NCBI GenBank assembly: GCA_041486085.1
Contig: JBGPKU010000007.1
Span: forward strand, 14,630-78,629
Direction of reading: 5' to 3'
Length of the DNA stretch: 64,000 nucleotides
Source of the DNA: Candidatus Limnocylindria bacterium
Lineage (GTDB): Bacteria; Chloroflexota; Limnocylindria; P2-11E
Notes under the pieces: generated by a model
Databases searched by the model: none
What the model was told of the DNA's origin: nothing
Seen by the model: only the letters and a program-made list of their open reading frames with translations
Position numbers and translations under genes: made by a program
Shown here: positions 1 to 64,000 of the stretch, piece after piece
How positions within the stretch are numbered: position 1 is the first letter of the stretch
Layout of the letters: each line of letters opens with the position of its first letter

Positions 1-1
1 C

Positions 2-1051
2 GCGAGAGAGATCGCCGAGGTGCACAAGCGCCAGGGCGGCGCCGTGAGCTTCGAGGACCTTGCCTCGTATCACGTGACCGTCGAAGCGCCGGTCCATACG
101 ACCTATCGTGGGATCGACGTCTACGCCTGCGGGCCGTGGTCCCAGGGCCCGCTCGTCCCGATGACGCTCAACCTGCTCGAGGCGTACGACATCGCCTCGC
201 TCGGGCCCGGATCGCTGCCGTACCTGCACCGCTACACCGAGGCCTTCAAGCTCGCGGCCGCCGACCGCGAGGGCTTCTTCGGCGACCCGGATCAGGTGGA
301 CGTGCCGATCCGCGGTCTGCTCGACAAGGGCTACGCCGACGAGCGCCGAACGATGATCCGTGACGATCGGGCGTGGCCAGAGCTGCCTGAGCCAGGGAAT
401 CCATGGCGTTATGAGGGACGGTCGGGCCCATTTGGATACCGCCCGCGCGTGGCCGAGGGCGTGGGCGCGCCGGACACCTCGTACTGCTGCGCCATGGACG
501 CCGATGGCAGCGCGTTCTCCGCCACCCCGTCGGATCCGGGTCTGGGCGCCCCGCTCGTCGATGGCCTCGGGATCATCGTGAGCACGCGCGGCGCGCAGCT
601 CTGGACGACGCCGGGCCATCCGTCCGCGATCGCGCCCCGCAAGCGGCCGCGTCTCACGCCGAACCCAGCCCTGCTGATGAAGGACGGCCGCGCGCTCATG
701 CCGTTCGGCTGCCCGGGCGAGGACGCGCAGTGCCAGGCGATGATCCAGACCGTCTGCAACATCGTCGACTTCGGCATGAACACGCAGGCGGCGATCGAAG
801 CGCCGCGCGTCATCTCGCGCTCGTTCCCGTGGACGTTCCACCCGCACGCCTACGAGCCCGGCGTGCTCACGGTCGAAGGGCGGATCGCGCGCGCCGTGCG
901 CGACGGCCTCGCGCGGCTCGGTCACGTGGTGCGCGACCTGCCCGACTTCACGCCGGCCGCGGCGGGAATGTGCGCGATCCGGGAGCTCGAACCCGGAACG
1001 CTCGAGGGCGGCGCCGATCCCCGGCGCGAGTCCTACGTGATCGGATGGTGA
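2..1051 (+). CDS. gamma-glutamyltransferase family protein, C-terminal part (5' end outside window)
   Basis: The frame is open to the window edge, and the track ORF 20..1051 starts at an internal GTG. GGT-family motifs are present: 'APDTSYCCAMDADG' (nucleophile Thr region), 'ATPSDPG' and 'MPFGCPGEDAQCQAMIQ'. Confidence 0.75.
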   Translation, partial: AREIAEVHKRQGGAVSFEDLASYHVTVEAPVHTTYRGIDVYACGPWSQGPLVPMTLNLLEAYDIASLGPGSLPYLHRYTEAFKLAAADREGFFGDPDQVDVPIRGLLDKGYADERRTMIRDDRAWPELPEPGNPWRYEGRSGPFGYRPRVAEGVGAPDTSYCCAMDADGSAFSATPSDPGLGAPLVDGLGIIVSTRGAQLWTTPGHPSAIAPRKRPRLTPNPALLMKDGRALMPFGCPGEDAQCQAMIQTVCNIVDFGMNTQAAIEAPRVISRSFPWTFHPHAYEPGVLTVEGRIARAVRDGLARLGHVVRDLPDFTPAAAGMCAIRELEPGTLEGGADPRRESYVIGW

Positions 1052-1440
1052 GCGAGCGTCGCGTCACGGGGATCGGCGGCGTCTTCTTCAAGGCGCGGGA
1101 TCAGGCGAGCCTTGGAGCGTGGTATCGGCGGCATCTCGGGATCCCGGTCGAGGACGGTGGCTGGGCGGTATTCCCGTGGCAGGAGAGCGGCGACCCGACG
1201 CGGCCCGGCACGACGGTGTGGGCGGTGTTCGAGGACGGCACGGACTACTTCGGATCCGGAGCCCAACGCGCGATGATCAACTACCGCGTCGCGGATCTGG
1301 ACGCGGTGCTCGCGGCGCTTCGCAGTGAGGGCGTGACGGTCGACGAGCGCGTCGAAGCCACGCCGGACGTTCGCTTCGGCTGGATCACCGATCCCGAGGG
1401 AAATCGCATCGAGCTGTGGCAACCGCCGGCGGACCGCTGA
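1045..1440 (+). CDS. VOC (glyoxalase/bleomycin-resistance fold) family protein
   Basis: The ATG at 1045 overlaps the upstream stop (ATGGTGA). The 131-aa product has 'GIGGVFFKARD' and 'GWITDPEGNRIELWQ', typical of the VOC fold. The N-terminal 105 aa of track ORF 730..1440 are out-of-frame readthrough of the GGT gene. Confidence 0.75.
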   Translation: MVSERRVTGIGGVFFKARDQASLGAWYRRHLGIPVEDGGWAVFPWQESGDPTRPGTTVWAVFEDGTDYFGSGAQRAMINYRVADLDAVLAALRSEGVTVDERVEATPDVRFGWITDPEGNRIELWQPPADR

Positions 1441-2603
1441 CCGTGACCGATGAGGAGGGTCGGTGGCGGGACGAGTTCCCGATCACAAAAGACCTCGTCT
1501 ACCTGAACAACTGCTCGCTCACGCCGCTGCCCAAGCGCGGCCGGGAGCGCATCGAGCGGTTCGCGCGCGAATGGACCGAGCTCGGCGGCCGTGCCTGGTA
1601 CGACCACTGGATCGGCGAGTACGAGGCCCTGCGCGCGGACATCGCGCGTGTGCTCGGAGCCGCCGTCGACGAGGTCGCCATCGAGCCGAACGTCTCAGCC
1701 GGACTCGTCGGCGTCGCGAGCACCTTCGACTACACCAACCGGCCGAAGGTCATCGTCTCCGATCTCGACTTCCCGACGGATGGGCACGCCTTCCTCGCCG
1801 TCGCGCAGCGCGGGGCGCAGGTGCAGTTCGTCCGCAGCCCGGATCGCGTCCGGATACCGCTCGAGCTGTTCGAGAGCGCCGTCGACCATCACACCGCCGC
1901 CGTCTGCACCGGTCACGTGTATTTCACGACCGGCTGGATCCAGGACGTGAAGGCGCTGGCCGAGATCTGCCACCGCAAGGGCGCGAAGCTCGTCGTCGAC
2001 GCGTACCAATCCATCGGCGCCTTCCCATTCGACGTTCGCACGAGCGGCGTGGACTACCTGGTCGGCGGGACGCTCAAGTGGCTGATGGGCGGACCCGGCA
2101 TCGCGTTCCTCTACGCGCGGCGCGAGATCGCCGACGCCGCGCACCCATCCGCGGTCGGCTGGTGGGGTGTGGCCGATCCGTTCGCGTTCGACGTCGAGCA
2201 CCTCGAGCCCGGGAAGGGCGCGCGGCGCTTCGAGTACGGCACGCCGGCGGTGGCGGCGATCTACGCGGCGCGGGCCGGCATCGCGCTCCTCGACGAGATC
2301 GGCATCGAGACCGTGCGCGAGCGCCACATGCTGCTGTCGCAGCGCCTCGTCGACGGCGCCCGCGCACAGGGGTGGACGGTGCGCTGTCCGATCGACGCGC
2401 GTGAACGAACGGCCATCGTCACGCTCGAGCATCCCGAGCCGCAGCGCGCGGTGGACGAGCTTCGGGCGCAGGGTCTCATCTGCGACAGCCGTCCGGGGCT
2501 CATTCGCCTCTCACCGCACTACTTCAACACGCAGGACGAGATGTATCGCGCCCTCGAGCTCCTCGCGCCGCAGCGCCGAGCCGCGGTGGCGGCGACCACC
2601 TGA
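1416..2603 (+). CDS. aminotransferase class V-fold PLP-dependent enzyme
   Basis: 395-aa ORF with 'VYLNNCSLTP', 'VVDAYQSIGAFPFDV' and 'GGTLKWLMGGPG' (probable PLP lysine). An alternative GTG start lies at 1443, just after the VOC stop. Confidence 0.8.
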   Translation: MATAGGPLTVTDEEGRWRDEFPITKDLVYLNNCSLTPLPKRGRERIERFAREWTELGGRAWYDHWIGEYEALRADIARVLGAAVDEVAIEPNVSAGLVGVASTFDYTNRPKVIVSDLDFPTDGHAFLAVAQRGAQVQFVRSPDRVRIPLELFESAVDHHTAAVCTGHVYFTTGWIQDVKALAEICHRKGAKLVVDAYQSIGAFPFDVRTSGVDYLVGGTLKWLMGGPGIAFLYARREIADAAHPSAVGWWGVADPFAFDVEHLEPGKGARRFEYGTPAVAAIYAARAGIALLDEIGIETVRERHMLLSQRLVDGARAQGWTVRCPIDARERTAIVTLEHPEPQRAVDELRAQGLICDSRPGLIRLSPHYFNTQDEMYRALELLAPQRRAAVAATT

Positions 2604-2635
2604 CGCATAACGGCCGGCGCCTTCTGGCGTGGGTC

Positions 2636-3271
2636 GTGGTCGTGGGCCTCCTGTCGGCCATCGGCTACTCCGCCCGCTTCCTGGATACGTCGCCGACGCC
2701 GCCCGATGTGCTCTTTCGCTGGTCGACCGCGATCGGCACGTTCGTCATCGACGGCATCCTGCTGCTCTTCATGCTGCTCATCGCCCGCGGCCTTTCGCTT
2801 CGGGACGCGTTCGCCGTCCGGCATCCGGCCTCGTGGTCGCAGGCCCTGCGCATCGGCGGGGCCGTCCTGGTCGCGATCTGGGCCACCTCGCTGGTGCTCG
2901 AGCTCACCGTCGGTCACGCGGTGCGCGAGCAGGCGGTCCCGCAGTACTGGGACGCCACCCGCCTCCCGGCGTTCGTTGTGAACGCTTTCGCCATCGCGCT
3001 CTTCGTGCCGATCGTCGAGGAGTCTCTCTGCCGCGGCCTCGGCTACGCGCTGCTGGAGAAATGGGGGCAGCCTGTCGCGATCGGGGGCACCGCGGTCGCG
3101 TTCGCGCTCGCGCACGGCGCGGTGCTCGACCTGCCGTGGGTCCTCGTCACCGGCCTTGGCCTGGGCTACCTGCGCGCGCGGACCGGAAGCCTCTATCCGT
3201 GCGTCGCGCTTCACGCGACGGTGAACGGGATCGCGGTGCTCGCATCGGCGCTCATCGCGCGCGGAGGCTAG
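2636..3271 (+). CDS. CPBP family intramembrane glutamic endopeptidase (CAAX protease-like)
   Basis: Multiple hydrophobic segments plus the three CPBP motifs 'EESLCRGLG', 'FALAHG' and 'LHATVNG'. Confidence 0.75.
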   Translation: MVVGLLSAIGYSARFLDTSPTPPDVLFRWSTAIGTFVIDGILLLFMLLIARGLSLRDAFAVRHPASWSQALRIGGAVLVAIWATSLVLELTVGHAVREQAVPQYWDATRLPAFVVNAFAIALFVPIVEESLCRGLGYALLEKWGQPVAIGGTAVAFALAHGAVLDLPWVLVTGLGLGYLRARTGSLYPCVALHATVNGIAVLASALIARGG

Positions 3272-3609
3272 GCCTCGCGGAGCGAGCGCACCGCGTCGCG
3301 CAGGTCTCCTTCGAGGTCGGTCGCCGCCCTGCCGCTCGCGAGACTCTCGCCCGCGATCACGAGCGAGCGCAGCTCGGCGTAGGGGAGGAGCGGGTCCGCA
3401 AGGTTGCGGTCGTCGTGATCCAGACCGTCTTCCTCCTTCAGCCGCCGGCGAACTTCGACCCACCGAACGATGGTGTCGCGATCGGCGGCGGGGAGCCGCG
3501 CATAGACCGCCGGGTCGTTCAGCGCCTCTCGATAGGGCAGGAGAGCGCGCCGCTCGGTCCCGCGCGGGTGCTCGCGGGCGAGGGCCAGATCCCGTTCGCC
3601 GATATCCAT
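3268..3609 (-). CDS. hypothetical protein
   Basis: 113-aa ORF with an ATG start and ordinary amino-acid composition, convergent with the CPBP gene (4-nt overlap). I recognise no family. Confidence 0.5.
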   Translation of the reverse strand: MDIGERDLALAREHPRGTERRALLPYREALNDPAVYARLPAADRDTIVRWVEVRRRLKEEDGLDHDDRNLADPLLPYAELRSLVIAGESLASGRAATDLEGDLRDAVRSLREA

Positions 3610-3709
3610 TCGGCCATGCTAGGCAGGGCTAGACTCACTCGGACGCCGACTTTCGGGTTCGGGTTCCACGACCCGCGAAGACGGCGGTTTTTGTGAGGAA
3701 GAGGGACAG

Positions 3710-4810
3710 ATGAGGCAGATCGACAAGGCATACGACCGGCGCACGTTCCTGAAGCTTGCGGGAGCCACCGCGGCAATCGCCGCATGCGGCGGAGCCACCG
3801 TCGCACCATCGCCGACGGTATCGGCCGCGGGCACGACGGCGGCCACCGCGGCCGCGACCGCGGCGCCCGTGACCGGGACGATCTCCGTCTACTCGGCGCT
3901 CAACGAGTCGACGAACAACGAGTTCTTCGGCGCGTTCAAGAAGGCGTTCCCGAACGTCACGGTGAACGTCCTGCCGCTGGCCGCGGCGGGGGAGCTGCAG
4001 ACACGCATCCGCACCGAGAAAGCCAGCCCGAAGGCCGACATCTTCATCGGCGGCTCGAGCGAGTTCCACGATCCGCTGGGCAAGGAAGGCCTCCTCGAGG
4101 CCTACATCGCGCCGAACGCGAAGGACATCGACGCGAAGTTCAAGGAGGCCACCGGCCTGTGGACCGGCTGGTACACCGGCATCTTCGGGTTCATCTCGAA
4201 CAACGACCGGCTTAGCAAGGAGATCGGTGGCAAGAAGCCCGCGACGTGGGATGACCTGCTCGACAAGGCATGGGAGAAAAAGCTCGTCCTCCCCGATCCG
4301 GTGAAGACCGGCGGCGGCTACATCTTCATCGCCACGCAGATCTTCCGCTTCAACAAGGACGAGGCGAAGGCCATGGCCTACATGAAGAGCCTCCACGCGA
4401 ACGTCGCGCAGTACGTGCCAACGTCGCCGGGTGCGCTCACACTCATCGATCAAGGCCAGTTCGTGGGGTGCCCGAACTGGGTGCACGACATCCTGACCGA
4501 GAAGAACAAGGGAAACCCTGTGGACGTCAATGTGCCGACGGACACCGGCTTCGAGGTCGGCGCCGTGAGCATCGTGAAGGGGACGAAGAGCCTCGCCGCG
4601 GCGCAGGCCTTTGTGAACTGGTCCATCACCAAGGAAGCCGGCGAGCTCAACGTCAAGCTGAGCAACCGCGGCTCGGTCCGAGCCGACGTGGCACCGGCGG
4701 CCGGGACCCCGAAGCTCTCCGATGTGAAGCTCGTGAACTACGACCGTCAGTGGGCGACGGACAACAAGGACCGCCTCCTGAAGCTTTGGCAGCAGACGGT
4801 GGGTCTCTAG
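3710..4810 (+). CDS. ABC transporter substrate-binding lipoprotein (family 1, Fe(III)/AfuA-like)
   Basis: Tat-like 'RRTFLKLAG' followed by lipobox 'AAIAAC'. An RBS-like GAGGAAGAGGGA lies upstream, and the cognate permease and ATPase follow. Confidence 0.85.
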   Translation: MRQIDKAYDRRTFLKLAGATAAIAACGGATVAPSPTVSAAGTTAATAAATAAPVTGTISVYSALNESTNNEFFGAFKKAFPNVTVNVLPLAAAGELQTRIRTEKASPKADIFIGGSSEFHDPLGKEGLLEAYIAPNAKDIDAKFKEATGLWTGWYTGIFGFISNNDRLSKEIGGKKPATWDDLLDKAWEKKLVLPDPVKTGGGYIFIATQIFRFNKDEAKAMAYMKSLHANVAQYVPTSPGALTLIDQGQFVGCPNWVHDILTEKNKGNPVDVNVPTDTGFEVGAVSIVKGTKSLAAAQAFVNWSITKEAGELNVKLSNRGSVRADVAPAAGTPKLSDVKLVNYDRQWATDNKDRLLKLWQQTVGL

Positions 4811-4835
4811 CGGGTACCGCGATCTGAACTAGACG

Positions 4836-6455
4836 ATGCGCAGCTTGCAGCGCGAGCCGGGTGTCCTGCTCGCGCTGCTTGCTGTGATCGGTCTGGTGGC
4901 GCTGTTCATCGTCTACCCGCAACTCCGCGTCATCGCGACGCCAGGCACCGGGTACATCGATTTCATCAGCGGCGGCACCTGGGTCCGCTCGACCTGGCAA
5001 TCGATCCAGGTCATGGTCCTCTCGACGACGACCGCGGTGCTGCTCGGCTTCGTGTTCGCGTACGGGATGGTCTACACGAACATGCCCTGGAAGCGGTTCT
5101 TCCGGGTCATCGGCATTCTGCCGCTGCTCTCGCCGCCGTTCGTCGTGGCGGCGGCCTACGTCATCCTGTTCGGCCCGCGCGGACTCATCTCGTACGGAGT
5201 CTTCGGACAGACGCTGAATATCTTCGGGCTCGGTGGCATCTGGGGGGTTCAGACGATCGCGTTCTTCCCGTTCGCGTACCAGCTGATCGCCGACGTTCTG
5301 TCACGCAGCGACGCTCGGCTCGAGCAGGCCGCGCGCAACCTCGGAGCCGGTCCCTGGCAGGTCTTCCGGACCGTGACGCTGCCGCTGTCGCGTCCGGGCC
5401 TCGGCGCGGCGATCCTCACGACGGCGATCTACGTGCTCGAGGACTTCGGCAACCCCGCCCTCATCGGCGGGACGTACACCGTGCTGCCCACTCAGGCGTA
5501 CGGCTTGATCAGCGGCTTCGGCGACCTCCCCGGGGCGACCGCGGTGAGCACGCTCCTCCTCGCCCTCGCGCTCATCCTCTACGTCGCGAAGATTCGCCTC
5601 GACGGCGGCCGTTCTTTCGTCACTGTGAGCGGGCGAGCATCGTCAATGCCGCGGCCGCCGGTGCCCGTGGCGCTGACCTTGACTTGCTTTGTCGCGTGCC
5701 TTCTGCTCTCGGTCGTCATCCTCACGGTTTACGGATCGCTGCTCGTCTCGGCGGTCACGCTGAACTTCCCGATGGTCCTGACGCCGACGATGCAGCACTT
5801 CGAATACATCACCACCGGCACGAATGGCACGGCGCTGCAGAACACGCTCGTCTTCGGCTTGGTGGCCGCTGCCTTCTCGGCCATCTTCGCCCTCGTCGCT
5901 GGGTGGCTCGTGGAGCGTGGCAGCTGGGCTGGCCGGGGCGTGCTTGATTTCCTGCTCATCATGCCGGCCGCGATCCCCGGCCTCTTCTTTGGGATCGGCT
6001 ACGCGACCGCCTTCAACGAGCCCTGGCTGGATTGGCTCGACCGCGGTGTGCTCATCATCATCTCGATGATCTTCTGGAACATCCCGGTCGGATATCAAGC
6101 GGCGGTCGCGGGCCTGCGTCAGATCGATCGCACGATGGACGAGGCCGCGACGAGCCTCGGTGCGTCGAGCCTGCGTGGATTCCGCGACGTGCTCATGCCG
6201 ATGCTCGGAGGGTCGCTCCGAGTCGGGTTCGTGACGACGTTCGTGCGCGCCGTGACCACGCTCTCGGTCGTCATCTTCCTGTTCACGCCGAGCAGCACCG
6301 TTGCCACGATCAGGATCTTCCAGCTGGTGAACGACCTGAACTTCGGTCGCGCGACCGCGTTCACGGTCGCCGACATCAGCATGGCTATGCTCGCGCTCGG
6401 CGCGTTCGCCGTGCTCGCACGAGGACGCGTCGCGCTTGGAGCGGCCCGTGCGTAG
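4836..6455 (+). CDS. ABC transporter permease (two fused MetI-like domains, FbpB/AfuB type)
   Basis: 539 aa and highly hydrophobic, with two EAA-loop copies: 'EQAARNLGAGPWQVFRTVTLP' and 'DEAATSLGASSLRGFRDVLMP'. Confidence 0.85.
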   Translation: MRSLQREPGVLLALLAVIGLVALFIVYPQLRVIATPGTGYIDFISGGTWVRSTWQSIQVMVLSTTTAVLLGFVFAYGMVYTNMPWKRFFRVIGILPLLSPPFVVAAAYVILFGPRGLISYGVFGQTLNIFGLGGIWGVQTIAFFPFAYQLIADVLSRSDARLEQAARNLGAGPWQVFRTVTLPLSRPGLGAAILTTAIYVLEDFGNPALIGGTYTVLPTQAYGLISGFGDLPGATAVSTLLLALALILYVAKIRLDGGRSFVTVSGRASSMPRPPVPVALTLTCFVACLLLSVVILTVYGSLLVSAVTLNFPMVLTPTMQHFEYITTGTNGTALQNTLVFGLVAAAFSAIFALVAGWLVERGSWAGRGVLDFLLIMPAAIPGLFFGIGYATAFNEPWLDWLDRGVLIIISMIFWNIPVGYQAAVAGLRQIDRTMDEAATSLGASSLRGFRDVLMPMLGGSLRVGFVTTFVRAVTTLSVVIFLFTPSSTVATIRIFQLVNDLNFGRATAFTVADISMAMLALGAFAVLARGRVALGAARA

Positions 6456-7557
6456 ACAGCCAGACCGAGCCGCAGGCGGCTGGGGCGAGGTCCACCTCAG
6501 GCTCGACAACGTCACGAAGAAGTTCGGCGAGACGACCGCGGTCGACGACATCTCGTTCGAGATCCCGCGCGGCGCGTTCGCGACACTCCTGGGTCCGTCC
6601 GGCTGCGGCAAGACGACGACGCTGCGCATGATCGCCGGGTTCTACGACCCGGATCGGGGCGACATCGTCCTCGGTGGGCGCCGAATCAACGAGCTGCCCG
6701 CGCACCGTCGCGGCACGGCCATGGTCTTCCAGGACTACGCCCTGTTCCCGCACATGACGGTTCGTGACAACGTGGGCTACGGCCTCCGCGTCGCCGGTGT
6801 GGCGAAGGAAGATCGTGACCGGCGCGTGGACGAGACCCTCGAGTTCGTGGGTCTCGGCAAGCTCGGCGACCGCTGGCCAAATCAACTATCAGGAGGGCAA
6901 CAACAACGAGTGGCCGTCGGGCGGGCGCTCGTCCTTCGCCCAGAGGTGCTTCTTCTGGACGAGCCGCTGTCGAACCTCGACGCCAAGCTTCGCGTGCAGC
7001 TGCGCTGGGAGCTGCGCAGCCTTCAGCAGCAGCTCGGGATGACCTTCGTCTACGTGACCCACGATCAGGACGAGGCGCTCTCGCTCTCGGACTGGATCGC
7101 CGTGATGAACGCGGGCAAGGTCGAGCAGCACGGCACGCCGCTCGAGATCTACTACCGCCCGCGCACGTCGTTCCTCGCCGACTTCGTCGGCGCGGTGAAC
7201 CTCGTGCCCGGGACCGTGCGCGAAGTGCGCGGGGACGAGGTGGTGGTCGCGTTCGGCGAGCGCGCCGTCACGGTGCGCAGGCCGAGCGGCCTCGACCTGG
7301 CCGCCGGGCGCGCCGTCCGCCTCTGCGTCCGTCCCGAGGCGCTCACGCTCCGTCCGCCCTCCGCGGACACCGACGGTGTCCGCCTGCCGGGCGTCGTCGC
7401 GCGCCGTGCGTTCCTGGGGGACCTCATGCGGTACTGGGTGACCGTGGATGGTCGCGAGTGGATCGTCGATCAACCCGATCCGGGTGCCGCCGCCGACTTC
7501 GACGGTCCGGTGACCGTTGCGGTGAAGCCCGAGCGCATCCATGTCATTGCGGAGTAA
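6436..7557 (+). CDS. ABC transporter ATP-binding protein (FbpC/PotA-like)
   Basis: Walker A 'GPSGCGKTT', signature 'LSGGQQQRVAVGRAL', Walker B 'LLLDEP', and a C-terminal TOBE-like region. The start is TTG 6436 or GTG 6448, overlapping the permease end. Confidence 0.9.
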   Translation: MERPVRRQPDRAAGGWGEVHLRLDNVTKKFGETTAVDDISFEIPRGAFATLLGPSGCGKTTTLRMIAGFYDPDRGDIVLGGRRINELPAHRRGTAMVFQDYALFPHMTVRDNVGYGLRVAGVAKEDRDRRVDETLEFVGLGKLGDRWPNQLSGGQQQRVAVGRALVLRPEVLLLDEPLSNLDAKLRVQLRWELRSLQQQLGMTFVYVTHDQDEALSLSDWIAVMNAGKVEQHGTPLEIYYRPRTSFLADFVGAVNLVPGTVREVRGDEVVVAFGERAVTVRRPSGLDLAAGRAVRLCVRPEALTLRPPSADTDGVRLPGVVARRAFLGDLMRYWVTVDGREWIVDQPDPGAAADFDGPVTVAVKPERIHVIAE

Positions 7558-7581
7558 AGGGCTCGCGAATGGGCTGATGTG

Positions 7582-7610
7582 CGGAGGGGGCGCGCTGCGC
7601 GCCCCCTCCG
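7582..7610. terminator. bidirectional stem-loop between convergent genes
   Basis: Perfect 13-bp GC-rich stem CGGAGGGGGCGCG / CGCGCCCCCTCCG with a 3-nt loop, lying between the ABC ATPase stop (7557) and the peroxidase stop (7623). There is no clear U-tract. Confidence 0.5.
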
Positions 7611-7622
7611 TCACGTTGGTCG

Positions 7623-9539
7623 CTAGTCGCCCGCGAACTTGAAGACGTTCGCCGGCAGGGTGACGCCGGTGTTCAGCTTGACGATCTCCGCGAGCGTGTG
7701 CCGGTAGTCGATGCCGAATTGCAGGTCGATGACTCGGAGGACGGGATCGTTCCGGTAGAAGAACCGGTCACCGTCACGTAGGGCCTCGAACTGCTTCTTC
7801 CACATCGCGAGCTGGAGCTCGCCGAACTCGGTTCCGGGCACGTGACGCTCCGCAACCATGCCCACGAACGCGTCGAGGTTGTCGACGCTCCTGTAGACGG
7901 CCTTGAGGCGTGCCGCCAGGGTCGTCCGCCGTACACCGACGATCGCGCCCTCACTCGCTTCGGGAGTGCCGAAGGGGATGACGCTTCCGTGGCCGTCGCG
8001 AAGCTCGAGGAAGTCGAGGATGTTCGGGTCGTTGATCGGGTCGTTCGCATCGATCACGCGTTCGGCCGGGAACCGCTGCGTGGCCTCGCCGGTGATGTCC
8101 GTGAATGAAGTCTTTGGGGCGAGCCCATACGCCCGCCGCAGGTCGTTGTAATCCGGCATGCCGTGGTCTCGGCCGCGTGCGATGTCGATCGCGCCGAGAT
8201 CCGTCACACCCTTGAAGCACTCGGGGTGATCCACCGGTTCTCCGCAGACGGTCGGGTCGGGTATCCCCGGCTTCGGGACCTGGAACAGGACGCTGCGAAG
8301 AGCGTTGTCCATCTGCTCGTCGTTCTTGTACTGACGCTCTCCCAGGCTCCCCAGCACGGTGCCGAGGCCGACCTGCCGCAACAGATCGGGGGCGCCGAAC
8401 GCCGCGTTCAACGGGATCGTGAGCAGGACTTCGTCGGCCGTGGTGGTCACCGCGATGCCGCGGGCGGCGAATGAGGCGAGCTGGCCGGCGGTGTACCTGC
8501 CGAGCGGCGCGGCGGCGTCGAATTCTCCATGGATCATGCTGTGCGCGCGGTAGCCGACGACCGCGAACTCGTTCGAGAGTCCCGGGTTCACCTTCGGGTC
8601 GTAGCCGTCGTACGGGCTGAGACGCAGCCCGACCGCGGGCAGGAACTGCGTGTAGGTGATGTACTCCAGCTCGGCGCCGACGACGCGCCGAGCGATCTGA
8701 AAGCGCTCTTCCGCCGAGAGTCGATCGGGAAGCGCGGCGACGATGCGGTTGTGCTCCCGAGCGAAGAGCGTGTGCAACGCCGTAAGGGCGATGTTCTCGT
8801 TCGCGCGGACATCGCCGGCGACGACGGCCTTGTCGGGCGCGCCTTGCAGCGGGCCCATCAGGTCCATCGCCGGAGCCGAGGCGGCGTCGCCACGCGCGGT
8901 GACGCGCGGCAGGTAGCCGTCGGCCGTGAGCATGAGACGGGCGCCGTTGTTGCCGAGGTCGTTGTCGACCGGGCCGACGCGCAGCCACTCGAGCCGAGCC
9001 GAGCTCACGCCGTAGACGCCCGACGCGTCGATGAAGCTGCTGAGCGTGTTGACGTGCTGGCGCGGCGACGACACTCCTGTGCCCGGAGCCGCTGGCGTGC
9101 GGGCAAAGGACATGACGCCGAGGTCGTTGGTGAAGGTCTCGAGCGGATCGCTCGCGCTGAACGTGAGCGGCGCGCTCTCCAGTGCCCTCTCGTCGCGTAG
9201 ACCGAAGTCGTGGTCCATGAACTGTCCCCAGACCCAGGCCCACTGGGTCAAGGCGTTCTCTGAGAACAGGTTCTGGCCCGTGTCGTTGAAGACGCGGTTG
9301 CTCACGTAGCGCACGGACGGGCCGGGCACCACCGCGCCGACGCGATCGGCGTAGTTCGGCGAAGCAACACGCAGGTAGAGCGTGTTCGCACGGCCCCACT
9401 CAGGATGCAGCGGATTGTTGCCGTGGCCATCCAGTGTTCGAATGAAGAACGAGTTGGCCGAGGCTGGGGTCGACGTGACGGACAGCACGACGATCGTGAA
9501 CAGGAGCGCGAGCGCGGTGCAGAGTCTTGAACGGGACAT
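7623..9539 (-). CDS. secreted haem peroxidase, peroxidase-cyclooxygenase ('animal haem peroxidase') superfamily
   Basis: The ATG at 9539 is preceded by GGGAGGGTG. Signal peptide 'ALALLFTIVVLSVTSTPASA'; motifs 'WGQFMDHDFG', 'GDVRANENIALTALHTLFAREHNRI' and 'GYRAHSMIHGEF'. Confidence 0.8.
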   Translation of the reverse strand: MSRSRLCTALALLFTIVVLSVTSTPASANSFFIRTLDGHGNNPLHPEWGRANTLYLRVASPNYADRVGAVVPGPSVRYVSNRVFNDTGQNLFSENALTQWAWVWGQFMDHDFGLRDERALESAPLTFSASDPLETFTNDLGVMSFARTPAAPGTGVSSPRQHVNTLSSFIDASGVYGVSSARLEWLRVGPVDNDLGNNGARLMLTADGYLPRVTARGDAASAPAMDLMGPLQGAPDKAVVAGDVRANENIALTALHTLFAREHNRIVAALPDRLSAEERFQIARRVVGAELEYITYTQFLPAVGLRLSPYDGYDPKVNPGLSNEFAVVGYRAHSMIHGEFDAAAPLGRYTAGQLASFAARGIAVTTTADEVLLTIPLNAAFGAPDLLRQVGLGTVLGSLGERQYKNDEQMDNALRSVLFQVPKPGIPDPTVCGEPVDHPECFKGVTDLGAIDIARGRDHGMPDYNDLRRAYGLAPKTSFTDITGEATQRFPAERVIDANDPINDPNILDFLELRDGHGSVIPFGTPEASEGAIVGVRRTTLAARLKAVYRSVDNLDAFVGMVAERHVPGTEFGELQLAMWKKQFEALRDGDRFFYRNDPVLRVIDLQFGIDYRHTLAEIVKLNTGVTLPANVFKFAGD

Positions 9540-9773
9540 GACACCCTCCCGCCCCTTCCCCCCGCCATGGACGACCGAAGACGGTCGACCGAGCGCGACT
9601 CGCCGCACCTCCCTTCACGCGAGCGCAGCCGGGCCTCCGGACGTGGCCAATAACGGACCCGCCACGAAAGGGATACGTGGATAAGCCGCTTCGACCCCTT
9701 CGCAAATCGCAAGTGCGCGAAAGGCACGCGGCCTCACCATCGCTTGGCTGAACCGTGGCCTGTGGTCGGGTGG

Positions 9774-10508
9774 TCAGACCTCGATGGCGGCGCCATCCAC
9801 GGCGTGCGCGACCTCGAGCTCGCCGATCCGCGCCAGCGTCTCCGCGCCGAGATGCGTCAGCACGATCTTCTTGCAGTCGAGCTCGTTGCGGTGAGACATC
9901 AGTGCTCGATAGGAGATATGCGAGTCGTCCTCGGTGTCGAAGAACGACCCGTCGCAGATGAACAGATCGGCGCCCTGCGCGACGCGCGCCAGCTCCTCGC
10001 TCCACGACGCGTCCCCGGAGTACGCGACGAGCTTGTCGCCGACCCGGATCCGCAGACCGTGCGGGTCGGACTCAGGAACGTGCTTGACCGGGAGCGCGGT
10101 CACGAGCGCGCCGCCCAGCTCCGTCTCGTGAGGGCCGAGCACCGTCTCTTTGACCTCGAATCCGAGCTTTCGATTGCGGAAGAAGTCGGGAAAGAGCGCG
10201 GACTCGGCAGCGCGAAGCCGTTCCGGAAGCGCGCGCGGTCCGCCGATCGCGAGGGGCGCCGTCCGGCGGGCGAAATGCTGCTCCACGACGACGTACGGAA
10301 TGCCGCCGAAGTGGTCGCCGTGCAGGTGGCTGATGGCGATCGCGTCGATGGCCTCGGGATCGAGCTCGCGCTTGAGGGCCGGCAGGGCCGAGCCGCCGCA
10401 GTCGAGCAGGAGGGAAACGCCCGGAGCGCTCACGTGGATGCAGGCGTGGGAGCGACCGCCGTCCGCGAACGCGTTCCCGCTGCCGATGAATCGGACCGTT
10501 ACCCTCAC
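9774..10508 (-). CDS. MBL-fold metallo-hydrolase
   Basis: 'ISHLHGDHFGG' (HxHxDH motif) and 'IGSGNAF'. The GTG start at 10508 lies 7 nt after AGGAGA. The upstream part of track ORF 9774..10751 overlaps the next gene and is Arg/Ser-rich. Confidence 0.75.
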   Translation of the reverse strand: MRVTVRFIGSGNAFADGGRSHACIHVSAPGVSLLLDCGGSALPALKRELDPEAIDAIAISHLHGDHFGGIPYVVVEQHFARRTAPLAIGGPRALPERLRAAESALFPDFFRNRKLGFEVKETVLGPHETELGGALVTALPVKHVPESDPHGLRIRVGDKLVAYSGDASWSEELARVAQGADLFICDGSFFDTEDDSHISYRALMSHRNELDCKKIVLTHLGAETLARIGELEVAHAVDGAAIEV

Positions 10509-10536
10509 GCGCACCTCTCCTGGACGGCGTGTGAGC

Positions 10537-11532
10537 TCACTGGATCTCGGAGAGCTTGACCGTGCGGCGCTCTCGCCACGAGCGGCCCGCGGCCTCGGCG
10601 ATGCGCAGCGCCTCGAGCCCGTCCGCGGCGGTGCAGAGGTTCTCCGCCTCGTCACGGGCGAAACGAAGGAAGTGCGCGAGCTCCGCCGTGTAGGCATCGC
10701 CGAAGCGCACGAAGAACGTCGGATACGCGGGTCCGGCGAGGGGCGGCGCATCGGCCTCGACCGAGCGCCAAGGCGTTCTCGGATCGATGCCGATCGCGAG
10801 CGTGTCCTTCGCCGCGTGGATCTCGACGTGGATGTCGTACCCGGCTTCGTTGTGACGAAGACCGGTGATCAGCCCGAGCGTGCCTCCCTTCAGCTTCACG
10901 AGCACCGCGGACGTGCCGACGTCGTTCAGCGCCTCGTACTGTGGGACACCCAGCGTCGATCCGGTCGCGGTGACCTCCTCGACCTCATCGTCGAAGAGGT
11001 AGCGCGTGATGTCGAGATCGTGGATGAGCTGGTCTTTGAACTCGCCGCCGGATGTGGCGATGTACGCGTCGGGTGGGGGGAGGCGGTCGCAGCTCACCAT
11101 GACGAACGAGTAGACCGGACCCAGCTTCCCGCCGGCGAGCGCGTCCTTGGCCCTGCGGTAGCCGGCGTCGAAACGGCGCTGGAAGCCGATCTGCAGGCGT
11201 CCCTTCGTCCGCTCGGCGTGCGCCACGATCTCCTTCGTCTCGGGGATGCCGATGGCGATCGGCTTCTCGCAGAAGACGGGCAGCCCCGCGTCCAAACAGC
11301 GTCGGAGCAGCGGGACGTGGGTGTTGGTCGGCGTGACGATCACCGCGGCGTCCACGCCCTCGAGGGCAGCATCGATCGTCGGCGCGGCCAGGGCGCCGAT
11401 CTCGTTCGCGACCCCACGGGCGCGGTCGGCATCCGCGTCGTACACGCGCAGCTCGGTGACGTCCTTGAAGCCGCGGAGGGTCGCGGCATGCGCCGCACCG
11501 AGACGACCGACGCCAAGCAGACCTACACGCAC
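10537..11532 (-). CDS. iolG: Gfo/Idh/MocA family oxidoreductase, probable inositol 2-dehydrogenase
   Basis: N-terminal Rossmann 'MRVGLLGVGRLGAAHA' and 'FCEKPIA'. GTG start with GGAGG 8 nt upstream. Divergent from the iolE-C-D-B genes. Confidence 0.65.
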   Translation of the reverse strand: MRVGLLGVGRLGAAHAATLRGFKDVTELRVYDADADRARGVANEIGALAAPTIDAALEGVDAAVIVTPTNTHVPLLRRCLDAGLPVFCEKPIAIGIPETKEIVAHAERTKGRLQIGFQRRFDAGYRRAKDALAGGKLGPVYSFVMVSCDRLPPPDAYIATSGGEFKDQLIHDLDITRYLFDDEVEEVTATGSTLGVPQYEALNDVGTSAVLVKLKGGTLGLITGLRHNEAGYDIHVEIHAAKDTLAIGIDPRTPWRSVEADAPPLAGPAYPTFFVRFGDAYTAELAHFLRFARDEAENLCTAADGLEALRIAEAAGRSWRERRTVKLSEIQ

Positions 11533-11585
11533 CTTCCGAACCTCCGCTGATTTCGCACCCGTTGGCCGGACGTTAGCGTACGGTC

Positions 11586-12452
11586 ATGCGACTCGCCGCC
11601 GCCCCGATCTCGTGGGGCGTTTGCGAAGTCCCCGGATGGGGCTTCCAGCTGGAGCGTGACCGTGTGCTCGCGGATGCCGCGCGCCTCGGACTGCGTGACA
11701 TCGAGGCCGGGCCGCCGGGATTCCTCCCTTCCGCGGCGCCCGAGGCGCGCGAGGTCGTTTCCGGTCGTGGCATGCGTGTGATCGGCGGCTTCGTCACCGT
11801 CGTGCTGCATCGGCCCGAGCGCCTCGAAGCCGAGCTCGCGTCTCTCGACCGGCAGGCCGCCTGGCTCGCGGCCCTCGGCTCCGAGGTCCTGGTCCTCGCG
11901 GCGGCGAGCGGCCGCGACGGCTACGACGTTCCGGCCGAGCTCAGAGGCGAGGAGTGGACGGCGCTCCTCGCGGCGCTGCCTCGCGCCGTCGGGATCGCGC
12001 GGCGACATGGCCTGGCCACGGCCCTCCACCCGCACGTCGGTACGGCGATCGAGAGCCGCGCGTCGATCGACCGCATCCTGCGCGACAGCGGAGTGCCGCT
12101 CTGCCTCGACACCGGTCACATCTTCGTGGGCGGAGGCGATCCGGCCGCGATCGCGCGCGAGCATCCGTCCCGGGTCCGTCACGTCCACCTGAAGGACGCC
12201 GATGCGTCTCTCGCGGCCGCGGTGCGCGAGCGGCGCCTCGGATACGCGGAGGCGGTGGCGCGCGGCCTGTTCATGCCGCTTGGCCTGGGTGGCGCCGGCA
12301 TCGCCGACGTGCTCGCGGCGCTCAGGTCGGCGGGATACGGCGGTTGGTCCGTGCTCGAGCAGGACATCGCCCTGCGCGAGGCGCCCACGGAAGCGAACGA
12401 TCCGGCGCGTGATGTCACGCGCTCGCGGGACTTCGCCCTCGCCCATGGATAG
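11586..12452 (+). CDS. iolE: sugar phosphate isomerase/epimerase (TIM barrel), probable inosose dehydratase
   Basis: 'AAAPISWGVCEVPGWG' N-terminus typical of IolE; xylose-isomerase-like TIM family; first gene of the iol operon. Confidence 0.7.
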   Translation: MRLAAAPISWGVCEVPGWGFQLERDRVLADAARLGLRDIEAGPPGFLPSAAPEAREVVSGRGMRVIGGFVTVVLHRPERLEAELASLDRQAAWLAALGSEVLVLAAASGRDGYDVPAELRGEEWTALLAALPRAVGIARRHGLATALHPHVGTAIESRASIDRILRDSGVPLCLDTGHIFVGGGDPAAIAREHPSRVRHVHLKDADASLAAAVRERRLGYAEAVARGLFMPLGLGGAGIADVLAALRSAGYGGWSVLEQDIALREAPTEANDPARDVTRSRDFALAHG

Positions 12453-13386
12453 CCACGAGGTGCTCACGATGGGCCGGGTGAGCGTCGACCTGTATCCGCA
12501 GCAGCTCGGGGTCCCGCTCGCCAAGGTCGCGACGTTCGCGAAGTCACTGGGCGGCAGCGCGACCAACGTCGCGGTGGCCGCATCGCGCCTCGGGCGGCGT
12601 GCCGGTGTGATCACGAAGGTCGGTGCCGACGGGTTCGGCGAGTACGTGCGCGAGGCGCTCGCCGGTTTCGGCGTCGACGCGCGGTTCGTGGGCACCGACG
12701 CGCGTCTGCGCACGCCGCTGGTGTTCTGCGAGATCTATCCGCCCGACCGGTTTCCGCTGCTCTTCTACCGCGAGCCGACGGCGCCCGACATGACCATCAC
12801 CGTCGCCGAGCTGCCGAAGGACGACGTCCGGAACGCGGCCCTCTTCTGGACAACGGGGACGGGTCTGTCTGCGCAGCCCAGCCGTGACGCGACGCTGGTC
12901 GCCCTCGGTCTCGCGAAGGGCGTCCGCGTCCACGATCTCGATCACCGTCCGTCGTTGTGGGCCGCGGGCGAGGATCCACGGCGCTGGGCGCTCGAGGCAG
13001 CAAAGCGCGCGACGGTCATCATCGGGAACTCTGATGAGGTCGAGATGGCCACGGGCACGCGCGACCCGGCGGGCGCCGCCCGAGCGCTGCTCGCGGCCGG
13101 ACCCGAGGTCGTCATCGTGAAGCAGGGGCTCGAGGGGGCGTCGGCGTTCACGCACGAGGGCGCCGTCCATGCGCCGGTCATCCCAGTCGAGGTCATCTGC
13201 GGCCTCGGCGCGGGTGACGCGTTCGGTGGCGCGATCGCGCACGGCATGCTCGCGAAGTGGGAGCTGGCGCGCACCCTGGCGTTCGCGAACGCCGCGGGCG
13301 CGATCGTCGCGTCGCGCCTCGCGTGCGCGGACGCGATGCCCACCGTCGGCGAGGTGGATGCGCTGCTCGGCAGGGCGAAGCGGTGA
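12445..13386 (+). CDS. iolC: 5-dehydro-2-deoxygluconokinase (PfkB family)
   Basis: ATG 12445 overlaps the iolE end. PfkB motifs 'GGSATNVAVA' and 'GAGDAFGGA'. The N-terminal 81 aa of track ORF 12202..13386 are out of frame relative to iolE. Confidence 0.8.
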   Translation: MDSHEVLTMGRVSVDLYPQQLGVPLAKVATFAKSLGGSATNVAVAASRLGRRAGVITKVGADGFGEYVREALAGFGVDARFVGTDARLRTPLVFCEIYPPDRFPLLFYREPTAPDMTITVAELPKDDVRNAALFWTTGTGLSAQPSRDATLVALGLAKGVRVHDLDHRPSLWAAGEDPRRWALEAAKRATVIIGNSDEVEMATGTRDPAGAARALLAAGPEVVIVKQGLEGASAFTHEGAVHAPVIPVEVICGLGAGDAFGGAIAHGMLAKWELARTLAFANAAGAIVASRLACADAMPTVGEVDALLGRAKR

Positions 13387-15257
13387 GCGGCACGACGCGT
13401 CTCACCATGGCGCAGGCGCTCATCCGCTTTCTCTCCGCGCAATACGTCGAGCGCGACGGCGTGGAAGAGCGGTTCTTCGCGGGCGTCTTCGGCATCTTCG
13501 GCCACGGCAATGTGGCCGGGATCGGTCAGGCGCTGCACCAGTACCGCGACCTCCTTCCGTACCACCTCGCGCGGAACGAGCAGGCGATGGTGCACATCGC
13601 GGCCGCGCATGCACGGATGCGCGATCGTCTCGGCACGTTCGCCTGTACGAGCTCCATCGGGCCGGGTGCCACGAACATGGTCACCGGTGCGGCGCTCGCG
13701 ACGATCGATCGGCTGCCGGTGCTCCTGCTTCCGGGCGACGTCTTCGCATCGCGCCGGCCCGATCCGGTGCTCCAGCAGCTGGAGCAGCCATCGCGTGGCG
13801 ACGTGAGCGTGAATGACGCGTTCATCCCGGTCTCGCGGTACTTCGACCGCATCACCCGTCCCGAGCAGATCGTTCCGGCGGCGCTCGCGGCGATGCGCGT
13901 CCTCACCAGCCAGGCCGACACCGGAGCGGTCACGCTGTCTCTTCCCCAGGACGTGCAGACGGAGGCGTTCGCGGTGCCCGACGAGTTCCTCCAAAGGCGC
14001 GTCTGGCACATCGGACGGCCGATCCCCGACGCCTCGTCGCTCGCTCGTCTCGTCGACCTGATCGCCGGGTCGCGCCGTCCGCTCATCGTCGCGGGCGGCG
14101 GCGTCATCTACTCGCGCGCCACGGAGGCGCTCCGGCGATTCGTCGAGCGCACCGGCGTGCCCGTGGGGGAGACGCAGGCCGGCAAGGGCGCGCTGCCGTG
14201 GGATCACCCGCAGTCGCTCGGCGCGATCGGCGTGACCGGCACGAGCGCGGCCAACGCCATCGCGTTGGGGGCCGACGTGATCATCGGCATCGGCACACGC
14301 TGGAGCGACTTCACGACCGGGTCACACGCGCTCTTCGCTCCCGGCGCGCGCTTCGCGAACGTGAACATCGCCGAGCTCGACGCGTCGAAGATGGGCGCGC
14401 TGCCAGTGGTCGGAGACGCGCGGGTCGTGCTCGAGGCGCTGGCCGCGGTCGACCACCGCGTCGACGACGCCTACCACGCGAGCGTGGGCAGGCTGAAGGC
14501 GGCGTGGGAGAAGGAGGTCGACGCTGCCTACGCGCGCCGGCATACGCCGCTCCCCGCGCAGAGCGAGGTCATCGGCGCGCTCAACGAGGCGCTCGGCGCT
14601 CGCGACGTCGTGATCTGCGCCGCTGGCTCGCTGCCCGGCGAGCTGCACCGGCTGTGGCGCGCGCGCGATCCGAAGCAGTACCACGTCGAGTACGGCTACT
14701 CCTGCATGGGGTACGAGATACCGGCGGGCATCGGTGTGAAGCTGGCCGCCCCCGACCGCGAAGTGTTCGTCATGGTGGGCGACGGCTCGTACCTGATGAT
14801 GCCGAGCGAGATCGTGACCGCGGTCCAGGAAGGCACCAAGCTGGTCATCGTCCTCGTGGACAACTCGGGCTTCGCCTCGATCGGCGCTCTGTCCCGCTCG
14901 CTCGGGCTCGGCGGGTTTGGGACACGGTACGGCTACCGCACGAGCGGTTCGCTCCCATCCGACCAGGACACGGAGCCGGTCCGCCCGCTGCCGGTGGACC
15001 TCGGCGCGAACGCCGAGAGTCTGGGGGCGCGCGTGCTGCGCCCCGCGACGATCGACGAGCTGCGCGCCGCGCTGACCCACGCGAAGCACGCGACGGAGAC
15101 GACCGTGGTCTACATCCGCGTGGACCGCTACGCGGGCGTCGAGGCCGGTGGCGCGTGGTGGGACGTCGCCACCCCTGAGGTCGCCGAGGATGCCGCGGTA
15201 CGCGCGGCGCACGATCGTGACGCGCTCGAGCGGCGGCGGCAGCGCCGCCATCTGTGA
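13383..15257 (+). CDS. iolD: 3D-(3,5/4)-trihydroxycyclohexane-1,2-dione acylhydrolase (TPP enzyme)
   Basis: GTGA overlap with the iolC stop. 'TMAQALIRFLSAQYVERDG', 'GHGNVAGIGQAL' and TPP-binding 'GDGSYLMMPSEIVTAVQEG'. Confidence 0.85.
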   Translation: MSGTTRLTMAQALIRFLSAQYVERDGVEERFFAGVFGIFGHGNVAGIGQALHQYRDLLPYHLARNEQAMVHIAAAHARMRDRLGTFACTSSIGPGATNMVTGAALATIDRLPVLLLPGDVFASRRPDPVLQQLEQPSRGDVSVNDAFIPVSRYFDRITRPEQIVPAALAAMRVLTSQADTGAVTLSLPQDVQTEAFAVPDEFLQRRVWHIGRPIPDASSLARLVDLIAGSRRPLIVAGGGVIYSRATEALRRFVERTGVPVGETQAGKGALPWDHPQSLGAIGVTGTSAANAIALGADVIIGIGTRWSDFTTGSHALFAPGARFANVNIAELDASKMGALPVVGDARVVLEALAAVDHRVDDAYHASVGRLKAAWEKEVDAAYARRHTPLPAQSEVIGALNEALGARDVVICAAGSLPGELHRLWRARDPKQYHVEYGYSCMGYEIPAGIGVKLAAPDREVFVMVGDGSYLMMPSEIVTAVQEGTKLVIVLVDNSGFASIGALSRSLGLGGFGTRYGYRTSGSLPSDQDTEPVRPLPVDLGANAESLGARVLRPATIDELRAALTHAKHATETTVVYIRVDRYAGVEAGGAWWDVATPEVAEDAAVRAAHDRDALERRRQRRHL

Positions 15258-16054
15258 CCGGACTGCGGATCCCGAGCGAGCCGAAGCCGGACCACGAGCA
15301 CCGGCTGCTCGACGTCACGCCCGAGCGCGCGGGCTGGAAGTTCGTTGGCTTCGAGGTCGTGAAGCTCGCGAGGCAGGAGCCGCTCGCGCGAGACACCGGC
15401 GACCGCGAGGCCTGCTTCGTGTGGCTCGGCGGCACCGGCGCGGTGATCGCGGGCCAGGAGCGCTGGGCGCGCGTGGGAAAGAGGAAGAACGTGTTCGATG
15501 GGCCGCCACAGGCGGTCTACGCGCCACCCGGCACTTCCGTGCGCATTACCGCCGGACCTCGTGGGGCGGAGATCGCGATCGGCTGGGCGCCTGCGACGCG
15601 CGGGTCCGCGCCCGCGCGGCTGCTCGCCGATGCGACGGTCGAGCAGCGCGGCGAGGGCGCCGCCGAGCGGACCATCCACCAGATCCTCATGGAGGATCGG
15701 GAAGCCCAGCGCCTGCTCGTGACGGAGGTCCTGACACCGGCGGGCCACTGGTCGAGCTACCCACCGCACAAGCACGACGTCGACGACCCGCCGAACGAGA
15801 CCGCCCTCGAAGAGATCTATTACTTCCGCATGAAGGACCCGCGTGGCTTCGCACTGCAACGCCTGTACACCGCCGATCGATCGCTCGATGAAAACCTGGC
15901 CGTGCGTGATGGCGACCTCGTCCTCGTGCCGCGCGGCTACCACACCGTCTCGGCCGCGCCGGGCTACGACGCGTACTACCTGAACGTGATGGCCGGCCCG
16001 CGCCGCGAGTGGAAGATCACGTTCGATCCGGATCACGAGCGCATGCGCTGGTGA
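15254..16054 (+). CDS. iolB: 5-deoxy-glucuronate isomerase
   Basis: GTGA overlap with iolD. Cupin-type 'SSYPPHKHD' and 'EEIYYFR', at the usual IolB length and position. Confidence 0.85.
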   Translation: MTGLRIPSEPKPDHEHRLLDVTPERAGWKFVGFEVVKLARQEPLARDTGDREACFVWLGGTGAVIAGQERWARVGKRKNVFDGPPQAVYAPPGTSVRITAGPRGAEIAIGWAPATRGSAPARLLADATVEQRGEGAAERTIHQILMEDREAQRLLVTEVLTPAGHWSSYPPHKHDVDDPPNETALEEIYYFRMKDPRGFALQRLYTADRSLDENLAVRDGDLVLVPRGYHTVSAAPGYDAYYLNVMAGPRREWKITFDPDHERMRW

Positions 16055-16722
16055 CGCGCATCGAAGCCGTGCTGTTCGACTGGGGCGACACGCTCTTCGA
16101 AAGTCCTCACGCGCCGACGGTGATCCTCGAGCACGCTCGCGCTCAGAACATACCGATGACGCGCGATACGGCCGACCAGATGTGGCGAGAGCTCTGGGAC
16201 GCGGGCAAGACGGCCGAGGAGCACGCCAAGGGCCGCGATCTGTCCAGCGAGGCGCACCGGCGGGTGTGGACGGATCTCTTCTCCCGCGCGAACCCTCAGC
16301 TGCCCGGCATCGACCGGGCGCTGTACGAGCAGGTCATGGACGCCTCCACGTGGACGCCGTACCCGGATACCGAGGCGACGCTGCGCGCGCTGCACGATCG
16401 CCGAGTGCCCATCGGGATCATCAGCAACCATTCGTTCGAGCTGCGGGATTTCTTCAAGCGCCATCGGCTCGATCGCTACATCGACAGCTACACGCTCTCG
16501 TACCAGGTCGGCGCGGCGAAGCCGTCGCCGCGCATCTTCGAGGAGGCGCGCCGCAAGCTCGCCGTCCCGCCCGCGAACGTCCTCATGGTCGGGGACGATG
16601 CGGTGAGCGACGGCGGCGCCAGCGCGGTCGGGCTTCAGGTGTATCTCCTCCCTCCATACGAGCACGGTGGCCCGCGCGGGCTGGAACGGATCGTGCAGAT
16701 CGTGGACGCCTCCCGTGCATGA
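16051..16722 (+). CDS. HAD family hydrolase
   Basis: GTG 16051 overlaps the iolB stop. Motif I 'VLFDWGDTLF', plus 'GIISN' and 'MVGDDAVSDGGGA'-like motifs. Confidence 0.75.
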   Translation: MTRIEAVLFDWGDTLFESPHAPTVILEHARAQNIPMTRDTADQMWRELWDAGKTAEEHAKGRDLSSEAHRRVWTDLFSRANPQLPGIDRALYEQVMDASTWTPYPDTEATLRALHDRRVPIGIISNHSFELRDFFKRHRLDRYIDSYTLSYQVGAAKPSPRIFEEARRKLAVPPANVLMVGDDAVSDGGASAVGLQVYLLPPYEHGGPRGLERIVQIVDASRA

Positions 16723-17468
16723 GTGACGCCCGCGTCGAGGTCGGCGGGCGGGACGTGCTCGCCATCGCGAAGACGGTGGCCGCGAACGAGTTCCCGGTGG
16801 AGCGCCCGTCCGTGATCGGCGTGGACCGCGAGTCGGGCAACCTCGTTCGTCTCTCGCCGTTCCCGTGGAAGGGCAACGACACCGACCCGCCGATCGCGAA
16901 GTGGGGCTGGCTCCATGTGAACACGACTCCGGACCAGCGCGACCCTCGCCCGGAGACGGTGGGCGTCGAGGGCGAGGTGATGATGACGGCGTACCTCGAC
17001 GCGAAGGACGCCTGGCGCCTGCGGTGGCCGTTCGTGCGACCGCACCTGCGCGGGTCGCTCGAGTCACTACAGGAGCTCGCGCGGGAGCGCGTCGCGACCG
17101 CCGGATTCATCAGGCCCGCGAGTGGCGACGTGGTACAGCTGCCGCTGCGTTACCGCTTCCGTTGCGACAGCGACGTCTGCGACACCACGCACGAGCTGCC
17201 GATCCTCGACTGGGAGATCCACGAGATGGCCCGACTGTCGCGCGAGCGCTACGGCCAGCAGTGGGCCACGCGGTTCCGCGCGACCTGGGGCCAGGGCCTG
17301 TTCGAGCGCTACGACGTGCACCTCTTGCTGTCGTCGTACGCGCAATCACCCTCGAAGTTCTACGTCGCCGGGCTCTTCCACCCGCCGCGCGAGGCCGAGG
17401 ACGCGCACGAGCATCTCCATCACGCGGAGCACCGCGAGCACCTCCGCGGGACGCCGACTACGCCCTAA
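16719..17468 (+). CDS. conserved-looking hypothetical protein (Cys/His cluster 'FRCDSDVCDTTHE')
   Basis: ATGA overlap with the HAD stop. The 249-aa product has normal composition, and I recognise no family. The first 179 aa of track ORF 16182..17468 are out-of-frame overlap of the HAD gene. Confidence 0.6.
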   Translation: MSDARVEVGGRDVLAIAKTVAANEFPVERPSVIGVDRESGNLVRLSPFPWKGNDTDPPIAKWGWLHVNTTPDQRDPRPETVGVEGEVMMTAYLDAKDAWRLRWPFVRPHLRGSLESLQELARERVATAGFIRPASGDVVQLPLRYRFRCDSDVCDTTHELPILDWEIHEMARLSRERYGQQWATRFRATWGQGLFERYDVHLLLSSYAQSPSKFYVAGLFHPPREAEDAHEHLHHAEHREHLRGTPTTP

Positions 17469-18480
17469 CCGGCTCCGTCACGCCGAGCGTCCCCAGCGAC
17501 GCGCGGGCATTGCGCTCGGCGCGCTCCGCGAACGCGCGCTGCGCCGCGGCCACGTTCTCCGGACGTCCAGCCCAGACCTTGAGAGGCGCGAGCACGAGCG
17601 CGCGGCTGAACGAGAACGTCAGCCGCCACGGCGCCGGCCCCAGCTTGTTCATCGCGTCGAGGCGCGTGGTCGCGTCCTCGTCCGACTGACCGCCCGACAG
17701 GAATGCCACTCCGGGGACGGTGCTCGGCACCGCGTGCTTCAGGGTGCGCACAGTCTTGAGCGCGACCTCAGCGGGCGAAGCCAGCTTCGTCGCGCTCGCG
17801 CCGGGCACGACCATGTTCGGCTTCAGCACGGTGGCCTCGAGCGCGACACGCGCGGCGACAAGCTCCTGGTACAGACGGGTGAGGTAGATCTCCGACACCT
17901 CGGCGCAGCGGTCGATGTGGTGATCGCCGTCCATGAGCACTTCGGGCTCGACGATGGGAACGAGCCCGGCATCCTGTGCGATCGCCGCGTAGCGCGCGAG
18001 CGCGTGCGCGTTGGCGTCGATCGCCTGCATCGACGGGAGGCTGCCGCTGATCGAGACGATCGCGCGCCATTTCGCGAACCGTGCGCCGAGCGCGCGGTAC
18101 TCGCGCAGGCGCTCGCCGAGACCATCCAGTCCCTCGGTCACGACCTCGCCGGGAAAGAATGGCAACGGCTTGGTCCCGATGTCGGCCTTGATCCCGGGGA
18201 TCGAGCCCGCCTGCTCGATGAGGGTGACGAGCGGCGTGCCGTCGGCGGCGCGCTGACGGATCGTCTCGTCGTAGAGGATCACGCCCGAGATGTACCTCGA
18301 CATCGGCTCCGTCGCGCGGAAGAGCAGCTCGCGGTAGTCGCGGCGGCTGTCCGGAGTGGATGCGACACCGATCAGGCCGAGTCGCTGCTCCATGGTGCGC
18401 GGTGATTCGTCGGCCGCGAGAATGCCGCGACCCGGCGCGACCATCGCGCTGGCGATGGCGGCCAGGTCGGCGATGGACAT
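17458..18480 (-). CDS. class I fructose-bisphosphate aldolase
   Basis: 'GRGILAADES', 'ISGVILYDETIRQ' and 'LKPNMVVPG' (Schiff-base Lys region). Confidence 0.85.
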   Translation of the reverse strand: MSIADLAAIASAMVAPGRGILAADESPRTMEQRLGLIGVASTPDSRRDYRELLFRATEPMSRYISGVILYDETIRQRAADGTPLVTLIEQAGSIPGIKADIGTKPLPFFPGEVVTEGLDGLGERLREYRALGARFAKWRAIVSISGSLPSMQAIDANAHALARYAAIAQDAGLVPIVEPEVLMDGDHHIDRCAEVSEIYLTRLYQELVAARVALEATVLKPNMVVPGASATKLASPAEVALKTVRTLKHAVPSTVPGVAFLSGGQSDEDATTRLDAMNKLGPAPWRLTFSFSRALVLAPLKVWAGRPENVAAAQRAFAERAERNARASLGTLGVTEPVRA

Positions 18481-18914
18481 CAGACCTTTCCGACGAGCAG
18501 CTTGGGCACGTCGTGTCGGTCGAGTCCGATCTCTGAGATCTTGCCCTTGTAGCCGTGCGGGAAGATGCGGAGCAGCAGGAACGTCCCGGTGAGCTCGTCA
18601 TCGACTCGCTCGACGACGAGCGACGGTCCCCACCGCGAGTCGTAGGCCTCGGCGACCGTTGGCTTGGTGACGCCCAGCTCGAATCCTTCCTTATCCCACT
18701 GCAGGACCGCGTAGCCACGCACGATGCGCTCCTCGTCACCGCCCTCGTCCGGCCGCCAGCGATGCGGCTCGGGATGCTCGCGCTGACACACGGCGGGTGA
18801 GGCTGAATGCATCGTGACCCACTTGTAGACGTCCGCGTCCTTGCTCTGGGCCCCCTGCGGATACGCCTCACGGTGTTTCTGCTCGCCAACGGTGCACAGG
18901 TAATAGAAGAGCAT
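18480..18914 (-). CDS. hypothetical protein
   Basis: ATG at 18914 ('MLFYYLCTVGEQKH...'), 144 aa. Its stop overlaps the aldolase start by 1 nt (TGATG). Confidence 0.55.
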   Translation of the reverse strand: MLFYYLCTVGEQKHREAYPQGAQSKDADVYKWVTMHSASPAVCQREHPEPHRWRPDEGGDEERIVRGYAVLQWDKEGFELGVTKPTVAEAYDSRWGPSLVVERVDDELTGTFLLLRIFPHGYKGKISEIGLDRHDVPKLLVGKV

Positions 18915-18927
18915 CGAGGCGCAGTAT

Positions 18928-19869
18928 ATGGACGTGAGACCGTCGACGACCCTAGTGATGGGGCTGCGCACGCGCGTGCTGATCAGTCCCGCTCGCTCGC
19001 TCGACGCGCAAGACTCGCGCGGCCGGGAAGGCTCGCATGGCACACCGGTCGTCTTGATCCACGGTGTCGGAGGTTGGGCGGAAAACTGGCGCGAGGTCAT
19101 GGCGCCCATCGCGGCGAGCGGACGTGACGCGATCGCCGTCGATCTTCCCGGGTTCGGCGAGAGCGAGGCGCCGGGTCGCGTGCGCCACTTCGGGCCAGAA
19201 GACGCGTACTACCCGCGCTTTGTGCTCTCGTTGATGGACGCGCTGGACCTGCCCGCGGCGCACCTGGTCGGTTCCTCGATGGGTGGCGCGGTGGCGTACA
19301 TGGCCGCCGTGAGCGCGCCCGACCGCGTGCCATCGTTGACGCTCGCCGCAAGCGGTGGTCTGGGCAGGGACATCGCGCCGTTCCTGCGTCTGGCGACGCT
19401 ACCGGGGATGATCGCGCTCGCGAGGCTCCTCGGCCGGCCGCGGCACGGACGCGAGGTGCTGCGCACCTGCTTCTTCGACGCCTCGCGCATTCCGGACACG
19501 CTGTACGAGGAGTCGGAGCGCTACGGATTCGACTCGTATCCCGAGTTCGTGCGCGCGCTCCGATCGGGCGTCACCATCCGCGGCGTTCGCAGCAAGCTGC
19601 ACTCGCACTGGGTCGGACTTGCGCCGCGCTACACGGCGCCGGTGCTGGTCGTCTGGGGCCGCGAGGACGCCGTGCTGCCGGTCCAGCACGCTCGGCGTGC
19701 GAAAGAGGTATTCCCACAGGCGGAAGTCCAGGTGATCGAGCGCTGCGGCCACCTGCCGATGATCGAGAGGACGGAGGAGTTCCTCGCGGTCACGCTGCCG
19801 TTCCTCGATCGCGCCGAGGCCATGAGCCAGATCGGCCCCCAGGTGGCACCATTGACCGCGAACGCATGA
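18928..19869 (+). CDS. alpha/beta hydrolase
   Basis: 'VVLIHGVGGW', nucleophile elbow 'LVGSSMGG' and a C-terminal 'CGHLP' His motif. An alternative ATG start lies at 18958. Confidence 0.8.
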   Translation: MDVRPSTTLVMGLRTRVLISPARSLDAQDSRGREGSHGTPVVLIHGVGGWAENWREVMAPIAASGRDAIAVDLPGFGESEAPGRVRHFGPEDAYYPRFVLSLMDALDLPAAHLVGSSMGGAVAYMAAVSAPDRVPSLTLAASGGLGRDIAPFLRLATLPGMIALARLLGRPRHGREVLRTCFFDASRIPDTLYEESERYGFDSYPEFVRALRSGVTIRGVRSKLHSHWVGLAPRYTAPVLVVWGREDAVLPVQHARRAKEVFPQAEVQVIERCGHLPMIERTEEFLAVTLPFLDRAEAMSQIGPQVAPLTANA

Positions 19870-22301
19870 AGACGGGCGAACGACCCGCGGCCGCCATAAC
19901 CACGCCTCGCGCAAAGATCACCCTCACCCGAGAGCAGGTCATCGCCGACTATCGGCTTGCCGTGCGCAGCCGCGCCGCGAGCGAGCTCGGCCGCCGCGAG
20001 GTGCTGATCGGGCGGGCGCCGTTCGGCATCTTCGGCGACGGCAAGGAGATCGCGAATCTGGGCATGGCCCACGCCTTCCGGCCGGGGGACTGGCGCAGCG
20101 GCTACTACCGCGATCAGACGTTCATGCTCGCGGTGGGACTCGCGACGCTCGAGCAGTACTTCGCCCAGCTCTACGCGGACGCCGACGTGACGCGCGAGCC
20201 GTTCTCCGCCGGCCGCCAGATGTCCAACCACTTCGCCACACGTACGGTCGACGAACAGGGACGCTGGCGTGACCTGCTCCTCGGCGGACAGACGGCGTCC
20301 GACCTGTCGCCGGTGGGCGCGCAGATGCCGCGCTCCGTCGGGCTGGCGTGGGCGTCGAAGCTCTACCGTGCCAATCCGGCATTGCAAGATGTCGCTCGCG
20401 GCTTTTCGCGGAACGGCGACGAGGTCTGCTTCTGCACCATCGGCAACGCCGGGACGAGCGAGGGCCTCTTCTGGGAGTCCGTGAACGCGGCCGGCGTGCT
20501 CCAGGTGCCGCTCGTCATCGGCGTGTGGGATGACGGCTACGGCATCTCGGTGCCGAACGAGCTCCAGACGACGAAGAGCTCGATCTCAGCGGCACTCTCC
20601 GGCATGCAACGCGATGGGGGATCCGGATACGAGATCCGCGTGGCGAAGGGCTGGGACTACCTCGGTCTCATCGATACGTTCGCGGAGGTCACCGAGATCG
20701 CGCGTCGCGAGCACGTTCCCGCGCTCGTGCACGTGATCGAGGTCACCCAGCCGCAGGGACACTCCACCAGCGGCAGCCACGAGCGCTACAAGCCGGCCGA
20801 GCGACTGCGTTTCGAGATCGAAGGCGATCCGATCAAGCGGATGCGCGAGTGGATGATCGGCGAGGAGATCGCCGACGCCGCGACGTTGGACGAATACGAG
20901 CGCCGTGACCGCGCCGAGGTCGAGGCGATCCGCGAGCGGGCCTACGAGACTTTCCTGGAGCCGATCCGGCGGGAGCGGGACACCGCGCTCAGGCTCATCG
21001 TCGCGGCCGCCGACGGGGCCGGCATCGACCCTGATCCGCCGGTGGCGGAGCTCCGAGAGGCGGAAGATCCGAACCGCAAGCTCGTCGACCGGGCGGTCTT
21101 CCGAACGCTCGTCGAGCTGCGCCTGCACAACGGTCCCGCGCGCGACGCGCTCGCGGACTTCGCGCGCGCCTACCGGCAGGAGAACGTCGCGCGCTACACA
21201 TCACACCTGCTGAGCGACTCCGACAGCTCGCCGCTCAAGATCACGGTGGTCCCCGCGCGGTACGCACCCGACGCCGGAACGGTCGACGGTCGCGTCGTGC
21301 TGCTCCGCTGCTTCGACGCGCACCTGGCGCGGGATCCGCGCATCGTCGTGTTGGGCGAGGACGTCGGCGTGCTCGGCGACGTGAACCTCGTGTACGAGGG
21401 TCTGCAGGCGAAGTACGGGAAGGAGCGCGTCGTCGACACGGGTATCCGCGAGGCGACGATCCTGGGACAGGGGATCGGCGCCGCGATGCGCGGCCTGCGC
21501 CCGATCGTCGACATCCAGTACGTCGACTACCTGCTCTACGCGCTGCAGATGGCCTCCGACGAGCTCGCGACGATGCGTTTCCGCACCGCCGGCGGGCAGA
21601 TCGCGCCGGTGATCATCCGCACCAAGGGCCACCGGCTGCAGGGCATCTGGCATACGGGATCGCCGATGCAGATGATCCTCGGCACGCTGCGCGGCATGCA
21701 CGTCGCGGTTCCGCGCGACATGACGCAGGCGGCGGGCTTCTACAACACGCTGCTGCGCGGCGACGACCCCGCGCTGGTGATCGAGGTGCTCTCCGGCTAC
21801 CGCCTGAAGGAGCGCGTCCCGGCGAACGTCGGCGAGTTCACACTGCCGCTCGGCGTGCCCGAGACGATCCGAAGCGGGCGCGATCTCACGCTCGTCACCT
21901 ACGGCGCGCTCTGCCGCATCGCGATGGAGGCCGCGCACGAGCTTGCGGGGGTCGGCATCGAGGTGGAGATCCTCGACGTCCGGACGCTCCTGCCGTTCGA
22001 CACGGGCGAGCTGATCGCGAAGAGCGTCGCGCGGACCGGCGCGCTGCTCGTGGTGGACGAGGATCTCCCCGGCGGGGCGTCCGCATACATCCTGCAGCAG
22101 GTCCTCGACGCGCAGCGCGCGATCGATCACCTCGAGGTGCCGGCGCACGCTCTGTCCGCCGTGGCATCCCGCACGCCGGTGGGCACGGATGCCGATCACT
22201 TCACGAAGCCCGACCGCGAGGACGTCTTCGCCGCCGCGTACGCGATCGCGCGCGAGCGCGACCCGGCATCCTACCCGCCGCTCTTCGGCGCCGACGTATG
22301 A
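19866..22301 (+). CDS. 2-oxoacid dehydrogenase E1 component, fused alpha/beta subunits (TPP-dependent)
   Basis: 811 aa. The N-terminal half is E1-alpha-like ('GNAGTSEGLFWESVNAAGVLQVPLV'). The C-terminal half is E1-beta/transketolase-like ('RIVVLGEDVG...VVDTGIREATILGQGIGAA'). ATGA overlap with the upstream stop. Confidence 0.8.
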   Translation: MKTGERPAAAITTPRAKITLTREQVIADYRLAVRSRAASELGRREVLIGRAPFGIFGDGKEIANLGMAHAFRPGDWRSGYYRDQTFMLAVGLATLEQYFAQLYADADVTREPFSAGRQMSNHFATRTVDEQGRWRDLLLGGQTASDLSPVGAQMPRSVGLAWASKLYRANPALQDVARGFSRNGDEVCFCTIGNAGTSEGLFWESVNAAGVLQVPLVIGVWDDGYGISVPNELQTTKSSISAALSGMQRDGGSGYEIRVAKGWDYLGLIDTFAEVTEIARREHVPALVHVIEVTQPQGHSTSGSHERYKPAERLRFEIEGDPIKRMREWMIGEEIADAATLDEYERRDRAEVEAIRERAYETFLEPIRRERDTALRLIVAAADGAGIDPDPPVAELREAEDPNRKLVDRAVFRTLVELRLHNGPARDALADFARAYRQENVARYTSHLLSDSDSSPLKITVVPARYAPDAGTVDGRVVLLRCFDAHLARDPRIVVLGEDVGVLGDVNLVYEGLQAKYGKERVVDTGIREATILGQGIGAAMRGLRPIVDIQYVDYLLYALQMASDELATMRFRTAGGQIAPVIIRTKGHRLQGIWHTGSPMQMILGTLRGMHVAVPRDMTQAAGFYNTLLRGDDPALVIEVLSGYRLKERVPANVGEFTLPLGVPETIRSGRDLTLVTYGALCRIAMEAAHELAGVGIEVEILDVRTLLPFDTGELIAKSVARTGALLVVDEDLPGGASAYILQQVLDAQRAIDHLEVPAHALSAVASRTPVGTDADHFTKPDREDVFAAAYAIARERDPASYPPLFGADV

Positions 22302-23284
22302 CCGAGAAGTCGAACGTGCAGGCCGTGCACGACACGCTGCTGGCCGAGTTCCGCCGCGACGAGCGCTACATCCTGCTCGGCGAGGATGTCGGCGTCCGCG
22401 GCGGCGTCTTTCGCGTGTCCGATGGTTTCATCGAGGAGTTCGGGAGGCACCGCATCATCGACACGCCGGTCGCGGAATCGGCCATCGTGGGCGTCGCCAT
22501 CGGCGCCGCGCTCGGCGGGCTGCTGCCGGTCGCCGAGATGCAGTTCGCCGACTTCAGCGCGCCGGCGTTCGAGCAGATCGTCGACGAGGCCGCGCGGATC
22601 CGCTACCGCTCGAACGGCGGCTACGGCGTCCCGATGGTCATCCGCATGCCGTGGGGCGGCGGCGTCCACGGCGCGCTCTACCACTCGCAATCGGTCGAGG
22701 CTTTTTACGCCCACGTGCCCGGTCTCAAGGTGGTCGTGCCGAGCACGCCGCGCGACATCACCGGGATGCTGCGAAGCGCGCTCCGTGACCCTGACCCGGT
22801 CATCTTCCTGGAGCACAAGGCGACGTATCGCGCGGTGAAGGGCGAGGTGCCCGACGACCCGGACTTTGTGATCCCGCTCGGCCCGGCCGAGGTGAAGCGC
22901 GAGGGGACGGACATCACGGTCTTCGCGTACGGCCTGATGCTCCATCACTCGCTGCGGGCGGCTGAGGAGCTGGCGAAGGAAGGCGTGTCCGTGGGCGTCG
23001 TCGACGTGCGCAGCCTGCGGCCCCTGGACGCAGGCACGATCCTTCGGGAAGCGCGCAGGACCGGCAAGTGTTTGGTCGTTTATGAGGACAACCGGATGTT
23101 CGGCGCCGGGGCCGAGATCGCCGCGATGATCGCCGAGGAGGCCTTTGACGCCCTGGACGCGCCGGTCATGCGGATCGGCGGGCCGGAGGTGCCCGCGATG
23201 CCGTACAACAAACCACAGGAGGACTGGTTCATGCCAGACCCGTCCAAGATCGCGGCGAAGATGCGCGAGCTCGCGGCGTATTAG
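22298..23284 (+). CDS. alpha-ketoacid dehydrogenase E1 subunit beta
   Basis: 328 aa with 'ILLGEDVGVRGGVFRVSDG', 'IDTPVAESAIVGVAIGAA' and 'VIFLEHK'. ATGA overlap with the fused E1. Confidence 0.85.
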   Translation: MTEKSNVQAVHDTLLAEFRRDERYILLGEDVGVRGGVFRVSDGFIEEFGRHRIIDTPVAESAIVGVAIGAALGGLLPVAEMQFADFSAPAFEQIVDEAARIRYRSNGGYGVPMVIRMPWGGGVHGALYHSQSVEAFYAHVPGLKVVVPSTPRDITGMLRSALRDPDPVIFLEHKATYRAVKGEVPDDPDFVIPLGPAEVKREGTDITVFAYGLMLHHSLRAAEELAKEGVSVGVVDVRSLRPLDAGTILREARRTGKCLVVYEDNRMFGAGAEIAAMIAEEAFDALDAPVMRIGGPEVPAMPYNKPQEDWFMPDPSKIAAKMRELAAY

Positions 23285-23295
23285 TAGAGGTGAGC

Positions 23296-24666
23296 ATGTT
23301 CGAGCTGAAGATGCCGAAGCTCGGTGAGTCGGTCACCGAGGGAACGATCGGGAAGTGGCTGAAGAAGCCTGGCGAGAGGGTAAACAAGTACGACCTCCTC
23401 GTCGAGGTGCAGACGGACAAGGTGAATACGGAGATCCCGTCACCGGTGTCCGGCACGCTCCGCGAAGTGAAGGTCGAGGAGGGGCAGACGGTTCCGATCG
23501 GGACGTTGCTTGCCATCTTCGACACCGCCGAGGCCGAGGCGGCCGTGGCATCGCCCGCATCCGGCGGCGCCGCCCAGGCGACCGCGAGCGCCACGAGCGC
23601 ATCACCGGCAACGGCGCCGGCGCGACCGGCGCCGGCTCCGGCCTACGCGTCCGCGGCAGCGCCATCGCGCCCATCAGGCGGCAACGGCGAAGCTGCCGCT
23701 CGTCCGGATCTCTCGGACATCCGAGCGACCCCCGCCGTGCGCAGGCTCGCGTCGGAGAACGGTGTCGACATCTCACAGCTCGAGGGCACCGGGCTCGGCG
23801 GCCGCGTCTCCAAGAAGGACGTCGAGGACTTCATCGCGCAGGCGCAGGCGCAGCCCGCCGCGCAGGCGCGTCCGCAGGCCACGGTCCAGCAGCAGCAGGC
23901 GTCCCAGGTGGTCCCCGCGCAGCAACAGACGCAGACCGCGCGAACCGCGCCCGTGCCAAGCCTGGCGGGGGACACGCTCGTGCCGCTGACGCAGATGCGC
24001 CGCGCGATCGCGAACAACATGGTCCAGGCATGGAGCGCGCCGCACGCGCACGCGGTGATGCCGGTCGACATGACCGAGCTCATGAAGTACCGCGAGAAGG
24101 TCCGCCACGAGTTCATGGCGCGGGAGGGCTTCGACCTGTCGCCCGCCGCGTTCATCGCGAAGGCGGTCATCGAAGCGGTCCGCTCCGTACCGCAGGTGAA
24201 CACGAGCTGGACCGATCAGGGCCTCATCATCCACCGGGAGATCAACCTCGGCTACGCGGTGGCGCTGGGCGAGGACGGGCTCATCGTCCCCGTGATCAAG
24301 GATGCCGACGGCAAGAGTCTGGCGGGTCTCATGCGCGCGATCCGCGACCTCGTCGACCGCGCAAAGGCGCGACGCCTCACGCTCGACGATCTCACCGGCG
24401 GGACCTTCACCCTGAATAACACCGGGCCGCTCGGCACGATCGTGTCGAGCCCGATCGTCCCGCCGGGCCAGGCCGCGATCATGTCGTCAGAGTCGATCCG
24501 CAAGGCGCTCACGGTGACCGAGGACGATTCCATCGCGATCCGCCAGATCATGAACATCGTCATCGGGTTCGACCACCGCGTCGTCGATGGGTCCACGGCG
24601 GCGCGGTTCCTCGCGGCGGTGCGCGACTGGCTGCAGGACGTCGGCCCGTCCGTCACGGTGTACTAG
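23296..24666 (+). CDS. dihydrolipoamide acyltransferase (E2)
   Basis: Lipoyl domain 'VEVQTDKVNTEIPSP', Ala/Pro/Gln linkers, E3/E1-binding domain 'ATPAVRRLASENGVDISQLEGTGLGGRV' and catalytic 'FDHRVVDG'. ATG 23296 lies 5 nt after GAGG; the track start is GTG 23290. Confidence 0.85.
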   Translation: MFELKMPKLGESVTEGTIGKWLKKPGERVNKYDLLVEVQTDKVNTEIPSPVSGTLREVKVEEGQTVPIGTLLAIFDTAEAEAAVASPASGGAAQATASATSASPATAPARPAPAPAYASAAAPSRPSGGNGEAAARPDLSDIRATPAVRRLASENGVDISQLEGTGLGGRVSKKDVEDFIAQAQAQPAAQARPQATVQQQQASQVVPAQQQTQTARTAPVPSLAGDTLVPLTQMRRAIANNMVQAWSAPHAHAVMPVDMTELMKYREKVRHEFMAREGFDLSPAAFIAKAVIEAVRSVPQVNTSWTDQGLIIHREINLGYAVALGEDGLIVPVIKDADGKSLAGLMRAIRDLVDRAKARRLTLDDLTGGTFTLNNTGPLGTIVSSPIVPPGQAAIMSSESIRKALTVTEDDSIAIRQIMNIVIGFDHRVVDGSTAARFLAAVRDWLQDVGPSVTVY

Positions 24667-25668
24667 ATGGCCGAGCTCGCTCCGATCGTGTTCGAGATCC
24701 CCGGCGAGGTCGAGCGACCGCGCTCGCGCGGCCGCGGAGCCGCGAACGAGAGCGTGCCGATCGACCGCGCGCGTCCCGACTGGCTGAAGGTGCGGCTTCC
24801 GACCGGGCCGACCTACGAGAACCTCCGGCGGCTCATGCGCAGCAAGGAGCTGCACACGGTCTGCGAAGAGGCGCATTGCCCGAACATGGCCGAGTGCTGG
24901 GGAGCGGGCACCGCGACGTTCATGATCCTCGGCGATACCTGCACGCGGTCGTGCGGATTCTGCGCGGTGAAGACCGGGAGGCCGGGCATAGTCGACGCCG
25001 ACGAGCCCGCGCGCGTCGGTGAGGCTGTCGCGAGGATGGCCCTCGGCCACGCGGTGGTGACGAGCGTGAACCGGGACGAGCTTCCCGACGGTGGCGCGGC
25101 GATCTTCGCGGAGACGATCCGCGAGATCCGCCGGCAGTCACCGGGCACGACCGTCGAGGTGCTCATCCCGGACTTCTTGGGCGCGGCCGCGGCGCTCGAC
25201 GCCGTGCTCGACGCGATGCCCGACGTGCTGAGCCACAACGTCGAGACCGTTCCCAGGCTGTACCGCCGCGTCCGGCCGCAGGCGCGCTACGAACGATCGC
25301 TCGGAGTCCTGCGCCGCATCAGCGACCGCACCGGAGAGATCGTTTGCAAGACCGGCATCATGGTCGGCCTCGGCGAATCGCGGGACGAGGTGCTCGCCAC
25401 GATGCGCGACATAGCCGCTCAGGGCACGGACGTGCTGACGATCGGCCAGTACCTGCGCCCTTCGTCAATGCACCTGCCGATCGAGCGGTACTGGACGCCC
25501 GATGAGTTCCACGAGCTGCGAGATCAGGGGATGACCATGGGCTTCCGTCACGTCGAGTCGGGGCCGCTCGTGCGCTCGTCCTATCACGCGGAGCGCCACG
25601 TCCTGTTCAACGCTGGGGCGGGGCGAGAGGCCCCGGTGCCGCGAAGCGGCCCCGTTCCACCGGGATGA
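24667..25668 (+). CDS. lipA: lipoyl synthase
   Basis: '[13 protein letters not shown]' and radical-SAM '[10 protein letters not shown]'. The ATG directly follows the E2 stop. Confidence 0.9.
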
Positions 25669-26468
25669 CGTCCGCCTCCCCTTCCAACCCATCCAACCCA
25701 TCCAACCCATTGACGTCGGCACTCCCGGTCGTCGCGTCGCGGCTCGGTCGCGTCGGCTACCTCGATGGCTGGCGTCTGCAGGAGACGATCGCCACGCGCC
25801 TGCGTTCCGGCGCATACAGCGAGCCGGAGCGGATCCTGTTCCTCGAGCACGACCCCGTCTACACGATCGGGCGCAGCGGCTCTGTCGATCATCTGCTGAT
25901 CGGGCTCGACGAGGCGCGAGCCCTCGGCACCGCGGTCTATCAGGTCGATCGCGGCGGCGACATCACGTATCACGGCCCCGGTCAGCTCGTGGGCTATCCG
26001 GTCCTGCGCCTGGGCGATCGGCCGGATCTGGTGCGTTACGTCCGCGGTCTCGAGGAGGCCCTCATCGAGGTGCTGGGCTCGTACGGCATCGGCGCGCGCG
26101 CCGAGCGCGGGAAGACCGGAGTCTGGGTCGATCTTCCGGACCGCCGGCCGGCGAAGATCGCCGCGATCGGCGTTCGGGTGTCCCGCGGCGTCAGCACACA
26201 CGGCTTCGCACTCAACGTGTCCACCGATCTCGCCGCGTTCACCCGGATGGTGCCGTGTGGCTTCATCCACGAGGTCGCGTCGCTCGAACGCCTCGGCGTG
26301 GCCGCTGACGTGACCGCGGTCGCCGGTCGCGTCGCCGACGCACTCGCCCGCCGCCTCGGGCGCGAGCTCGTCTGGGGCGGCGTGCCTCCCGTTCAGGAAT
26401 CCGAGATCCCGGCCGACGCTCCCGTCCGCGGTGCTGTCGACCTCACACGTCGGATCGCCGCCGCCTAG
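25665..26468 (+). CDS. lipB: lipoyl(octanoyl) transferase
   Basis: ATGA overlap with lipA. '[18 protein letters not shown]' and '[22 protein letters not shown]'. Confidence 0.85.
25684..25710 (+). repeat. 3 x 9-bp perfect in-frame tandem repeat (CCAACCCAT) in the lipB 5' region
   Basis: Read directly: ccaacccat ccaacccat ccaacccat, encoding '[10 protein letters not shown]'. Confidence 0.9.
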
Positions 26469-26593
26469 CCGCGGATCACGCGACACGGTGGTCGCCGCGT
26501 GGGCGAGTACTACCGCCCGGTACCACCGGGACGGCGAACGCGACCGATCTGCTATGGAGCGTCGAGCACCTGGGCGGCTAGCGTTCGGTCAAG

Positions 26594-26944
26594 GTGGGTA
26601 TGGCGTTCCTCGGGGATCTCGCACGGCAGCGCTCGCTTGCGTCAGCGGCGTTCCTCTTCCTGTTGCTCGTGGATGAGATCGAAGGACTCGTCTTCCTCGC
26701 CATCGGCGTTCTGCTTGGGCGCATCGACCTCTTCGTCGCGGTCCAGGACGTCCTCTTCCCGGCGGCTCTGTTCGTCGCCGGCGCCGTCGCGCTCACGCGC
26801 AGCTGGCGCCCGAGCCGTGAGGTACAGCCGCTCGTTCCGGTCGAGATGGTCGAGCTCTCCACGCTGACGGAGCGTATCGGGGCACCGCTCCCCGCCGCCC
26901 TGTCGGCGGCCTCGCGCGCGCCTACTTCCCCTTACGGGCGATAG
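26594..26944 (+). CDS. hypothetical hydrophobic protein (coding strand uncertain)
   Basis: This is the only ORF here with a usable start (GTG 26594 / ATG 26600). The NTC-biased codons (CTC/GTC/TTC) are equally what the antisense of an acidic GAG/GAC/GAA-rich ORF on the minus strand would give; see findings. Confidence 0.3.
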   Translation: MGMAFLGDLARQRSLASAAFLFLLLVDEIEGLVFLAIGVLLGRIDLFVAVQDVLFPAALFVAGAVALTRSWRPSREVQPLVPVEMVELSTLTERIGAPLPAALSAASRAPTSPYGR

Positions 26945-27218
26945 CGCGCACGAACGTCTCGACGGGGATCGCGCTGAGGGTCTCGATCGAGACCGTTCCT
27001 CTCGCGCCGAGCGCAACGCTGATCCGTGCGATCGTCTCGATGTCCTTCGCCTCGACGATGTTCACGAAGTCGTAGCGGCCGAGCGTCGCATACTGCGCGA
27101 CCACGCGAGCGCCAAGTGCCTCGATCTCCTTGTTGACCTCTTTGATGCGCCGCGGGCTTGACTGGATCGTCTTGATCCCTGCCGCGCTGACCTTGGTGAG
27201 GAGCACGTAGGTCGCCAT
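26922..27218 (-). CDS. GYD domain-containing protein
   Basis: 98 aa with 'MATYVLLTKVS...LGRYDFVNIVEA...', matching the GYD family pattern. Confidence 0.8.
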   Translation of the reverse strand: MATYVLLTKVSAAGIKTIQSSPRRIKEVNKEIEALGARVVAQYATLGRYDFVNIVEAKDIETIARISVALGARGTVSIETLSAIPVETFVRAIARKGK

Positions 27219-27253
27219 CGATGCCTCCCTGGCCGATACTCGGTCGAGAGCAT

Positions 27254-27571
27254 ATGACGACCTTCACGCGCGCCCAGGCCGAAGCGCTGCTGCCGCAGGT
27301 TCGACCGCTGCTCGAGGATCTGCAGCGCCGCATCGCGGCGTACCGGCGCCGGCCGACCGACCCGGTGGCGCGCGAGATAGAGGCGATCGTGCGCGAGATC
27401 GTCGCGCTGGGGGTCGAGGTGAAGGACGCGGATCGCGGGCTCGTCGATTTCCGCGCGATGCGCCGCGGACAGCAGATCTACCTCTGCTGGAAGCTCGGTG
27501 AGGGCGAGCGCATCGCCTTCTGGCACGACCTCGAGAGCGGCTTCGCCGGACGGAAGATCATCGAGGACTGA
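27254..27571 (+). CDS. DUF2203 domain-containing protein
   Basis: ATG 27254, 105 aa. 'GLVDFRAMRRGQQIYLCWKLGEGERIAFWHDLESGFAGRK' matches my memory of DUF2203. Confidence 0.75.
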   Translation: MTTFTRAQAEALLPQVRPLLEDLQRRIAAYRRRPTDPVAREIEAIVREIVALGVEVKDADRGLVDFRAMRRGQQIYLCWKLGEGERIAFWHDLESGFAGRKIIED

Positions 27572-27626
27572 CGCGCCTGTCGCGCACGAACGTGCGACGC
27601 GCTGTCGCATGAACGTGTGACGGCGA

Positions 27627-28603
27627 GTGGTTCACAAAGCGGGTCGCACGTGGTCTCGTTTCGTCGTGGATCGTTGCGAGCTGGCGTGGGCCGCCGGATT
27701 GTTCGACGGGGAGGGCTGGGCAGCGCGCGTCCGTAATGGTGTGCGGAACACGCGTCGTCCAGCTGCCCGGATCAATCAGGCCGGCGACGGCGCAGTGCCC
27801 CAAGTCCTGGTGCGCCTTCGGAGAGCGCTTGGTGGATCAGGGACGATCGGGGGTCCGGATCGCATCGCGGGACGGCGCGACCTCTACCGCTGGGAAGTTT
27901 CCAGCGGGTCGGACGTCGAAACCCTGCTCGATCTGCTCGCCCCGTGGGTCGGTCAGGTGAAGCTGCTACAGCTCGCAGAAGCGGCGCGACGAACACCGCC
28001 CGTCGTCACCGTGCCTGACGGTGACGACAAATGGTGTGCGTGGGCGGCGGGTCTGTACGACGGTGAAGGCTGCAGCGCGCTGCTGCATCATCGGACGCAC
28101 GCCGGATACATGACTCCCGAGCTGAGCGTTACCCAGTCGTCGGGCGTTGGCACACCCGAGGTCTTGCGGCGATTCGCGTCCATCGTCCACGCGGGCGACA
28201 TCTCCGGACCATACGTCCAACGCATCGGCGCAGGGGATGTCTATCGATGGAAAGTGTCGGCGCGTGCTGATGCCGAACGAGTGATCGGGCTCTTGTGGCC
28301 GTTTCTCGGGTCCGTCAAACGCATTCAGGCGCAGCACTGTTGGATACGCTCGCGACGCAGTCGGTCCTCCCGCGCGGCAACCCGGCTTGGGGCCGGGACA
28401 AGACACACTGCGTTCATGGCCGCGAGTATGCGTCGGCGCGACTGCGTCGATACGTGTCGCGAGGCGTGCGGGTGCCGCGTCGAGAGAATCAACTCTGTTT
28501 GGTCTGTCTGCGGGAGTACGCGCGCCGGCAGCGCGAGAAAAGAGATCGACGGCCGATGACGACCGCCGATCTCTGTCAGAGCCCGCGTACGCCTACTTGT
28601 TGA
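27627..28603 (+). mobile_element. free-standing double-motif LAGLIDADG homing endonuclease gene with an apparent -1 frame break near 28325-28335 and a Cys/His-rich tail
   Basis: Two LAGLIDADG motifs: 'LAWAAGLFDGEGW' and 'CAWAAGLYDGEGC'. After 'SVKRIQA' the frame-0 product turns Arg/Ser-rich. The -1 frame (track ORF 28295..28603) keeps high GC3 and reads 'AALLDTLATQ...KTHCVHGREY...CLVCLREYARRQ'. Confidence 0.65.
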
Positions 28604-28835
28604 AGTAGCTCTTGTTGATCTCGATGTAGTTCTTCCACTTATCGGGGACCGCATCTTCAGGGAAGATCGCGCTCACCGGGCACACCGATTCGCATGCGCC
28701 GCAGTCGATGCACTCATCCGGATGGATGTAGTACATGTTGTCCGCGTCGGTCGTATAGATACAGTCCACGGGACACACATCCACGCACGATGCGTCCTTC
28801 ACACCCACGCATGGCTCGGTGATCACGTAGGCCAT
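28593..28835 (-). CDS. fdxA: 7Fe ferredoxin ([3Fe-4S][4Fe-4S])
   Basis: The ATG at 28835 is preceded by AGGAGG. 'MAYVITEPCVGVKDASCVDVCPVDCIY...HPDECIDCGACESVCPVSAIF' closely resembles actinobacterial FdxA. Confidence 0.9.
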   Translation of the reverse strand: MAYVITEPCVGVKDASCVDVCPVDCIYTTDADNMYYIHPDECIDCGACESVCPVSAIFPEDAVPDKWKNYIEINKSYFNK

Positions 28836-28897
28836 CGAGTCACATCCTCCTAGTAGCGCGGCGCCCGGGTCCCCGAAGGTTATCATCGCGAACGCCG

Positions 28898-29257
28898 ATG
28901 AGCGAAACCGCCGAGTTCCCTTTGCCCTACGACGCGTCCGAGAAGGAACGGGAGACCGCCAAGACCGAGATCGGCAAATACACCGAGCTCGTCGCCGAGG
29001 CGGACCGTTCGATCAAGTTCGTGGGCGAGACGATCGGCCAGACCGGGCCGGTCTGGCATCTCCAGTACACGCGCCTGTATCGCATTCCGAACGGCTACCT
29101 CGTCGCGGCGCGCGACCTCCACGAAGGCGTCAAGGTGGCATTCGCACAGACGCCCGAGGCCCTGGCCGAGTCGTTCGACAATCCGGTCGTCCGCGAGTTC
29201 ATCGAGGACGAGCTCCGGTTCCGGAAGATCATCGGATCGAAGCACGGCGCCGAGTAG
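28898..29257 (+). CDS. hypothetical protein
   Basis: 119-aa ORF with an ATG start and balanced composition. I recognise no family. Confidence 0.6.
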   Translation: MSETAEFPLPYDASEKERETAKTEIGKYTELVAEADRSIKFVGETIGQTGPVWHLQYTRLYRIPNGYLVAARDLHEGVKVAFAQTPEALAESFDNPVVREFIEDELRFRKIIGSKHGAE

Positions 29258-29258
29258 C

Positions 29259-29708
29259 CGCGACCGGAAGGCGGCCCGACCGCCGAAGCGCGTCCCCGGC
29301 GGGGAGATCCTCGAGCCGGTCCGGGCTCGCTGCGACCAGCCACCGCCGCCCGAGCTCATCGAGGGCATCGCGCAGTTCAACAACGGCGAGTTCTTCGAGC
29401 AGCACGAGACCCTCGAGCTCCTCTGGCGAGACACCCGGACGCCGGACCGCGGCCTGTATCACGGCATCCTCCAGATCGGCGTCGGCTTCCACCACTGGCG
29501 CCAGGGAAACTTTCACGGCGCGAGCGTGCTGCTGGACGAAGGCATCGCGCGGCTCCGCCCGTTCGCGCCGTCGTGCCAGACCGTCGACGTCGCCGCGCTG
29601 GTGGCCGACGCTGCCGCGGCTCGCGCGCGGCTGGCCGAGCTCGGCGCCGAGCGGATGAGCACCGCCGACGTCGCCGGTATCGCGCCCCGGATACGCTTCG
29701 CCCCTTGA
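29259..29708 (+). CDS. DUF309 domain-containing protein (5' boundary unresolved: no in-frame ATG/GTG/TTG before 29526)
   Basis: The frame reads 'IEGIAQFNNGEFFEQHETLELLWRD...GLYHGILQIGVGFHHWRQGN', the DUF309 core. GC3 is high from about 29259. The stop overlaps the TTG start of the next gene (TTGA). Confidence 0.55.
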   Translation, partial: RDRKAARPPKRVPGGEILEPVRARCDQPPPPELIEGIAQFNNGEFFEQHETLELLWRDTRTPDRGLYHGILQIGVGFHHWRQGNFHGASVLLDEGIARLRPFAPSCQTVDVAALVADAAAARARLAELGAERMSTADVAGIAPRIRFAP

Positions 29709-30619
29709 GTGACCTCGCGCGACGATGGGCCAAGCGCCTCGGGCCCGTCGGTGCATGGAGCTTCGACGTGGAACGCCTCGCGGCGGCCGACGCGCGCGCG
29801 TACGCGCGCGATCTCGAGATGCTCGGGGTGCCCGCCCTCTGGATCCCCGAGTCGCTCGGCAGCAAGGAGGTCTTCGCCCACTCGGCGATCCTCCTTACCG
29901 CGACGAAGACGCTCGTCATCGCGACAGGCATCGCGAACATCTGGGCGCGCGACCCGGTCGCGATGGCCAACGGCCAGCGCGCGCTATGCGACGCGTTCCC
30001 GGACCGCTTCCTCCTCGGCGTGGGTGTCAGCCACGCGCCGATCCTCAAGGTGCGCAACCGGGCCGTGACCTACGAGCGCCCGCTCGAGCACATGCGCGAG
30101 TACCTCGACGCGATGGACAAGGCGCCGTACACCGGAAAGCAGGTCGACACCGCGCGCGTCGTCGCCGCGCTCGGACCGAAGATGCTGCGACTCTCAGCTG
30201 AGCATGCGATCGGCGCGCATCCGTACTTCGTCCCGGTGGAGCACACCACGCTCGCGCGCAAAGAGCTCGGCGCGGGTCCGCTCCTCGCGGTGGAGCAGGC
30301 CGCCGTTCTCTCGAGCGACCCGACGGTCGCGCGTGCGACGGCGCGCCGGCACATGAAGCGCTACCTCGAGCTCGACAACTACGCGAACAACCTGCGCCGC
30401 CTCGGCTGGGGCGACGCCGATATCACCGATGGCGGAAGCGACGCGCTCGTCGACGCGATCGTCGTGTGGGGTGACGCTTCCACGATCCGCCGGCGCGTCG
30501 ACGATCACCTCGGTCGAGGCGCGGACCACGTCTGCATCCAGGTGATCCGCGTCGATATCAACGCGCCGGTCGAGCAGGAATGGCGCGCGCTTGCGCCGGC
30601 GGTTCTGGGCGCTGGCTAG
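29705..30619 (+). CDS. LLM class F420-dependent oxidoreductase
   Basis: TTG 29705 gives 'LSDLARRWAKRLGPVGAWSF...'. Luciferase-like TIM barrel 'LWIPESLG', 'LLGVGVSH' and 'GAHPYFVP'. The upstream part of track ORF 29573..30619 is Arg-rich overlap of DUF309. Confidence 0.8.
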   Translation: MSDLARRWAKRLGPVGAWSFDVERLAAADARAYARDLEMLGVPALWIPESLGSKEVFAHSAILLTATKTLVIATGIANIWARDPVAMANGQRALCDAFPDRFLLGVGVSHAPILKVRNRAVTYERPLEHMREYLDAMDKAPYTGKQVDTARVVAALGPKMLRLSAEHAIGAHPYFVPVEHTTLARKELGAGPLLAVEQAAVLSSDPTVARATARRHMKRYLELDNYANNLRRLGWGDADITDGGSDALVDAIVVWGDASTIRRRVDDHLGRGADHVCIQVIRVDINAPVEQEWRALAPAVLGAG

Positions 30620-30966
30620 GTCTTCGTCCGTCCGCCGTTCGCCTTGAGCGCCGGCGCGGGCGGCGGCACCGGAAGATCGACCGGTTCGAAGAAGTCCGGC
30701 TGATCCCAGCCAAGCACTGAGTAGGGCGGGAGATTGATCGCCTCGACGCCGTTCAGCTCCGGAATGTCGTTCCGCAACGCACGCTCGATCCCGCCCTTCA
30801 GCTGCAGCGAGACGACGAGCCGGCTTGGGCGGGGACGCGTGAGCCACACCTTGACCCGCGCGATGCCATCCTCCACGTCGACGAGCTCGACGCGACCGCC
30901 ACTCCGCTCGAGATACGGGCGCATCGCATCGATCCGTTCCGCGACGCGCTGCTTGAGATCGGCCAT
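30616..30966 (-). CDS. NifU-like (Nfu C-terminal fold) protein lacking the CxxC pair
   Basis: ATG 30966, 116 aa. 'RIDAMRPYLERSGGRVELVDVEDGIARVKV' resembles the NifU C-terminal domain, but the usual 'GACxxC' position reads 'TRPRPSRL'. Confidence 0.65.
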   Translation of the reverse strand: MADLKQRVAERIDAMRPYLERSGGRVELVDVEDGIARVKVWLTRPRPSRLVVSLQLKGGIERALRNDIPELNGVEAINLPPYSVLGWDQPDFFEPVDLPVPPPAPALKANGGRTKT

Positions 30967-30987
30967 CGCGGCTAGGATAGCCAGCGC

Positions 30988-31767
30988 ATGTGCTACCCGC
31001 CCGGCGCGCGACCGCCGGATCTTCCGCGTGACCTGCGGGCGATCTCGGGCGGTGCGGGCGGAGAGGACGTCGTCCTCAAGAGCGCGGATGGAACTACGTT
31101 CCGGACGTACCTGGCGAAGGCGCGCGCCCCGGATATCGGAGTCGTCATCGCTCCTGACATCCGCGGCCTGCACCAGTTCTACGAGGAGCTGGCCGAGCGA
31201 TTCGCCGATGCCGGCGTGAATGCCATCACGTTCGACTACTTCGGTCGCACCGGCGGCCTCGACAAGCGCGGCGACGACTTCCCCTACCGCGATCACGTCC
31301 CGCTGACGAAACCAGCGACGATCCAGGCCGACATCACCGCCTCGATCGCGCACCTCCGGAGCGCGACCGGAGCGAAACGGATCTTCGTGCTGGGCTTTTG
31401 CATGGGCGGCCGCGTCGCGTTCAACGCGTCCGCGGACCAGAAGGGCCTTGCCGGTGTGGTCGGTTTCTACGGTCGCCTGAGTGCGCGACCGGGAGAGGAG
31501 GGCAACGCGCCCGCGGATCGCGCGAAGACGATGACCGCGCCGGTGCTCGGGCTCATGGGCGGCGCCGACCCCGGCATCCCCGAGACGGAGGTCCGCGCGT
31601 TCGAACGCGCCCTCAGGGATGCCAAGGTCAAGAATCACTTCGAGGTCTACCCGGGCGCGCCGCACTCCTTCTTCGACCGCACGTTCAATGAGCACAAGGA
31701 CGCGTGCGACGACGCCTGGCGGCGCGCGGTCGCCTTCATGCGGACCGGGGACCCGGCGACTCGCTGA
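30988..31767 (+). CDS. dienelactone hydrolase family protein
   Basis: 259 aa with 'GVVIAPDIRGL', nucleophile 'LGFCMGG' and 'YPGAPHSFFD'. Confidence 0.8.
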   Translation: MCYPPGARPPDLPRDLRAISGGAGGEDVVLKSADGTTFRTYLAKARAPDIGVVIAPDIRGLHQFYEELAERFADAGVNAITFDYFGRTGGLDKRGDDFPYRDHVPLTKPATIQADITASIAHLRSATGAKRIFVLGFCMGGRVAFNASADQKGLAGVVGFYGRLSARPGEEGNAPADRAKTMTAPVLGLMGGADPGIPETEVRAFERALRDAKVKNHFEVYPGAPHSFFDRTFNEHKDACDDAWRRAVAFMRTGDPATR

Positions 31768-32222
31768 TGCGCGGCTTTCTGTGGCTGGCGATCGGCTCCG
31801 CGATCTTCATCGGCATCACGTTCTTCGAACAGTTCCCGATCATCGGATGGGTCGGCGGGTTCGCGTCGATCGCCGTCTGGATATGGCTGACCCGGCGGTT
31901 GCTCAGCGACAGCGAATTCGACGTGATCCGAAGCGGCATCGGGACCGTTTGGTCCGCGATGATCGGGGCGGTCACGGGTTTCGTCGGCGCGTTCAGTGCC
32001 TGGCTCGCCCAGACCGGCAGCCTCTTCGGCTTCACCACGCCGCCCGGCGATCGGTTCGGCGCGGCATTCGGATTCGTCGGCGCATCGCTTGGCATCCTGT
32101 ACTGGCCGATCGTCGGCGCGATCGTGTGCGCGGTCACCGCCATCGCGATCACGAGCCGCCGCGTTGGCGCCGTGCGCCGCCCCTCGGATGGTGCGCTCGA
32201 GGATGGGCGGTCCGATGTTTGA
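31767..32222 (+). CDS. membrane protein (4 predicted TM segments)
   Basis: ATG 31767 overlaps the upstream stop (TGATG). 'MRGFLWLAIGSAIFIGITFF...'; hydrophobic throughout. Confidence 0.6.
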   Translation: MRGFLWLAIGSAIFIGITFFEQFPIIGWVGGFASIAVWIWLTRRLLSDSEFDVIRSGIGTVWSAMIGAVTGFVGAFSAWLAQTGSLFGFTTPPGDRFGAAFGFVGASLGILYWPIVGAIVCAVTAIAITSRRVGAVRRPSDGALEDGRSDV

Positions 32223-32240
32223 GGCCACGCGCCTCGACCG

Positions 32241-34250
32241 TTAGGCGACTCGCCTGCGCTTGTGCGACACGTAGTCGACCAACACGTACTCGCCCAGCCG
32301 CTCGGGCTCGACGTAGAACGCACGGCCGGTGTTGATCTTCGACATCTGATTGACGAAATCGACGAGGTAGTGACCGCGCGCGAGCATGAAGGTGTTGATC
32401 GTGATCTGCTCGCGCGTGCAGCGGACGACCTCGCGCAGTGTCTCCTGGAAGGTCCGGGGCGTCGGCGGGTAATTGAAGCGCGGCTCCGGATCTCCCGCCT
32501 CGAAGTGCGCGGTGGGCTCGCCGTCGGTGATCAGGATGATCTGCTTGTTCTTCCCGCGTGACCGGGACAGGAGACGGCGCGCGGTCGAGAACGCGTGCTG
32601 CATGTTGGTGCCGTAGATGTACTCGTTCCAGGTGAGCCCCGGCAGATCGGCGGGCTTCAGCTCCTGCGCCAGCGCGGAGAACCCGACGATGTAGAGATCG
32701 TCCTTCGGGAAGGTCGTGCGGATCAGGGAGTCGAGCGCGTGCGTGACCTTCTTCGCGGCGAGGAAGCAGCCGCGGAAGAGCATCGAGCGCGACACGTCGA
32801 CCAGGATCGCCGTGGCGGACTGCGTCATGAGCTCCGTCCGGTAGACCTCGAAGTCCTTCGCGTTCAGCTTCACCGGGACCTTCGCTCCGTCGCGAAAGAT
32901 CGCGTTGCGCACGGTCGCCGGGAGATCCAGCAGGAACGGGTCGCCGAACTCGTAGACCTTGAGCTCGTCCGTCGGGTCGCCGCCGCGGCCCCGGGTCTTC
33001 GACCGATGGCTGCCGAACGCATCGCGCTTGAGCGTCGCGAAGATCTCCTCGAGCGAGCGCTGGCCGATCTTGCGGATGCCACGCGGCGTCAGCTCGTAGC
33101 GCTCCCCGTCCTTTCTGATGAGGCCGGCTTCCTCGAGAAGCTCGATCATCTTCTGGAGCTGCTCGAGCGACTGGCGCGCGCCCGCGCCCGCGAGGCGCTC
33201 GACCTGATCGGGGTCGAGGGGATCGAGATCGTCGGAGGACCGCGCGCTCCGGACGATGTCCTCCATGTCGGACAGCTGATTCATCTCATCCATGAGCCCG
33301 AGCGCCTCCGCCAGGCTCACCGGCTCGTCGCCGGTCATACCGTGCTCGTAGCTCTCCATCGGTACGAGCTGCGACAGCGTGTCCGCGAGCTCGTTCATCG
33401 CTGACTGCAGGCCGGGATCGGCGAACGCTGTGCCGAGGAGCTCTTCGAGCTGCTGACGCATGTCGCTCGACATGCTCTGCCAGAGCGAGCGCATCGCGGC
33501 CATACCCTGTCCGAGCTGGCGCAGGAGGTCGTCCCAGTCCTTCGCGCCGCCCGCGAGCTCCGGGTACTGCCGTTGGAACGCCTCGAAGTCCGGCTCGCCG
33601 CCCTCCATACGCTCCTTCAGCGAGCGGTTCAGGTCGCGGATCATCTGACGGGTGCGCTCGAGCTGCTCGGGCGTCAGGTTCTGCAGCGACTCGCGCATGT
33701 TCTTGAAGTACGAGCCGAGCACCTGCTGCTGCAGCTCGTTCATCAGCTCCTGGTATTTCTCCGCTGCCTTCGGCTCGACGAACTCGTAGTCCTTCAGCGC
33801 CCGCACCGCGCGCCCGAAGTCCTCGGGCAACGCGTCGAGCTGCGCGAGCCTGTCCTGCGCGAGGCGCTCCATCGCCTGATGCAGCTGCTCGTTGGGCGCC
33901 TCGGCCGAGCGGCGGCGCTCCAACCCCTCGCGCTCCAGGCGCTTCACCTCGTCGAGCTTCGCCTTCAGCTGGTCGAACGCCGTCGAGAGGTCATGCCGCT
34001 GTGCGCGCCGCTGCTTCGCCGAGCGAAGCCGTTCGAGCAGATCCTTCATCCCGTCCATCCGGCCGGGGATCCCCCAGCGCGACAGCCGCGCGAGCGCGTC
34101 CTCGAGGTCGCCGCCCGAGAGCAGCTCGTCGGACATCGCCGCTAGCAGCTCATCCGCCTCGAGCGCGTCGAGCCGCTGAGTGCCGTCCCAGCGCGCGTAC
34201 TTGATGTCGCGATCGAAGTCCCGCAGCGGGGGGGTCTCGTTCATGCGCAC
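32241..34250 (-). CDS. vWA domain-containing protein (COG4867-like, long helical N-terminal region)
   Basis: 669 aa. C-terminal vWA domain with MIDAS 'LVDVSRSM' and 'ILITDGEPT'. The N-terminal ~450 aa are E/Q/L/R-rich and helical. Start is GTG 34250 or ATG 34244. Confidence 0.8.
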   Translation of the reverse strand: MRMNETPPLRDFDRDIKYARWDGTQRLDALEADELLAAMSDELLSGGDLEDALARLSRWGIPGRMDGMKDLLERLRSAKQRRAQRHDLSTAFDQLKAKLDEVKRLEREGLERRRSAEAPNEQLHQAMERLAQDRLAQLDALPEDFGRAVRALKDYEFVEPKAAEKYQELMNELQQQVLGSYFKNMRESLQNLTPEQLERTRQMIRDLNRSLKERMEGGEPDFEAFQRQYPELAGGAKDWDDLLRQLGQGMAAMRSLWQSMSSDMRQQLEELLGTAFADPGLQSAMNELADTLSQLVPMESYEHGMTGDEPVSLAEALGLMDEMNQLSDMEDIVRSARSSDDLDPLDPDQVERLAGAGARQSLEQLQKMIELLEEAGLIRKDGERYELTPRGIRKIGQRSLEEIFATLKRDAFGSHRSKTRGRGGDPTDELKVYEFGDPFLLDLPATVRNAIFRDGAKVPVKLNAKDFEVYRTELMTQSATAILVDVSRSMLFRGCFLAAKKVTHALDSLIRTTFPKDDLYIVGFSALAQELKPADLPGLTWNEYIYGTNMQHAFSTARRLLSRSRGKNKQIILITDGEPTAHFEAGDPEPRFNYPPTPRTFQETLREVVRCTREQITINTFMLARGHYLVDFVNQMSKINTGRAFYVEPERLGEYVLVDYVSHKRRRVA

Positions 34251-34279
34251 ACACCGGCGCTCGTCCGGCAGCCCTCTCG

Positions 34280-34517
34280 CTCGCTGTTGGCTGCGCCGGC
34301 CCGCCGCTCGCGGCCCGCGATGCGCACGGGCCGGCTGGGCGCAAGCGCTCGTCGCGAGAACTCCGCGCCGCTCGCCGTCTTCGAGAGGACCCTTGGCCAG
34401 GGCGGCGCCGCGCTGCGGATGGCGAGCCGGCCGACACTCCCTCGACGAGCGCTTGCGCCCAGGCCGCCCGTGCGGAACGCGCGACGTGGACGGCGGGCGG
34501 CCGTAGCCAACAGCGAG
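34280..34517. repeat. 238-bp imperfect palindrome (long inverted repeat) in the AAA+/vWA intergenic spacer
   Basis: Termini CTCGCTGTTGGCT (34280-34292) and AGCCAACAGCGAG (34505-34517). Perfect 20-bp blocks CTGGGCGCAAGCGCTCGTCG (34335-34354) and CGACGAGCGCTTGCGCCCAG (34443-34462). All pairs share the symmetry centre 34398.5. Confidence 0.85.
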
Positions 34518-34569
34518 GACCGGCCGTGGCGGCGGCGAGCTCTCAACGCTCCCGACGCCAGGAGCTGCG

Positions 34570-35967
34570 TCACGCGCGGAAGGTCGAGCGCGACTCGCCG
34601 CGCTCCTTGTTCAGCTTGCGATTCAGGTGCAGGCCCTCGAGCACGAACTCGACGGCCGCCGCGACCGTCGCGGGGTTGCCGGCCGCGCCGACCTTGGCCA
34701 CAGCGCCCTTCATTCCCGGGATCTGCAGCGCCTGCTTCACGTATTCCTGGGATGCCAGGCTCGATGACACGTGCATCGTCGCGCCGCGCTGGAACGCGGC
34801 CAGCAGCGCATCGAACTCGCCGATCGAGAACGTGCGGTTGAAGACGTTGAGCACGGCGCGCTGCGCGAGGCGCTCGATGACACGCTCCTCCGTCACATCG
34901 CCGACCGACTCGAGCTCGATCTTGCCGGCGGTCGATGCGATGACCGCGGGCATGTCGCTGATGCGCGGAACGACGGTCGTCTCGCCGGTCCGCAGCGCGC
35001 GCTTCAACGCGCTCGACACGAGGTTCTCGTAGTTCGCGACGGAGACGCGCACCGACACGCCTGACCGCTGCGAGATCTCGGGCGAGCGGCGCGCGAGCTG
35101 CGAGATCTCAGCAAGGATCTCCTTCATGTATGCGGGGATGATCGTGTTGATGCCCTCGTCGATGAAGACGTTGCGCTCCTGCTCCATGATCCCGACCTCG
35201 GTGCCGATCTCCTTCGGATAGTGCGTGCGGATCTGCGAGCCGAAGCGGTCCTTGAGCGGGGTGATGATGCGTCCCCGGTTGGTGTAGTCCTCCGGGTTCG
35301 CCGACGCGACGACGAAGAGATCGAGCGGTAGCCGCACCTTGTACCCGCGGATCTGCACGTCGCGCTCCTCCATGACGTTGAGGAGGCTCACCTGCACGCG
35401 CTCCGCGAGGTCGGGGAGCTCGTTCAAGGCGAAGATGCCGCGGTGCGTGCGAGGCACGAGGCCGTAGTGGATCGTGAGCTCGTCGGACAGGTAGCGACCC
35501 TCGGCGACCTTGATGGGGTCGACCTCGCCGATGAGGTCGGCCACGGAGATGTCCGGCGTCGCCAGCTTCTCGGTGTAGCGCTGGTCCGGCGTGAGCCAGA
35601 CGAGCTCGACGCTGTCGCCGTCATTGGCCACGCGATACCGGCAGGCCGCGCAGATCGGCGCGAAGGGATCGTCGTTGATCTCGCAGCCGGCGATCGCGGG
35701 TACCGCCGGATCGAGCAGCTCGATGAGACGCCGCGCGATGCGCGTCTTCGCCTGGCCGCGCTCGCCCAGGAAGATGATGTCCTGGCCCGAGAGGATGGCG
35801 TTCTCGATCTGCGGGAGCACGGTCGACTCGTAGCCGACGATGCCCTGGAAGAGGTCCCGCTTCTTCGCGACGGACGCGATAAGGTTTGCTCGAAGCTCCA
35901 CCTTCACGGATCGCGGCCGGTAGTCAGTCTCGCGAAGCTCGCCGATCTTCTGCGGGCGATCAGCCAT
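34570..35967 (-). CDS. AAA+ ATPase, ChlI/BchI (Mg-chelatase subunit I)-like, COG1239-like
   Basis: 465 aa with P-loop 'FLGERGQAKT', 'GIFALNELPDLAERVQVSLLNVMEE' and 'VVASANPEDY'. Confidence 0.8.
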   Translation of the reverse strand: MADRPQKIGELRETDYRPRSVKVELRANLIASVAKKRDLFQGIVGYESTVLPQIENAILSGQDIIFLGERGQAKTRIARRLIELLDPAVPAIAGCEINDDPFAPICAACRYRVANDGDSVELVWLTPDQRYTEKLATPDISVADLIGEVDPIKVAEGRYLSDELTIHYGLVPRTHRGIFALNELPDLAERVQVSLLNVMEERDVQIRGYKVRLPLDLFVVASANPEDYTNRGRIITPLKDRFGSQIRTHYPKEIGTEVGIMEQERNVFIDEGINTIIPAYMKEILAEISQLARRSPEISQRSGVSVRVSVANYENLVSSALKRALRTGETTVVPRISDMPAVIASTAGKIELESVGDVTEERVIERLAQRAVLNVFNRTFSIGEFDALLAAFQRGATMHVSSSLASQEYVKQALQIPGMKGAVAKVGAAGNPATVAAAVEFVLEGLHLNRKLNKERGESRSTFRA

Positions 35968-36856
35968 TCACGGGATCTCCTCTGAGCACCATCGGTGCTT
36001 TCTCGCCACGGTCCGCCGCCAGAGCGGCGCGGACCTCGGGGATGTCGTACGTGCCGCGGCCGGAGAGCTCTTCGAGCCGCGCCGCGCGCCGCTCAAGCTC
36101 CGCGCCGAGCGCCTCCGAGCCCTCCCCTCGAAGGTGCTCGAGCAGCGCGAGCTCGCTCTCGGCGTCGTGGGCGAAGGTGTCGTCGCCCGGGTCGTGCGTG
36201 ACAAGCGGAGTGAGCGACACGCCGCCGGCGCGGTCACCGAGGCGGTGCAGCGAGACGACGCGCCGTGCGTGCCCGCCGTGCGGCGTGCCGTAGATGCGCA
36301 TGACCATGAGGAGATCGACGCGGGCGAGGTCCGCCGGCGCCACGCCGAGCTCCTCGGTAAGCTGCGTGACGGCCTCCTCGGCGCTGTCCGCGTGCAGGGT
36401 GGAGCCGAGCGCGTAGCCGCGCGCCAGCGTGGCGAACACGCGCAGCGCCTTCGGGCCCCAGAGGTACACCGGCAGATGGGACGACAGCTCGTTCGCGAGA
36501 AGGATCGTGTCGTCCGGCTGCGTTTGCGCCACGAAGTCGAATGTCTCCGACCAGCCGCGGATGAAGATCCGACGCGTCCGCCGTGGGAGGTAGTCGAGAA
36601 GCGCGGTCAGCGTGGTCGTCTTGCCGGAGTGGGGCTGCTCCGCGGCGATGAGCAGCGAGCCGTGCGCCTCGAGGGCCATGCCACACAGTGCCGCGGTCCG
36701 TGCGTCCATGTTGCCCGCTTCGACGATCTCGGTGATCGACATCGGCACCGGCGGCTCCCAGTTCCAGCCCCACCAACCCACCGGCACGTCGTAGTCGCGC
36801 GCCGAGAGAGGCTGTTCCGCGATCACATACCGACGCCCCGCGCGGTGCGGCTCCAT
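35960..36856 (-). CDS. divergent T2SS/T4SS-type (VirB11/CpaF/GspE-like) ATPase core protein
   Basis: ATG 36856, 298 aa. Walker A 'QPHSGKTTTLTALL' and His-box-like 'ALGSTLHADSAEEAVTQL'. The usual 'GEvR' reads 'ANELSS'. 8-nt overlap with the downstream AAA+ start (ATGGCTGA). Confidence 0.6.
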   Translation of the reverse strand: MEPHRAGRRYVIAEQPLSARDYDVPVGWWGWNWEPPVPMSITEIVEAGNMDARTAALCGMALEAHGSLLIAAEQPHSGKTTTLTALLDYLPRRTRRIFIRGWSETFDFVAQTQPDDTILLANELSSHLPVYLWGPKALRVFATLARGYALGSTLHADSAEEAVTQLTEELGVAPADLARVDLLMVMRIYGTPHGGHARRVVSLHRLGDRAGGVSLTPLVTHDPGDDTFAHDAESELALLEHLRGEGSEALGAELERRAARLEELSGRGTYDIPEVRAALAADRGEKAPMVLRGDPVNG

Positions 36857-36889
36857 CGATCGAGGGTAGCACGCTAATCTCTTCGTTCT

Positions 36890-37105
36890 GTGAAGGAAAA
36901 GAGTCAGAGGCGAGCATCCGCGCGGCGATCGACGAGCGCGCCGTCGCCGACCGAAGGCGCTGGGGCCGACATCGCGCCGCAGGACATCAACGACAAGGAG
37001 CTGCTCGCCACGCAAGCACGCGAAGCGGTGGAAAAGAGCGCGGCCGAGCTGCGCAAGCAGCGCGTTCCGATCACCACCGAACCGCCCACGGTGTATCGAC
37101 CCTGA
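36890..37105 (+). CDS. small hypothetical protein
   Basis: 71 aa from a GTG start with high GC3. Its stop (TGA 37103-37105) overlaps an in-frame CTG of the amidase reading frame. Confidence 0.4.
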   Translation: MKEKSQRRASARRSTSAPSPTEGAGADIAPQDINDKELLATQAREAVEKSAAELRKQRVPITTEPPTVYRP

Positions 37106-37161
37106 GCGCCCACCGCTTTGCGACCGCAGTCGAGCTTCGCGCGGCGCTGCGCAAGCGGCAG

Positions 37162-38535
37162 GTGTCGGCGCTCGAGCTCGCCGAGGAGTTCTGCGACCTG
37201 CTCGAGCGTGTCGGTCCGAAGTACAACGCGGTCGCGACCGTCACGCGCGAGCGCGCGCGCGCCGAAGCGAAACGCGCCGACGCCGCCCTCGGGCGCCGCG
37301 ACCCCCGTCCCCTTCTCGGCGTGCCCTATGGCGCGAAGGATCTCCTCGCGGCAAAGGGCGCGCCGACGACCTGGGGCGCGCCACCGTATCGCGATCAGGT
37401 ATTCGCCGAGGATGCGACCGCGGTAGCGCGGCTCGCGCGCTCCGGTGCCGTGCTCGCGGCAAAGCTCGCGATGGTCGAGCTCGCCGGCGGCGGCGGCTAT
37501 CGCTATCCCAGCGCGTCACTGCAGGGCCCCGGTCGAAACCCCTGGAATACGGAGCGCTGGTCCGGCGGATCCTCGAGCGGCTCCGCGGCGGCGGTCGGCG
37601 GCGGGATCGTGCCGTATGCGCTCGGGAGCGAGACGTCCGGCTCCATCGGTACACCTTCCGCGTACTGCGGCGTCACCGGCCTGCGCCCGACGTACGGTCT
37701 GGTGTCGCGCAGCGGCGCGATGGCCCTCTCGTGGACGCTCGACAAGATCGGCCCGATCGCGCGGACAGCGGAGGATTGCTCCCTCGTGCTCGAGGCGATC
37801 GCCGGACCTGACGCGAGCGACGCGACGTCCTCGGGCAAGAGGTACAGGCCGCTCCGCACGGCCGCCGCGCGCGCCGCGGTGAAGGGCGCGCGTGTCGCGT
37901 TCGCCGAAGAGGACATCGCCGACCACGCGTCCCCAGAGGCGAAGGCGGCGCTCGAGAGGGGCGTCGCGGAGTTCAAACGCGTTGCGCGCAACTTCACGCG
38001 CGCCACCCTTCCGGCTGATATTCCATTTGGACCGATGGTCGGCACGGTCTACGGCGCGGAGGGCGCGACGATCTTCGCAGAGCTCATCGAGGGCGATCGT
38101 TTTGAGCAGCTGGTCGACGCGCGGCAGAAGGCAGGTCTCCGTGCCGCCCTGGATATCCGCGCGCGTGACTACCTGCAGGCGATGCGCCTACGCGTCAAGC
38201 TCTCGCAGGCGTTCGCTGACCTGTTCAAGGGAGCCGACGTGATCCTCTCGGCCGGACGAACGATCACGGCCACGCCCGTCACCCAGGCGCTCGACATGCC
38301 GCCGACCACCGCGAGCAATCCGCCACAGACCAAGCGGCCGGGCAACACCGGGCTCATCCCGGCTGGCAACCTCGCCGGAGTGCCCGCGATCTTCTTTCCC
38401 TGCGGCTTCGGCACGGACGGGCTGCCCGTGGGGCTCCAGCTCGTCGGTCCACCGTTCAGCGAGCCGCTGCTGCTCGCGCTCGCGTCCGCCTACCAGCGCG
38501 AGACGGCGCACCACACCAAAAGACCGACAAGCTGA
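37162..38535 (+). CDS. amidase (amidase-signature family, GatA-like)
   Basis: 'GGSSSGSAAAV' AS signature and 'GSIGTPSAYCGV'. GTG 37162 is the first canonical start, but the in-frame upstream peptide 'FATAVELRAALRKRQ' looks like a genuine amidase N-terminus (possible CTG 37102 start). Confidence 0.85.
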   Translation: MSALELAEEFCDLLERVGPKYNAVATVTRERARAEAKRADAALGRRDPRPLLGVPYGAKDLLAAKGAPTTWGAPPYRDQVFAEDATAVARLARSGAVLAAKLAMVELAGGGGYRYPSASLQGPGRNPWNTERWSGGSSSGSAAAVGGGIVPYALGSETSGSIGTPSAYCGVTGLRPTYGLVSRSGAMALSWTLDKIGPIARTAEDCSLVLEAIAGPDASDATSSGKRYRPLRTAAARAAVKGARVAFAEEDIADHASPEAKAALERGVAEFKRVARNFTRATLPADIPFGPMVGTVYGAEGATIFAELIEGDRFEQLVDARQKAGLRAALDIRARDYLQAMRLRVKLSQAFADLFKGADVILSAGRTITATPVTQALDMPPTTASNPPQTKRPGNTGLIPAGNLAGVPAIFFPCGFGTDGLPVGLQLVGPPFSEPLLLALASAYQRETAHHTKRPTS

Positions 38536-38561
38536 CACTGGACCGACGGCGTTGGGCTTCG

Positions 38562-39500
38562 CTATCGCTCCTTCGCGACCTGCGCGAGGGCTTTCACACC
38601 GGCGACCTCGTGGCCGTAGGGCAGCATGACGTTCGCGTGATCGACGCCCCCGTTCGCGATCGAGCGGAACCGCTCCGCGACCTGGTCGGTCGTGCCGATG
38701 ATCGCGCCCTGGCGGGAGGCGAGCCACTGCTCGCGCGTGGTCTTGGCGCGATCCGCGAGCTCGCCCACGAGCTCGTGAACGTCCTTCTGCGTCGGAGCGA
38801 CGAAGGCCTGGACGAACATGCTCGTCTTCAGGGTCGCCGGATCGCGGCCGACGGCCTTGCACGCTTCGAGGATGCCCGCGCGCAGCACCGGGATGCGCTC
38901 GTCGGCCGACATGCCCGGGTTGGACATGTTGAACCAGTTCGCCCACTTGGCCGCGATCCGCATCACACGCGGTTTGACCCCGCCGATCCAGATGGGCAGC
39001 GGCTTCTGCCTGGGTTTCGGTGCACAGACCGCGTCGTCGATGCGGTAGTACTTGCCCCGATACGTCGAGCGCTCCTGCGTCCAGAGGCGCGTGCAGATCT
39101 CGAGCGTCTCCTCGAGCTGCGTCACCCGCACGCCGGCCTCCGGAAACCCATAGCCGTAGGCGTTGTATTCGACCTCCTTCCAACCCGCGCCGACGCCGAA
39201 GTCGAGGCGGCCGCCCGACATCTGATCCACGCCCGCCGCGATCTTCGCGAGGAGCGCCGGATTGCGATACGACTGCGCCGACACCATCGGACCGATGCGG
39301 ATGCCCTCGGTGTCGCGTGCGAGCGCGGCGAGCAGCGTCCACGCGTCGAGACAGTCGGTCGCGACGGAGTCCTTGCTCAGGAAGAGGTGATCCGAGACCC
39401 AGAGCCGCGTAAATCCCGCGGCGTGCGCGGCTCGCGCGATGTCCCGCACCCCCTCATAGCTGAACCCGAACTGCGGCTCGATCTGCACGCCAAGATCCAC
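38562..39500 (-). CDS. LLM class flavin/F420-dependent oxidoreductase
   Basis: 312 aa with 'LWVSDHLF', 'GPMVSAQSYRNPALLAK' and 'GRLDFGVGAGW'. Confidence 0.85.
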   Translation of the reverse strand: MDLGVQIEPQFGFSYEGVRDIARAAHAAGFTRLWVSDHLFLSKDSVATDCLDAWTLLAALARDTEGIRIGPMVSAQSYRNPALLAKIAAGVDQMSGGRLDFGVGAGWKEVEYNAYGYGFPEAGVRVTQLEETLEICTRLWTQERSTYRGKYYRIDDAVCAPKPRQKPLPIWIGGVKPRVMRIAAKWANWFNMSNPGMSADERIPVLRAGILEACKAVGRDPATLKTSMFVQAFVAPTQKDVHELVGELADRAKTTREQWLASRQGAIIGTTDQVAERFRSIANGGVDHANVMLPYGHEVAGVKALAQVAKER

Positions 39501-39955
39501 TACGACTGATCCTCCTCTTCCGCGGTGAGACGGAACATCATGTGCCTTCCGGTCACGGTGAGCGTCGCGAGCATGAATCCCGCGAACAACGTGACGCCGG
39601 CGTTCACGAACGCATCCATGCCGAGCGCGAACGCGTCGAACGCGTAGATGAGCACAGCCCAGACGAGGAATGTGAGCACCGTCTCGCGCAATTGGAACGT
39701 GATCGGACGACGCGGCTGACGTCGCGCCGGCCTGCGCTCGGGCGACAGCTCCGCCTCACGCGCCAGCCGGGCCCGCCGGTCGCCGCGCATGACCCGCGCG
39801 ACGAACCAGACGCACACGACGAGGACGGCCGTCTCGATGAGCGCGTTCTGCGGACGGCCGACGGCGATCGACAGCGGGATGAACAGGAGCGCGCCCACAC
39901 CGACGATCGTCGCGACGACGGAGGCGGCGATCGTCGCCACGCGGCGCGCGCTCAC
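39500..39955 (-). CDS. membrane protein
   Basis: GTG 39955 overlaps the glcF stop (GTGA). 151 aa with 4 hydrophobic segments. The rest of track ORF 39500..41164 is Arg/Gly/Pro-rich out-of-frame overlap of glcF. Confidence 0.6.
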   Translation of the reverse strand: MSARRVATIAASVVATIVGVGALLFIPLSIAVGRPQNALIETAVLVVCVWFVARVMRGDRRARLAREAELSPERRPARRQPRRPITFQLRETVLTFLVWAVLIYAFDAFALGMDAFVNAGVTLFAGFMLATLTVTGRHMMFRLTAEEEDQS

Positions 39956-41217
39956 GACATGGCGCGGTCGAGCACTTCGACCACGTGCAACACCTCGAGC
40001 GGCCGTCCACGCTCCAAAAGACCGCTCTGGACCTGCAGCATGCAGCCCGGGTTCGCGCTGACGACGACGTCCGCGCCGGTGCGCTCGATCGCATCGAGCT
40101 TCCGAGAAAGCAGAGCGTCGGCGAATTCCGGCTGCTGGATGTTGTACGAGCCGGCGCTGCCGCAGCAGACGTCCGACTCGGCCATCTCGATGAGCTCGAG
40201 TCCGGCGACGCGACGCAGCAGGGCGCGTGGCTCGGCTTTGATGCGCTGTGCGTGCACCAGATGGCAGGGCTCCTGGTAGGTGACGCGAGCGGCGAGCGTG
40301 CCGAGCCGCTCCGGGCCCGGCAGCGACGCCAGATACTCGGTGACGTCGCGGACCTGCGCGGCGAAGCGGTCCGCTCGCGCGCCCCACGCTGGATCGTCGT
40401 GCAGCAGGTGGCCGTACGCCTTGAGGTGCGCTCCGCAGCCCGCGGCATCGACCACGATCGCGTCGACCTCCGCCGCTTCGAACGCTGCGATGTTCTGTTT
40501 CGCGAGGCGCACGGCGTCCCGGCGCTCTCCGGCGTGCGCGTGGAGCGCGCCACAGCACGCCTGACCCGGGACGTCGATGACCGCGACTCCCAGGCGCGCG
40601 AGCACGCGCGCGGCCGCCGTGTGGACGTCGCCGTACGCGACGCGCATCACGCAGCCCAGCAGCAGCGCCACGCGCGCCACCGGCGCGGCGGGCTGCTCCG
40701 GAGCGCGATACCGTGGCCGGGTGAGAGGAGGGTAGAGACCCTCCAGGCGGCGAAGCGACAGCGGGAGTCGAGCGCGGATGCCGCTGGCGCGCAGCGCGGC
40801 GCGCAGGCCGGTCCGCTCGTAGAGCGAGAGCAGGCCCGCGACGCCGTCCAGGCGCGCGGGATCCGCGAGGAAGCCGAGCAGCAGGCGACGCGCCCACGAC
40901 GCCTGCGCGGAACGCGGAACGGCGTGTCGCTCTTCCATCGCGGCGCGGGCGTTCTCGATCAGCGCGCCGTAGCCGACGCCCGACGGGCACACCGCCTCGC
41001 AGGCCCGACAGGCGAGGCAGCGGTCCAGATGCAGCCGCACCGTGTCGGTCGCGTCGAGGGCCCCCGCGGCGAGCTGCTGCATCAGATGGATCCGGCCGCG
41101 CGGCGACTCGGTCTCGAGGCGGGTGAGCACGTAGGTCGGACAGGCCTCGAGGCACATGCCGCAATGGATGCAGCCTCGCGCCGGCTCGACGTCGAAGGTG
41201 AGGGGAGCGATGGTCAC
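39952..41217 (-). CDS. glcF: (Fe-S)-binding protein, glycolate oxidase subunit GlcF-like
   Basis: Two ferredoxin-type clusters, 'CIHCGMCLEACPTY' and 'CLACRACEAVCPSGV', plus C-terminal CCG domains ('CCGSAGSY'). Confidence 0.85.
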   Translation of the reverse strand: MTIAPLTFDVEPARGCIHCGMCLEACPTYVLTRLETESPRGRIHLMQQLAAGALDATDTVRLHLDRCLACRACEAVCPSGVGYGALIENARAAMEERHAVPRSAQASWARRLLLGFLADPARLDGVAGLLSLYERTGLRAALRASGIRARLPLSLRRLEGLYPPLTRPRYRAPEQPAAPVARVALLLGCVMRVAYGDVHTAAARVLARLGVAVIDVPGQACCGALHAHAGERRDAVRLAKQNIAAFEAAEVDAIVVDAAGCGAHLKAYGHLLHDDPAWGARADRFAAQVRDVTEYLASLPGPERLGTLAARVTYQEPCHLVHAQRIKAEPRALLRRVAGLELIEMAESDVCCGSAGSYNIQQPEFADALLSRKLDAIERTGADVVVSANPGCMLQVQSGLLERGRPLEVLHVVEVLDRAMS

Positions 41218-41227
41218 CAGGACAACG

Positions 41228-42370
41228 CTAAGCGGGCATCCGTCCCGGTGCGAACACGCCGTGCGGATCGAAGCGGGCCTTCAGCGAAGCCGCGATCCCG
41301 CTGTGGGTGGCCCGACGTTCTCCCCACACGCCGAGCGTTCGCTTCTGCTCGGCGGTGCCGCGCTCGATCACGAGCGCTCCGCCCGCGGCTTCGCTCCGTT
41401 CGCGGACGGCGCGCAGGTCCGCTGTCGCGCGCTCGCCGAACAGGAACACGAGGCCGGTCCCGACGTACGCGTGCCCCGCACCATCGAGGAACTCGGTCTC
41501 GCGACCCGGTGGCACCGACAGGCGCGCCACGAATGGCTCGCGCGTCGCGCGCGCCGAGAGGGCGTCCCACCCCGCATCGCTCACGTCAGCTCCTTCGTCA
41601 GCCGCTTGCCCCGCGGCTCGCGCGACGGCGACACTCGGGCCCGCCGCGCGAAGGTAGAGCGCGGGCTCGCGGCCGCTCGCCAAAACGATCGCTTCGAGCG
41701 GCAGACCGGCGAGCAGGTCGCGCGCGATGCTCTCCAGCTCCGGCAGGCTGTCGCGCCCCAGCCGCAGCATGCGCGTCCGCTCGTCGACCGCGACGAGCTT
41801 CAGGCTGACCTCGGTGATGGCGGCGAGCGACCCGTAGGTACCGCTGTACAGGCGGGTGAGGTCGTACCCGGTCACGTTCTTCACCACGCGGCCGCCGGCG
41901 CGCACTCGCGTCCCGTCGCCGAGGACGGCCTCGCAGCCGATGATCCAGTCACGCACGTGCTGGCGGCGGAGACGCGACGGCGCGGGGGCCGCGCTCGCGA
42001 TCGTGCCGCCGACGGTCGCGCGTTCCGGCTCGGGCGCGTCGACCGGCCAGCGCTGTCCTGACGGCGCGAGGGCCGCGGCGAGGTCGGCGAGCGTCGTGCC
42101 CGCGCGCACCGTGCAGACGAGGTCCGCCGCGGAGTGCTCGACGATCCCGCTCAGGGCGCGGAGATCGACCGCGGTGTCGTAGCGCTCGGGCGGGTTGCCG
42201 ATCCCGACACGCGTGCCGCCACCGTGCAGCACGATCGCCTGATGCCCGCGGTGTGCCGCCCCGATCAGCGCGCTGACCTCCTCGGCGGTCTCCGGCCTTT
42301 CGACGCGCGATGGGACCATGCCATCCAGCGCGTAGCGCGACAGATCCGCCGGCGCCTGCTTCAGATCCAC
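41228..42370 (-). CDS. glcE: FAD-binding oxidoreductase, glycolate oxidase subunit GlcE-like
   Basis: GTG 42370 (10-nt overlap with the glcD end). 'VLHGGGTRVGIG' and 'GGRVVKNVTGYDLTRL'. Track ORF 41228..44107 continues upstream only as out-of-frame readthrough of glcD. Confidence 0.8.
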   Translation of the reverse strand: MDLKQAPADLSRYALDGMVPSRVERPETAEEVSALIGAAHRGHQAIVLHGGGTRVGIGNPPERYDTAVDLRALSGIVEHSAADLVCTVRAGTTLADLAAALAPSGQRWPVDAPEPERATVGGTIASAAPAPSRLRRQHVRDWIIGCEAVLGDGTRVRAGGRVVKNVTGYDLTRLYSGTYGSLAAITEVSLKLVAVDERTRMLRLGRDSLPELESIARDLLAGLPLEAIVLASGREPALYLRAAGPSVAVARAAGQAADEGADVSDAGWDALSARATREPFVARLSVPPGRETEFLDGAGHAYVGTGLVFLFGERATADLRAVRERSEAAGGALVIERGTAEQKRTLGVWGERRATHSGIAASLKARFDPHGVFAPGRMPA

Positions 42371-43794
42371 ATGCCCTCCGCGAGGCCGCGTTTGATGCGC
42401 TCGGTCGGGATCGATGCGCACACGTCTCCGCCGGGGAAGATCTTGCCGGGGTTCATCGCGCCGTCGGGGTCGAACGCCGAGCGCGCGCGCTGCATCGCTT
42501 CGAGGTCCTCCGCCGTGTACACCCAGAACATGAAGTGGTTCTTCTCGAGGCCGATGCCGTGCTCCACCGAGAGCGCGCCGCCAGCCTCGATCGCCACCTT
42601 GAGGATCTCGGCGCTCGCCTCCATCACGCGCTCGATCGTGTCGGTCCGCAGATCGAAGAGGAGCAGCGGATGGAGGTTTCCGTCGCCGATGTGGAACATG
42701 TTCGCGATCACGTATCCGTAGCGGTCCCCGATCGCGTTGATCGCATCGAGCACGTCCGGCAGCTTCGAGCGCGGCACGACCGCGTCGTGGATGTAGCTGT
42801 TGGGCTTGATCCGCGCGAGCGCGGGGTAGCCCAGCTTCCGCGCCTTCCAGAGAAGCTCGCGTTCGGCGGCCGTCTCGGCGACGCGAACGCCCATCGCGCC
42901 GTCGGCCTCGCAGAGCGCGATGATCGCCGCCGTCGCGAACTCGGTCTCCTCGCGCGGCCCCTCGACCTCGACCAGCAGCATCGAGCCGGCGTCCTCGGAC
43001 AGGTGAACGTCGAACGCGGCGTTGACCGCGCGGATCGTCGTGCGGTCGAGCATCTCCATCGCGGCCGGGACGATGCCGCGGGCGATGATTGCGCTGGCGG
43101 CGCGCGCACCCGAACGGACGTCGGGAAACTGCGCGAGGAACGTGCGCACGTCCTCCGGGAGCGGAAGCAGCCGCAGCCAGGCCTTCGTCACGATCCCCAG
43201 CGTTCCCTCGCTCCCGACGATGAGCGGCACGCAGTCGTAGCCGGGGAGGTCGGGCGCGATGCCGCCGAAGATCGCGATGTCGCCGTTCGGGAGCACGAGC
43301 TCGACGCCGAGCACGTGGTTCACGATCGAGCCGTACCGCAGCGCATGCGGACCGCCGGCGTTCGTGCCGATGTTCCCGCCGATCGTGGACACGCGCTGCG
43401 AGGCCGGGTCTGGAGCGAAGAAGAGGCCGTGCGCGCGCGCCGCCTGGCTGATCTCCAGATTCGGGACGCCGGGCTCGACCACGGCCACGCGAGAGACCGG
43501 ATCGATCTCGACGATCCGGCGGAGCCGCGCGGTCGCGATCACCACCGCGTCGTTGCAGGCGATGGTCCCGCCAGAGAGTCCCGTGCCCGCGCCGCGTGGC
43601 ACGATCGCCACACCGGCTCGGCGCGCGGCGCGGACGCACAGCGAGATCTCGTCCGCGTTCGCCGGAACGACCACCGCCAGCGGCGGGCGGCGGTCGAAGC
43701 CCGCGTCGTACTCGAACACGCTCGTGTCCTCGGGCCGCCAGAACACGTTCGCGTCGCCGCAGACCGAGACGAGCTCGCGGACGAGATCGCTCAC
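42361..43794 (-). CDS. glcD: FAD-linked oxidase, glycolate oxidase subunit GlcD-like
   Basis: GTG 43794 overlaps the EVE-gene stop (GTGA). 'VVPRGAGTGLSGG', 'GGNIGTNAGGPHALRYG' and 'SVEHGIGLEK'. Confidence 0.85.
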   Translation of the reverse strand: MSDLVRELVSVCGDANVFWRPEDTSVFEYDAGFDRRPPLAVVVPANADEISLCVRAARRAGVAIVPRGAGTGLSGGTIACNDAVVIATARLRRIVEIDPVSRVAVVEPGVPNLEISQAARAHGLFFAPDPASQRVSTIGGNIGTNAGGPHALRYGSIVNHVLGVELVLPNGDIAIFGGIAPDLPGYDCVPLIVGSEGTLGIVTKAWLRLLPLPEDVRTFLAQFPDVRSGARAASAIIARGIVPAAMEMLDRTTIRAVNAAFDVHLSEDAGSMLLVEVEGPREETEFATAAIIALCEADGAMGVRVAETAAERELLWKARKLGYPALARIKPNSYIHDAVVPRSKLPDVLDAINAIGDRYGYVIANMFHIGDGNLHPLLLFDLRTDTIERVMEASAEILKVAIEAGGALSVEHGIGLEKNHFMFWVYTAEDLEAMQRARSAFDPDGAMNPGKIFPGGDVCASIPTERIKRGLAEGMWI

Positions 43795-44240
43795 GCCGAG
43801 GCCACCGCGCGCTCGATGAGTGTGAAGTCGGCCGCCCCGAGCTCGTGCACGTTCCCCTGGAACGCGAGCCGCCAGCTCGCTTTCGGCCACCTGCGCACGA
43901 ATCGCAGCCTCGGAACGAGCGAGGCCGCCGGCACGCCGCGCTCCGGGGCCAGCGCGCGCTCCTTCTTGATGCGCACGCGCCATGGGTAGACATCGGGCGC
44001 GCCGTCGGAGACCCAGATGGCGCGGGCCGATTCGAAGAACGGCGACGTGACCGTCGCGGTGGCTGCGAATGTCTGGTGGCCGGTGACGTACCAGCACATC
44101 CCGTCACCTGGCGCCATGCGCTCGGCCTTGCGGAGGTGGCGTCGCTTCATCCCCTGTTGCCCGAACCGCAGCGCTCGAGTCCGGTCGTAGTTCGCGGGAC
44201 TCGTGACGATCATCCAGAACGATCGAGCACGGCTAGGCAT
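43791..44240 (-). CDS. EVE (PUA-like) domain-containing protein
   Basis: 149 aa. 'FWMIVTSPANY...MAPGDGMCWYVTG...YPWRVRIK' fits the EVE/ASCH-type PUA-like fold pattern. An alternative start lies at 44213. Confidence 0.6.
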   Translation of the reverse strand: MPSRARSFWMIVTSPANYDRTRALRFGQQGMKRRHLRKAERMAPGDGMCWYVTGHQTFAATATVTSPFFESARAIWVSDGAPDVYPWRVRIKKERALAPERGVPAASLVPRLRFVRRWPKASWRLAFQGNVHELGAADFTLIERAVASA

Positions 44241-44898
44241 GCTCTTCGATCCAGACCGCCCCGTCCTCCGAGTATTCCTTCTTCCATATCGGAACGATGG
44301 TCTTGAGCTGATCGATCGCCTCGCGTGCGGCGCTGAAGGCAGCGTCGCGATGCGGCGCGCCGGCGACGATGATCACGGCGATCTCGCCGAGCGCGAGGTC
44401 GCCGATGCGGTGGTGCAGCACAATGCGGCAGGGCGCGTATCTCTTCTCGAGTGCGTCCGCGATCTCGCGCATCTTCGCTTCGGCCATCTCCGGGTACGCC
44501 TCGTACTCGAGATGCGTGACGCGCTTGCCGCGCGATGCGTCGCGCACCGTACCGAGGAAAACGACGACGCCGCCCCAACGCCGGTCGCTGCCCAGCGCGA
44601 GCGCCGCGTCCACCGACAGCGGCTCGGACGAGATCATCACCGTCGAAAGCGGCGTCTCGCCGCCCGACACCGGCGGGATGAGCGCGACCTCGTCGCCGTC
44701 GGCCAGGGACTCCTCAGGCGTCGCGTATTCACGGTTGCGCGCGATCACGACCTGGCGTCCCCGGGCGATGAGCGGATGAGCACGGACGATCTCCGCGATC
44801 GCGTCCTTGACCTTCGCGCCGGCCGGCAGGTCGAGTTCGACATGGCCGACTCCCGCGGCCTCGCGATATGACGCAAAGAGGCGGACGTGGACGCGCAC
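44233..44898 (-). CDS. molybdopterin synthase MoaD-MoaE fusion protein
   Basis: N-terminal MoaD 'MRVHVRLFASYRE...IPPVSGG', then MoaE 'GGVVVFLGTVRD...VTHLEYEAYPEMA...PIWKKE'. Confidence 0.85.
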   Translation of the reverse strand: MRVHVRLFASYREAAGVGHVELDLPAGAKVKDAIAEIVRAHPLIARGRQVVIARNREYATPEESLADGDEVALIPPVSGGETPLSTVMISSEPLSVDAALALGSDRRWGGVVVFLGTVRDASRGKRVTHLEYEAYPEMAEAKMREIADALEKRYAPCRIVLHHRIGDLALGEIAVIIVAGAPHRDAAFSAAREAIDQLKTIVPIWKKEYSEDGAVWIEEHA

Positions 44899-44931
44899 GG
44901 TCGGAGTCTATTCAGTCCAGAATGAGGCGGA

Positions 44932-46254
44932 ATGGATGCGAGCGCGGCCATCCCGGCCGTACTCATCACTATCCTCCTCGTGCTCCTGAACGGGTTCTTC
45001 GTCGCGGCGGAGTATTCGCTCATTCGCGTTCGCGAGACGCAGATCAACGAGCTGGCCGAGGCCGGAAGCGCGGCCGCCAAACGGGCCAAGCGCATCGCCG
45101 ACAACCTCGATTCGTACATCGCCGCCGCGCAGCTCGGTGTCACGCTCGCGTCGCTCGCGATCGGCTGGATCGGCGAGCCGGCGGTCGCGCAGCTCATCGC
45201 ACCGCTGTTCGGTTGGCTGAGGGACGCGTCGGAGCCGATCTTCCACGTGCTCTCGTTCGGCATCGCGTTCGCCTTCATCACCTACCTGCACATCGTGATC
45301 GGCGAGCTGGCTCCGAAATACCTCGCGATCCAGCGGGCGCTGCGGATCGCGCTCCTGTGCGCGTATCCGCTCGACCTCTTCTACCGCGTCGTGCGACCGT
45401 TCAACTGGCTGGTCTCCCGGAGCGCGAACGCGATCGTGCGCCGGCTTGGCATCAAACCGCACGAGGCGCTCGACGCGCACAGCGATGAGGAGCTCCGGAT
45501 GTTGGTCGCGGCGTCCGCGCGCCAGGGTGTGCTCCAGGAGAGCGAGCGCGTGATCGTCGGCAACGCCCTCGACTTCGCCGACACCGTCGTCCGGCAGGTG
45601 ATGGTGCCGCGCACCGAGATCGTGGCCGTGCCCGAGGACCTCGACCTGGCCGGGCTCATCGCCATGGCCCGGCAGACGCACTACTCGCGATTCCCCGTCT
45701 ATCGGGACGATCTCGACCACATCGTCGGTGTCGTCCACGTGAAGGATCTCGTGGGCGTCGATCGGACGTCGCACGCGAAGGCGCGCGACCTCATGCGCCG
45801 CGTGCCCGCGATCCCCGAGACGCTGCGGCTGGACCAGGCGCTCGCGGAGTTCCGGCGGCAGCGGGCCGGCCTGGCGATCGTCATCGACGAATTCGGCGGG
45901 ACCGCCGGCCTGGTCACGCTCGAGGACGTTCTGGAGCAGCTGGTCGGCGAGGTGTCCGACGAGTTCGATCAGAGCGAGCCACAGCGCATCCGCGAGGAAT
46001 CCCCCGGGCAGTTCGTCATAGACGGCCTGGTCGCTCTCGACGATCTTCGCGATCGACTCGGGATCCCGCTGGCGGAGGAGCCCTATGACACCGTCGGAGG
46101 CATGGTGTTCGGCCGTCTTGGACGCGTGGCGAAGGTCGGCGACGTCGCCGAGGTCGAGGGCTATCGCTTCGGGGTGACGGCGATCGACGGCCGCCGCGTG
46201 GCGCAGGTCCGCGTCCAGCGCGTGCGCCAACCGCGCAAGCCGGGCTCAGGCTGA
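44932..46254 (+). CDS. hemolysin family protein (CNNM/DUF21 TM domain + CBS pair + CorC_HlyC)
   Basis: 440 aa with 'LNGFFVAAEYSLIRVR', a CBS region 'VMVPRTEIVAV' and C-terminal 'GYRFGVTAIDGRRV'. Confidence 0.85.
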   Translation: MDASAAIPAVLITILLVLLNGFFVAAEYSLIRVRETQINELAEAGSAAAKRAKRIADNLDSYIAAAQLGVTLASLAIGWIGEPAVAQLIAPLFGWLRDASEPIFHVLSFGIAFAFITYLHIVIGELAPKYLAIQRALRIALLCAYPLDLFYRVVRPFNWLVSRSANAIVRRLGIKPHEALDAHSDEELRMLVAASARQGVLQESERVIVGNALDFADTVVRQVMVPRTEIVAVPEDLDLAGLIAMARQTHYSRFPVYRDDLDHIVGVVHVKDLVGVDRTSHAKARDLMRRVPAIPETLRLDQALAEFRRQRAGLAIVIDEFGGTAGLVTLEDVLEQLVGEVSDEFDQSEPQRIREESPGQFVIDGLVALDDLRDRLGIPLAEEPYDTVGGMVFGRLGRVAKVGDVAEVEGYRFGVTAIDGRRVAQVRVQRVRQPRKPGSG

Positions 46255-46297
46255 CCGGGATTTGTGACGCCGCGGTAACGAGCGAGTACCCGCCTGG

Positions 46298-46510
46298 GTG
46301 GCACGCGAAGTGCTTTCGTACTCGTCCGTGATGGACATTCTTCTCTCAGATCCGGCGATCTTCCTACTCACCTTCGCCGGCCTGCTCACGACCGCGGTGT
46401 CGATCGTGCGAGATACGCGCTCGCAGCGCGGGCGCGTGTCGGTTGACCAGCTTCCCATGCTCGTCGACCGCGGCGACGCTCGCACCGAACGCCGCGAACT
46501 GGCGGCTTAG
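46298..46510 (+). CDS. small hypothetical protein (one TM)
   Basis: 70-aa ORF with an internal 'VMDILLSDPAIFLLTFAGLLTTAVSIV'. Weak support only. Confidence 0.3.
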   Translation: MAREVLSYSSVMDILLSDPAIFLLTFAGLLTTAVSIVRDTRSQRGRVSVDQLPMLVDRGDARTERRELAA

Positions 46511-46689
46511 CGCGCTCCGAACAACCCGCGGATCGCCGCGAAGAGCTCGCTCAGCCGTCCGCTCCAGAACGCCTGAGCCCGCGGATCCAGCAGCACGAAC
46601 AGCGAGACCGCTCCGGCCACCGCCACCACCGTCGTCACGACGAAGGACAGGACGCTCCCCCGTGGGCTGAGGCGCCGATCGTTCATCAC
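46507..46689 (-). CDS. small membrane protein coupled to parB
   Basis: GTG-ATG start overlapping the parB stop (GTGATGA). 60 aa with high GC3 and one TM segment, 'VLSFVVTTVVAVAGAVSLFVLL'. Confidence 0.45.
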   Translation of the reverse strand: MMNDRRLSPRGSVLSFVVTTVVAVAGAVSLFVLLDPRAQAFWSGRLSELFAAIRGLFGAR

Positions 46690-47624
46690 CGGCCGTTGCT
46701 GCGCAGGCGCGCGACGAGATTGTCGAGGCGAGCCCGCGAGATCGTGAGGAACTTGGCGAGGTTCTGCCGGTCGCTCTCCGGGATCCCGGGTGTTCCGTCT
46801 TCGCCGATCGCGCGAGAGAGATCAGCGAGGGCCTCATTGAGCTTCCGCGTCGCCAAGATCAGCGAATCATCGCGCAGCGCGGGGATCGCCGGCTCGGGCT
46901 TCGCGCTGCGCTCACCGGGATTGAGGATGCGCTCCACCCGATCGTGAAGCCGCAGGAGAGTCATCTTGCCGGCGAGCATCTGCTTCGCGAGCGACCTTCT
47001 GCGGCGCACGTTGTCGAGCTTCATGAGCTCGTAGGCCGCGGAGAGCGTGTCGTAACGCTGCGCGACCATCTCGCGCACGTCGTCGGGGGCGTTCGCGAGC
47101 CGTAGCCGGTTCTCGACGTAGCCCTTGTCCTTGCCGAGCTTCCCGGCCAGCTGTCGGATCGAGTAACCGAGCTCGTCGGTCATCTTCTTGTAGATGACCG
47201 CCTCGTCCAGCGGCGACAGATCCTCCCGCTGGAGGTTCTCGATGAGCGCGATCTCGAGCGCCGTCGCATCGTCGAAGCGTTCGACGATCGCCGGGATCGT
47301 CTCCTTGCCGGCGACCTTCGATGCCCGCCAGCGGCGCTCGCCCGCGATGATCTCGTACTCGTCGCCCGCGGGCCGTACCAGGATCGGCTGGAGCACGCCG
47401 TGCTCCTTGATCGAGGCCGCCAGCTCGTGGATGGTGTCCTGGTGGAACGTCATCCGCGGCTGCATCGGGTTCGGCTTCACCTTCTCGAGCGCAAGCTCCC
47501 GCACGGCCGTCGGCGTCCGCGCCGAGAGCAGGCTGATGATCCCGGGCTGCGCGTCGGCCTCCTGCGTGAAGATCCGGCTCCCGGCGTCTCGGAATGACTT
47601 CTTCGAGGAAGAGCTAGTGAGCAC
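46686..47624 (-). CDS. parB: ParB/Spo0J family partition protein
   Basis: 'HGVLQPILVRPAGDEYEIIAGERRWRA' (ParB box) plus an HTH region. GTG 47624 overlaps the parA end by 11 nt; the track start 47699 lies inside parA. Confidence 0.85.
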   Translation of the reverse strand: MLTSSSSKKSFRDAGSRIFTQEADAQPGIISLLSARTPTAVRELALEKVKPNPMQPRMTFHQDTIHELAASIKEHGVLQPILVRPAGDEYEIIAGERRWRASKVAGKETIPAIVERFDDATALEIALIENLQREDLSPLDEAVIYKKMTDELGYSIRQLAGKLGKDKGYVENRLRLANAPDDVREMVAQRYDTLSAAYELMKLDNVRRRRSLAKQMLAGKMTLLRLHDRVERILNPGERSAKPEPAIPALRDDSLILATRKLNEALADLSRAIGEDGTPGIPESDRQNLAKFLTISRARLDNLVARLRSNGR

Positions 47625-48438
47625 GGACGACCTCCTTGGCCAGATCGACGTACGCCTTCGCAGCGTCCGACTTCTTGTCGTACACGGTGATCGGGACACC
47701 TGCTGTGGGCGCTTCGCCGATCTTCACGGATTGGCGGATGACGGTGGCGAAGACCTGGTGGTCGCCGAGGTCCTTCAACGAGTCCAGCATGTCGCGCGCG
47801 AGGATCGTGCGGCTGTCGTAGAACGTCGGAAGGAGACCGAGCACCATGAGACTCGGATTGAGGCGGTTCTGCACCGTCTTGATGATGCGCAGCAGAGCGG
47901 CGACTCCCTTGAGCGCGTAGTACTGCGTCTGCACCGGAATGATCACGCCGTTGGCCGCGACGAGCGCGTTCAGCGTGAGCAGGCCGAGCGTGGGTGGGCA
48001 GTCGATGAGGACATAGTCGTAGCGTTGTGCGATCTCCGGCGTGATGTTGTCGCGGAGCGCCATCTCACGGCCGATCGCGTTGAAGAGCTCGACTTCCGCG
48101 GCGGACAGCTCGAGCGTGGCCGGCGCGACGTCGACGTTCTTCGTCTTTGTCGGGCGGATGATCATGTCCAGCGACACGTCGGGATCGACCAGGACGTTGG
48201 CGATGTTCTTGTCGACGCTGTTGAGGTCGATGCCAAGACCGACGGTGAGGTTCGCTTGTGGATCGAGGTCGAGACAGAGGACCCGCTTGCCCATCTGGGC
48301 GAGCGCGCCGCCGAGGTTGATGGCTGTCGTGGTCTTCCCGACGCCACCCTTCTGGTTCGCGATCGCGATTACCCTGCCCAAGGCTTCCCTCCGTGCCGCT
48401 GTCTCCCCGAACGGCCACGCACGTGCGGAAGCTTGCAC
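47614..48438 (-). CDS. parA: ParA/Soj family ATPase
   Basis: Deviant Walker A 'ANQKGGVGKTTT' and 'DYVLIDCPP'. The GTG start at 48438 is uncertain by about 20 codons. Confidence 0.85.
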   Translation of the reverse strand: MQASARAWPFGETAARREALGRVIAIANQKGGVGKTTTAINLGGALAQMGKRVLCLDLDPQANLTVGLGIDLNSVDKNIANVLVDPDVSLDMIIRPTKTKNVDVAPATLELSAAEVELFNAIGREMALRDNITPEIAQRYDYVLIDCPPTLGLLTLNALVAANGVIIPVQTQYYALKGVAALLRIIKTVQNRLNPSLMVLGLLPTFYDSRTILARDMLDSLKDLGDHQVFATVIRQSVKIGEAPTAGVPITVYDKKSDAAKAYVDLAKEVVRAH

Positions 48439-48511
48439 GCGACTCCCCTCGCGAACGCTCGCTGCGTAGCATAGTGCGTGATCGTGGCTGCGCTCGCGGC
48501 TTGTCGCGACC

Positions 48512-48605
48512 GGGCCCGTACTCGCTACGCTTCTACGTCACATGGGCCCGTATGGGCTTCGCTTTCTAAACGGGGCCCGTACTCGCTACGCTCGTCGGGC
48601 CCGTC
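48512..48605 (+). repeat. four direct copies of the tRNA 5' end (GGGCCCGT) upstream of the tRNA
   Basis: GGGCCCGT occurs at 48512, 48544, 48573 and 48597. An identical 20-mer, GGGCCCGTACTCGCTACGCT, sits at 48512-48531 and 48573-48592. The tRNA itself begins GGGCCCGTAGCTCAG at 48650. Confidence 0.8.
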
Positions 48606-48649
48606 GTCGCGGCGCTCGCGCGAGTGCGCTCGCGCAGACGCCGCTCCTA

Positions 48650-48721
48650 GGGCCCGTAGCTCAGTGGTAGAGCGGCGGACTCATAATCTGCTGGTCCCAG
48701 GTTCGATCCCTGGCGGGCCCA
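48650..48721 (+). tRNA. tRNA with CAT anticodon (elongator Met, or Ile2 if lysidine-modified)
   Basis: Manual cloverleaf:
- acceptor GGGCCCG/CGGGCCC
- D arm GCTC-AGTGGTA-GAGC
- anticodon arm GCGGA-CTCATAA-TCTGC
- variable loop TGGTC
- T arm CCAGG-TTCGATC-CCTGG
- discriminator A
CCA is not encoded. Confidence 0.85.
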
Positions 48722-48743
48722 CCGTTGACGGAGGAGGAGGATC

Positions 48744-49706
48744 GTGACCATCTCCCTCTCCGACGTGGAGCGCGCGAGGGCGATCACCGCCCCGCACCTC
48801 CATCGAACACCCATGCTGACGAGCCGCACCTTGGGCGGTCGCATCGGCGGGACCGCCTATCTCAAGGCGGAGAGCTTCCAGCGCACCGGCTCATTCAAGC
48901 CTCGTGGGGCGCTGTTCGCGGTGCAGCGACTGACACCCGAGCAGCGGTCAAAGGGGATCGTGACCATGAGCGCGGGCAACGCCGCCGCAGCCATCGCCTA
49001 CGCGGCCTCGGCGGTCGGTGTGAAGGTAACGGTCGCCATGCCGCAGAGCGCGCCCCAGATGAAGGTCGACGCCACGCGGGGCTACGGGGCCGAGATCAGG
49101 TTCGCTCCGGACATGACCGCCCTGCGCGCGCTGGTCGCCCAGATCCAGCGGGAGACGGGGGCGTACTTCCTGCATCCCTACGACGATGAGGCGATGATCA
49201 CGGGCCACGGCTCCCTCGGTCTGGAGATCCTCGACGACGTCCCCGACGCCGACCTCATCGTCGTCGGCGTCGGTGGCGGTGGCCTCATCTCAGGAGTCGC
49301 GGTCAGCGCGACCGCGAAGCGCAGGGGCGTCCGCATCGTCGGTGTCGAACCGGAGGGCGCCGCGGCAATGCGGCTGGCGCTCGACGCGGGAAAGCCGGTG
49401 CCACTCGACTCGGTGAAGACGATCGCGGACGGGCTCGCGGCACCGGTCGCCGGCACGCTGGGGCTCGACATCGTGCGGCGCCTGGTCGAGGACGTGGTCG
49501 TCATTCCCGACGCGCTGATCGCCGACGGCCTACGGTTCCTCTTCGAGCGCGCCAAGCTCGTCGCCGAGCCCGCTGGCGCCGCGGCAACGGCCGCGCTCCT
49601 CGCCGGGCGGATCGCGGTTCGCAAGGGCACGAGCGTGGTGGCGATCGTCTCCGGAGGCAACGTCGACCGCGCGCGATTCGCGGAGCTCGTCGCGCAGCCA
49701 TCGTGA
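48744..49706 (+). CDS. threonine/serine dehydratase (PLP-dependent, IlvA/TdcB-like)
   Basis: GTG start preceded by GGAGGAGGAGGA. 'ESFQRTGSFKPRGA' (PLP Lys) and 'GVGGGGLISG'. Confidence 0.8.
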   Translation: MTISLSDVERARAITAPHLHRTPMLTSRTLGGRIGGTAYLKAESFQRTGSFKPRGALFAVQRLTPEQRSKGIVTMSAGNAAAAIAYAASAVGVKVTVAMPQSAPQMKVDATRGYGAEIRFAPDMTALRALVAQIQRETGAYFLHPYDDEAMITGHGSLGLEILDDVPDADLIVVGVGGGGLISGVAVSATAKRRGVRIVGVEPEGAAAMRLALDAGKPVPLDSVKTIADGLAAPVAGTLGLDIVRRLVEDVVVIPDALIADGLRFLFERAKLVAEPAGAAATAALLAGRIAVRKGTSVVAIVSGGNVDRARFAELVAQPS

Positions 49707-50104
49707 AGGCGATCCTCTACAGCGACGGCGCGTCGCGCGGGAATCCCGGACCGGCGGGTGCCGGCGCCGTCCTGCTCGATGAGGATGGCCACGTGCTCGC
49801 CGAGCTCACGAAGTTCCTCGGTGTGACCACCAACAATGTCGCGGAGTACAACGGCTTCATCCTCGGACTCGAGGAAGCCAAGCGCCGCGGGGTGGACGAT
49901 CTCGACGTGCGCATGGACTCCCTGTTGGTGGTCGAGCAGATGCGCGGTCGCTGGAAGATCAAGCACCCGAACATGAAGCCCCTCGCCCTCCGGGCGGGGG
50001 AGCTGTTCGCCTCGTTCCCGAAACGCACGATCGCGCACGTGCCACGTGACGCGAACGCAATAGCCGACGCACTCTCGAACAAAGCCATCGACGAGGCGTC
50101 GTGA
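49703..50104 (+). CDS. rnhA: ribonuclease H family protein
   Basis: GTGA overlap with the upstream stop. 'LYSDGASRGNPGPAGAG', 'TNNVAEYNGFILGLE' and 'HVPRDANAIADALSN'. Confidence 0.85.
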   Translation: MKAILYSDGASRGNPGPAGAGAVLLDEDGHVLAELTKFLGVTTNNVAEYNGFILGLEEAKRRGVDDLDVRMDSLLVVEQMRGRWKIKHPNMKPLALRAGELFASFPKRTIAHVPRDANAIADALSNKAIDEAS

Positions 50105-50814
50105 CCGACGGGATCCCGGAGCGCGATCCGCTCGCGGACCTGGTCTCGCGGAGCATCGGTTCGCCCGTGCCGTCGGTCGAGGTCGAGATCCTGCCCAGCG
50201 AGGAGGGCGTCGAGCGAAAGCGCCTGCGATTCACGACGAGCGGTGGCGCGTCCAGCGCGATCTTCGAACGCCTCCCGCGCGGTGACACCACCGCGGCGCA
50301 GCTCCTGCCGTTCCTCGCGCGCAAGTCCGATCGTGTTCCCGCGCTGCACTCGCGTGGGCTTCCTCCGCCGCACGCGTCCCTGGGGCCGTGGGTCCTCATC
50401 GAGGACGTCTTCGCCGGCTCGCCCGCGTGCGACGCCGACCCCGTCCGGATCCTCGACGCGAAGCGCGCCGTCGAGCGCGCGGTGGCGGGGGATCTTCCGG
50501 CGCTGCGCGCGCTGGGGCTGCGCGACGATCCGCGCGAGCTGCCGCGCCCGCTCGCCGAGGCCCCGCGCGTCCTCGTGCACGGAGACCTCGTGTGCGCGAA
50601 CGCCAGGTCTCTGGATCGCGGCGTCGTCCTTGCCGGCTGGCGGAGGGCGTTCATCGGCGCGGCGGCGCTCGACGCCGCGAGCCTCGTCCTCGACCTCGTT
50701 CGGGCCGGCAGGTCGCAGGACGCGGCAGCGGTCAGGAGCGCGTACGCGGACGGCGGAGACCCCGCGCTCCTGCTGGAGGCCGAGCGCTTCCTTCCGGGGC
50801 GTCTGACCGGATAA
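50101..50814 (+). CDS. phosphotransferase (APH/choline-kinase-like) family protein
   Basis: GTGA overlap with rnhA. Catalytic-loop-like 'VLVHGDLVCANA'. Otherwise weakly recognisable. Confidence 0.5.
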   Translation: MTDGIPERDPLADLVSRSIGSPVPSVEVEILPSEEGVERKRLRFTTSGGASSAIFERLPRGDTTAAQLLPFLARKSDRVPALHSRGLPPPHASLGPWVLIEDVFAGSPACDADPVRILDAKRAVERAVAGDLPALRALGLRDDPRELPRPLAEAPRVLVHGDLVCANARSLDRGVVLAGWRRAFIGAAALDAASLVLDLVRAGRSQDAAAVRSAYADGGDPALLLEAERFLPGRLTG

Positions 50815-50821
50815 AATGGAG

Positions 50822-51112
50822 ATCCGAGCAGGCCAGACGGTCGCGGCGGTGAAAGCCGCCGAGGAAAGTCCGGACAGCACAGGGCAGGGAAGCGGGTAAC
50901 ACCCGTCCGCCGCGAGGCGAGGACCAGCGCCACAGTGACGAACCCGCGCAAGCGGGGTGAAACGGGCAAGCTCTTCCCGCTGCAAGATCGCGTAAGGGGA
51001 CCATGGCGTGGCCCGCGCCGTCCCCGGGTAGATCGCTAGAGGCGGAGGGTGACCTCCGTCCAAGAGAGATGACCGTCCCCGCCAGGATCCGGCTTATCGG
51101 CCTCGCTCGGGT
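50822..51112 (+). ncRNA. rnpB: RNase P RNA (bacterial, compact)
   Basis: Conserved elements present:
- universal P4 halves 'GAGGAAAGTCCGG' and 'CAGGATCCGGCTTATCGG'
- 'ACAGGGCAGGGAAGCGGGTAACACCCG'
- 'GACCAGCGCCACAG'
- 'CCCGCGCAAGCGGG' (P12-like)
- 'GGGTAGATCGCTAGAGGC...AGAGAGATGACCG'
- P1 pairing CCGAGCAGGCC/GGCCTCGCTCGG
Ends are approximate. Confidence 0.8.
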
Positions 51113-51171
51113 ACTTCTCATCCATCGCGGGCCCCCGCGCGTATCAAGGGGTACACGCCAAGGAGGTGTCT

Positions 51172-51750
51172 ATGCGCCTGCTCCTCAGCCTTGCCGCCAC
51201 CGCGCTCCTCGCGGCCGCGTGCGGCGGGACCGCGGCGGCTCCGTCGCCGACCGTCGCACCGACCGTCGCACCGACCACCGCGCCGACCCCGACACCCGCC
51301 CCGACACCGCAGCTCAAGTACACGTTCGTCGCGGACCTGAAAACGTCGAACGAGGTGCCGGCCATCGCCGACGCCGAGGCGTCGTGCGCCGGTAAGGGCA
51401 CCTTCACGCTCAACACGACGAAGGACACCGCCGGCGCGATCACCGCGGCGACCGCGCAGTTCGACCTCACGATCACGGCGTGCCCGGCGAACACCGAGAT
51501 CGTGCTCTTCCACATCCACAAGGCCGCCGCGGGCGTGAACGGCAGCGTGGTCATCGACTCCGGCCAGAAGGCCACTGAGTCGATCATGCTCGCGACCGGC
51601 GCGACCTCGGGGACCGTCACGAAGACGAATATCACGGTCAAGCCGGAGGATGCGACGGCGCTCATCGCGGGCCCGTCCGGCTACTACTTCAACGTGCACT
51701 CGAAGCTGCACGGCGGCGGCGTCATCCGAGGCCAGCTCGCCGCCGGCTAG
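51172..51750 (+). CDS. CHRD domain-containing lipoprotein
   Basis: ATG 51172 lies 5 nt after AAGGAGG. Lipobox 'LLAAAC', a Pro/Thr/Ala linker, and a CHRD-like 'YYFNVHSKLHGGGVIRGQL'. Confidence 0.75.
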   Translation: MRLLLSLAATALLAAACGGTAAAPSPTVAPTVAPTTAPTPTPAPTPQLKYTFVADLKTSNEVPAIADAEASCAGKGTFTLNTTKDTAGAITAATAQFDLTITACPANTEIVLFHIHKAAAGVNGSVVIDSGQKATESIMLATGATSGTVTKTNITVKPEDATALIAGPSGYYFNVHSKLHGGGVIRGQLAAG

Positions 51751-51786
51751 CTCTCAGCTTCAAAGGACTGCTCGTCCTCCGCAGCG

Positions 51787-51825
51787 ACGCCCCCCGGCCG
51801 TTCGGCCGGGGGGCGTTAGTTTTCG
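51787..51825 (+). terminator. intrinsic terminator after the CHRD gene
   Basis: 13-bp stem ACGCCCCCCGGCC / GGCCGGGGGGCGT with loop GTTC, followed by TAGTTTTCGG. Confidence 0.6.
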
Positions 51826-51828
51826 GCG

Positions 51829-52347
51829 ATGCACGACACCGAGCTGCTGGCCCGCTGGGTCGACGATCTCGCGCGCGATCTGCGTGGCCTCCTGGAGGGC
51901 CTCGATGACCGCGACCTCGCGTGGCGTCCGGATGCCGACGCCCACGGGATCGGCATCATCGCGTGGCACATCGCGCGCTGGGTCGATGTCCTCGCGACGC
52001 TGGTGGTCGCCCGCGCCGATGCGTCGCAGCAGCATTGGCTCAAGGACGGTTGGTCCGCCCGCACCGGCTATGACCCGCGTGGCAAGGGCGCCGGCGGCCT
52101 CGGCACGCTGACCGACTACAACGCCGAGGACGTCGCGGGCATCCCGCGCCTCTCCGCATCCGAGCTCGCCGCGTACCTGGACGCGGTCTGCGCCGATCTG
52201 CGCGGCGGCATCCTCTCGTTGCCCGCGGGCTCACTCGCACCCGACGCCCGGCCATACCGGCAGCTTGCGAACGTCCTGCAGGGATGCTGGGGTCATCGGG
52301 GCGACATCGAGACGCTGCGCTCGCTGGCGCTGCGCGCGCGAACCTAG
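51829..52347 (+). CDS. DinB family protein
   Basis: 172 aa with 'LAWRPDADAHGIGIIAWHIARWVD', typical of the DinB/DUF664-like four-helix bundle. Confidence 0.65.
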   Translation: MHDTELLARWVDDLARDLRGLLEGLDDRDLAWRPDADAHGIGIIAWHIARWVDVLATLVVARADASQQHWLKDGWSARTGYDPRGKGAGGLGTLTDYNAEDVAGIPRLSASELAAYLDAVCADLRGGILSLPAGSLAPDARPYRQLANVLQGCWGHRGDIETLRSLALRART

Positions 52348-52423
52348 CCGACCGGAACGCGTGAACGCCGGGCCCGCGTGGCACGCACCTTGCGCTGGCG
52401 GCACCCAAAAGGAGGTGCACGCC

Positions 52424-52576
52424 ATGCTTTGGACCATCGTTCTCGTGCTGCTCATCCTCTGGCTCCTCGGCGTCGTGGCGCTGCCGACGGTTGGTGGCCT
52501 GATCCACCTCCTGCTCGTGCTCGCGCTCATCGTGCTCGTCGTCCAGCTGCTCAGCGGGCGACGCGTCGCCCTCTAA
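52424..52576 (+). CDS. lmo0937 family membrane protein
   Basis: ATG 52424 lies 7 nt after AAAGGAGG. The 50-aa product 'MLWTIVLVLLILWLLGVVALPTVGGLIHLLLVLALIVLVVQLLSGRRV' matches the family pattern. Confidence 0.75.
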   Translation: MLWTIVLVLLILWLLGVVALPTVGGLIHLLLVLALIVLVVQLLSGRRVAL

Positions 52577-52601
52577 ACGCGCGAGGACAGAACGTGATCG
52601 C

Positions 52602-52632
52602 GTGAGGGCGGGGCAGTTGACCCCGCCCTCAC
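52602..52632 (+). terminator. stem-loop after the lmo0937 gene (terminator-like, weak U-tract)
   Basis: 12-bp stem GTGAGGGCGGGG / CCCCGCCCTCAC with loop CAGTTGA, followed by TTGCTTGG. Confidence 0.45.
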
Positions 52633-52639
52633 TTGCTTG

Positions 52640-52849
52640 GTAAAGTGCCTCGGGCACGCATTCGCGTGACCTGTACGAAAGGAAGTGCGGCAGTGCTTGT
52701 GATGCTCCGTCCAGACACCGCGGGTCTCCCGCGGCGCAATCTGCCCACTTCTCGGATGGTCTAGGGAACCACTCCCACTCGTGACCGCCGGCCGTGGGTA
52801 GAACCCACGGTCTTTTTGTTTTCCGGCGGCAATTACGAAGGAGTGTGAA
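52640..52849 (+). promoter_or_regulatory. structured 5' leader of the ABC-2 operon (candidate attenuator or small RNA), class unknown
   Basis: About 210 nt are non-coding. Hairpins: GTGCC-TCG-GGCAC, CCGCGGG-TCT-CCCGCGG and GGGA-ACCAC-TCCC. A 20-codon ORF runs 52702-52764. The intrinsic terminator at 52792-52822 is bracketed by CCGCCGG (52785-91) / CCGGCGG (52823-29). Confidence 0.45.
52792..52822 (+). terminator. intrinsic terminator inside the leader
   Basis: Stem CCGTGGG / CCCACGG with loop TAGAA, followed by TCTTTTTGTTTT. This is the clearest U-tract in the window. Confidence 0.7.
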
Positions 52850-53680
52850 GTGGCCATCGACATCGCGGTCCGACCCCAGCCCGCAGACGTGACGATCACC
52901 AGCCGCGAAGCCCTCGTGGCCACATCCGTCACGAAGACATTCCGAACCGAGCGCAAGGCCCGTCGTGCGGTCGACGGCGTGACGCTGCGCGTGGCGCGCG
53001 GCGAGATCTACGGGCTCCTGGGCGCGAACGGCTCCGGGAAGTCGACGCTCATCCGCATGTTCTCGACGCTGCTCACCCCGGACGTCGGAGACGTCCAGGT
53101 CTTCGGACGGGACATCCAGCGAGACGAGCTCGAGGTGAAGCGGCTCATCAACCGCGTGTCGGTCGAGGCGTCGTTCTACAAGAAGCTCTCGGCGATGGAG
53201 AACCTCGTGTACTCGGCACGTCTGTACGGCGTGTCGCCGGACGACGCCCGCACGAAATCGCACGAGATCCTGCGTCGCCTCGGCATCGCCGAGGATCGGT
53301 TGGAGGAGCCGCTCGAGAAGCTGTCGCGAGGCATGCAGCAGAAGGTCGCGATCGCGCGCGCGTTCCTGACCGCCCCGATGCTCCTGCTTCTCGACGAGCC
53401 GACGACCGGCCTCGACATCCGGAGCAAGCGTGAGGTGCAGACCTTCGTCCGCGACCTGCGCCTGGAGCATGACGCGACCATCGTGCTCACGACCCACGAC
53501 CTCGACGAGGCCGAGCGCCTTTCCGACCGCATCGGCATCCTGCACGAGGGTCGACTCGTGGCCGAGGGCACGGCCGACGAGCTCCGCGCGCAGTACGGTG
53601 CCTCGGTGCTCGAGGACGTGTTCATGACCGCGACCGGGCGCCGCTTCGAGGAAGCGGACGAGCCGGAGCCATCGAAGTGA
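52850..53680 (+). CDS. ABC transporter ATP-binding protein (ABC-2/DrrA-like)
   Basis: GTG start 6 nt after GAAGGAG. Walker A 'GANGSGKST', signature 'LSRGMQQKVAIARA', Walker B 'LLLLDEPT'. Confidence 0.9.
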   Translation: MAIDIAVRPQPADVTITSREALVATSVTKTFRTERKARRAVDGVTLRVARGEIYGLLGANGSGKSTLIRMFSTLLTPDVGDVQVFGRDIQRDELEVKRLINRVSVEASFYKKLSAMENLVYSARLYGVSPDDARTKSHEILRRLGIAEDRLEEPLEKLSRGMQQKVAIARAFLTAPMLLLLDEPTTGLDIRSKREVQTFVRDLRLEHDATIVLTTHDLDEAERLSDRIGILHEGRLVAEGTADELRAQYGASVLEDVFMTATGRRFEEADEPEPSK

Positions 53681-54279
53681 TCGAGTACGCGCATGACGAG
53701 GCGCTGCCGGGCCGCGACGAGATCCTGGTCCGGCTCGCGTCGCACGATCGCGACGTGCTGCTTCGGATCCTCACACAGCTGTGCCCGTGCCGGAACGTCT
53801 GCTACGACCCGGAGGTCTGGCAGCGGGTCGTCCCGATCATCACGAGCCAGTGGGACTTCGAGGTGCGCGAGGCGGCATCGCATGCGCTCGGGACGCTCTC
53901 TGGGCGCGCGCGCGTCGACTCACGCTCGGGAGAGCTTCTCACCGCTGTTGCGGCGGAGGTGCCGCTGTCCCGCCTCGCGTACTCGCAGGGGCTCCGGCCG
54001 CAGGTCGCGCGCGGCGCGACGTGGAAGACGGCGGACCACCCGAAGGCGCTGCGCGAGGTTCCGACCCTCATCGAGGCGCTCGCGGGCGCCGACGCGGTGG
54101 CCGCGAACCACGCGATCGTGGCTCTGTGCCCGGCGGACGGCCGCAATCCCCCGAAGACGGTCTGGCGCGCGATCCGGGATGCCCGGCGCCGGCGCGACGT
54201 GGAAGCGCGATCGAGGGCGCGGCTTGCGGTCGACAAGCTCGATGAGCACGCGCGTGCGTGCGGGAGGGATCACGAGTGA
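53677..54279 (+). CDS. hypothetical protein with HEAT-like repeats, embedded in the ABC-2 operon
   Basis: GTGA overlaps at both ends. 200 aa with high GC3. Helical repeats: 'DVLLRILTQLCPCRNVCYDPEVWQRVVPII...EVREAASHALGTL' and 'VPTLIEALAGADAVAANHAIVALCP'. Confidence 0.6.
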   Translation: MIEYAHDEALPGRDEILVRLASHDRDVLLRILTQLCPCRNVCYDPEVWQRVVPIITSQWDFEVREAASHALGTLSGRARVDSRSGELLTAVAAEVPLSRLAYSQGLRPQVARGATWKTADHPKALREVPTLIEALAGADAVAANHAIVALCPADGRNPPKTVWRAIRDARRRRDVEARSRARLAVDKLDEHARACGRDHE

Positions 54280-55112
54280 TCACGCAGCTCAACGGTCAGA
54301 TCGGGCTGGCGTATGCCTTCGTCGAGCGCGAGATCGCGATCTCGAAGCGCTACTGGGCCTGGGAGATCGTGTGGCTCGTCTACGGCATCGTGACCTCGCT
54401 GTCGGTCGCCTACATCGGCCTGGCCGCGCCAGAGATCAGCGGTCGACAGATCGACGAAGCCGCGATCTCGCGCTTCGTGCTCTACCTGCTCGTCGGGACC
54501 ATCGCCTGGCGATTCCTCGGGATCATCTTCGAGAACATCGGTGAGGTCATTGCCTGGGAGCGGTGGGAAGGCACGATCGAATACACGTTCATGGCGCCCG
54601 TGCCCCGTCTCACACACCTGCTTGGCATGTGTGCGGCGACGCTGGTGCGCGCCCTTGCTTTCAGCGTCGCGATCCTCGCGGCGGTGACGCTCTTCGTCCC
54701 GGTCGATCTTTCGCACGCGAATGCGCTCTCGGCGATCGTGCTGCTCGCGGTCGGCGCGCTCGCGTTCGTCGGCCTGGGTATCGCGTCGGCGGTGTTCCCG
54801 CTGATGTGGACCGAGAAGGGTCTGCAGATGGCCTACATCGTCCAGGCCATCGTGCTGCTCGTGTCCGGCGTGTATTACCCGGTGAGTGTCCTGCCGGGAT
54901 GGATGCAGCTCCTTTCCACGATCTCTCCGGCGACCTACGTCATCCGCGGGATGCGCTCTGCGCTCATGGATGGAGCTGACCTCGCATCGCTCTGGCCCGA
55001 CGTCTGGCCGGCGCTCGTCGTCGGCGTGCTGTCCATACCTGTCGGCCTGCGCCTGTTCGTGGCGGTGGAGCGCTACGCGAAACGAACCGGTCGCCTGAAG
55101 CGCAGCGGGTGA
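54276..55112 (+). CDS. ABC-2 type transporter permease
   Basis: GTG 54276 overlaps the upstream stop. 6 TM segments and 'REIAISKRYWAWEIVW', typical of the ABC-2 N-terminus. Confidence 0.8.
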   Translation: MITQLNGQIGLAYAFVEREIAISKRYWAWEIVWLVYGIVTSLSVAYIGLAAPEISGRQIDEAAISRFVLYLLVGTIAWRFLGIIFENIGEVIAWERWEGTIEYTFMAPVPRLTHLLGMCAATLVRALAFSVAILAAVTLFVPVDLSHANALSAIVLLAVGALAFVGLGIASAVFPLMWTEKGLQMAYIVQAIVLLVSGVYYPVSVLPGWMQLLSTISPATYVIRGMRSALMDGADLASLWPDVWPALVVGVLSIPVGLRLFVAVERYAKRTGRLKRSG

Positions 55113-56068
55113 TGGGTGATCTGCAGCTGCGCGACGCGACGCTCGCCGACGTCGCGTTCGTCTCCGACGTCAGCACGCTGGTGCGGCCTTCCGCCCCCAG
55201 CGACCCCGCCGTCCTCCGATACGAGTGGGAGCACCCCCAGGACAGCTGGGTGCTGCGACGCTTCATCGCGCTGGCCGGTGATCGCCCGGCCGGATGGGGC
55301 CTCTACGCGCATCCGCGTTGGGACAAGGCGCCCCGCCGGTTCGGGATGATGGGAGCCGAGCTGCTTCCGGAGCTGCGCGACTGCGCTTCGCTCGCATCAC
55401 TGATCCGAGGTATCGAGGAGCTGCTCGTCGCGGCAGGCGCGCGCACGACTGAGATCAGCGCGAACGAGGATGACCCTGTGCGCATCGCGTCGATCGCCGC
55501 GCTCGGCTACCGCAAGGACCGGCGCTCGAAGCGGTGGGAGCTCGATCTGGTCGCGAATCGCGTGCGCCTCATCGCGATGGCCGAGGAGAGCCGCGCGCGC
55601 ATGCGCGCAGCGGGCGTGCGGCTCCTCACGCTCGCGGACGATCCCGACCCGCTGCGCCACGAGAAGATCTGGCGCATGAGCAGCGAGGCCGACGAAGATG
55701 TGCCCTCGACGCTGCCGCACGTCGAAGAGACCCTCGACGACTACCTGCGCTGGTTCGCGCAGCCGGACATGCGCGCCGACCGTATCTGGCTCGCCCGCGA
55801 GGGAGATGCCGTCGTCGGTATCTCGGTTCTGCGGTACCCGCCGGTCCGCGGCGTTGTGGGGACGGCCTGGACCGCGACGGCCCGCGGAGTGCGGGGGCGC
55901 GGCATCGCGCGCGCCGTCAAGTGCGAGACGATCGTGCAGGCGATCGCTCTCGGCGTCGATCGCGTCCGCACCGGGAACGACGCCCAGAACGACCCGATCC
56001 TCCATATAAACGCGTCGATGGGTTACCGGCCGATCGCTGGGCGCATCAGCTACCTCAAGGACGCCTAG
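55109..56068 (+). CDS. GNAT family N-acetyltransferase (two-domain)
   Basis: The start overlaps the permease stop (GTGATG). C-terminal acetyl-CoA motif 'ARGVRGRGIARAVK' and 'NDPILHINASMGY'. Confidence 0.7.
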   Translation: MMGDLQLRDATLADVAFVSDVSTLVRPSAPSDPAVLRYEWEHPQDSWVLRRFIALAGDRPAGWGLYAHPRWDKAPRRFGMMGAELLPELRDCASLASLIRGIEELLVAAGARTTEISANEDDPVRIASIAALGYRKDRRSKRWELDLVANRVRLIAMAEESRARMRAAGVRLLTLADDPDPLRHEKIWRMSSEADEDVPSTLPHVEETLDDYLRWFAQPDMRADRIWLAREGDAVVGISVLRYPPVRGVVGTAWTATARGVRGRGIARAVKCETIVQAIALGVDRVRTGNDAQNDPILHINASMGYRPIAGRISYLKDA

Positions 56069-56107
56069 CGGCCCGTTGCGTCCCGAACGCCGGCGCGTTC
56101 AAGCCTC

Positions 56108-56818
56108 GTGACCCAGCTCCGTCCGCTCGTGCTCGTCGCCGTCATCGCCGGCGGCGCCGTGTTCTTCACGCAGTGGCGAGCAGTGAACGCGAGCGTCGCG
56201 CCCACGATCGCGCCCCGCGTCGCGGTCGAAGTCTCGAGCGGGCGCTTGCCGGCGTCGGCGCTGGACATAGCGGAGCATGGCCGGGGGCCGCTCGTGCCAG
56301 CGTCGGCGCTGCAGGGATTCGCCGTGCCGGTCGGCTACGCACTGCCTGAGGAGCCCGAGCTCCTGCCTGGCTCGGCGCGCGAGTATCGGGGCGGTTTCCA
56401 CGAGGGCATCGACTTCCCGCTCTCGTTGGAGATGCCGGTGGCGGCGGCGAAGGCCGGAAAGATCGTGCGGATCGATTCCGCGTATGTCGAGTGGAGCGTC
56501 GAGGAGCAGATCCAAAGTGAGGACGTGGGCTTCAAGCTCGGATACACCCCGGAAGCAGTTCTCGACAAGCTGCGCGGCCGGCAGGTGTGGATCGATCACG
56601 GGCACGGCGTGGTCAGCCGCTACGCGCACCTGCAGAGCGTGGAGCTCTTCTCGGTCGGCTCGATCGTCGAGCAGGGCACGGTCATCGGCCGAGTCGGCAA
56701 CAGCGGGACCAAGGCCGGGCCGCACCTGCACATCGAGATCCGCGTCGGGGGCTCGTACCTCGGCGACGGCCTCTCGGGCGACGCGCTCCTCCGCGTCCTT
56801 CGACGCGCCTTCTCCTAG
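56108..56818 (+). CDS. M23 family metallopeptidase
   Basis: N-terminal TM anchor, then 'GGFHEGIDF', 'HGHGVVSRYAHL' and 'GNSGTKAGPHLHIEI'. Confidence 0.85.
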   Translation: MTQLRPLVLVAVIAGGAVFFTQWRAVNASVAPTIAPRVAVEVSSGRLPASALDIAEHGRGPLVPASALQGFAVPVGYALPEEPELLPGSAREYRGGFHEGIDFPLSLEMPVAAAKAGKIVRIDSAYVEWSVEEQIQSEDVGFKLGYTPEAVLDKLRGRQVWIDHGHGVVSRYAHLQSVELFSVGSIVEQGTVIGRVGNSGTKAGPHLHIEIRVGGSYLGDGLSGDALLRVLRRAFS

Positions 56819-56881
56819 CGCTCAGCCTGTATCGCGGGCGCGAACAGCTCGACCAGGAAGAAGTCGGTACGCTTTCGAACG

Positions 56882-58969
56882 ATGACCGCAGCAGATCTGG
56901 TGCCTCCGGCCCCGGAGTCGCCGCGCGAGGACGTCGTCGACACGTGGCATGGTGAGCGGATCAGCGATCCCTACCGTTGGCTCGAAGGTGACTCGGAACG
57001 GATCAGGTCGTGGACCGACGCCCAGAACGTGCGCACGCGCTCCGTCCTCGACGCCATCCCCGCCCGCGAAGCCCTCGCCACGCGTCTGCGGGAGCTGCTG
57101 TCGGTCGGCCTCCTCACGACTCCCAAACCAGCGGGCAAATGGATCTTCCACACCCGGCGGGAGGGTGATCAGAAGCAGGCCGTGCTCTACGTGCGCGAGG
57201 GTCTGACCGGAACGGACCACGCGCTCATCGATCCGAATGCCCTCGATGCCGGAGGCCTGGTGACGCTCGACTGGTATTACCCCTCGAGCGACGGCGCCTT
57301 CGTCGCCTACGGCCTGTCCCATGGTGGTGACGAGCTGTCCACGCTGCACGTCGTGGATGTGGTGTCGGGGACCGACTGCGGTGAGGCGATCCCGCACACC
57401 CAGCGCTCCAGCGTCGCCTGGACGGCCGACGGGTTCTATTACACGGTCCATCCCGCGCCGGGCAGCGTCGCGGCCGGTGACGAGCACTACCACCGTCGCA
57501 TCCGCTACCACCGCTTGGGCGACGATCCCGCGAACGACGAGCTCGCCTTCGGTGAGGGCCGGCTGAAGGAGGACATCCTCGTCGTGCAGACCTCACCGGA
57601 TGGGCGCTGGGTCATGGCCGAGGCGTTCCGCGGGTGGGTCCAGAGCGATGTCTACCTGCTCGATCGGCGCGACGCCGCGAAGACCTGGCGCACCGTCGTG
57701 GCCGGCGAGGACGGTCTCACCTCGGGACTTCTCACGAATGACGGCGTCTGGCTGCGCACGAACCTCGACGCGCTCAACTACGTCGTGGCTCGCGCCACGT
57801 TCGATTCGCCAGGGCGCGAGTCGTGGAAGGTTGTTGTGCCGGAGAGCGAGCATCCCATCGAGCTGTTCGACGTGTCACGCGACCGCGTCGCCGTCGTGCG
57901 CCTGTCGAACGCGACGTCGCGTGTGTCGCTCTGGACGCACGACGGCAAGCATGAGCGCGAGGTGACGCTGCCGGGCCTCGGGACCGTGTCGGGGATCAGC
58001 GCCGACCCGACCGGCGACCTCATCACGCTCACGTATGAATCGTTCGCCGCGCCCGCGGCCGCGTTCGGGATCACGCGCGACGGCTCGCTGCACGAGATCG
58101 TGCGTCTCGCCACACCGCGCGGTCTCGATCCCGCATCGCTCGTGGTGGAGCAGACCACGTATTCATCGCGTGATGGCACACCGATCACGATGTTCCTGGT
58201 CCATCGCGGCGACATTCATGCGAGCGGTGACGTGCCCACCGTGCTGTCGGGGTATGGCGGCTTCAACATCTCGCGCACGCCGGCGTATTTTCCGGGCGTC
58301 GCCGCGTGGGTCGAGGCCGGCGGGCTTTTCGCGCTTCCCAACCTGCGGGGCGGCGGCGAGTACGGCGAGCGCTGGCACCGCGATGGGATGCTCCAGCGCA
58401 AGCAGAACGTCTTCGACGACTTCCACTCCGCCGCCGAAGCGCTGGTCTCCCAGGGATGGACGACCGCGGAGCGTCTGGGCATCTCGGGCGGATCGAACGG
58501 CGGCCTCCTGACCGGCGCCGCCCTGACGCAGCGACCTGAGCTGTTCGCCGCGGTGTTCTGCGCGGTACCGCTGCTCGACATGCTGCGCTATCAGAACTTC
58601 CTGATCGCGCGCTTCTGGATCGCCGAGTACGGCACCGCCGAGGATGCGGCGCAGTATCGCTGGCTGCGCGCGTACTCGCCCTACCACCACGTCCGCCCCG
58701 GCCTGCGCTACCCCGCGATGCTTTTCACGACGGCCGAGGGCGACAGTCGCGTCGATCCGATGCATGCGCGAAAGATGGCTGCGCTGATGCAGGCGGTCAC
58801 CGCCCCGGACCCCCGTGCCCTCGTGCTCCTCCGGGTCGAGCGTGATGCCGGACACGGCATCGGAAAGCCACTGGATAAGCAGGTCGACGACCTCGCCGAC
58901 CAGTATTCGTTCTTCGCCTGGCGGCTTGGTCTGGCGCAGGGGGCCTCCGGTATGCTCGGTAAGAGATGA
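56882..58969 (+). CDS. prolyl oligopeptidase family serine peptidase (S9A)
   Basis: 695 aa with 'DPYRWLE', a beta-propeller region, 'GYGGFNIS', nucleophile 'GGSNGGLL' and 'RVERDAGHG'. Confidence 0.9.
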   Translation: MTAADLVPPAPESPREDVVDTWHGERISDPYRWLEGDSERIRSWTDAQNVRTRSVLDAIPAREALATRLRELLSVGLLTTPKPAGKWIFHTRREGDQKQAVLYVREGLTGTDHALIDPNALDAGGLVTLDWYYPSSDGAFVAYGLSHGGDELSTLHVVDVVSGTDCGEAIPHTQRSSVAWTADGFYYTVHPAPGSVAAGDEHYHRRIRYHRLGDDPANDELAFGEGRLKEDILVVQTSPDGRWVMAEAFRGWVQSDVYLLDRRDAAKTWRTVVAGEDGLTSGLLTNDGVWLRTNLDALNYVVARATFDSPGRESWKVVVPESEHPIELFDVSRDRVAVVRLSNATSRVSLWTHDGKHEREVTLPGLGTVSGISADPTGDLITLTYESFAAPAAAFGITRDGSLHEIVRLATPRGLDPASLVVEQTTYSSRDGTPITMFLVHRGDIHASGDVPTVLSGYGGFNISRTPAYFPGVAAWVEAGGLFALPNLRGGGEYGERWHRDGMLQRKQNVFDDFHSAAEALVSQGWTTAERLGISGGSNGGLLTGAALTQRPELFAAVFCAVPLLDMLRYQNFLIARFWIAEYGTAEDAAQYRWLRAYSPYHHVRPGLRYPAMLFTTAEGDSRVDPMHARKMAALMQAVTAPDPRALVLLRVERDAGHGIGKPLDKQVDDLADQYSFFAWRLGLAQGASGMLGKR

Positions 58970-59343
58970 ACATTCTCGAGATCCTGCGCGAGAAGGCCAG
59001 GGACTACGACTGCGGCGTCTGTGGCACCAACCACAGCCGTTCGGAGATCAGCCTCCTCGGCCGCCGCGAGGGCGGATGGGTCGTCAAGGTGGTCTGCTCG
59101 AAATGTGAGACGAACATCACGCTCCTCGTGTACGTCGGAGACAAGTCCAAGGCCGACCAGGCTGAGGTGAGCGGCGCGATCCGCCGCCGATCCGTGGCCG
59201 GCCCGCCGAGGCCTGAGCGGCGGCCGCCCCTCTCGCTCGACGACGTGATCGACGCGCACGACCTGCTCGAGTCGTTCTCTGGCGACGTGAATGCGCTGTT
59301 CGCGCCGCGCGGGAAGGTCCGCACCTCCACCGACATCTCCTAG
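58966..59343 (+). CDS. zinc-ribbon hypothetical protein
   Basis: ATGA overlap with the peptidase stop. 'CGVCGTNH...CSKCETN' (CxxC...CxxC). 125 aa. Confidence 0.55.
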   Translation: MNILEILREKARDYDCGVCGTNHSRSEISLLGRREGGWVVKVVCSKCETNITLLVYVGDKSKADQAEVSGAIRRRSVAGPPRPERRPPLSLDDVIDAHDLLESFSGDVNALFAPRGKVRTSTDIS

Positions 59344-60417
59344 ATGGCGAAAAACGCGGTGATCACCGGTTGGGGTTTCCACGCGCCATCCCGCGTCGTC
59401 ACCAACTTCGATCTCGAGAAGATGGTCGACACGACCGACGAGTGGATCACGAGCCGCACAGGCATCAAGGAGCGACGCTTCGCGGCGGAGGGCGAGACGA
59501 CGTCGTCGATGTCGGTGCGCGCCGCTCGGATCGCGCTCGAGCGGGCGAGGATGCGGCCGCAAGACGTGCAGCTCGTCATCGTGGGCACGTGCTCCCCGGA
59601 CTACCTGTTCCCGGCGACCGCCTGTCTGGTCCAGGCAGAGCTCGGGGCGACGCGCGCTGGCGCATTCGACATCGAAGCCGCGTGCACCAGCTTCGTCACC
59701 GCGCTCGGCGTCGCAAAGGGCATGATCACCTCGGGCACCGTCCAGAACGCCCTGGTCATCGGCGCGGAGACGCTGTCCCGATTCCTCAACTGGAAGGACC
59801 GCACGACCTGCGTGCTCTTCGGCGACGGCGCCGGTGCCGTCGTGGTCGAGGCCTCCAACGCATCGGTCGGGATCGAGTCCGTCGTCCTGCACAGCGAGGG
59901 CTCGAAGGGCGAGCTCCTCATGGTGCAAGCCGGTGGGGCGAAGCTGCCTGCCACCAAGGACACACTCGAGCGCGGTCAGCACTTCATCACGATGCAGGGC
60001 GGTGAGGTGTTCAAGCTCGCGGTGAAGTCGATGGCCGATGCGGCCGAGGAGGCGATCCGCGAGGCCAGCCTCGGCCTCGATGACATCGCGATCATGATCC
60101 CGCACCAGGCGAACATCAGGATCATCGAAGGTGTCGCAAAACGACTGCACTTCCCGATGGAAAAGGTCTTCGTGAACATCCAGCGCTACGGCAACACCTC
60201 GTCCGCGTCGATCCCGATCGCGATCGCGGAGGCGGCGGCCTCCGGTCGCCTGCGTCGCGGGGACAAGGTATTGCTCGTCGCGTTCGGCGGCGGATTCACG
60301 TGGGGCGCGTCGGTGCTCGAGTGGTTCGGACCGCACGACGGCGTTCGGCCGCCGTCTCCGTTGGAGCGGGCGCGCGAAGCGCTCGAAGACGTCGTGGAGC
60401 GCGTTCGCCCGATCTGA
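59344..60417 (+). CDS. fabH: beta-ketoacyl-ACP synthase III
   Basis: 'AACTSFVTAL' (active Cys), 'PHQANIRI' and 'GNTSSASIP'. The ATG directly follows the upstream stop. Confidence 0.9.
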   Translation: MAKNAVITGWGFHAPSRVVTNFDLEKMVDTTDEWITSRTGIKERRFAAEGETTSSMSVRAARIALERARMRPQDVQLVIVGTCSPDYLFPATACLVQAELGATRAGAFDIEAACTSFVTALGVAKGMITSGTVQNALVIGAETLSRFLNWKDRTTCVLFGDGAGAVVVEASNASVGIESVVLHSEGSKGELLMVQAGGAKLPATKDTLERGQHFITMQGGEVFKLAVKSMADAAEEAIREASLGLDDIAIMIPHQANIRIIEGVAKRLHFPMEKVFVNIQRYGNTSSASIPIAIAEAAASGRLRRGDKVLLVAFGGGFTWGASVLEWFGPHDGVRPPSPLERAREALEDVVERVRPI

Positions 60418-60611
60418 GCCGCGCGCACCTGACGCCAATGTGAACGAACCTGAATTCCGCAAGCCCGCTCGCCACGCGAGCGAGCGTCGGGCCGGCGTTC
60501 TCAACTGCTTTTCGACCGCGAGTGCACGCACCGGTCTCTCGCCCGGCACGAGCGAGCCACACCATTCAACCAGCACTTATTCGTACGCGGTCCTGGTCGG
60601 TGGAGGTTTGG

Positions 60612-61214
60612 ATGGGCGTGCAGGCAGTCACTCATCGGATCATTTCGTTCACGGCAGCGTTCGCGCTGGCCGGCGCGCTGGTCCTCGGCGCCTTCGCGTC
60701 GCCGGCGTCGGCCGCCGATTGCCCGGATCCGGTCGTTGAGTTCCTCGGCATCGGCGCCGGGAACATCACCCTGGCCGCCGCGGACGCGAATCACTGGGTC
60801 GGAACGGTCACGATCCGCGTGTTCTGCGAGCTCGGCGGCGGCGCATCCGTGCCCGTCACGAACGCTCAGGTCCGCATCACGACGAACGTCCCGAACACGA
60901 CCTTCGACGGACACCCGGCATTCCTGCTGACGACCGCGGTCATCGAGCTCCCGACGGGGACCAAGACGGTCGAGGTCGTATCGAGTGATCCTGGCCTCGC
61001 GCCGGGTCAGGTGTTCGGACGCGTCGGAGGACAGCTGAGCATCGCGACGGTCGCATTCGGGAGCCACGTCCCGCTCGGGTACGCGCCCATAGTCGTTACC
61101 AATGTCTTCGCACGGACTCCTGAGCTCAGCAGCATTGCGCTCCTGGCCTCGGGTGGTGTCGGCGCCGCGGGATACCTGGTCATCGCGGCGCGCGCGAGGC
61201 GGCGCCGGAGCTAA
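60612..61214 (+). CDS. secreted protein with PEP-CTERM-like (PEL) C-terminal sorting signal
   Basis: ATG 60612 lies 5 nt after GGAGG. Signal peptide '...LGAFASPASA'. C-terminus 'TPEL-SSIALLASGGVGAAGYLVIAA-RARRRRS' (motif, TM helix, basic tail). Confidence 0.65.
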   Translation: MGVQAVTHRIISFTAAFALAGALVLGAFASPASAADCPDPVVEFLGIGAGNITLAAADANHWVGTVTIRVFCELGGGASVPVTNAQVRITTNVPNTTFDGHPAFLLTTAVIELPTGTKTVEVVSSDPGLAPGQVFGRVGGQLSIATVAFGSHVPLGYAPIVVTNVFARTPELSSIALLASGGVGAAGYLVIAARARRRRS

Positions 61215-61236
61215 CCCGGCGCATCGGGAGACGGCG

Positions 61237-62097
61237 ATGAGCTCGGCTTCCGCACGGATATCCCGCATACCGATGCGGGACGTCCCGGCGGCGACCCTGC
61301 TCCTCGCCGTCACCGGCGTTCTTCTCGCGCCGGCGCTCGAGCACGCCGTCGAGCTCTGGTCCACGACCGAGGAGTTCAGCTACGGATTCCTCATCGTGCC
61401 GATCGCCGCGGGATTGGTGTTCATTCGCCGCCATCGCATCAGCGCCCTCGCCGGCGCCGGCGATGACCGCGGCCTCATCCTCTCGGCGGCCGGACTCCTC
61501 CTGTATCTCCTCGGGGAACGCATGAACGTGCACGCGCTGTCGGGCCTCGCGATCACGCCGATCCTCCTCGGGGGCGCTCTGTATCTCTGGGGTCGCGCGG
61601 TCGCCGTCGCGCTCGCCTTTCCACTGTGCTTTCTGGCGTTCGGCTTCGCGCCCTATCGCGGACTGCTGGACACGCTCGGCTTCGCGCTGCAGGTCGTCAC
61701 CGCCGACGGCGCCGCGCTCGTCGCGACTATCGTCGGCCTCCCGGTCGTGGTCGAAGGGCTCGTGCTGACGCTGCCGTCGTATTCGTTCGTCGTGGCGGAA
61801 GCGTGCTCCGGCATGAGCTCGCTCCTGTCGATGCTGGCCCTCGCGTCGGTGTTCATCCATCTGGCGCAGGCGTCGCTCCCGCGCAAGCTCGCCGTGATCG
61901 CGGCGGTGCTCCCGATCGTGGTGATCGCCAACGTCCTGCGCGTGACGCTCGTGCTGGCCGTCGCGGAGTCATTCGGCCCCGAGACCGCGACGGGCTTCTT
62001 CCACGGCGCGTCGAGCCTTGCCCTCTTCGCCTTCGCACTGGCCGGTCTGTTTGGATTCAGCCGGGTGGTCGGATGCCGGATCCCCGTCGCGTCCTGA
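61237..62097 (+). CDS. exosortase/archaeosortase family protein
   Basis: ATG 61237 lies 6 nt after GGGAG. 286 aa and polytopic, with 'WSTTEEFSYGFLIVP', 'VVAEACSGMSSL' (catalytic Cys region) and 'IANVLRVTLV' (Arg). Confidence 0.75.
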   Translation: MSSASARISRIPMRDVPAATLLLAVTGVLLAPALEHAVELWSTTEEFSYGFLIVPIAAGLVFIRRHRISALAGAGDDRGLILSAAGLLLYLLGERMNVHALSGLAITPILLGGALYLWGRAVAVALAFPLCFLAFGFAPYRGLLDTLGFALQVVTADGAALVATIVGLPVVVEGLVLTLPSYSFVVAEACSGMSSLLSMLALASVFIHLAQASLPRKLAVIAAVLPIVVIANVLRVTLVLAVAESFGPETATGFFHGASSLALFAFALAGLFGFSRVVGCRIPVAS

Positions 62098-62684
62098 TCC
62101 TCGCGGCGCTCGTCGCGAGCGGCGCCGGCGGCATGTTCGCGCTGCCCGCCCCGGACGTCTCGGCCGACGTGCGCCGCCCCCCGAGCGCGGTCTTCGCGGC
62201 GGCCGGCTGGTCGGTGGGCGAGCCGCTCCTCTCGACGGCCAACAGCATCGGCATGGCCACGCTCCGATACGCGTCCACCAGCGGCGATGCGGGTGCCGTG
62301 ATCGCGGTCGCGACGAGCCCCGACGCCAAGCGCATCTACCGCGCCGGACCGGAGATCCCGTTCGCCGGCTCCGGGTACCAGGTCACGAGCGCGCCGCGAG
62401 AGCTCGTCGCATCGACCGCGGATCGAGTCGCGCTCATCGCTGCACGCGGTCAGGAGCGCCTGCTGCTCATCGCGACCTACGGCGAGCGCCGGGGACGGCT
62501 CGGCAACGGGCCCCTCGCATGGGCCGCCGCCGCGCTGGATGGCGTCCTCGCGAACGCCAACGACTACTACCTCGTCACGGTCGTGGTCGCGCTCTCTGGC
62601 TCGGACGATCAGAGGACCGCGGCGAAGGCCGAGCAGCTCGCGGGCTCGGTGTTCGCCGAGGTCGCGCGGTGGTACGCGCGCTAG
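62073..62684 (+). CDS. EpsI-like exosortase-associated protein
   Basis: ATG 62073 overlaps the exosortase end by 25 nt. N-terminal TM segment; 'AGPEIPFAGSGYQVTS' and 'LLLIATYGERRGRL...DYYLVTVV' resemble the EpsI pattern. Confidence 0.55.
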   Translation: MPDPRRVLILAALVASGAGGMFALPAPDVSADVRRPPSAVFAAAGWSVGEPLLSTANSIGMATLRYASTSGDAGAVIAVATSPDAKRIYRAGPEIPFAGSGYQVTSAPRELVASTADRVALIAARGQERLLLIATYGERRGRLGNGPLAWAAAALDGVLANANDYYLVTVVVALSGSDDQRTAAKAEQLAGSVFAEVARWYAR

Positions 62685-62712
62685 AAGAGGCCCCCGATCC
62701 CCGATTGACCCC

Positions 62713-62740
62713 TTGACAGCGCACCCCAGTGGGGCAGAAT
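62713..62740 (+). promoter_or_regulatory. putative sigma-70-type promoter of the mraZ/dcw operon
   Basis: TTGACA (62713-18), a 16-nt spacer, then CAGAAT (62735-40), about 60 nt upstream of the mraZ start. Confidence 0.4.
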
Positions 62741-62778
62741 CCCGCTGCGTGGTGAATTGTGGGGAACGGTGGGGAATC
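62729..62778 (+). promoter_or_regulatory. putative MraZ operator: GTGG(G/T)G boxes in 10-bp register
   Basis: GTGGGG at 62729, GTGGTG at 62749, and GTGGGG at 62759 and 62769. The last three form GTGGTGAATT GTGGGGAACG GTGGGGAATC. Confidence 0.55.
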
Positions 62779-62801
62779 GTTCTCCAAGTCGGGAAGGTCA
62801 A

Positions 62802-63233
62802 TTGGAAGGCTATTTCGCGGGCGAATTCGCCCATTCTCTGGACGAGAAAGGGCGCCTCGCCATCCCTGCCAAGCTTCGCAGCCGATTCAAGGAAGGCGCG
62901 GTCGTGACACGTTGGATCGGCGAATGCCTGGCCGTCTTCCCCGCACCCGAATGGAGCGCGCTGAACGCCGACATCGCCAAGCGCCCGCGTACCGATCCGG
63001 CGGCGACGCGCTTCCGGCACTTCCTGCTCGCCGGGGCGCACGAGGCTGATCCTGATGCCCAAGGACGGCTCACGATCCCGGCGCACCTCCGCGAGTACGC
63101 GCACCTCTCGAGCGAAGCCGTCGTCATCGGCAACTCCGACCACCTCGAGGTCTGGGAGCCGGGACGCTGGCGCGCCGAGCTCGCGCGCGTCCAGAACGAC
63201 ATCGCCGGCGACCTCAAGGACCTCGGGGTCTAG
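62802..63233 (+). CDS. mraZ: transcriptional regulator MraZ
   Basis: TTG 62802 lies 4 nt after GGGAAGG and gives a 143-aa protein. Two SpoVT-AbrB halves: 'LDEKGRLAIPAKLR' and 'DAQGRLTIPAHLR'. Confidence 0.85.
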   Translation: MEGYFAGEFAHSLDEKGRLAIPAKLRSRFKEGAVVTRWIGECLAVFPAPEWSALNADIAKRPRTDPAATRFRHFLLAGAHEADPDAQGRLTIPAHLREYAHLSSEAVVIGNSDHLEVWEPGRWRAELARVQNDIAGDLKDLGV

Positions 63234-63235
63234 CG

Positions 63236-64000
63236 ATGAACGAGTCGGGAGGCTTCATGAGCCGGTTCTTCTGGCCGAGGTACTCGCCCAACTTGATCCC
63301 CGCGAAGGTGGCCGCTTCCTCGACGGCACGGTCGGTGGGGGAGGGCATGCCGCCGCGATCCTCGACCGCACCGCGCCGTCCGGCCGGCTCTTCGGGCTCG
63401 ACGTCGATCCCATGGCGCTCGACGAGGCCCGCCGTGTCCTCGCGCGCTTCGGAGATCGCGCGGTACTCGTCCACGGGAACTTCGCGCTTTCCGACGTCCT
63501 GGCCCGCGAGCACGGGTTCGAGCAGATCGACGGTGGGCTACTCGACCTCGGCCTCTCGTCGATCCAGCTCGCGGACTCGCAGCGAGGCTTCAGCTTTCGC
63601 GCGCCGGGACCGCTCGACATGCGCGCCGACCCAAGACTTCCGCTCACGGCGGCAGACATCGTGAACAGCTGGGAAAAGGCCGCGCTCCGTGATGTCTTCA
63701 CGAGCTATGGAGAGGAGCCCGAAGCGGGTCGCATCGCCGCTGCGATCGTGCGACGCCGCTCGCGCGAGCCGTTCCTCACGGCGGACGACCTCGGGCGCTT
63801 CGTCTTCGGTGTAAAGCAAAAGCGCTCGCGGACGGTCGATCCGGCGACGCGTGTCTTTCAGGCGCTGCGCATCGCCGTCAACGACGAGCTGGCGAATCTG
63901 CGCCAGGGTCTTGTCGCTGCGCTCTCGATCCTGCGTCCGGGTGGCCGTCTTGCGGTCATCTCGTTCCACTCGCTCGAAGACCGGATGGTGAAGCAGTTCT
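63236..64000 (+). CDS. rsmH: 16S rRNA (cytosine1402-N4)-methyltransferase RsmH (3' end outside window; 5' frame break)
   Basis: From 63256 the frame reads 'HEPVLLAEVL...DGTVGGGGHA...LLDLGLSSIQL...GPLDMR...RVFQALRIAVNDEL...VISFHSLEDRMVKQF'. The only start (ATG 63236) sits in another frame, one base out of register (the RsmH frame is -1 relative to it). Confidence 0.8.

Follow-up and report, generated by a model that had tools for sequence, protein, structure and literature searches.

Pairs of an AAA+ ATPase and a vWA protein are a recurring solution for metal insertion and complex remodelling, as exemplified by CbbQO (Rubisco activase), NorQD, cobalt and magnesium chelatases, and midasin. The mechanism of NorQD has been described (PMC13036017), as has the general vWA-MoxR principle (PMC7159879). 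MoxR and vWA proteins also take part in ternary conflict systems, which include VMAP, iSTAND, FtsH, and beta-propeller types (Kaur et al., 2020, PMC7159879). A further pair is encoded by Rv0958/Rv0959 of Mycobacterium tuberculosis (MSMEG_5512 and its neighbour in M. smegmatis), in which a ChlI-like AAA+ protein of ~460 aa, annotated as 'magnesium chelatase' or 'sigma-54 interacting', is followed by a helical and vWA-containing protein of ~660 aa. A literature search yielded no functional study of Rv0958/Rv0959 or of COG4867. In Tsukamurella, the AAA+/vWA pair lies downstream of purH, as it does in M. tuberculosis.

In a Candidatus Limnocylindria bacterium, a preliminary description of the DNA had noted three adjacent genes, here called A, B, and C, for a secretion-type ATPase core, a ChlI-like AAA+ protein, and a vWA protein, and had been unable to assign them to a characterised system. 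The literature gave the same picture, since no published description of an A-B-C trio was found.

Locus and Gene Calls

The window (the whole stretch of 64,000 nucleotides that was analysed) derives from the genome of a soil member of the Chloroflexota. Three open reading frames were confirmed at the positions originally given for A, B, and C, with GC3 values of 0.88, 0.92, and 0.92, respectively, a strong coding signal.

36857-36872, minus strand: conserved sequence GTGnTAnCCTCGnTCr directly before the start codon of A; conservation of 90% or more across an alignment of 56 upstream regions
35960-36856, minus strand: gene A, 298 aa, FlaI/archaeal-GspE-type ATPase domain without N-terminal domain (by profile and fold)
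34570-35967, minus strand: gene B, 465 aa, ChlI-like AAA+ ATPase, Rv0958-type partner (Pfam AAA_5 and Mg_chelatase)
34280-34517, no strand assigned: near-palindrome of 238 nt in the B-C spacer, with 100-nt arms that are 78% complementary
32241-34250, minus strand: gene C, 669 aa, Rv0959/Mb0984 family, with helical N-terminal region, winged helix, and vWA domain

The ATG at 36856 was accepted as the right start of A because GC3 falls to 0.62 upstream of it and orthologues begin at the same MEP/MES. Genes A and B share the 8-nt overlap already reported in the preliminary description (ATGGCTGA; reading ...gtg aat ggc tga / atg gct gat...), which suggests that their translation is coupled. The conserved sequence before A is similar to an extended -10 element and could represent the start of a leaderless operon; the remainder of the spacer upstream of A is variable in the same 56 aligned regions. 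Scans for sigma-70 promoters and intrinsic terminators returned zero sites, and an Rfam scan of 32000-37300 returned one sub-threshold chance match only.

The 319-nt spacer between B and C carries no coding signal. Its near-palindrome is a dispersed REP/MITE-like repeat: one arm has six further sites elsewhere in the genome, and the element, which had no significant Rfam match, occupies the same B-C site in some relatives and is missing in others, where the B-C gap is -3 to 33 nt. An amidase, a dienelactone hydrolase, and luciferase-like oxidoreductases flank the module. The earlier observation that pilus and secretion genes are lacking near the trio held; T2SSF platform genes occur on other contigs of the genome.

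Gene A: An ATPase Domain Without Its N-Terminal Partner Domain

Gene A had been described as VirB11/CpaF-like. Its membership of the secretion-ATPase superfamily was upheld, but its closest relatives, by profile as well as by fold, were archaeal GspE and FlaI. Against Pfam PF00437 (T2SSE), A scored 25.4 bits, at a cut-off of 24.9 and over residues 43-98 only. A profile of the A family retrieved GspE of A. fulgidus (2OAP, E 2e-26) and archaellum FlaI (4II7, E 4e-19) from the PDB, aligned to the C-terminal end. In Foldseek searches with an AF2 model of A (pLDDT 87), ranks 1-8 were 2OAP and FlaI (TMq 0.69-0.73), with an E-value of 4e-17 and a TMq of 0.72 for 2OAP. The Pfam score alone is marginal; the assignment is solid because of the family profile and the structure model. 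Homology begins at about residue 38 of A, equivalent to residue 233 of 2OAP, and the HMM alignment extends to residue 499 of the 511 of 2OAP, so that the clade-specific C-terminal helical extension is present and the N2/PAS-like hexamer-interface domain is missing. What gene A encodes is thus an archaeal-type GspE/FlaI ATPase reduced to its C-terminal ATPase domain, which is present from its start to its last helices, while the N-terminal domain is gone. Members of its family are mostly 250-310 aa long.

36737-36784, minus strand: A residues 25-40, Trp/Pro-rich motif P.GWWGW.W.PP.P(M/L)S at the place of the N-terminal domain
36614-36640, minus strand: A Walker A, EQPHSGKTT, with G78, K79, and T80 invariant; aligns with GETASGKTTT of 2OAP
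36551-36559, minus strand: A R100-G101-W102 at the place of the Asp box (IEDT in 2OAP); HMM alignment 'vfvrGw' versus 'VVSIEDT'
36455-36493, minus strand: A Walker B variant, NELSSHLPVYLWG, aligned to FlaI 'LVGEIR--------D'
36386-36406, minus strand: A His box, GSTLHAD, with T153 and H155 invariant

All motifs singled out in the preliminary description (QPHSGKTTTL, ANELSS, and GSTLHADSAEEA, together with the MIDAS motif DVSRS of C) were present and conserved across relatives. Compared with 2OAP and FlaI (4II7/4IHQ), A has retained Walker A, the Walker B glutamate, and the His box. The upstream glycines of the Walker A consensus GxxGxGK[ST] are lost, and the Asp box has been replaced by a conserved RGW.E, in which G101 is invariant, R100 is conserved in at least 90%, and only the final Glu is frequently retained. 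Relative to the Walker B pattern hhhhGEhR, LLANELSS keeps the catalytic Glu, has Asn for Gly and Ser for Arg, and is followed by an 8-residue insert; N122, E123, S125, H127, P129, Y131, and W133 are invariant around it. On the question of catalytic impairment, which had been raised for A, the evidence is therefore divided: the Asp box is lost, whereas Lys and Thr of Walker A, Glu of Walker B, and His of the His box are invariant.

Instead of the ~230-residue N-terminal domain of 2OAP and FlaI, A carries the ~16-residue Trp-rich motif. Its residues P25, W28, W29, G30, W33, P36, and S40 are invariant in an alignment of 23 sequences (36-76% identity); the structure model has low to moderate confidence at this motif (mean pLDDT 63 for residues 21-30 and 71 for residues 31-40). 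With 232 clusters at 50% identity (E <1e-30), A appears to define a family without an evident name. None of the platform (T2SSF/FlaJ) or pilin genes adjoins A, and no gene of this kind is a conserved neighbour across the lineages. The family represents a pilus/archaellum motor domain freed from its N-terminal domain and membrane machinery, and hence a case of motor-domain exaptation.

Genes B and C: A Chloroflexota Version of the Rv0958/Rv0959 Pair

35743-35766, minus strand: B Walker A, GERGQAKT
35413-35436, minus strand: B Walker B, IFALNELP, with Asn for the usual Asp; aligned to ChlI 'ILYVDEVNLL'
33060-33170, minus strand: C residues 361-397, winged-helix-like, LLEEAGLIRKDGERYELTPRGIRKIG; weak HTH_45, HemN_C, and Sso10a matches, conserved in 58 orthologues
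32784-32798, minus strand: C MIDAS DxSxS (DVSRS), formed by D485, S487, and S489; T548 and D576 complete the site

The identification of B as a ChlI/BchI-like AAA+ protein was borne out by its Pfam matches and by its similarity to the ChlI structure 8OSF (E 3e-11). Its score against TIGR02030 (BchI/ChlI) was 43.2 bits, below the cut-off of 466.95; B is a distant ChlI-like AAA+ ATPase of the helix-2-insert clade. The stretch NELPDLAER, which includes the substituted Walker B position, is near-invariant in 78 orthologues. Because of the Asn in place of Asp, ATPase activity of B is not guaranteed.

For C, a Pfam VWA_2 match agreed with the architecture proposed earlier, a long helical N-terminal region followed by a vWA domain with a MIDAS. 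PF27532 (Mb0984_helical) and PF27098 (Rv0959_3rd) were assigned to C via its relatives, as they were read, together with PF13519, in precomputed Pfam annotations of proteins with 80-95% identity to C and of one with 42% identity. Residues D485, S487, S489, T548, and D576 are invariant in alignments of C, which indicates an intact MIDAS. The top Foldseek matches of the vWA domain were the VWA domain of NorD and the MIDAS domain of Rea1/MDN1 (midasin). The model of C reached a moderate pLDDT of 66.6, and nothing was drawn from its helical region. PDB matches of C to TALE effectors were rejected, as they arose from a single helical hairpin of TALE-repeat type, with its score added up over many repeats, and not from homology.

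Gene B lies directly upstream of C in the window, in other Chloroflexota, and in Tsukamurella. B and C are the Chloroflexota version of the widespread Rv0958/Rv0959 pair, a known but uncharacterised family.

Conservation and Linkage of the Three Genes

The order A-B-C is kept in every Limnocylindria-type locus that is long enough to judge. It recurs in families f2 and f4, at 38-42% identity of A, and in family f51, one member of which is Thermomicrobium roseum DSM 5159 (TRD_RS11475-11485). The trio, which the preliminary description had taken to be a module, is thus conserved in synteny and not a chance adjacency. A second arrangement, C followed by A, was found in metagenome contigs of 49% and 66-67% GC. 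The gap between A and B in relatives is mostly 0-31 nt, and up to 165 nt in a few.

Among 251 Chloroflexota genomes, B was present in 40 of the 41 with A and in 70 of the 210 without A (Fisher p 1e-15); all nine A-bearing families contain B. Of the 11 genomes in which A is unaccompanied at its locus, 9 carry B-C at another site. One genome of 98% completeness (G030) has kept A without B, and in a small number of lineages C is not next to B. Conversely, 70 of the 110 B-bearing Chloroflexota genomes, as well as Tsukamurella (Actinomycetota), are without A, which indicates that the core function of B-C is independent of A. The pair B-C has most likely gained A as a third component in part of the Chloroflexota.

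Genomes with and without A could not be told apart by any residue or indel in B or C, which argues against A as an integral structural subunit. A search for a fourth conserved neighbour or client gene across lineages was negative; conservation of the amidase is confined to family f1. Next to stand-alone A genes lie HAD or His_Phos_1 phosphatases and a glycosyltransferase of the GT4 type, neighbours that may hint at some other role for A. Apparent tandem paralogues of A in family f25 were rejected as an artefact of overlapping open reading frames, the neighbour being a His_Phos_1 phosphatase.

All three genes are under purifying selection, with dN/dS values of 0.22-0.43 (A), 0.09-0.25 (B), and 0.12-0.38 (C). 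Identity of B is 57-94% across the phylum, its tree follows relatedness within the lineage of the window, and the module looks vertically inherited.

Proposed Function and Alternative Explanations

The reading to which we give a probability of roughly 0.6 is that A-B-C is one operon whose products make up an AAA+/vWA-type module for ATP-driven remodelling of proteins, and that this module has recruited a stripped FlaI-type P-loop protein, either to work with or to act on. If the pair works as NorQ-NorD, CobS-CobT, BchI-BchD, and midasin do, B would assemble into a ring on which C docks, C would hold a partner through its MIDAS, and hydrolysis of ATP by B would exert a pull or twist on C that changes the bound partner. 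A would bind nucleotide and, in a nucleotide-dependent way, be a partner, an adaptor, or a client for B-C rather than a secretion motor. Ring formation by B, physical contact of A with B-C, the direction in which the machine acts, and the nature of its client are all inferred. In all likelihood, the module is neither a chelatase nor a secretion or defence system.

A more speculative version, offered tentatively, is a hitherto undescribed machine with two engines, in which the FlaI-type ATPase without its N-terminal domain would be held and organised by the long helical region or the MIDAS of C and would be mechanically coupled to the ChlI-type ring. C would then replace the lost N-terminal domain, and two unrelated P-loop motors, one of RecA fold and one AAA+, would act on one client. 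If true, this would provide a first functional handle on the Rv0958/Rv0959 pair conserved in M. tuberculosis.

That the three proteins act on nucleic acid or on the transcription/translation apparatus, with the winged helix of C binding DNA or RNA and the AAA+ ring remodelling a nucleoprotein, seems rather unlikely. The conserved winged-helix-like segment of C would fit such a role, but its matches are weak and below curated cut-offs. MSMEG_5512 was on an AP-MS list of nucleic-acid-associated proteins, although the FLAG-tagged protein pulled down no DNA (PMC7092591). The RNA-binding, vWA-containing Ro60 was among the fold matches of C, at a very poor rmsd (~28-31 A) and low TM. Two contigs place A or C-A near the gene for ribosomal protein L25 (L114 also near mfd), neighbourhood links that are lineage-specific. 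Action on nucleic acid is compatible with the remodelling module and adds a class of client to it. A functionally separate A, which shares a promoter with B-C in some lineages by operon hitch-hiking and has other partners such as the phosphatases or the glycosyltransferase, is improbable. The unlinked A genes of many lineages beside those partners, the lack of adaptation of B and C to A, and the A-bearing genome without B all speak for it. They are countered by the near-constant presence of B in A-bearing genomes (40/41), by the tight or overlapping A-B junction, and by the existence of two linked arrangements (A-B-C and C-A) in which A is only 31-42% identical to that of the window.

The preliminary description had also hinted at an NTP-dependent conflict or defence system. 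The analogy would be with MoxR-vWA ternary systems, whose third component can be an inactive NTPase. The architecture is indeed parallel, with a helix-2-insert AAA+ protein, a vWA protein, and a partly degenerate P-loop protein (compare the iSTAND ternary systems; PMC7159879), and A is patchily distributed among B-bearing lineages. This hint was nevertheless not supported: a PADLOC scan of A, B, and C gave only weak coiled-coil and generic AAA+ matches, effector or variable domains were absent from all three, and the module is single-copy, with the base composition of its genome and conserved housekeeping-type flanks. The strong purifying selection, the vertical-looking inheritance, and the high conservation and lineage-congruent tree of B point the same way, and the sole plasmid match for A falls on the megaplasmid of T. 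roseum, a replicon akin to a second chromosome. We therefore regard a defence role as very improbable. Least credible is a reading in which B-C drives a class I (Mg/Co/Ni) tetrapyrrole chelatase and A is an accessory, for which it can be said that the best characterised relatives of B are ChlI/BchI and that a vWA partner is typical of D/T subunits. The absence of a chelatase H subunit, first noted for the surroundings of the trio, extends genome-wide: the CobN/BchH family (PF02514) was found in 0 of the 21 genomes of the class that were searched, with positive controls. With the score of B so far below the BchI-ChlI cut-off (43 versus 467 bits) and C lacking the N-terminal AAA+-like half of BchD, the chelatase reading is largely refuted by the present analysis.

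Comparison With Known AAA+/vWA Systems

NorQ-NorD, CobS-CobT, BchI-BchD, RavA-ViaA, and midasin combine, like B-C, an AAA+ protein with a MIDAS-bearing vWA protein. B is a subfamily of its own, with its Walker B Asn. The long helical N-terminal region and winged helix of C were unmatched to any of the partners in these systems in the fold search. In contrast to those systems, the trio lacks a linked gene for a client, be it NOR, CobN, or BchH.

The MoxR-vWA ternary systems share with the trio a logic of three components, an AAA+ protein, a vWA protein, and a third protein that is possibly an inactive NTPase (PMC7159879). They differ in that the third component of the trio is a FlaI-type ATPase domain of RecA fold, absent from PMC7159879 (in which PilT, VirB11, and ChlI do not occur at all), that effector domains are lacking, and that conservation is housekeeping-like.

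Closest to B-C is Rv0958/Rv0959, the same two-gene unit, even though C shares only 30-33% identity with proteins of Tsukamurella, Nocardia, and Nonomuraea. In the single actinobacterial locus that was inspected, that of Tsukamurella, A is absent; a 286-aa gene precedes B there, and its candidacy as a hidden A was rejected, as it encodes an unrelated HTH_67 protein (hhalign probability 0.3%). Conservation of the Rv0958/Rv0959 branch extends from mycobacteria to Chloroflexota, and A, tightly linked to the pair and phyletically dependent on it, is the best available clue to its role. Since the complete trio occurs in T. roseum DSM 5159, a cultured thermophile, biochemical work on this version of the pair is feasible.

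Organization and coding potential of the three-gene locus

The locus, within the window at positions 14630-78629 of contig C7, comprised three open reading frames in a metagenome-assembled genome (2.9 Mb, 82% complete, GC content about 69%) whose nearest named relatives belong to Candidatus Limnocylindria (phylum Chloroflexota):

35960-36856, minus strand: gene A, ORF of 298 aa (FlaI/GspE-type ATPase)
34570-35967, minus strand: gene B, ORF of 465 aa (ChlI-like AAA+ protein)
32241-34250, minus strand: gene C, ORF of 669 aa (von Willebrand factor A, vWA, protein)

Third-position GC contents of 0.88 (A), 0.92 (B) and 0.92 (C) indicated a strong coding signal in all three genes, and no such signal was detected upstream of the ATG at 36856 or in the 319-nt spacer between B and C. 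The stop codon of A overlapped the start codon of B (ATGGCTGA), and all motifs previously quoted for the three genes were present in their translations. Flanking genes were metabolic and encoded a divergent amidase, a convergent small protein without Pfam match, a dienelactone hydrolase and luciferase-like oxidoreductases. The sequence GTGnTAnCCTCGnTCr (36857-36872), which directly abutted the start codon of A, was kept in 56 loci, with the remainder of the intergenic region being variable. By its sequence, this segment resembles an extended -10-like element, placed for a leaderless mRNA.

The B-C spacer contained a 238-nt near-palindrome (34280-34517), whose arm was found again, with 78-84% identity, at six further positions of the genome. 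Among relatives, the palindrome occurred at the same site in some only, with B and C abutting in the others. Dispersal of the arm and variable occupancy of the site indicated that a REP/MITE-like insertion is likely; the palindrome might act as an intercistronic hairpin.

Linkage and co-occurrence of A, B and C

Comparison with other genomes indicated that A, B and C form a unit; the module is real and conserved. Among 80 retrieved loci that contained A, 59 were of the Limnocylindria type, in which A was followed by B (gaps of -4 to 165 nt, mostly 0-31 nt) and, wherever the contig was long enough, by C. The A-B-C order was also kept in two families of the class, f2 and f4 (A identity 38-42%), and in family f51 (A identity about 35%), a member of which is the cultured Thermomicrobium roseum DSM 5159, with the genes located on megaplasmid NC_011961.1:

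TRD_RS11475: T. roseum A, annotated 'type II secretion system protein E'
TRD_RS11480: T. roseum B, annotated 'sigma 54-interacting transcriptional regulator'
TRD_RS11485: T. roseum C, annotated 'VWA domain-containing protein'

Synteny across these lineages bore out the proposal, made in the preliminary description, that the three genes represent a module rather than a chance adjacency. A second gene order, in which C was directly followed by A, was found on metagenome contigs with GC contents of 66-67% and 49%. Families f25 and f29, and about 11 loci of which some bore a Dehalococcoidia label, had A as a stand-alone gene, with B-C encoded elsewhere in the genome in 9 of 11 genomes that carried a stand-alone A.

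In an evenly sampled set of 251 Chloroflexota genomes, in which A was called at E below 1e-45, A was present in 41 and B in 110. B was found in 40 of the 41 A-bearing genomes versus 70 of the 210 A-less genomes (Fisher p 1e-15, a value that overstates independence because the sampled genomes are kin), and in all nine A-bearing families. Neither the pattern among families nor the existence of two independent gene orders rests on this p value. The sole A-bearing genome without B (G030, of the same class) was 98% complete; its A gene (L019, G030:C7, 9871-10923) adjoined a luciferase-like monooxygenase gene, and B was absent from the entire genome. Presence of A was patchy on the B tree, with linked A in at least three separate clades, and no conserved fourth gene was found across lineages.

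Linkage of B and C was not universal, since B orthologues (54-65% identity) without C within 5 kb were found in families f8, f24, f53 and f58 (L147, L150-L153, L159). Junctions within the trio tolerated insertions, as illustrated by an A-B gap of 3 kb (L093) and by enlarged B-C gaps of 1.6 kb (L097), about 1.1 kb (L016) and about 650 nt (L017). A phosphatase gene repeatedly adjoined stand-alone or C-linked A (L124, L128, L130, L136, L137; L084-L101; L114). It encoded a His_Phos_1 protein, accompanied by a GT4 glycosyltransferase, in f25 and a HAD hydrolase in Dehalococcoidia-like loci and C-A contigs. This adjacency may point to a second functional association of A.

Gene A encodes a FlaI/GspE-type ATPase without the N-terminal domain

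The Pfam T2SSE model matched A marginally (25.4 bits, cut-off 24.9) and over residues 43-98 only, while the best NCBIfam match, FlaI, scored far under its cut-off. A profile built from 23 family members with 36-76% identity to A matched the PDB structures of Archaeoglobus fulgidus GspE (2OAP, E 2e-26) and of the archaellum ATPase FlaI (4II7, E 4e-19). The match comprised two blocks, of which one covered the Walker A region and the other started at the Walker B/His-box region and reached the extreme C-terminus of 2OAP and FlaI. With an AlphaFold2 model of A (pLDDT 87, pTM 0.88) as query, Foldseek placed 2OAP and FlaI at ranks 1-8 (E about 1e-15 to 4e-17, TMq 0.69-0.73), with CpaF, PilB/PilT and VirB11 far behind. 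The previously proposed description of A as a VirB11/CpaF-like secretion ATPase thus held for the superfamily (T2SSE match) but not for the subtype, for which both profile and fold searches identified 2OAP and FlaI as closest.

Homology started around residue 38 in A as opposed to residue 233 in 2OAP, which indicated that A lacks the whole N-terminal domain; its place is taken by an invariant motif, P.GWWGW.W.PP.P(M/L)S. Other invariant features of the family were Walker A residues G78-K79-T80, the Walker B glutamate E123 and His-box residues T153 and H155. The Asp box IEDT was replaced by RGW, with G101 invariant and R100 nearly so, and the Walker B motif, NELS.H.P.Y.W, carried an 8-residue insert. 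A was under purifying selection (dN/dS 0.22-0.43), as were B and C. When 1.84 billion representative proteins were searched, 232 clusters reached E values of 1e-30 or better and most were 250-310 aa long, indicating that A represents a distinct family without the N-terminal domain rather than a one-off truncation. On the C-A contigs (L114, 6001-7296), the A homologue was 431 aa long and was extended at the C-terminus by about 160 residues that lacked a Pfam match.

Genes B and C correspond to the Rv0958/Rv0959 pair

B matched the Pfam models AAA_5, Mg_chelatase and Sigma54_activat, as well as the ChlI structure 8OSF (E 3e-11), and scored 43 bits with the BchI-ChlI model (cut-off 467). Among 78 B orthologues, the Walker A motif GERGQAK, the Walker B variant NELPDLAER, with Asn where Asp is usual (Walker B at 35413-35436), and RSGVSVR were near-invariant. 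Also highly conserved in these orthologues were ASANPEDY and PLKDRF, which, by eye, we take to be the sensor 1 and arginine-finger regions, respectively. Cysteines C95, C106 and C109 of B (35641-35685) were conserved and may form a metal or redox site; the ChlI stretch aligned to this segment is presumably the helix-2 insert.

In C, a long helical region at the N-terminus was accompanied by a winged-helix-like segment (residues about 361-397) and by a vWA domain, in which MIDAS residues D485, S487, S489, T548 and D576 were invariant. Its structure model was moderate only (pLDDT 66.6); the best fold matches of the vWA domain were NorD in NorQD complexes and the midasin MIDAS. Relatives of C with 80-95% identity, and likewise a relative with 42% identity, matched Pfam PF27532 (Mb0984_helical), PF13519 (VWA_2) and PF27098 (Rv0959_3rd). 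Residues 287-375 (33126-33392) contained a helical hairpin that resembled a single TALE repeat (L.PDQV..LAG...Q.LE.LQ). Homology to TAL effectors was rejected, as summed E-values were inflated by this one hairpin.

In Tsukamurella (Mycobacteriales), B-like and C-like genes occurred together downstream of purH, a layout which we take to be that of Rv0957-Rv0959 in Mycobacterium tuberculosis and from which B-C was identified as the mycobacterial Rv0958/Rv0959 pair. A literature search for this pair retrieved no functional study. MSMEG_5512, the M. smegmatis orthologue of Rv0958, was listed in a nucleic-acid-associated AP-MS set, yet pulled down no DNA (PMC7092591).

Functional assignment of the module

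A role as tetrapyrrole chelatase was largely ruled out by the missing CobN/BchH family, which was absent from all 21 searched genomes of the class and detected in control genomes; this result extends to the class the preliminary remark that no chelatase H subunit was nearby. The similarly noted lack of pilus or secretion genes was confirmed, with no platform or pilin genes in the neighbourhood and T2SSF genes on other contigs; the module is not a secretion or pilus system. An earlier hint at a conflict system found no support: a PADLOC scan of A, B and C yielded no real match, none of the three contained effector domains, and all were under purifying selection. Together with a composition equal to that of the genome, flanks conserved among relatives and a B identity of 57-94% across the phylum, these observations indicated that A-B-C is probably not a defence system.

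In the mechanism proposed here as the most likely, B would form an AAA+ ring on which C would dock, holding a partner via its MIDAS, and ATP hydrolysis would lead to remodelling of the partner. NorQ-NorD, for which partner remodelling by ATP hydrolysis was shown (PMC13036017), serves as the model. A has an intact P-loop and a rebuilt Mg2+ site, lacks the N-terminal domain and shows conservation of its Trp-rich N-terminus; the most plausible reading is that A serves B-C as a nucleotide-dependent partner, adaptor or client. C-A adjacency hints that the direct contact of A may be C. No residues or indels in B or C were found that tracked the presence of A, and A was missing in most B-C-bearing lineages, which argued against A as an obligate structural subunit.

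The MoxR-vWA ternary conflict systems combine an AAA+ protein, a vWA protein and a third, sometimes inactive NTPase; ChlI-type or PilT/VirB11-type components are not mentioned in their description (Kaur et al., PMC7159879). Their parallel with A-B-C is conceptual. To the AAA+/vWA remodelling theme, A-B-C adds FlaI-type ATPase domains without the N-terminal domain, which form an undescribed family.

Follow-up and report, generated by a model that had tools for sequence, protein, structure and literature searches.

A probable three-gene exosortase operon with an adjacent TPEL-tagged substrate in a Chloroflexota bacterium

We have identified a compact cassette in a Chloroflexota bacterium that quite probably constitutes a three-gene operon for exosortase-type C-terminal protein sorting, with an exosortase from a clade that is still unnamed. 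The cassette lies on the plus strand of the 64-kb stretch of DNA that was analyzed, referred to here as the window. It consists of gene 1 (60612-61214), which encodes a secreted protein of 200 aa with a TPEL-CTERM tag, the putative substrate; gene 2 (61237-62097), which encodes an exosortase of 286 aa; and gene 3 (62073-62684), which encodes a single-pass partner protein of 203 aa. An initial annotation of the DNA had proposed these three consecutive plus-strand reading frames, and their coordinates proved exact to the base, as did the 25-nt overlap of gene 3 with the end of the exosortase gene (62073-62097). The overlap suggests translational coupling, and the three genes are probably co-transcribed as an operon. 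A ribosome binding site (RBS; GGAGG, 60602-60606) stands 5 nt ahead of the ATG of gene 1. The locus is positioned, as annotated, between fabH (59344-60417; ACP_syn_III match in identical contigs) upstream and mraZ (62757-63233) and rsmH (from ~63230, by translation) downstream. The system is ordinary in kind; an exosortase branch without a name and a variant of the sorting tag are new, and no new principle is involved.

The product of gene 1 begins with a hydrophobic signal peptide (residues 1-34, ending ASA/AD, by hydropathy), followed by a predicted Ig-like beta-sandwich (residues ~37-150) in which Cys37 and Cys72 are invariant in an alignment of 17 homologues. The core of the AlphaFold model has a pLDDT of ~86-94, and residues 157-181 form a low-confidence linker. 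The C-terminus is composed of TPEL (61116-61127), SSIALLASGGVGAAGYLVIAA and RARRRRS, representing a motif, a transmembrane (TM) helix and an Arg cluster, respectively, with the motif abutting the helix and no spacer between them, as judged from translation and hydropathy. The earlier description, of a secreted protein that starts with a signal peptide and has a three-part end, quoted exactly this sequence. Gene 1 matched no family in Pfam or NCBIfam. A fold search with the model gave generic matches only, to Ig/MSP/filamin-like sandwiches with TM<=0.55, and no function was assigned from them.

Overall identity among the 17 homologues of gene 1 is only 51-74%, and FARTPELSS..LL.SGG is invariant throughout. 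A profile search with gene 1 gave 74 representatives at 50% clustering, and TPEL followed by a helix and an Arg cluster is present in 79 of 83 tail-bearing relatives. The reading of the motif as PEL rather than PEP, which had been pointed out for this single protein, is conserved in the tag and holds for all 17 homologues. No locus has a second TPEL tail, and each tail is encoded immediately upstream of the exosortase (64-kb window plus ~206 kb of related loci). Given this position and the invariance of the motif, the tail of gene 1 is not a chance feature. The same tail is also found beside the same exosortase clade on two unrelated proteins, one of 119 aa and PEKP-rich (locus L011) and one of 246 aa and Big_2-like (locus L021), so by sequence the tag goes with the enzyme and not with the substrate domain. 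Beyond the Ig-like family, a whole-library profile search with gene 1 gave few tail-only matches.

The PEP-CTERM models TIGR02595 and PF07589 did not match gene 1 or its isolated tail even at E<=10, and nine TPEL relatives of gene 1 also scored below both models, so that all ten TPEL tails tested are missed. One family member (P0166) has TPEP at the TPEL position and passes both TIGR02595 (19.6 vs 16) and PF07589 (23.7 vs 20.7). The recognition of this protein and the failure of the same models on TPEL tails identify the TPEL tag as an unmodelled PEP-CTERM variant; by alignment it is homologous to PEP-CTERM, with the second Pro changed to Leu, and specific to this exosortase clade. The general PEP-CTERM architecture, a signal peptide with a motif, a TM helix and a basic end co-occurring with an exosortase, was found here as well. 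The only matches of the isolated tail in NCBIfam at E<=10 were to the XrtJ target model (11.7 bits) and PVV-CTERM (11.5 bits), and both identities were rejected as being at noise level. A literature search for PEL-CTERM or TPEL found no report. Members of the clade are currently annotated only as 'exosortase/archaeosortase family protein' and 'hypothetical protein', since the change from PEP to PEL defeats the PEP-CTERM models.

Gene 2 is, by its scores against family models, a bona fide exosortase. It matched PF09721 with 175 bits (cut-off 25.7; E=2.4e-51), TIGR02602 with 143.1 bits (cut-off 105.55) and the signature model TIGR04178 with 63.9 bits (cut-off 23), in agreement with the proposed identity. 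The hallmark segments EEFSYGFLIVP, AEACSGMSSL and NVLRV are present as quoted; the protein is polytopic by hydropathy, and it aligns co-linearly with the whole of the 8TM model. The putative catalytic residues are Cys190 (61804-61806), Arg235 (61939-61941) and His256 (62002-62004), corresponding to the proposed Cys/Arg/His catalytic triad of exosortases (bioRxiv 10.1101/2023.06.07.544157). All three, as well as Asn232, are invariant in an alignment of 23 clade members. A sequence search of the PDB found no solved exosortase.

Subfamily assignment was based on the curated cut-offs of the 'exception' or equivalog models in NCBIfam 20.0. Among the named models, gene 2 scored best with XrtA (TIGR03109), at 166.9 bits where the cut-off is 208; scores of ten relatives from the clade were 137-163 bits, so the cut-off was missed by ~40-70 bits in all 11 members tested. 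Scores were far below the cut-offs of XrtB, C, D, G, N, O, S, T, V, W, X and Z, CrtA-C, ArtC, ArtE and heimdallarchaeosortase; examples include XrtW (143 bits; cut-off 425), XrtV (124.5; 313), XrtD (105; 400), XrtB (99.6; 275) and XrtG (13.8; 102.75). Gene 2 and its ten relatives thus fall in no named Xrt or Art subfamily of NCBIfam 20.0, which is in line with the suggestion of an undescribed exosortase subclass, and on these scores the clade is XrtA-like and has no name yet.

Gene 3 is predicted to have a single TM segment at residues 6-26 serving as an N-terminal anchor (hydropathy) and an extracytoplasmic alpha/beta domain of ~175 aa. Its AlphaFold model (pLDDT 77) had no convincing match among PDB folds; no function was assigned from the best one (TiME, TM 0.33), and no solved relative was found in a PDB sequence search. 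This gene had been called EpsI-like, and the description fits its position: at all 12 loci a homologous partner gene comes directly after the exosortase gene, in most cases overlapping it by 4-34 nt. Homology to EpsI is marginal on sequence comparison. Gene 3 scored 18.2 bits against PF11984 (DUF3485, EpsI), below the gathering score of 26.1, and DUF3485 was matched at E<=0.1 by four of 12 family members (best E=1.6e-5). Nine family members had no match in NCBIfam, TIGR02914 included, and hhalign of the family with a true DUF3485 protein (L002) returned a probability of 0.2%. Homologues were taken from the clade loci (nine aligned); a word-indexed search with gene 3 gave five matches.

Exactly one TPEL gene is found directly upstream of the exosortase in nine of the 12 clade loci, and the order substrate-exosortase-partner is present in all five loci of a close sub-clade. 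The flanking genes differ in every close relative, and the three genes are kept together with an upstream cis-element; this stand-alone triad plus element persists in five independent genomic contexts at exosortase identities of 54-61%. By gene order, the three genes travel as one module in the close sub-clade. In Haft's definition, conserved order in different contexts is what marks a dedicated system (PMC3237569; bioRxiv 10.1101/2023.06.07.544157), and the close sub-clade probably has a one-enzyme, one-target dedicated system. An enzyme-substrate pair of the kind proposed in the initial annotation is present at the nine loci with an adjacent substrate, but it does not extend to three others (L001, L018 and the P0087 contig), where the enzyme is not paired in cis, so some genomes must encode TPEL proteins at a distance from it. 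The claim of one cognate substrate stands within the 64-kb window, which contains one tagged reading frame; this may be the single target in the genome, or further TPEL proteins may be encoded outside the window. No second TPEL tail was found at any locus in up to 64 kb.

Polysaccharide or glycan genes are absent from the vicinity of the cassette in the 64-kb window, as had been noted, but this does not apply to the clade. Five of the 12 clade loci lie inside a conserved Wzy-type exopolysaccharide (EPS) locus with WecG, Bac_transf, GT1, AAA_31 and Wzy_C genes, so the polysaccharide link has been lost only locally in the window. The close sub-clade has four other loci, three of them with sugar-related genes nearby. 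The exosortase clade comprises hundreds of clusters at 90% identity and occurs mainly in Chloroflexota-like soil bacteria; for three relatives at ~53-55% identity the source names Chloroflexota. A genome-collection scan with the exosortase gave one close locus as well as distant archaeal and planctomycete exosortases.

We propose that the gene 1 product is exported by Sec via its N-terminal signal peptide and that its Ig-like domain folds outside the membrane, where a Cys37-Cys72 disulfide is probable. The C-terminal helix would tether the protein while the Arg cluster stays in the cytoplasm. The exosortase, through Cys190, Arg235 and His256, would recognize TPEL(S/D/G)S next to the helix and, by analogy with characterized relatives, cut the tag through a thioacyl intermediate. 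The product might then be released or, more likely, transferred to an envelope acceptor, which could be a lipid, as with archaeosortase ArtA, or a glycan/EPS component. The partner encoded by gene 3, probably coupled translationally to the exosortase, may assist recognition or acceptor handling, as is thought for EpsI-type partners.

The cassette could instead be the core, plus one target, of an ordinary multi-substrate, EPS-linked XrtA-type system with scattered TPEL or PEP targets and an EPS locus elsewhere in the genome. XrtA is the best-scoring named model, EPS loci house five of the 12 clade members, the three loci without an adjacent target show that targets can be unlinked, and at least three unrelated types of protein carry the tag. 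We nevertheless regard this reading as unlikely: the XrtA cut-off is missed by every member tested, PEP-CTERM models are blind to the tag, TPEL tails never exceed one per locus in up to 64 kb, and tail-only matches outside the Ig-like family are few in the whole library. Moreover, targets of multi-target systems are typically not beside the enzyme, as described for rhombosortase (PMC3237569).

It is very improbable that the EpsH-like protein polymerizes or flips polysaccharide and that gene 1 encodes a tail-anchored membrane protein that is never cleaved. The polymerase or flippase role was the original proposal for EpsH (cited in PMC1569441) and would suit the linkage of relatives to EPS loci, but the Cys/Arg/His triad is invariant, and the motif next to the helix is extremely conserved while the rest of gene 1 diverges. 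The triad is also intact in the window, which has no nearby glycan genes, and separate Wzy/Wzx-type genes are present in EPS-type (Wzy_C) and neighboring (Polysacc_synt) loci. The related ArtA is experimentally required for C-terminal helix removal and lipid attachment (bioRxiv 10.1101/2023.06.07.544157; PMC7157517). The isolated position of the cassette, with housekeeping genes on both sides (fabH and the dcw cluster), might also suggest a decaying, non-functional remnant of a larger EPS/exosortase locus. Against this, all three reading frames are intact, GC3 in genes 1 and 2 (0.80-0.86) is close to that of neighboring genes, an RBS is present, and the catalytic residues and tag are invariant. 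The retention of triad and cis-element in five contexts is a strong counter-argument, and decay is extremely improbable.

The proposed sorting operon has much in common with XrtA/PEP-CTERM/EpsI (Haft et al. 2006, PMC1569441; TIGR03109, TIGR02595, TIGR02914), namely a polytopic EpsH-type enzyme with Cys/Arg/His, the layout of the target, a partner directly downstream (epsI after epsH) and, for many clade relatives, residence in EPS loci. It differs in that clade members score 137-167 bits, TIGR02595 and PF07589 fail to detect the TPEL(S/D/G)S tag, the partner falls short of EpsI models, and one adjacent target replaces a median of eight dispersed ones. PEP-CTERM is furthermore defined as limited to outer-membrane-bearing bacteria, whereas the host here belongs to the Chloroflexota and probably has no outer membrane. 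Chloroflexota are increasingly regarded as a phylum without an outer membrane. A literature search for exosortases in monoderms found no report.

Dedicated enzyme/target pairs have been described, including a Gram-negative sortase with an adjacent LPXTG target and JDVT-CTERM (PMC3237569; bioRxiv 10.1101/2023.06.07.544157), and NCBIfam contains exosortase-specific target models such as 'targ_of_XrtJ' (PExPT-CTERM). Shared with these are the consecutive, probably co-transcribed enzyme and target genes, a subfamily-specific motif, a patchy distribution and a mobile-looking module. Scores with the XrtJ target model and with every named dedicated subfamily are negligible here, however, and EPS-locus members without an adjacent target mean that the clade is not uniformly dedicated. 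ArtA/PGF-CTERM of Haloferax (PMC7157517) has a homologous enzyme, works without an outer membrane and has a tag abutting the helix, and its covalent lipid anchoring is a likely model for the post-cleavage step of gene 1. The relationship is distant (archaeosortase models E>=5e-7, far below cut-offs for gene 2), the motif differs, the host is archaeal rather than bacterial, and lipid attachment is proposed here by analogy only. Gram-positive sortase/LPXTG systems are analogous in their tripartite signal and in the Cys/Arg/His logic of a transpeptidase; they display proteins on the surface of single-membrane cells and include dedicated sortase-target cassettes. In contrast, the fold of their enzyme is unrelated, a spacer separates LPXTG from the helix, and the acceptor is lipid II/peptidoglycan.

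Tentatively, and with some doubt, TPEL-CTERM, exosortase and partner may form a lineage-wide, unmodelled surface-anchoring system of Chloroflexota that places the Ig-like protein covalently on a membrane lipid or an envelope/EPS glycan. If so, it would correspond in bacteria to ArtA/PGF-CTERM and resemble sortase/LPXTG in function, the Ig-like protein would serve as the core adaptor tying a Wzy-dependent polymer or sheath to the cell, and the window would hold a minimal, mobile form under its own conserved promoter element. Exosortase systems are catalogued by subfamily, each with its own tag, and the TPEL clade is so far unnamed. A clade name, together with TPEL-CTERM and partner models, would allow a surface-protein system that recurs in Chloroflexota-like MAGs from soil to be annotated. 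With one enzyme, one target and one partner, the compact operon also provides a clean test bed for whether exosortases are transpeptidases and which acceptor they use, particularly in a host probably lacking an outer membrane.

An Rfam scan of the cassette gave no meaningful match. Terminator-like sites in gene 2 (three vs 0.9 expected) were set aside as weak, with stems of only 5 bp. A sigma-70-like promoter (62713..62740, plus strand; TTGACA-16-CAGAAT), found by a promoter search against shuffles, was the only promoter-like site in 60300-62900 (0.0 expected in shuffles). It lies 29 nt beyond the stop codon of gene 3 and precedes mraZ; it is outside the cassette and marks the 3' boundary of the latter. 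The upstream cis-element (60499..60527, plus strand; TCTCAAC-N6-TTCGACC-N5-TGCAC) is situated 85-113 nt ahead of the gene 1 start; nothing else could be aligned among the upstream sequences of five independent loci. It contains three TCxAC-like pentamers ~12 bp apart and may serve as an ECF-sigma-type promoter or a response-regulator site. At locus L007 an ECF sigma factor is encoded beside the cassette. Its consensus, TYTCRAC-N6-8-TCSACC-N4-7-TSSAC, occurs once per locus and at that position only in ~270 kb searched on both strands.

We describe an exosortase clade that reaches none of the named models in NCBIfam 20.0, a TPEL variant of PEP-CTERM that is strongly conserved and missed by current models, and a conserved triad of target, enzyme and partner, set within EPS loci in some cases and free-standing in others. 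These features are new. The kind of system is already known: 'dedicated' enzyme-target pairs in adjacent genes are an established concept, and exosortases fall into numerous subfamilies that differ in the flavour of their signal (PMC3237569; bioRxiv 10.1101/2023.06.07.544157). In a literature search, neither PEL-CTERM nor TPEL appeared in any paper, and exosortase and monoderm did not occur together in one.

The cassette consists of three plus-strand ORFs located exactly where the initial annotation placed them. Gene 1 (60612-61214, by ORF translation) encodes the 200-aa substrate, gene 2 (61237-62097) a 286-aa polytopic protein, and gene 3 (62073-62684) a 203-aa partner with a single N-terminal TM segment, the latter two described from translation and hydropathy. 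The 25-nt overlap of genes 2 and 3 and the position of the cassette, with FabH upstream and MraZ and RsmH downstream, were likewise confirmed. GGAGG occurs 5 nt before the gene 1 ATG. Just past gene 3 and directly upstream of mraZ lies a strong plus-strand sigma-70-like promoter (62713-62740; TTGACA-16-CAGAAT, 10/12 matches), with no second site of this kind in 2.6 kb; it belongs to mraZ, presumably serves as promoter of the dcw cluster and marks the 3' end of the cassette. Regional GC content is uniform and thus gives no sign of recent acquisition. Upstream, a 125-aa ORF (58966-59343) with two CxxC pairs (CGVCGTNH...CSKCETN) is zinc-ribbon-like. It shares a 4-nt overlap with the stop of an S9 peptidase gene, and its last base falls 1 nt before the fabH start. 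The identical contigs L012 and L013 keep this ORF, for which no Pfam match is on record.

By sequence, gene 2 is an exosortase, as had been proposed. Its protein carries the motifs EEFSYGFLIVP, AEACSGMSSL and NVLRV, matches PF09721 (175 bits, E=2.4e-51), and scores above the cut-offs of the TIGR02602 '8TM_EpsH' subfamily model (143.1 bits; cut-off 105.55) and the TIGR04178 exosortase/archaeosortase signature model (63.9; cut-off 23). At the cut-offs of NCBIfam 20.0 it reached none of the already named subfamilies: the best of these, XrtA, gave 166.9 bits where 208 are required, and gene 2 fell far under the cut-offs of XrtW, V, D, B, C, T, N, Z, O, X, S and G and of the cyanoexosortase and archaeosortase models. 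Ten relatives (48-61% identical) passed only the generic model, with XrtA scores of 137-163 bits. Cys190, Asn232, Arg235 and His256 are invariant in 23 clade members, and a Cys/Arg/His triad has been put forward for proteases of this family (bioRxiv 10.1101/2023.06.07.544157). Among the best 120 relatives listed, each is at least 49% identical and nearly all are metagenomic; three have a named source, in each case a Chloroflexota or Chloroflexi MAG according to the label.

The gene 1 protein has the signal peptide and tripartite tail originally reported: the N-terminal signal sequence is hydrophobic and ends ASA|AD, and the C-terminus reads TPEL, SSIALLASGGVGAAGYLVIAA and RARRRRS. It matched no Pfam or NCBIfam family, and sorting-signal models did not match the isolated tail even at E<=10. 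Across 17 homologues (51-74% identical), FARTPELSS..LL.SGG...Y..R..RR is invariant, as are C37 and C72. Among 1.84 billion cluster representatives, a profile search recovered 74 proteins at E<=0.001, most of them 190-250 aa long and aligned over their full length. The reading of PEL instead of PEP is borne out by the wider family: of 83 tail-bearing sequences, 79 have TPEL (TPEM, TPEP, LPEL and VPEA occur once each), within the consensus A-Q/R/A-TPEL-D/S/G-S-L/I-ALFG-S/T-GAxGxAGYAxxRxRARRR. The sole TPEP member, P0166, matches TIGR02595 (19.6 vs 16) and PF07589 (23.7 vs 20.7), whereas these models fail to recognize the nine TPEL members tested. The TPEL tag is therefore homologous to PEP-CTERM and is hidden from current models by the Pro-to-Leu change. 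AlphaFold predicted a confident beta-sandwich for residues ~40-150 of gene 1 (pLDDT 86-94), then a linker of low confidence and a helix at the C-terminus. A PDB fold search with this model returned only generic Ig-like, MSP or filamin domains, which point to no specific function of the mature domain.

Gene order was compared across 12 distinct loci (the window, equivalent to L012-15; L007/8; L009/10; L016/17; L020; L019; L022; L011; L021; L001; L018; and the P0087 contig). Exactly one TPEL-tailed gene lies directly upstream of the exosortase in nine, and a second was found in none of the 12. In seven of these nine loci the tagged protein is, like gene 1, a member of the Ig-like Cys-pair family; hhalign of the L019 target against this family gave 98.8% probability (E=1e-16). 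The same tail terminates a 119-aa, PEKP-rich protein in L011 and, beside the clade exosortase of L021, a 246-aa protein (9235-9975) that combines a Big_2-like domain with a long linker rich in Thr, Ala and Pro. The tag therefore tracks the enzyme clade rather than one protein family, and L021 shows that it is portable between unrelated domains.

Directly after the exosortase, all 12 loci encode a homologous single-pass protein of 190-245 aa, usually overlapping by 4-34 nt. The 'EpsI-like' label of gene 3 fits its position, but its tie to EpsI by sequence is weak. PF11984 (DUF3485) scored 18.2 bits, below its gathering score of 26.1, in a co-linear match (residues 66-193 vs model positions 64-196). 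Four of 12 partner members matched DUF3485 at E<=0.1 (best E=1.6e-5), none of nine scanned matched NCBIfam models including TIGR02914, and hhalign against the bona fide DUF3485 protein of locus L002 was negative. AlphaFold placed an alpha/beta domain on a TM anchor (pLDDT 77), for which a PDB fold search gave no convincing match. We consider gene 3 an EpsI-position partner with possible homology to EpsI.

The reported lack of polysaccharide genes holds for the window but not for many of its relatives. No glycosyltransferase or sugar-modification genes were found in the upstream 10 kb (annotation of identical contig L012), nor any polysaccharide-like gene on inspection by eye of the rest of the 64 kb. 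Five of the 12 loci, however, sit within a conserved Wzy-type EPS locus, ordered WecG, Bac_transf, [target], exosortase, partner, YknX-like, DnaJ-domain, GT1, AAA_31, 48-aa protein and Wzy_C; the adjacent target is missing in two of these five and in L018. In the close sub-clade (window, L007, L009, L016, L020) the triad is free-standing with different neighbours at every locus, and in three of the four non-window loci only a few kb separate it from genes for glycosyltransferases or sugar modification. The EPS locus is highly conserved in more distant clade members (L019 2704-20864; L022 1668-19246; P0087 contig). There, its YknX-like gene encodes a homologue of periplasmic adaptors, its DnaJ-domain gene is also present, and the 48-aa ORF (MNLMLAA...), which is conserved and hydrophobic, separates Wzy_C from the kinase-like AAA_31 gene.

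By analogy, gene 1 would be exported by Sec and tethered in the membrane through its C-terminus, the Cys190/Arg235/His256 enzyme would recognize and cut at TPEL, and the product would be transferred to an envelope acceptor. Flocculation-associated PEP-CTERM proteins are apparently anchored at the cell surface (bioRxiv 10.1101/2023.06.07.544157; PMC12188702), and removal of the PGF-CTERM helix and lipid attachment require ArtA (PMC7157517). Chloroflexota are increasingly seen as having no outer membrane (bioRxiv 10.1101/2025.08.19.671072; PMC13319060), so if the host belongs to this phylum, an assignment taken from the labels of relatives, anchoring at the surface in the manner of ArtA or sortase would be likelier than passage to an outer membrane. 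Beside the L020 cassette lies a Tad-pilus locus (1-5747; CpaF-like ATPase, CpaE-like, RcpC, two TadE) with no recognizable secretin among the called genes, which would be consistent with a host that lacks an outer membrane.

A conserved element, TYTCRAC-N6-8-TCSACC-N4-7-TSSAC, lies on the plus strand at 60499-60527, 85-113 nt before the gene 1 start codon, and recurs at L007 5335, L009 5264, L016 1631 and L020 9284. It is the sole alignable block in the substrate upstream regions of these five loci, the rest of the intergenic DNA being unalignable, and its pattern occurs once per locus, at that position alone, in ~270 kb (both strands). From its sequence it may be an ECF-type promoter ('AAC' -35, 17-nt spacer) or a response-regulator site made of three direct repeats. 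Genes directly downstream of the L007 cassette (7546-8852) encode an ECF sigma factor together with an anti-sigma factor of the zf-HC2/RskA type, a pair that could be tied to the element.

The same three-gene logic is seen in L002 1500-5268, from a Methanosarcinales archaeon MAG (JAODGR010000008.1). Its first gene encodes a 638-aa papain-like secreted protein with the C-terminus IPEESSLLLLSTGLMMLCLFLVVIEWKRG, its enzyme is exosortase-type, not archaeosortase-type (35% identical to gene 2), and the product of its third gene is a genuine DUF3485 member (34.3 bits). Provided that the contig was binned correctly, an archaeon here carries an exosortase cassette of bacterial type.
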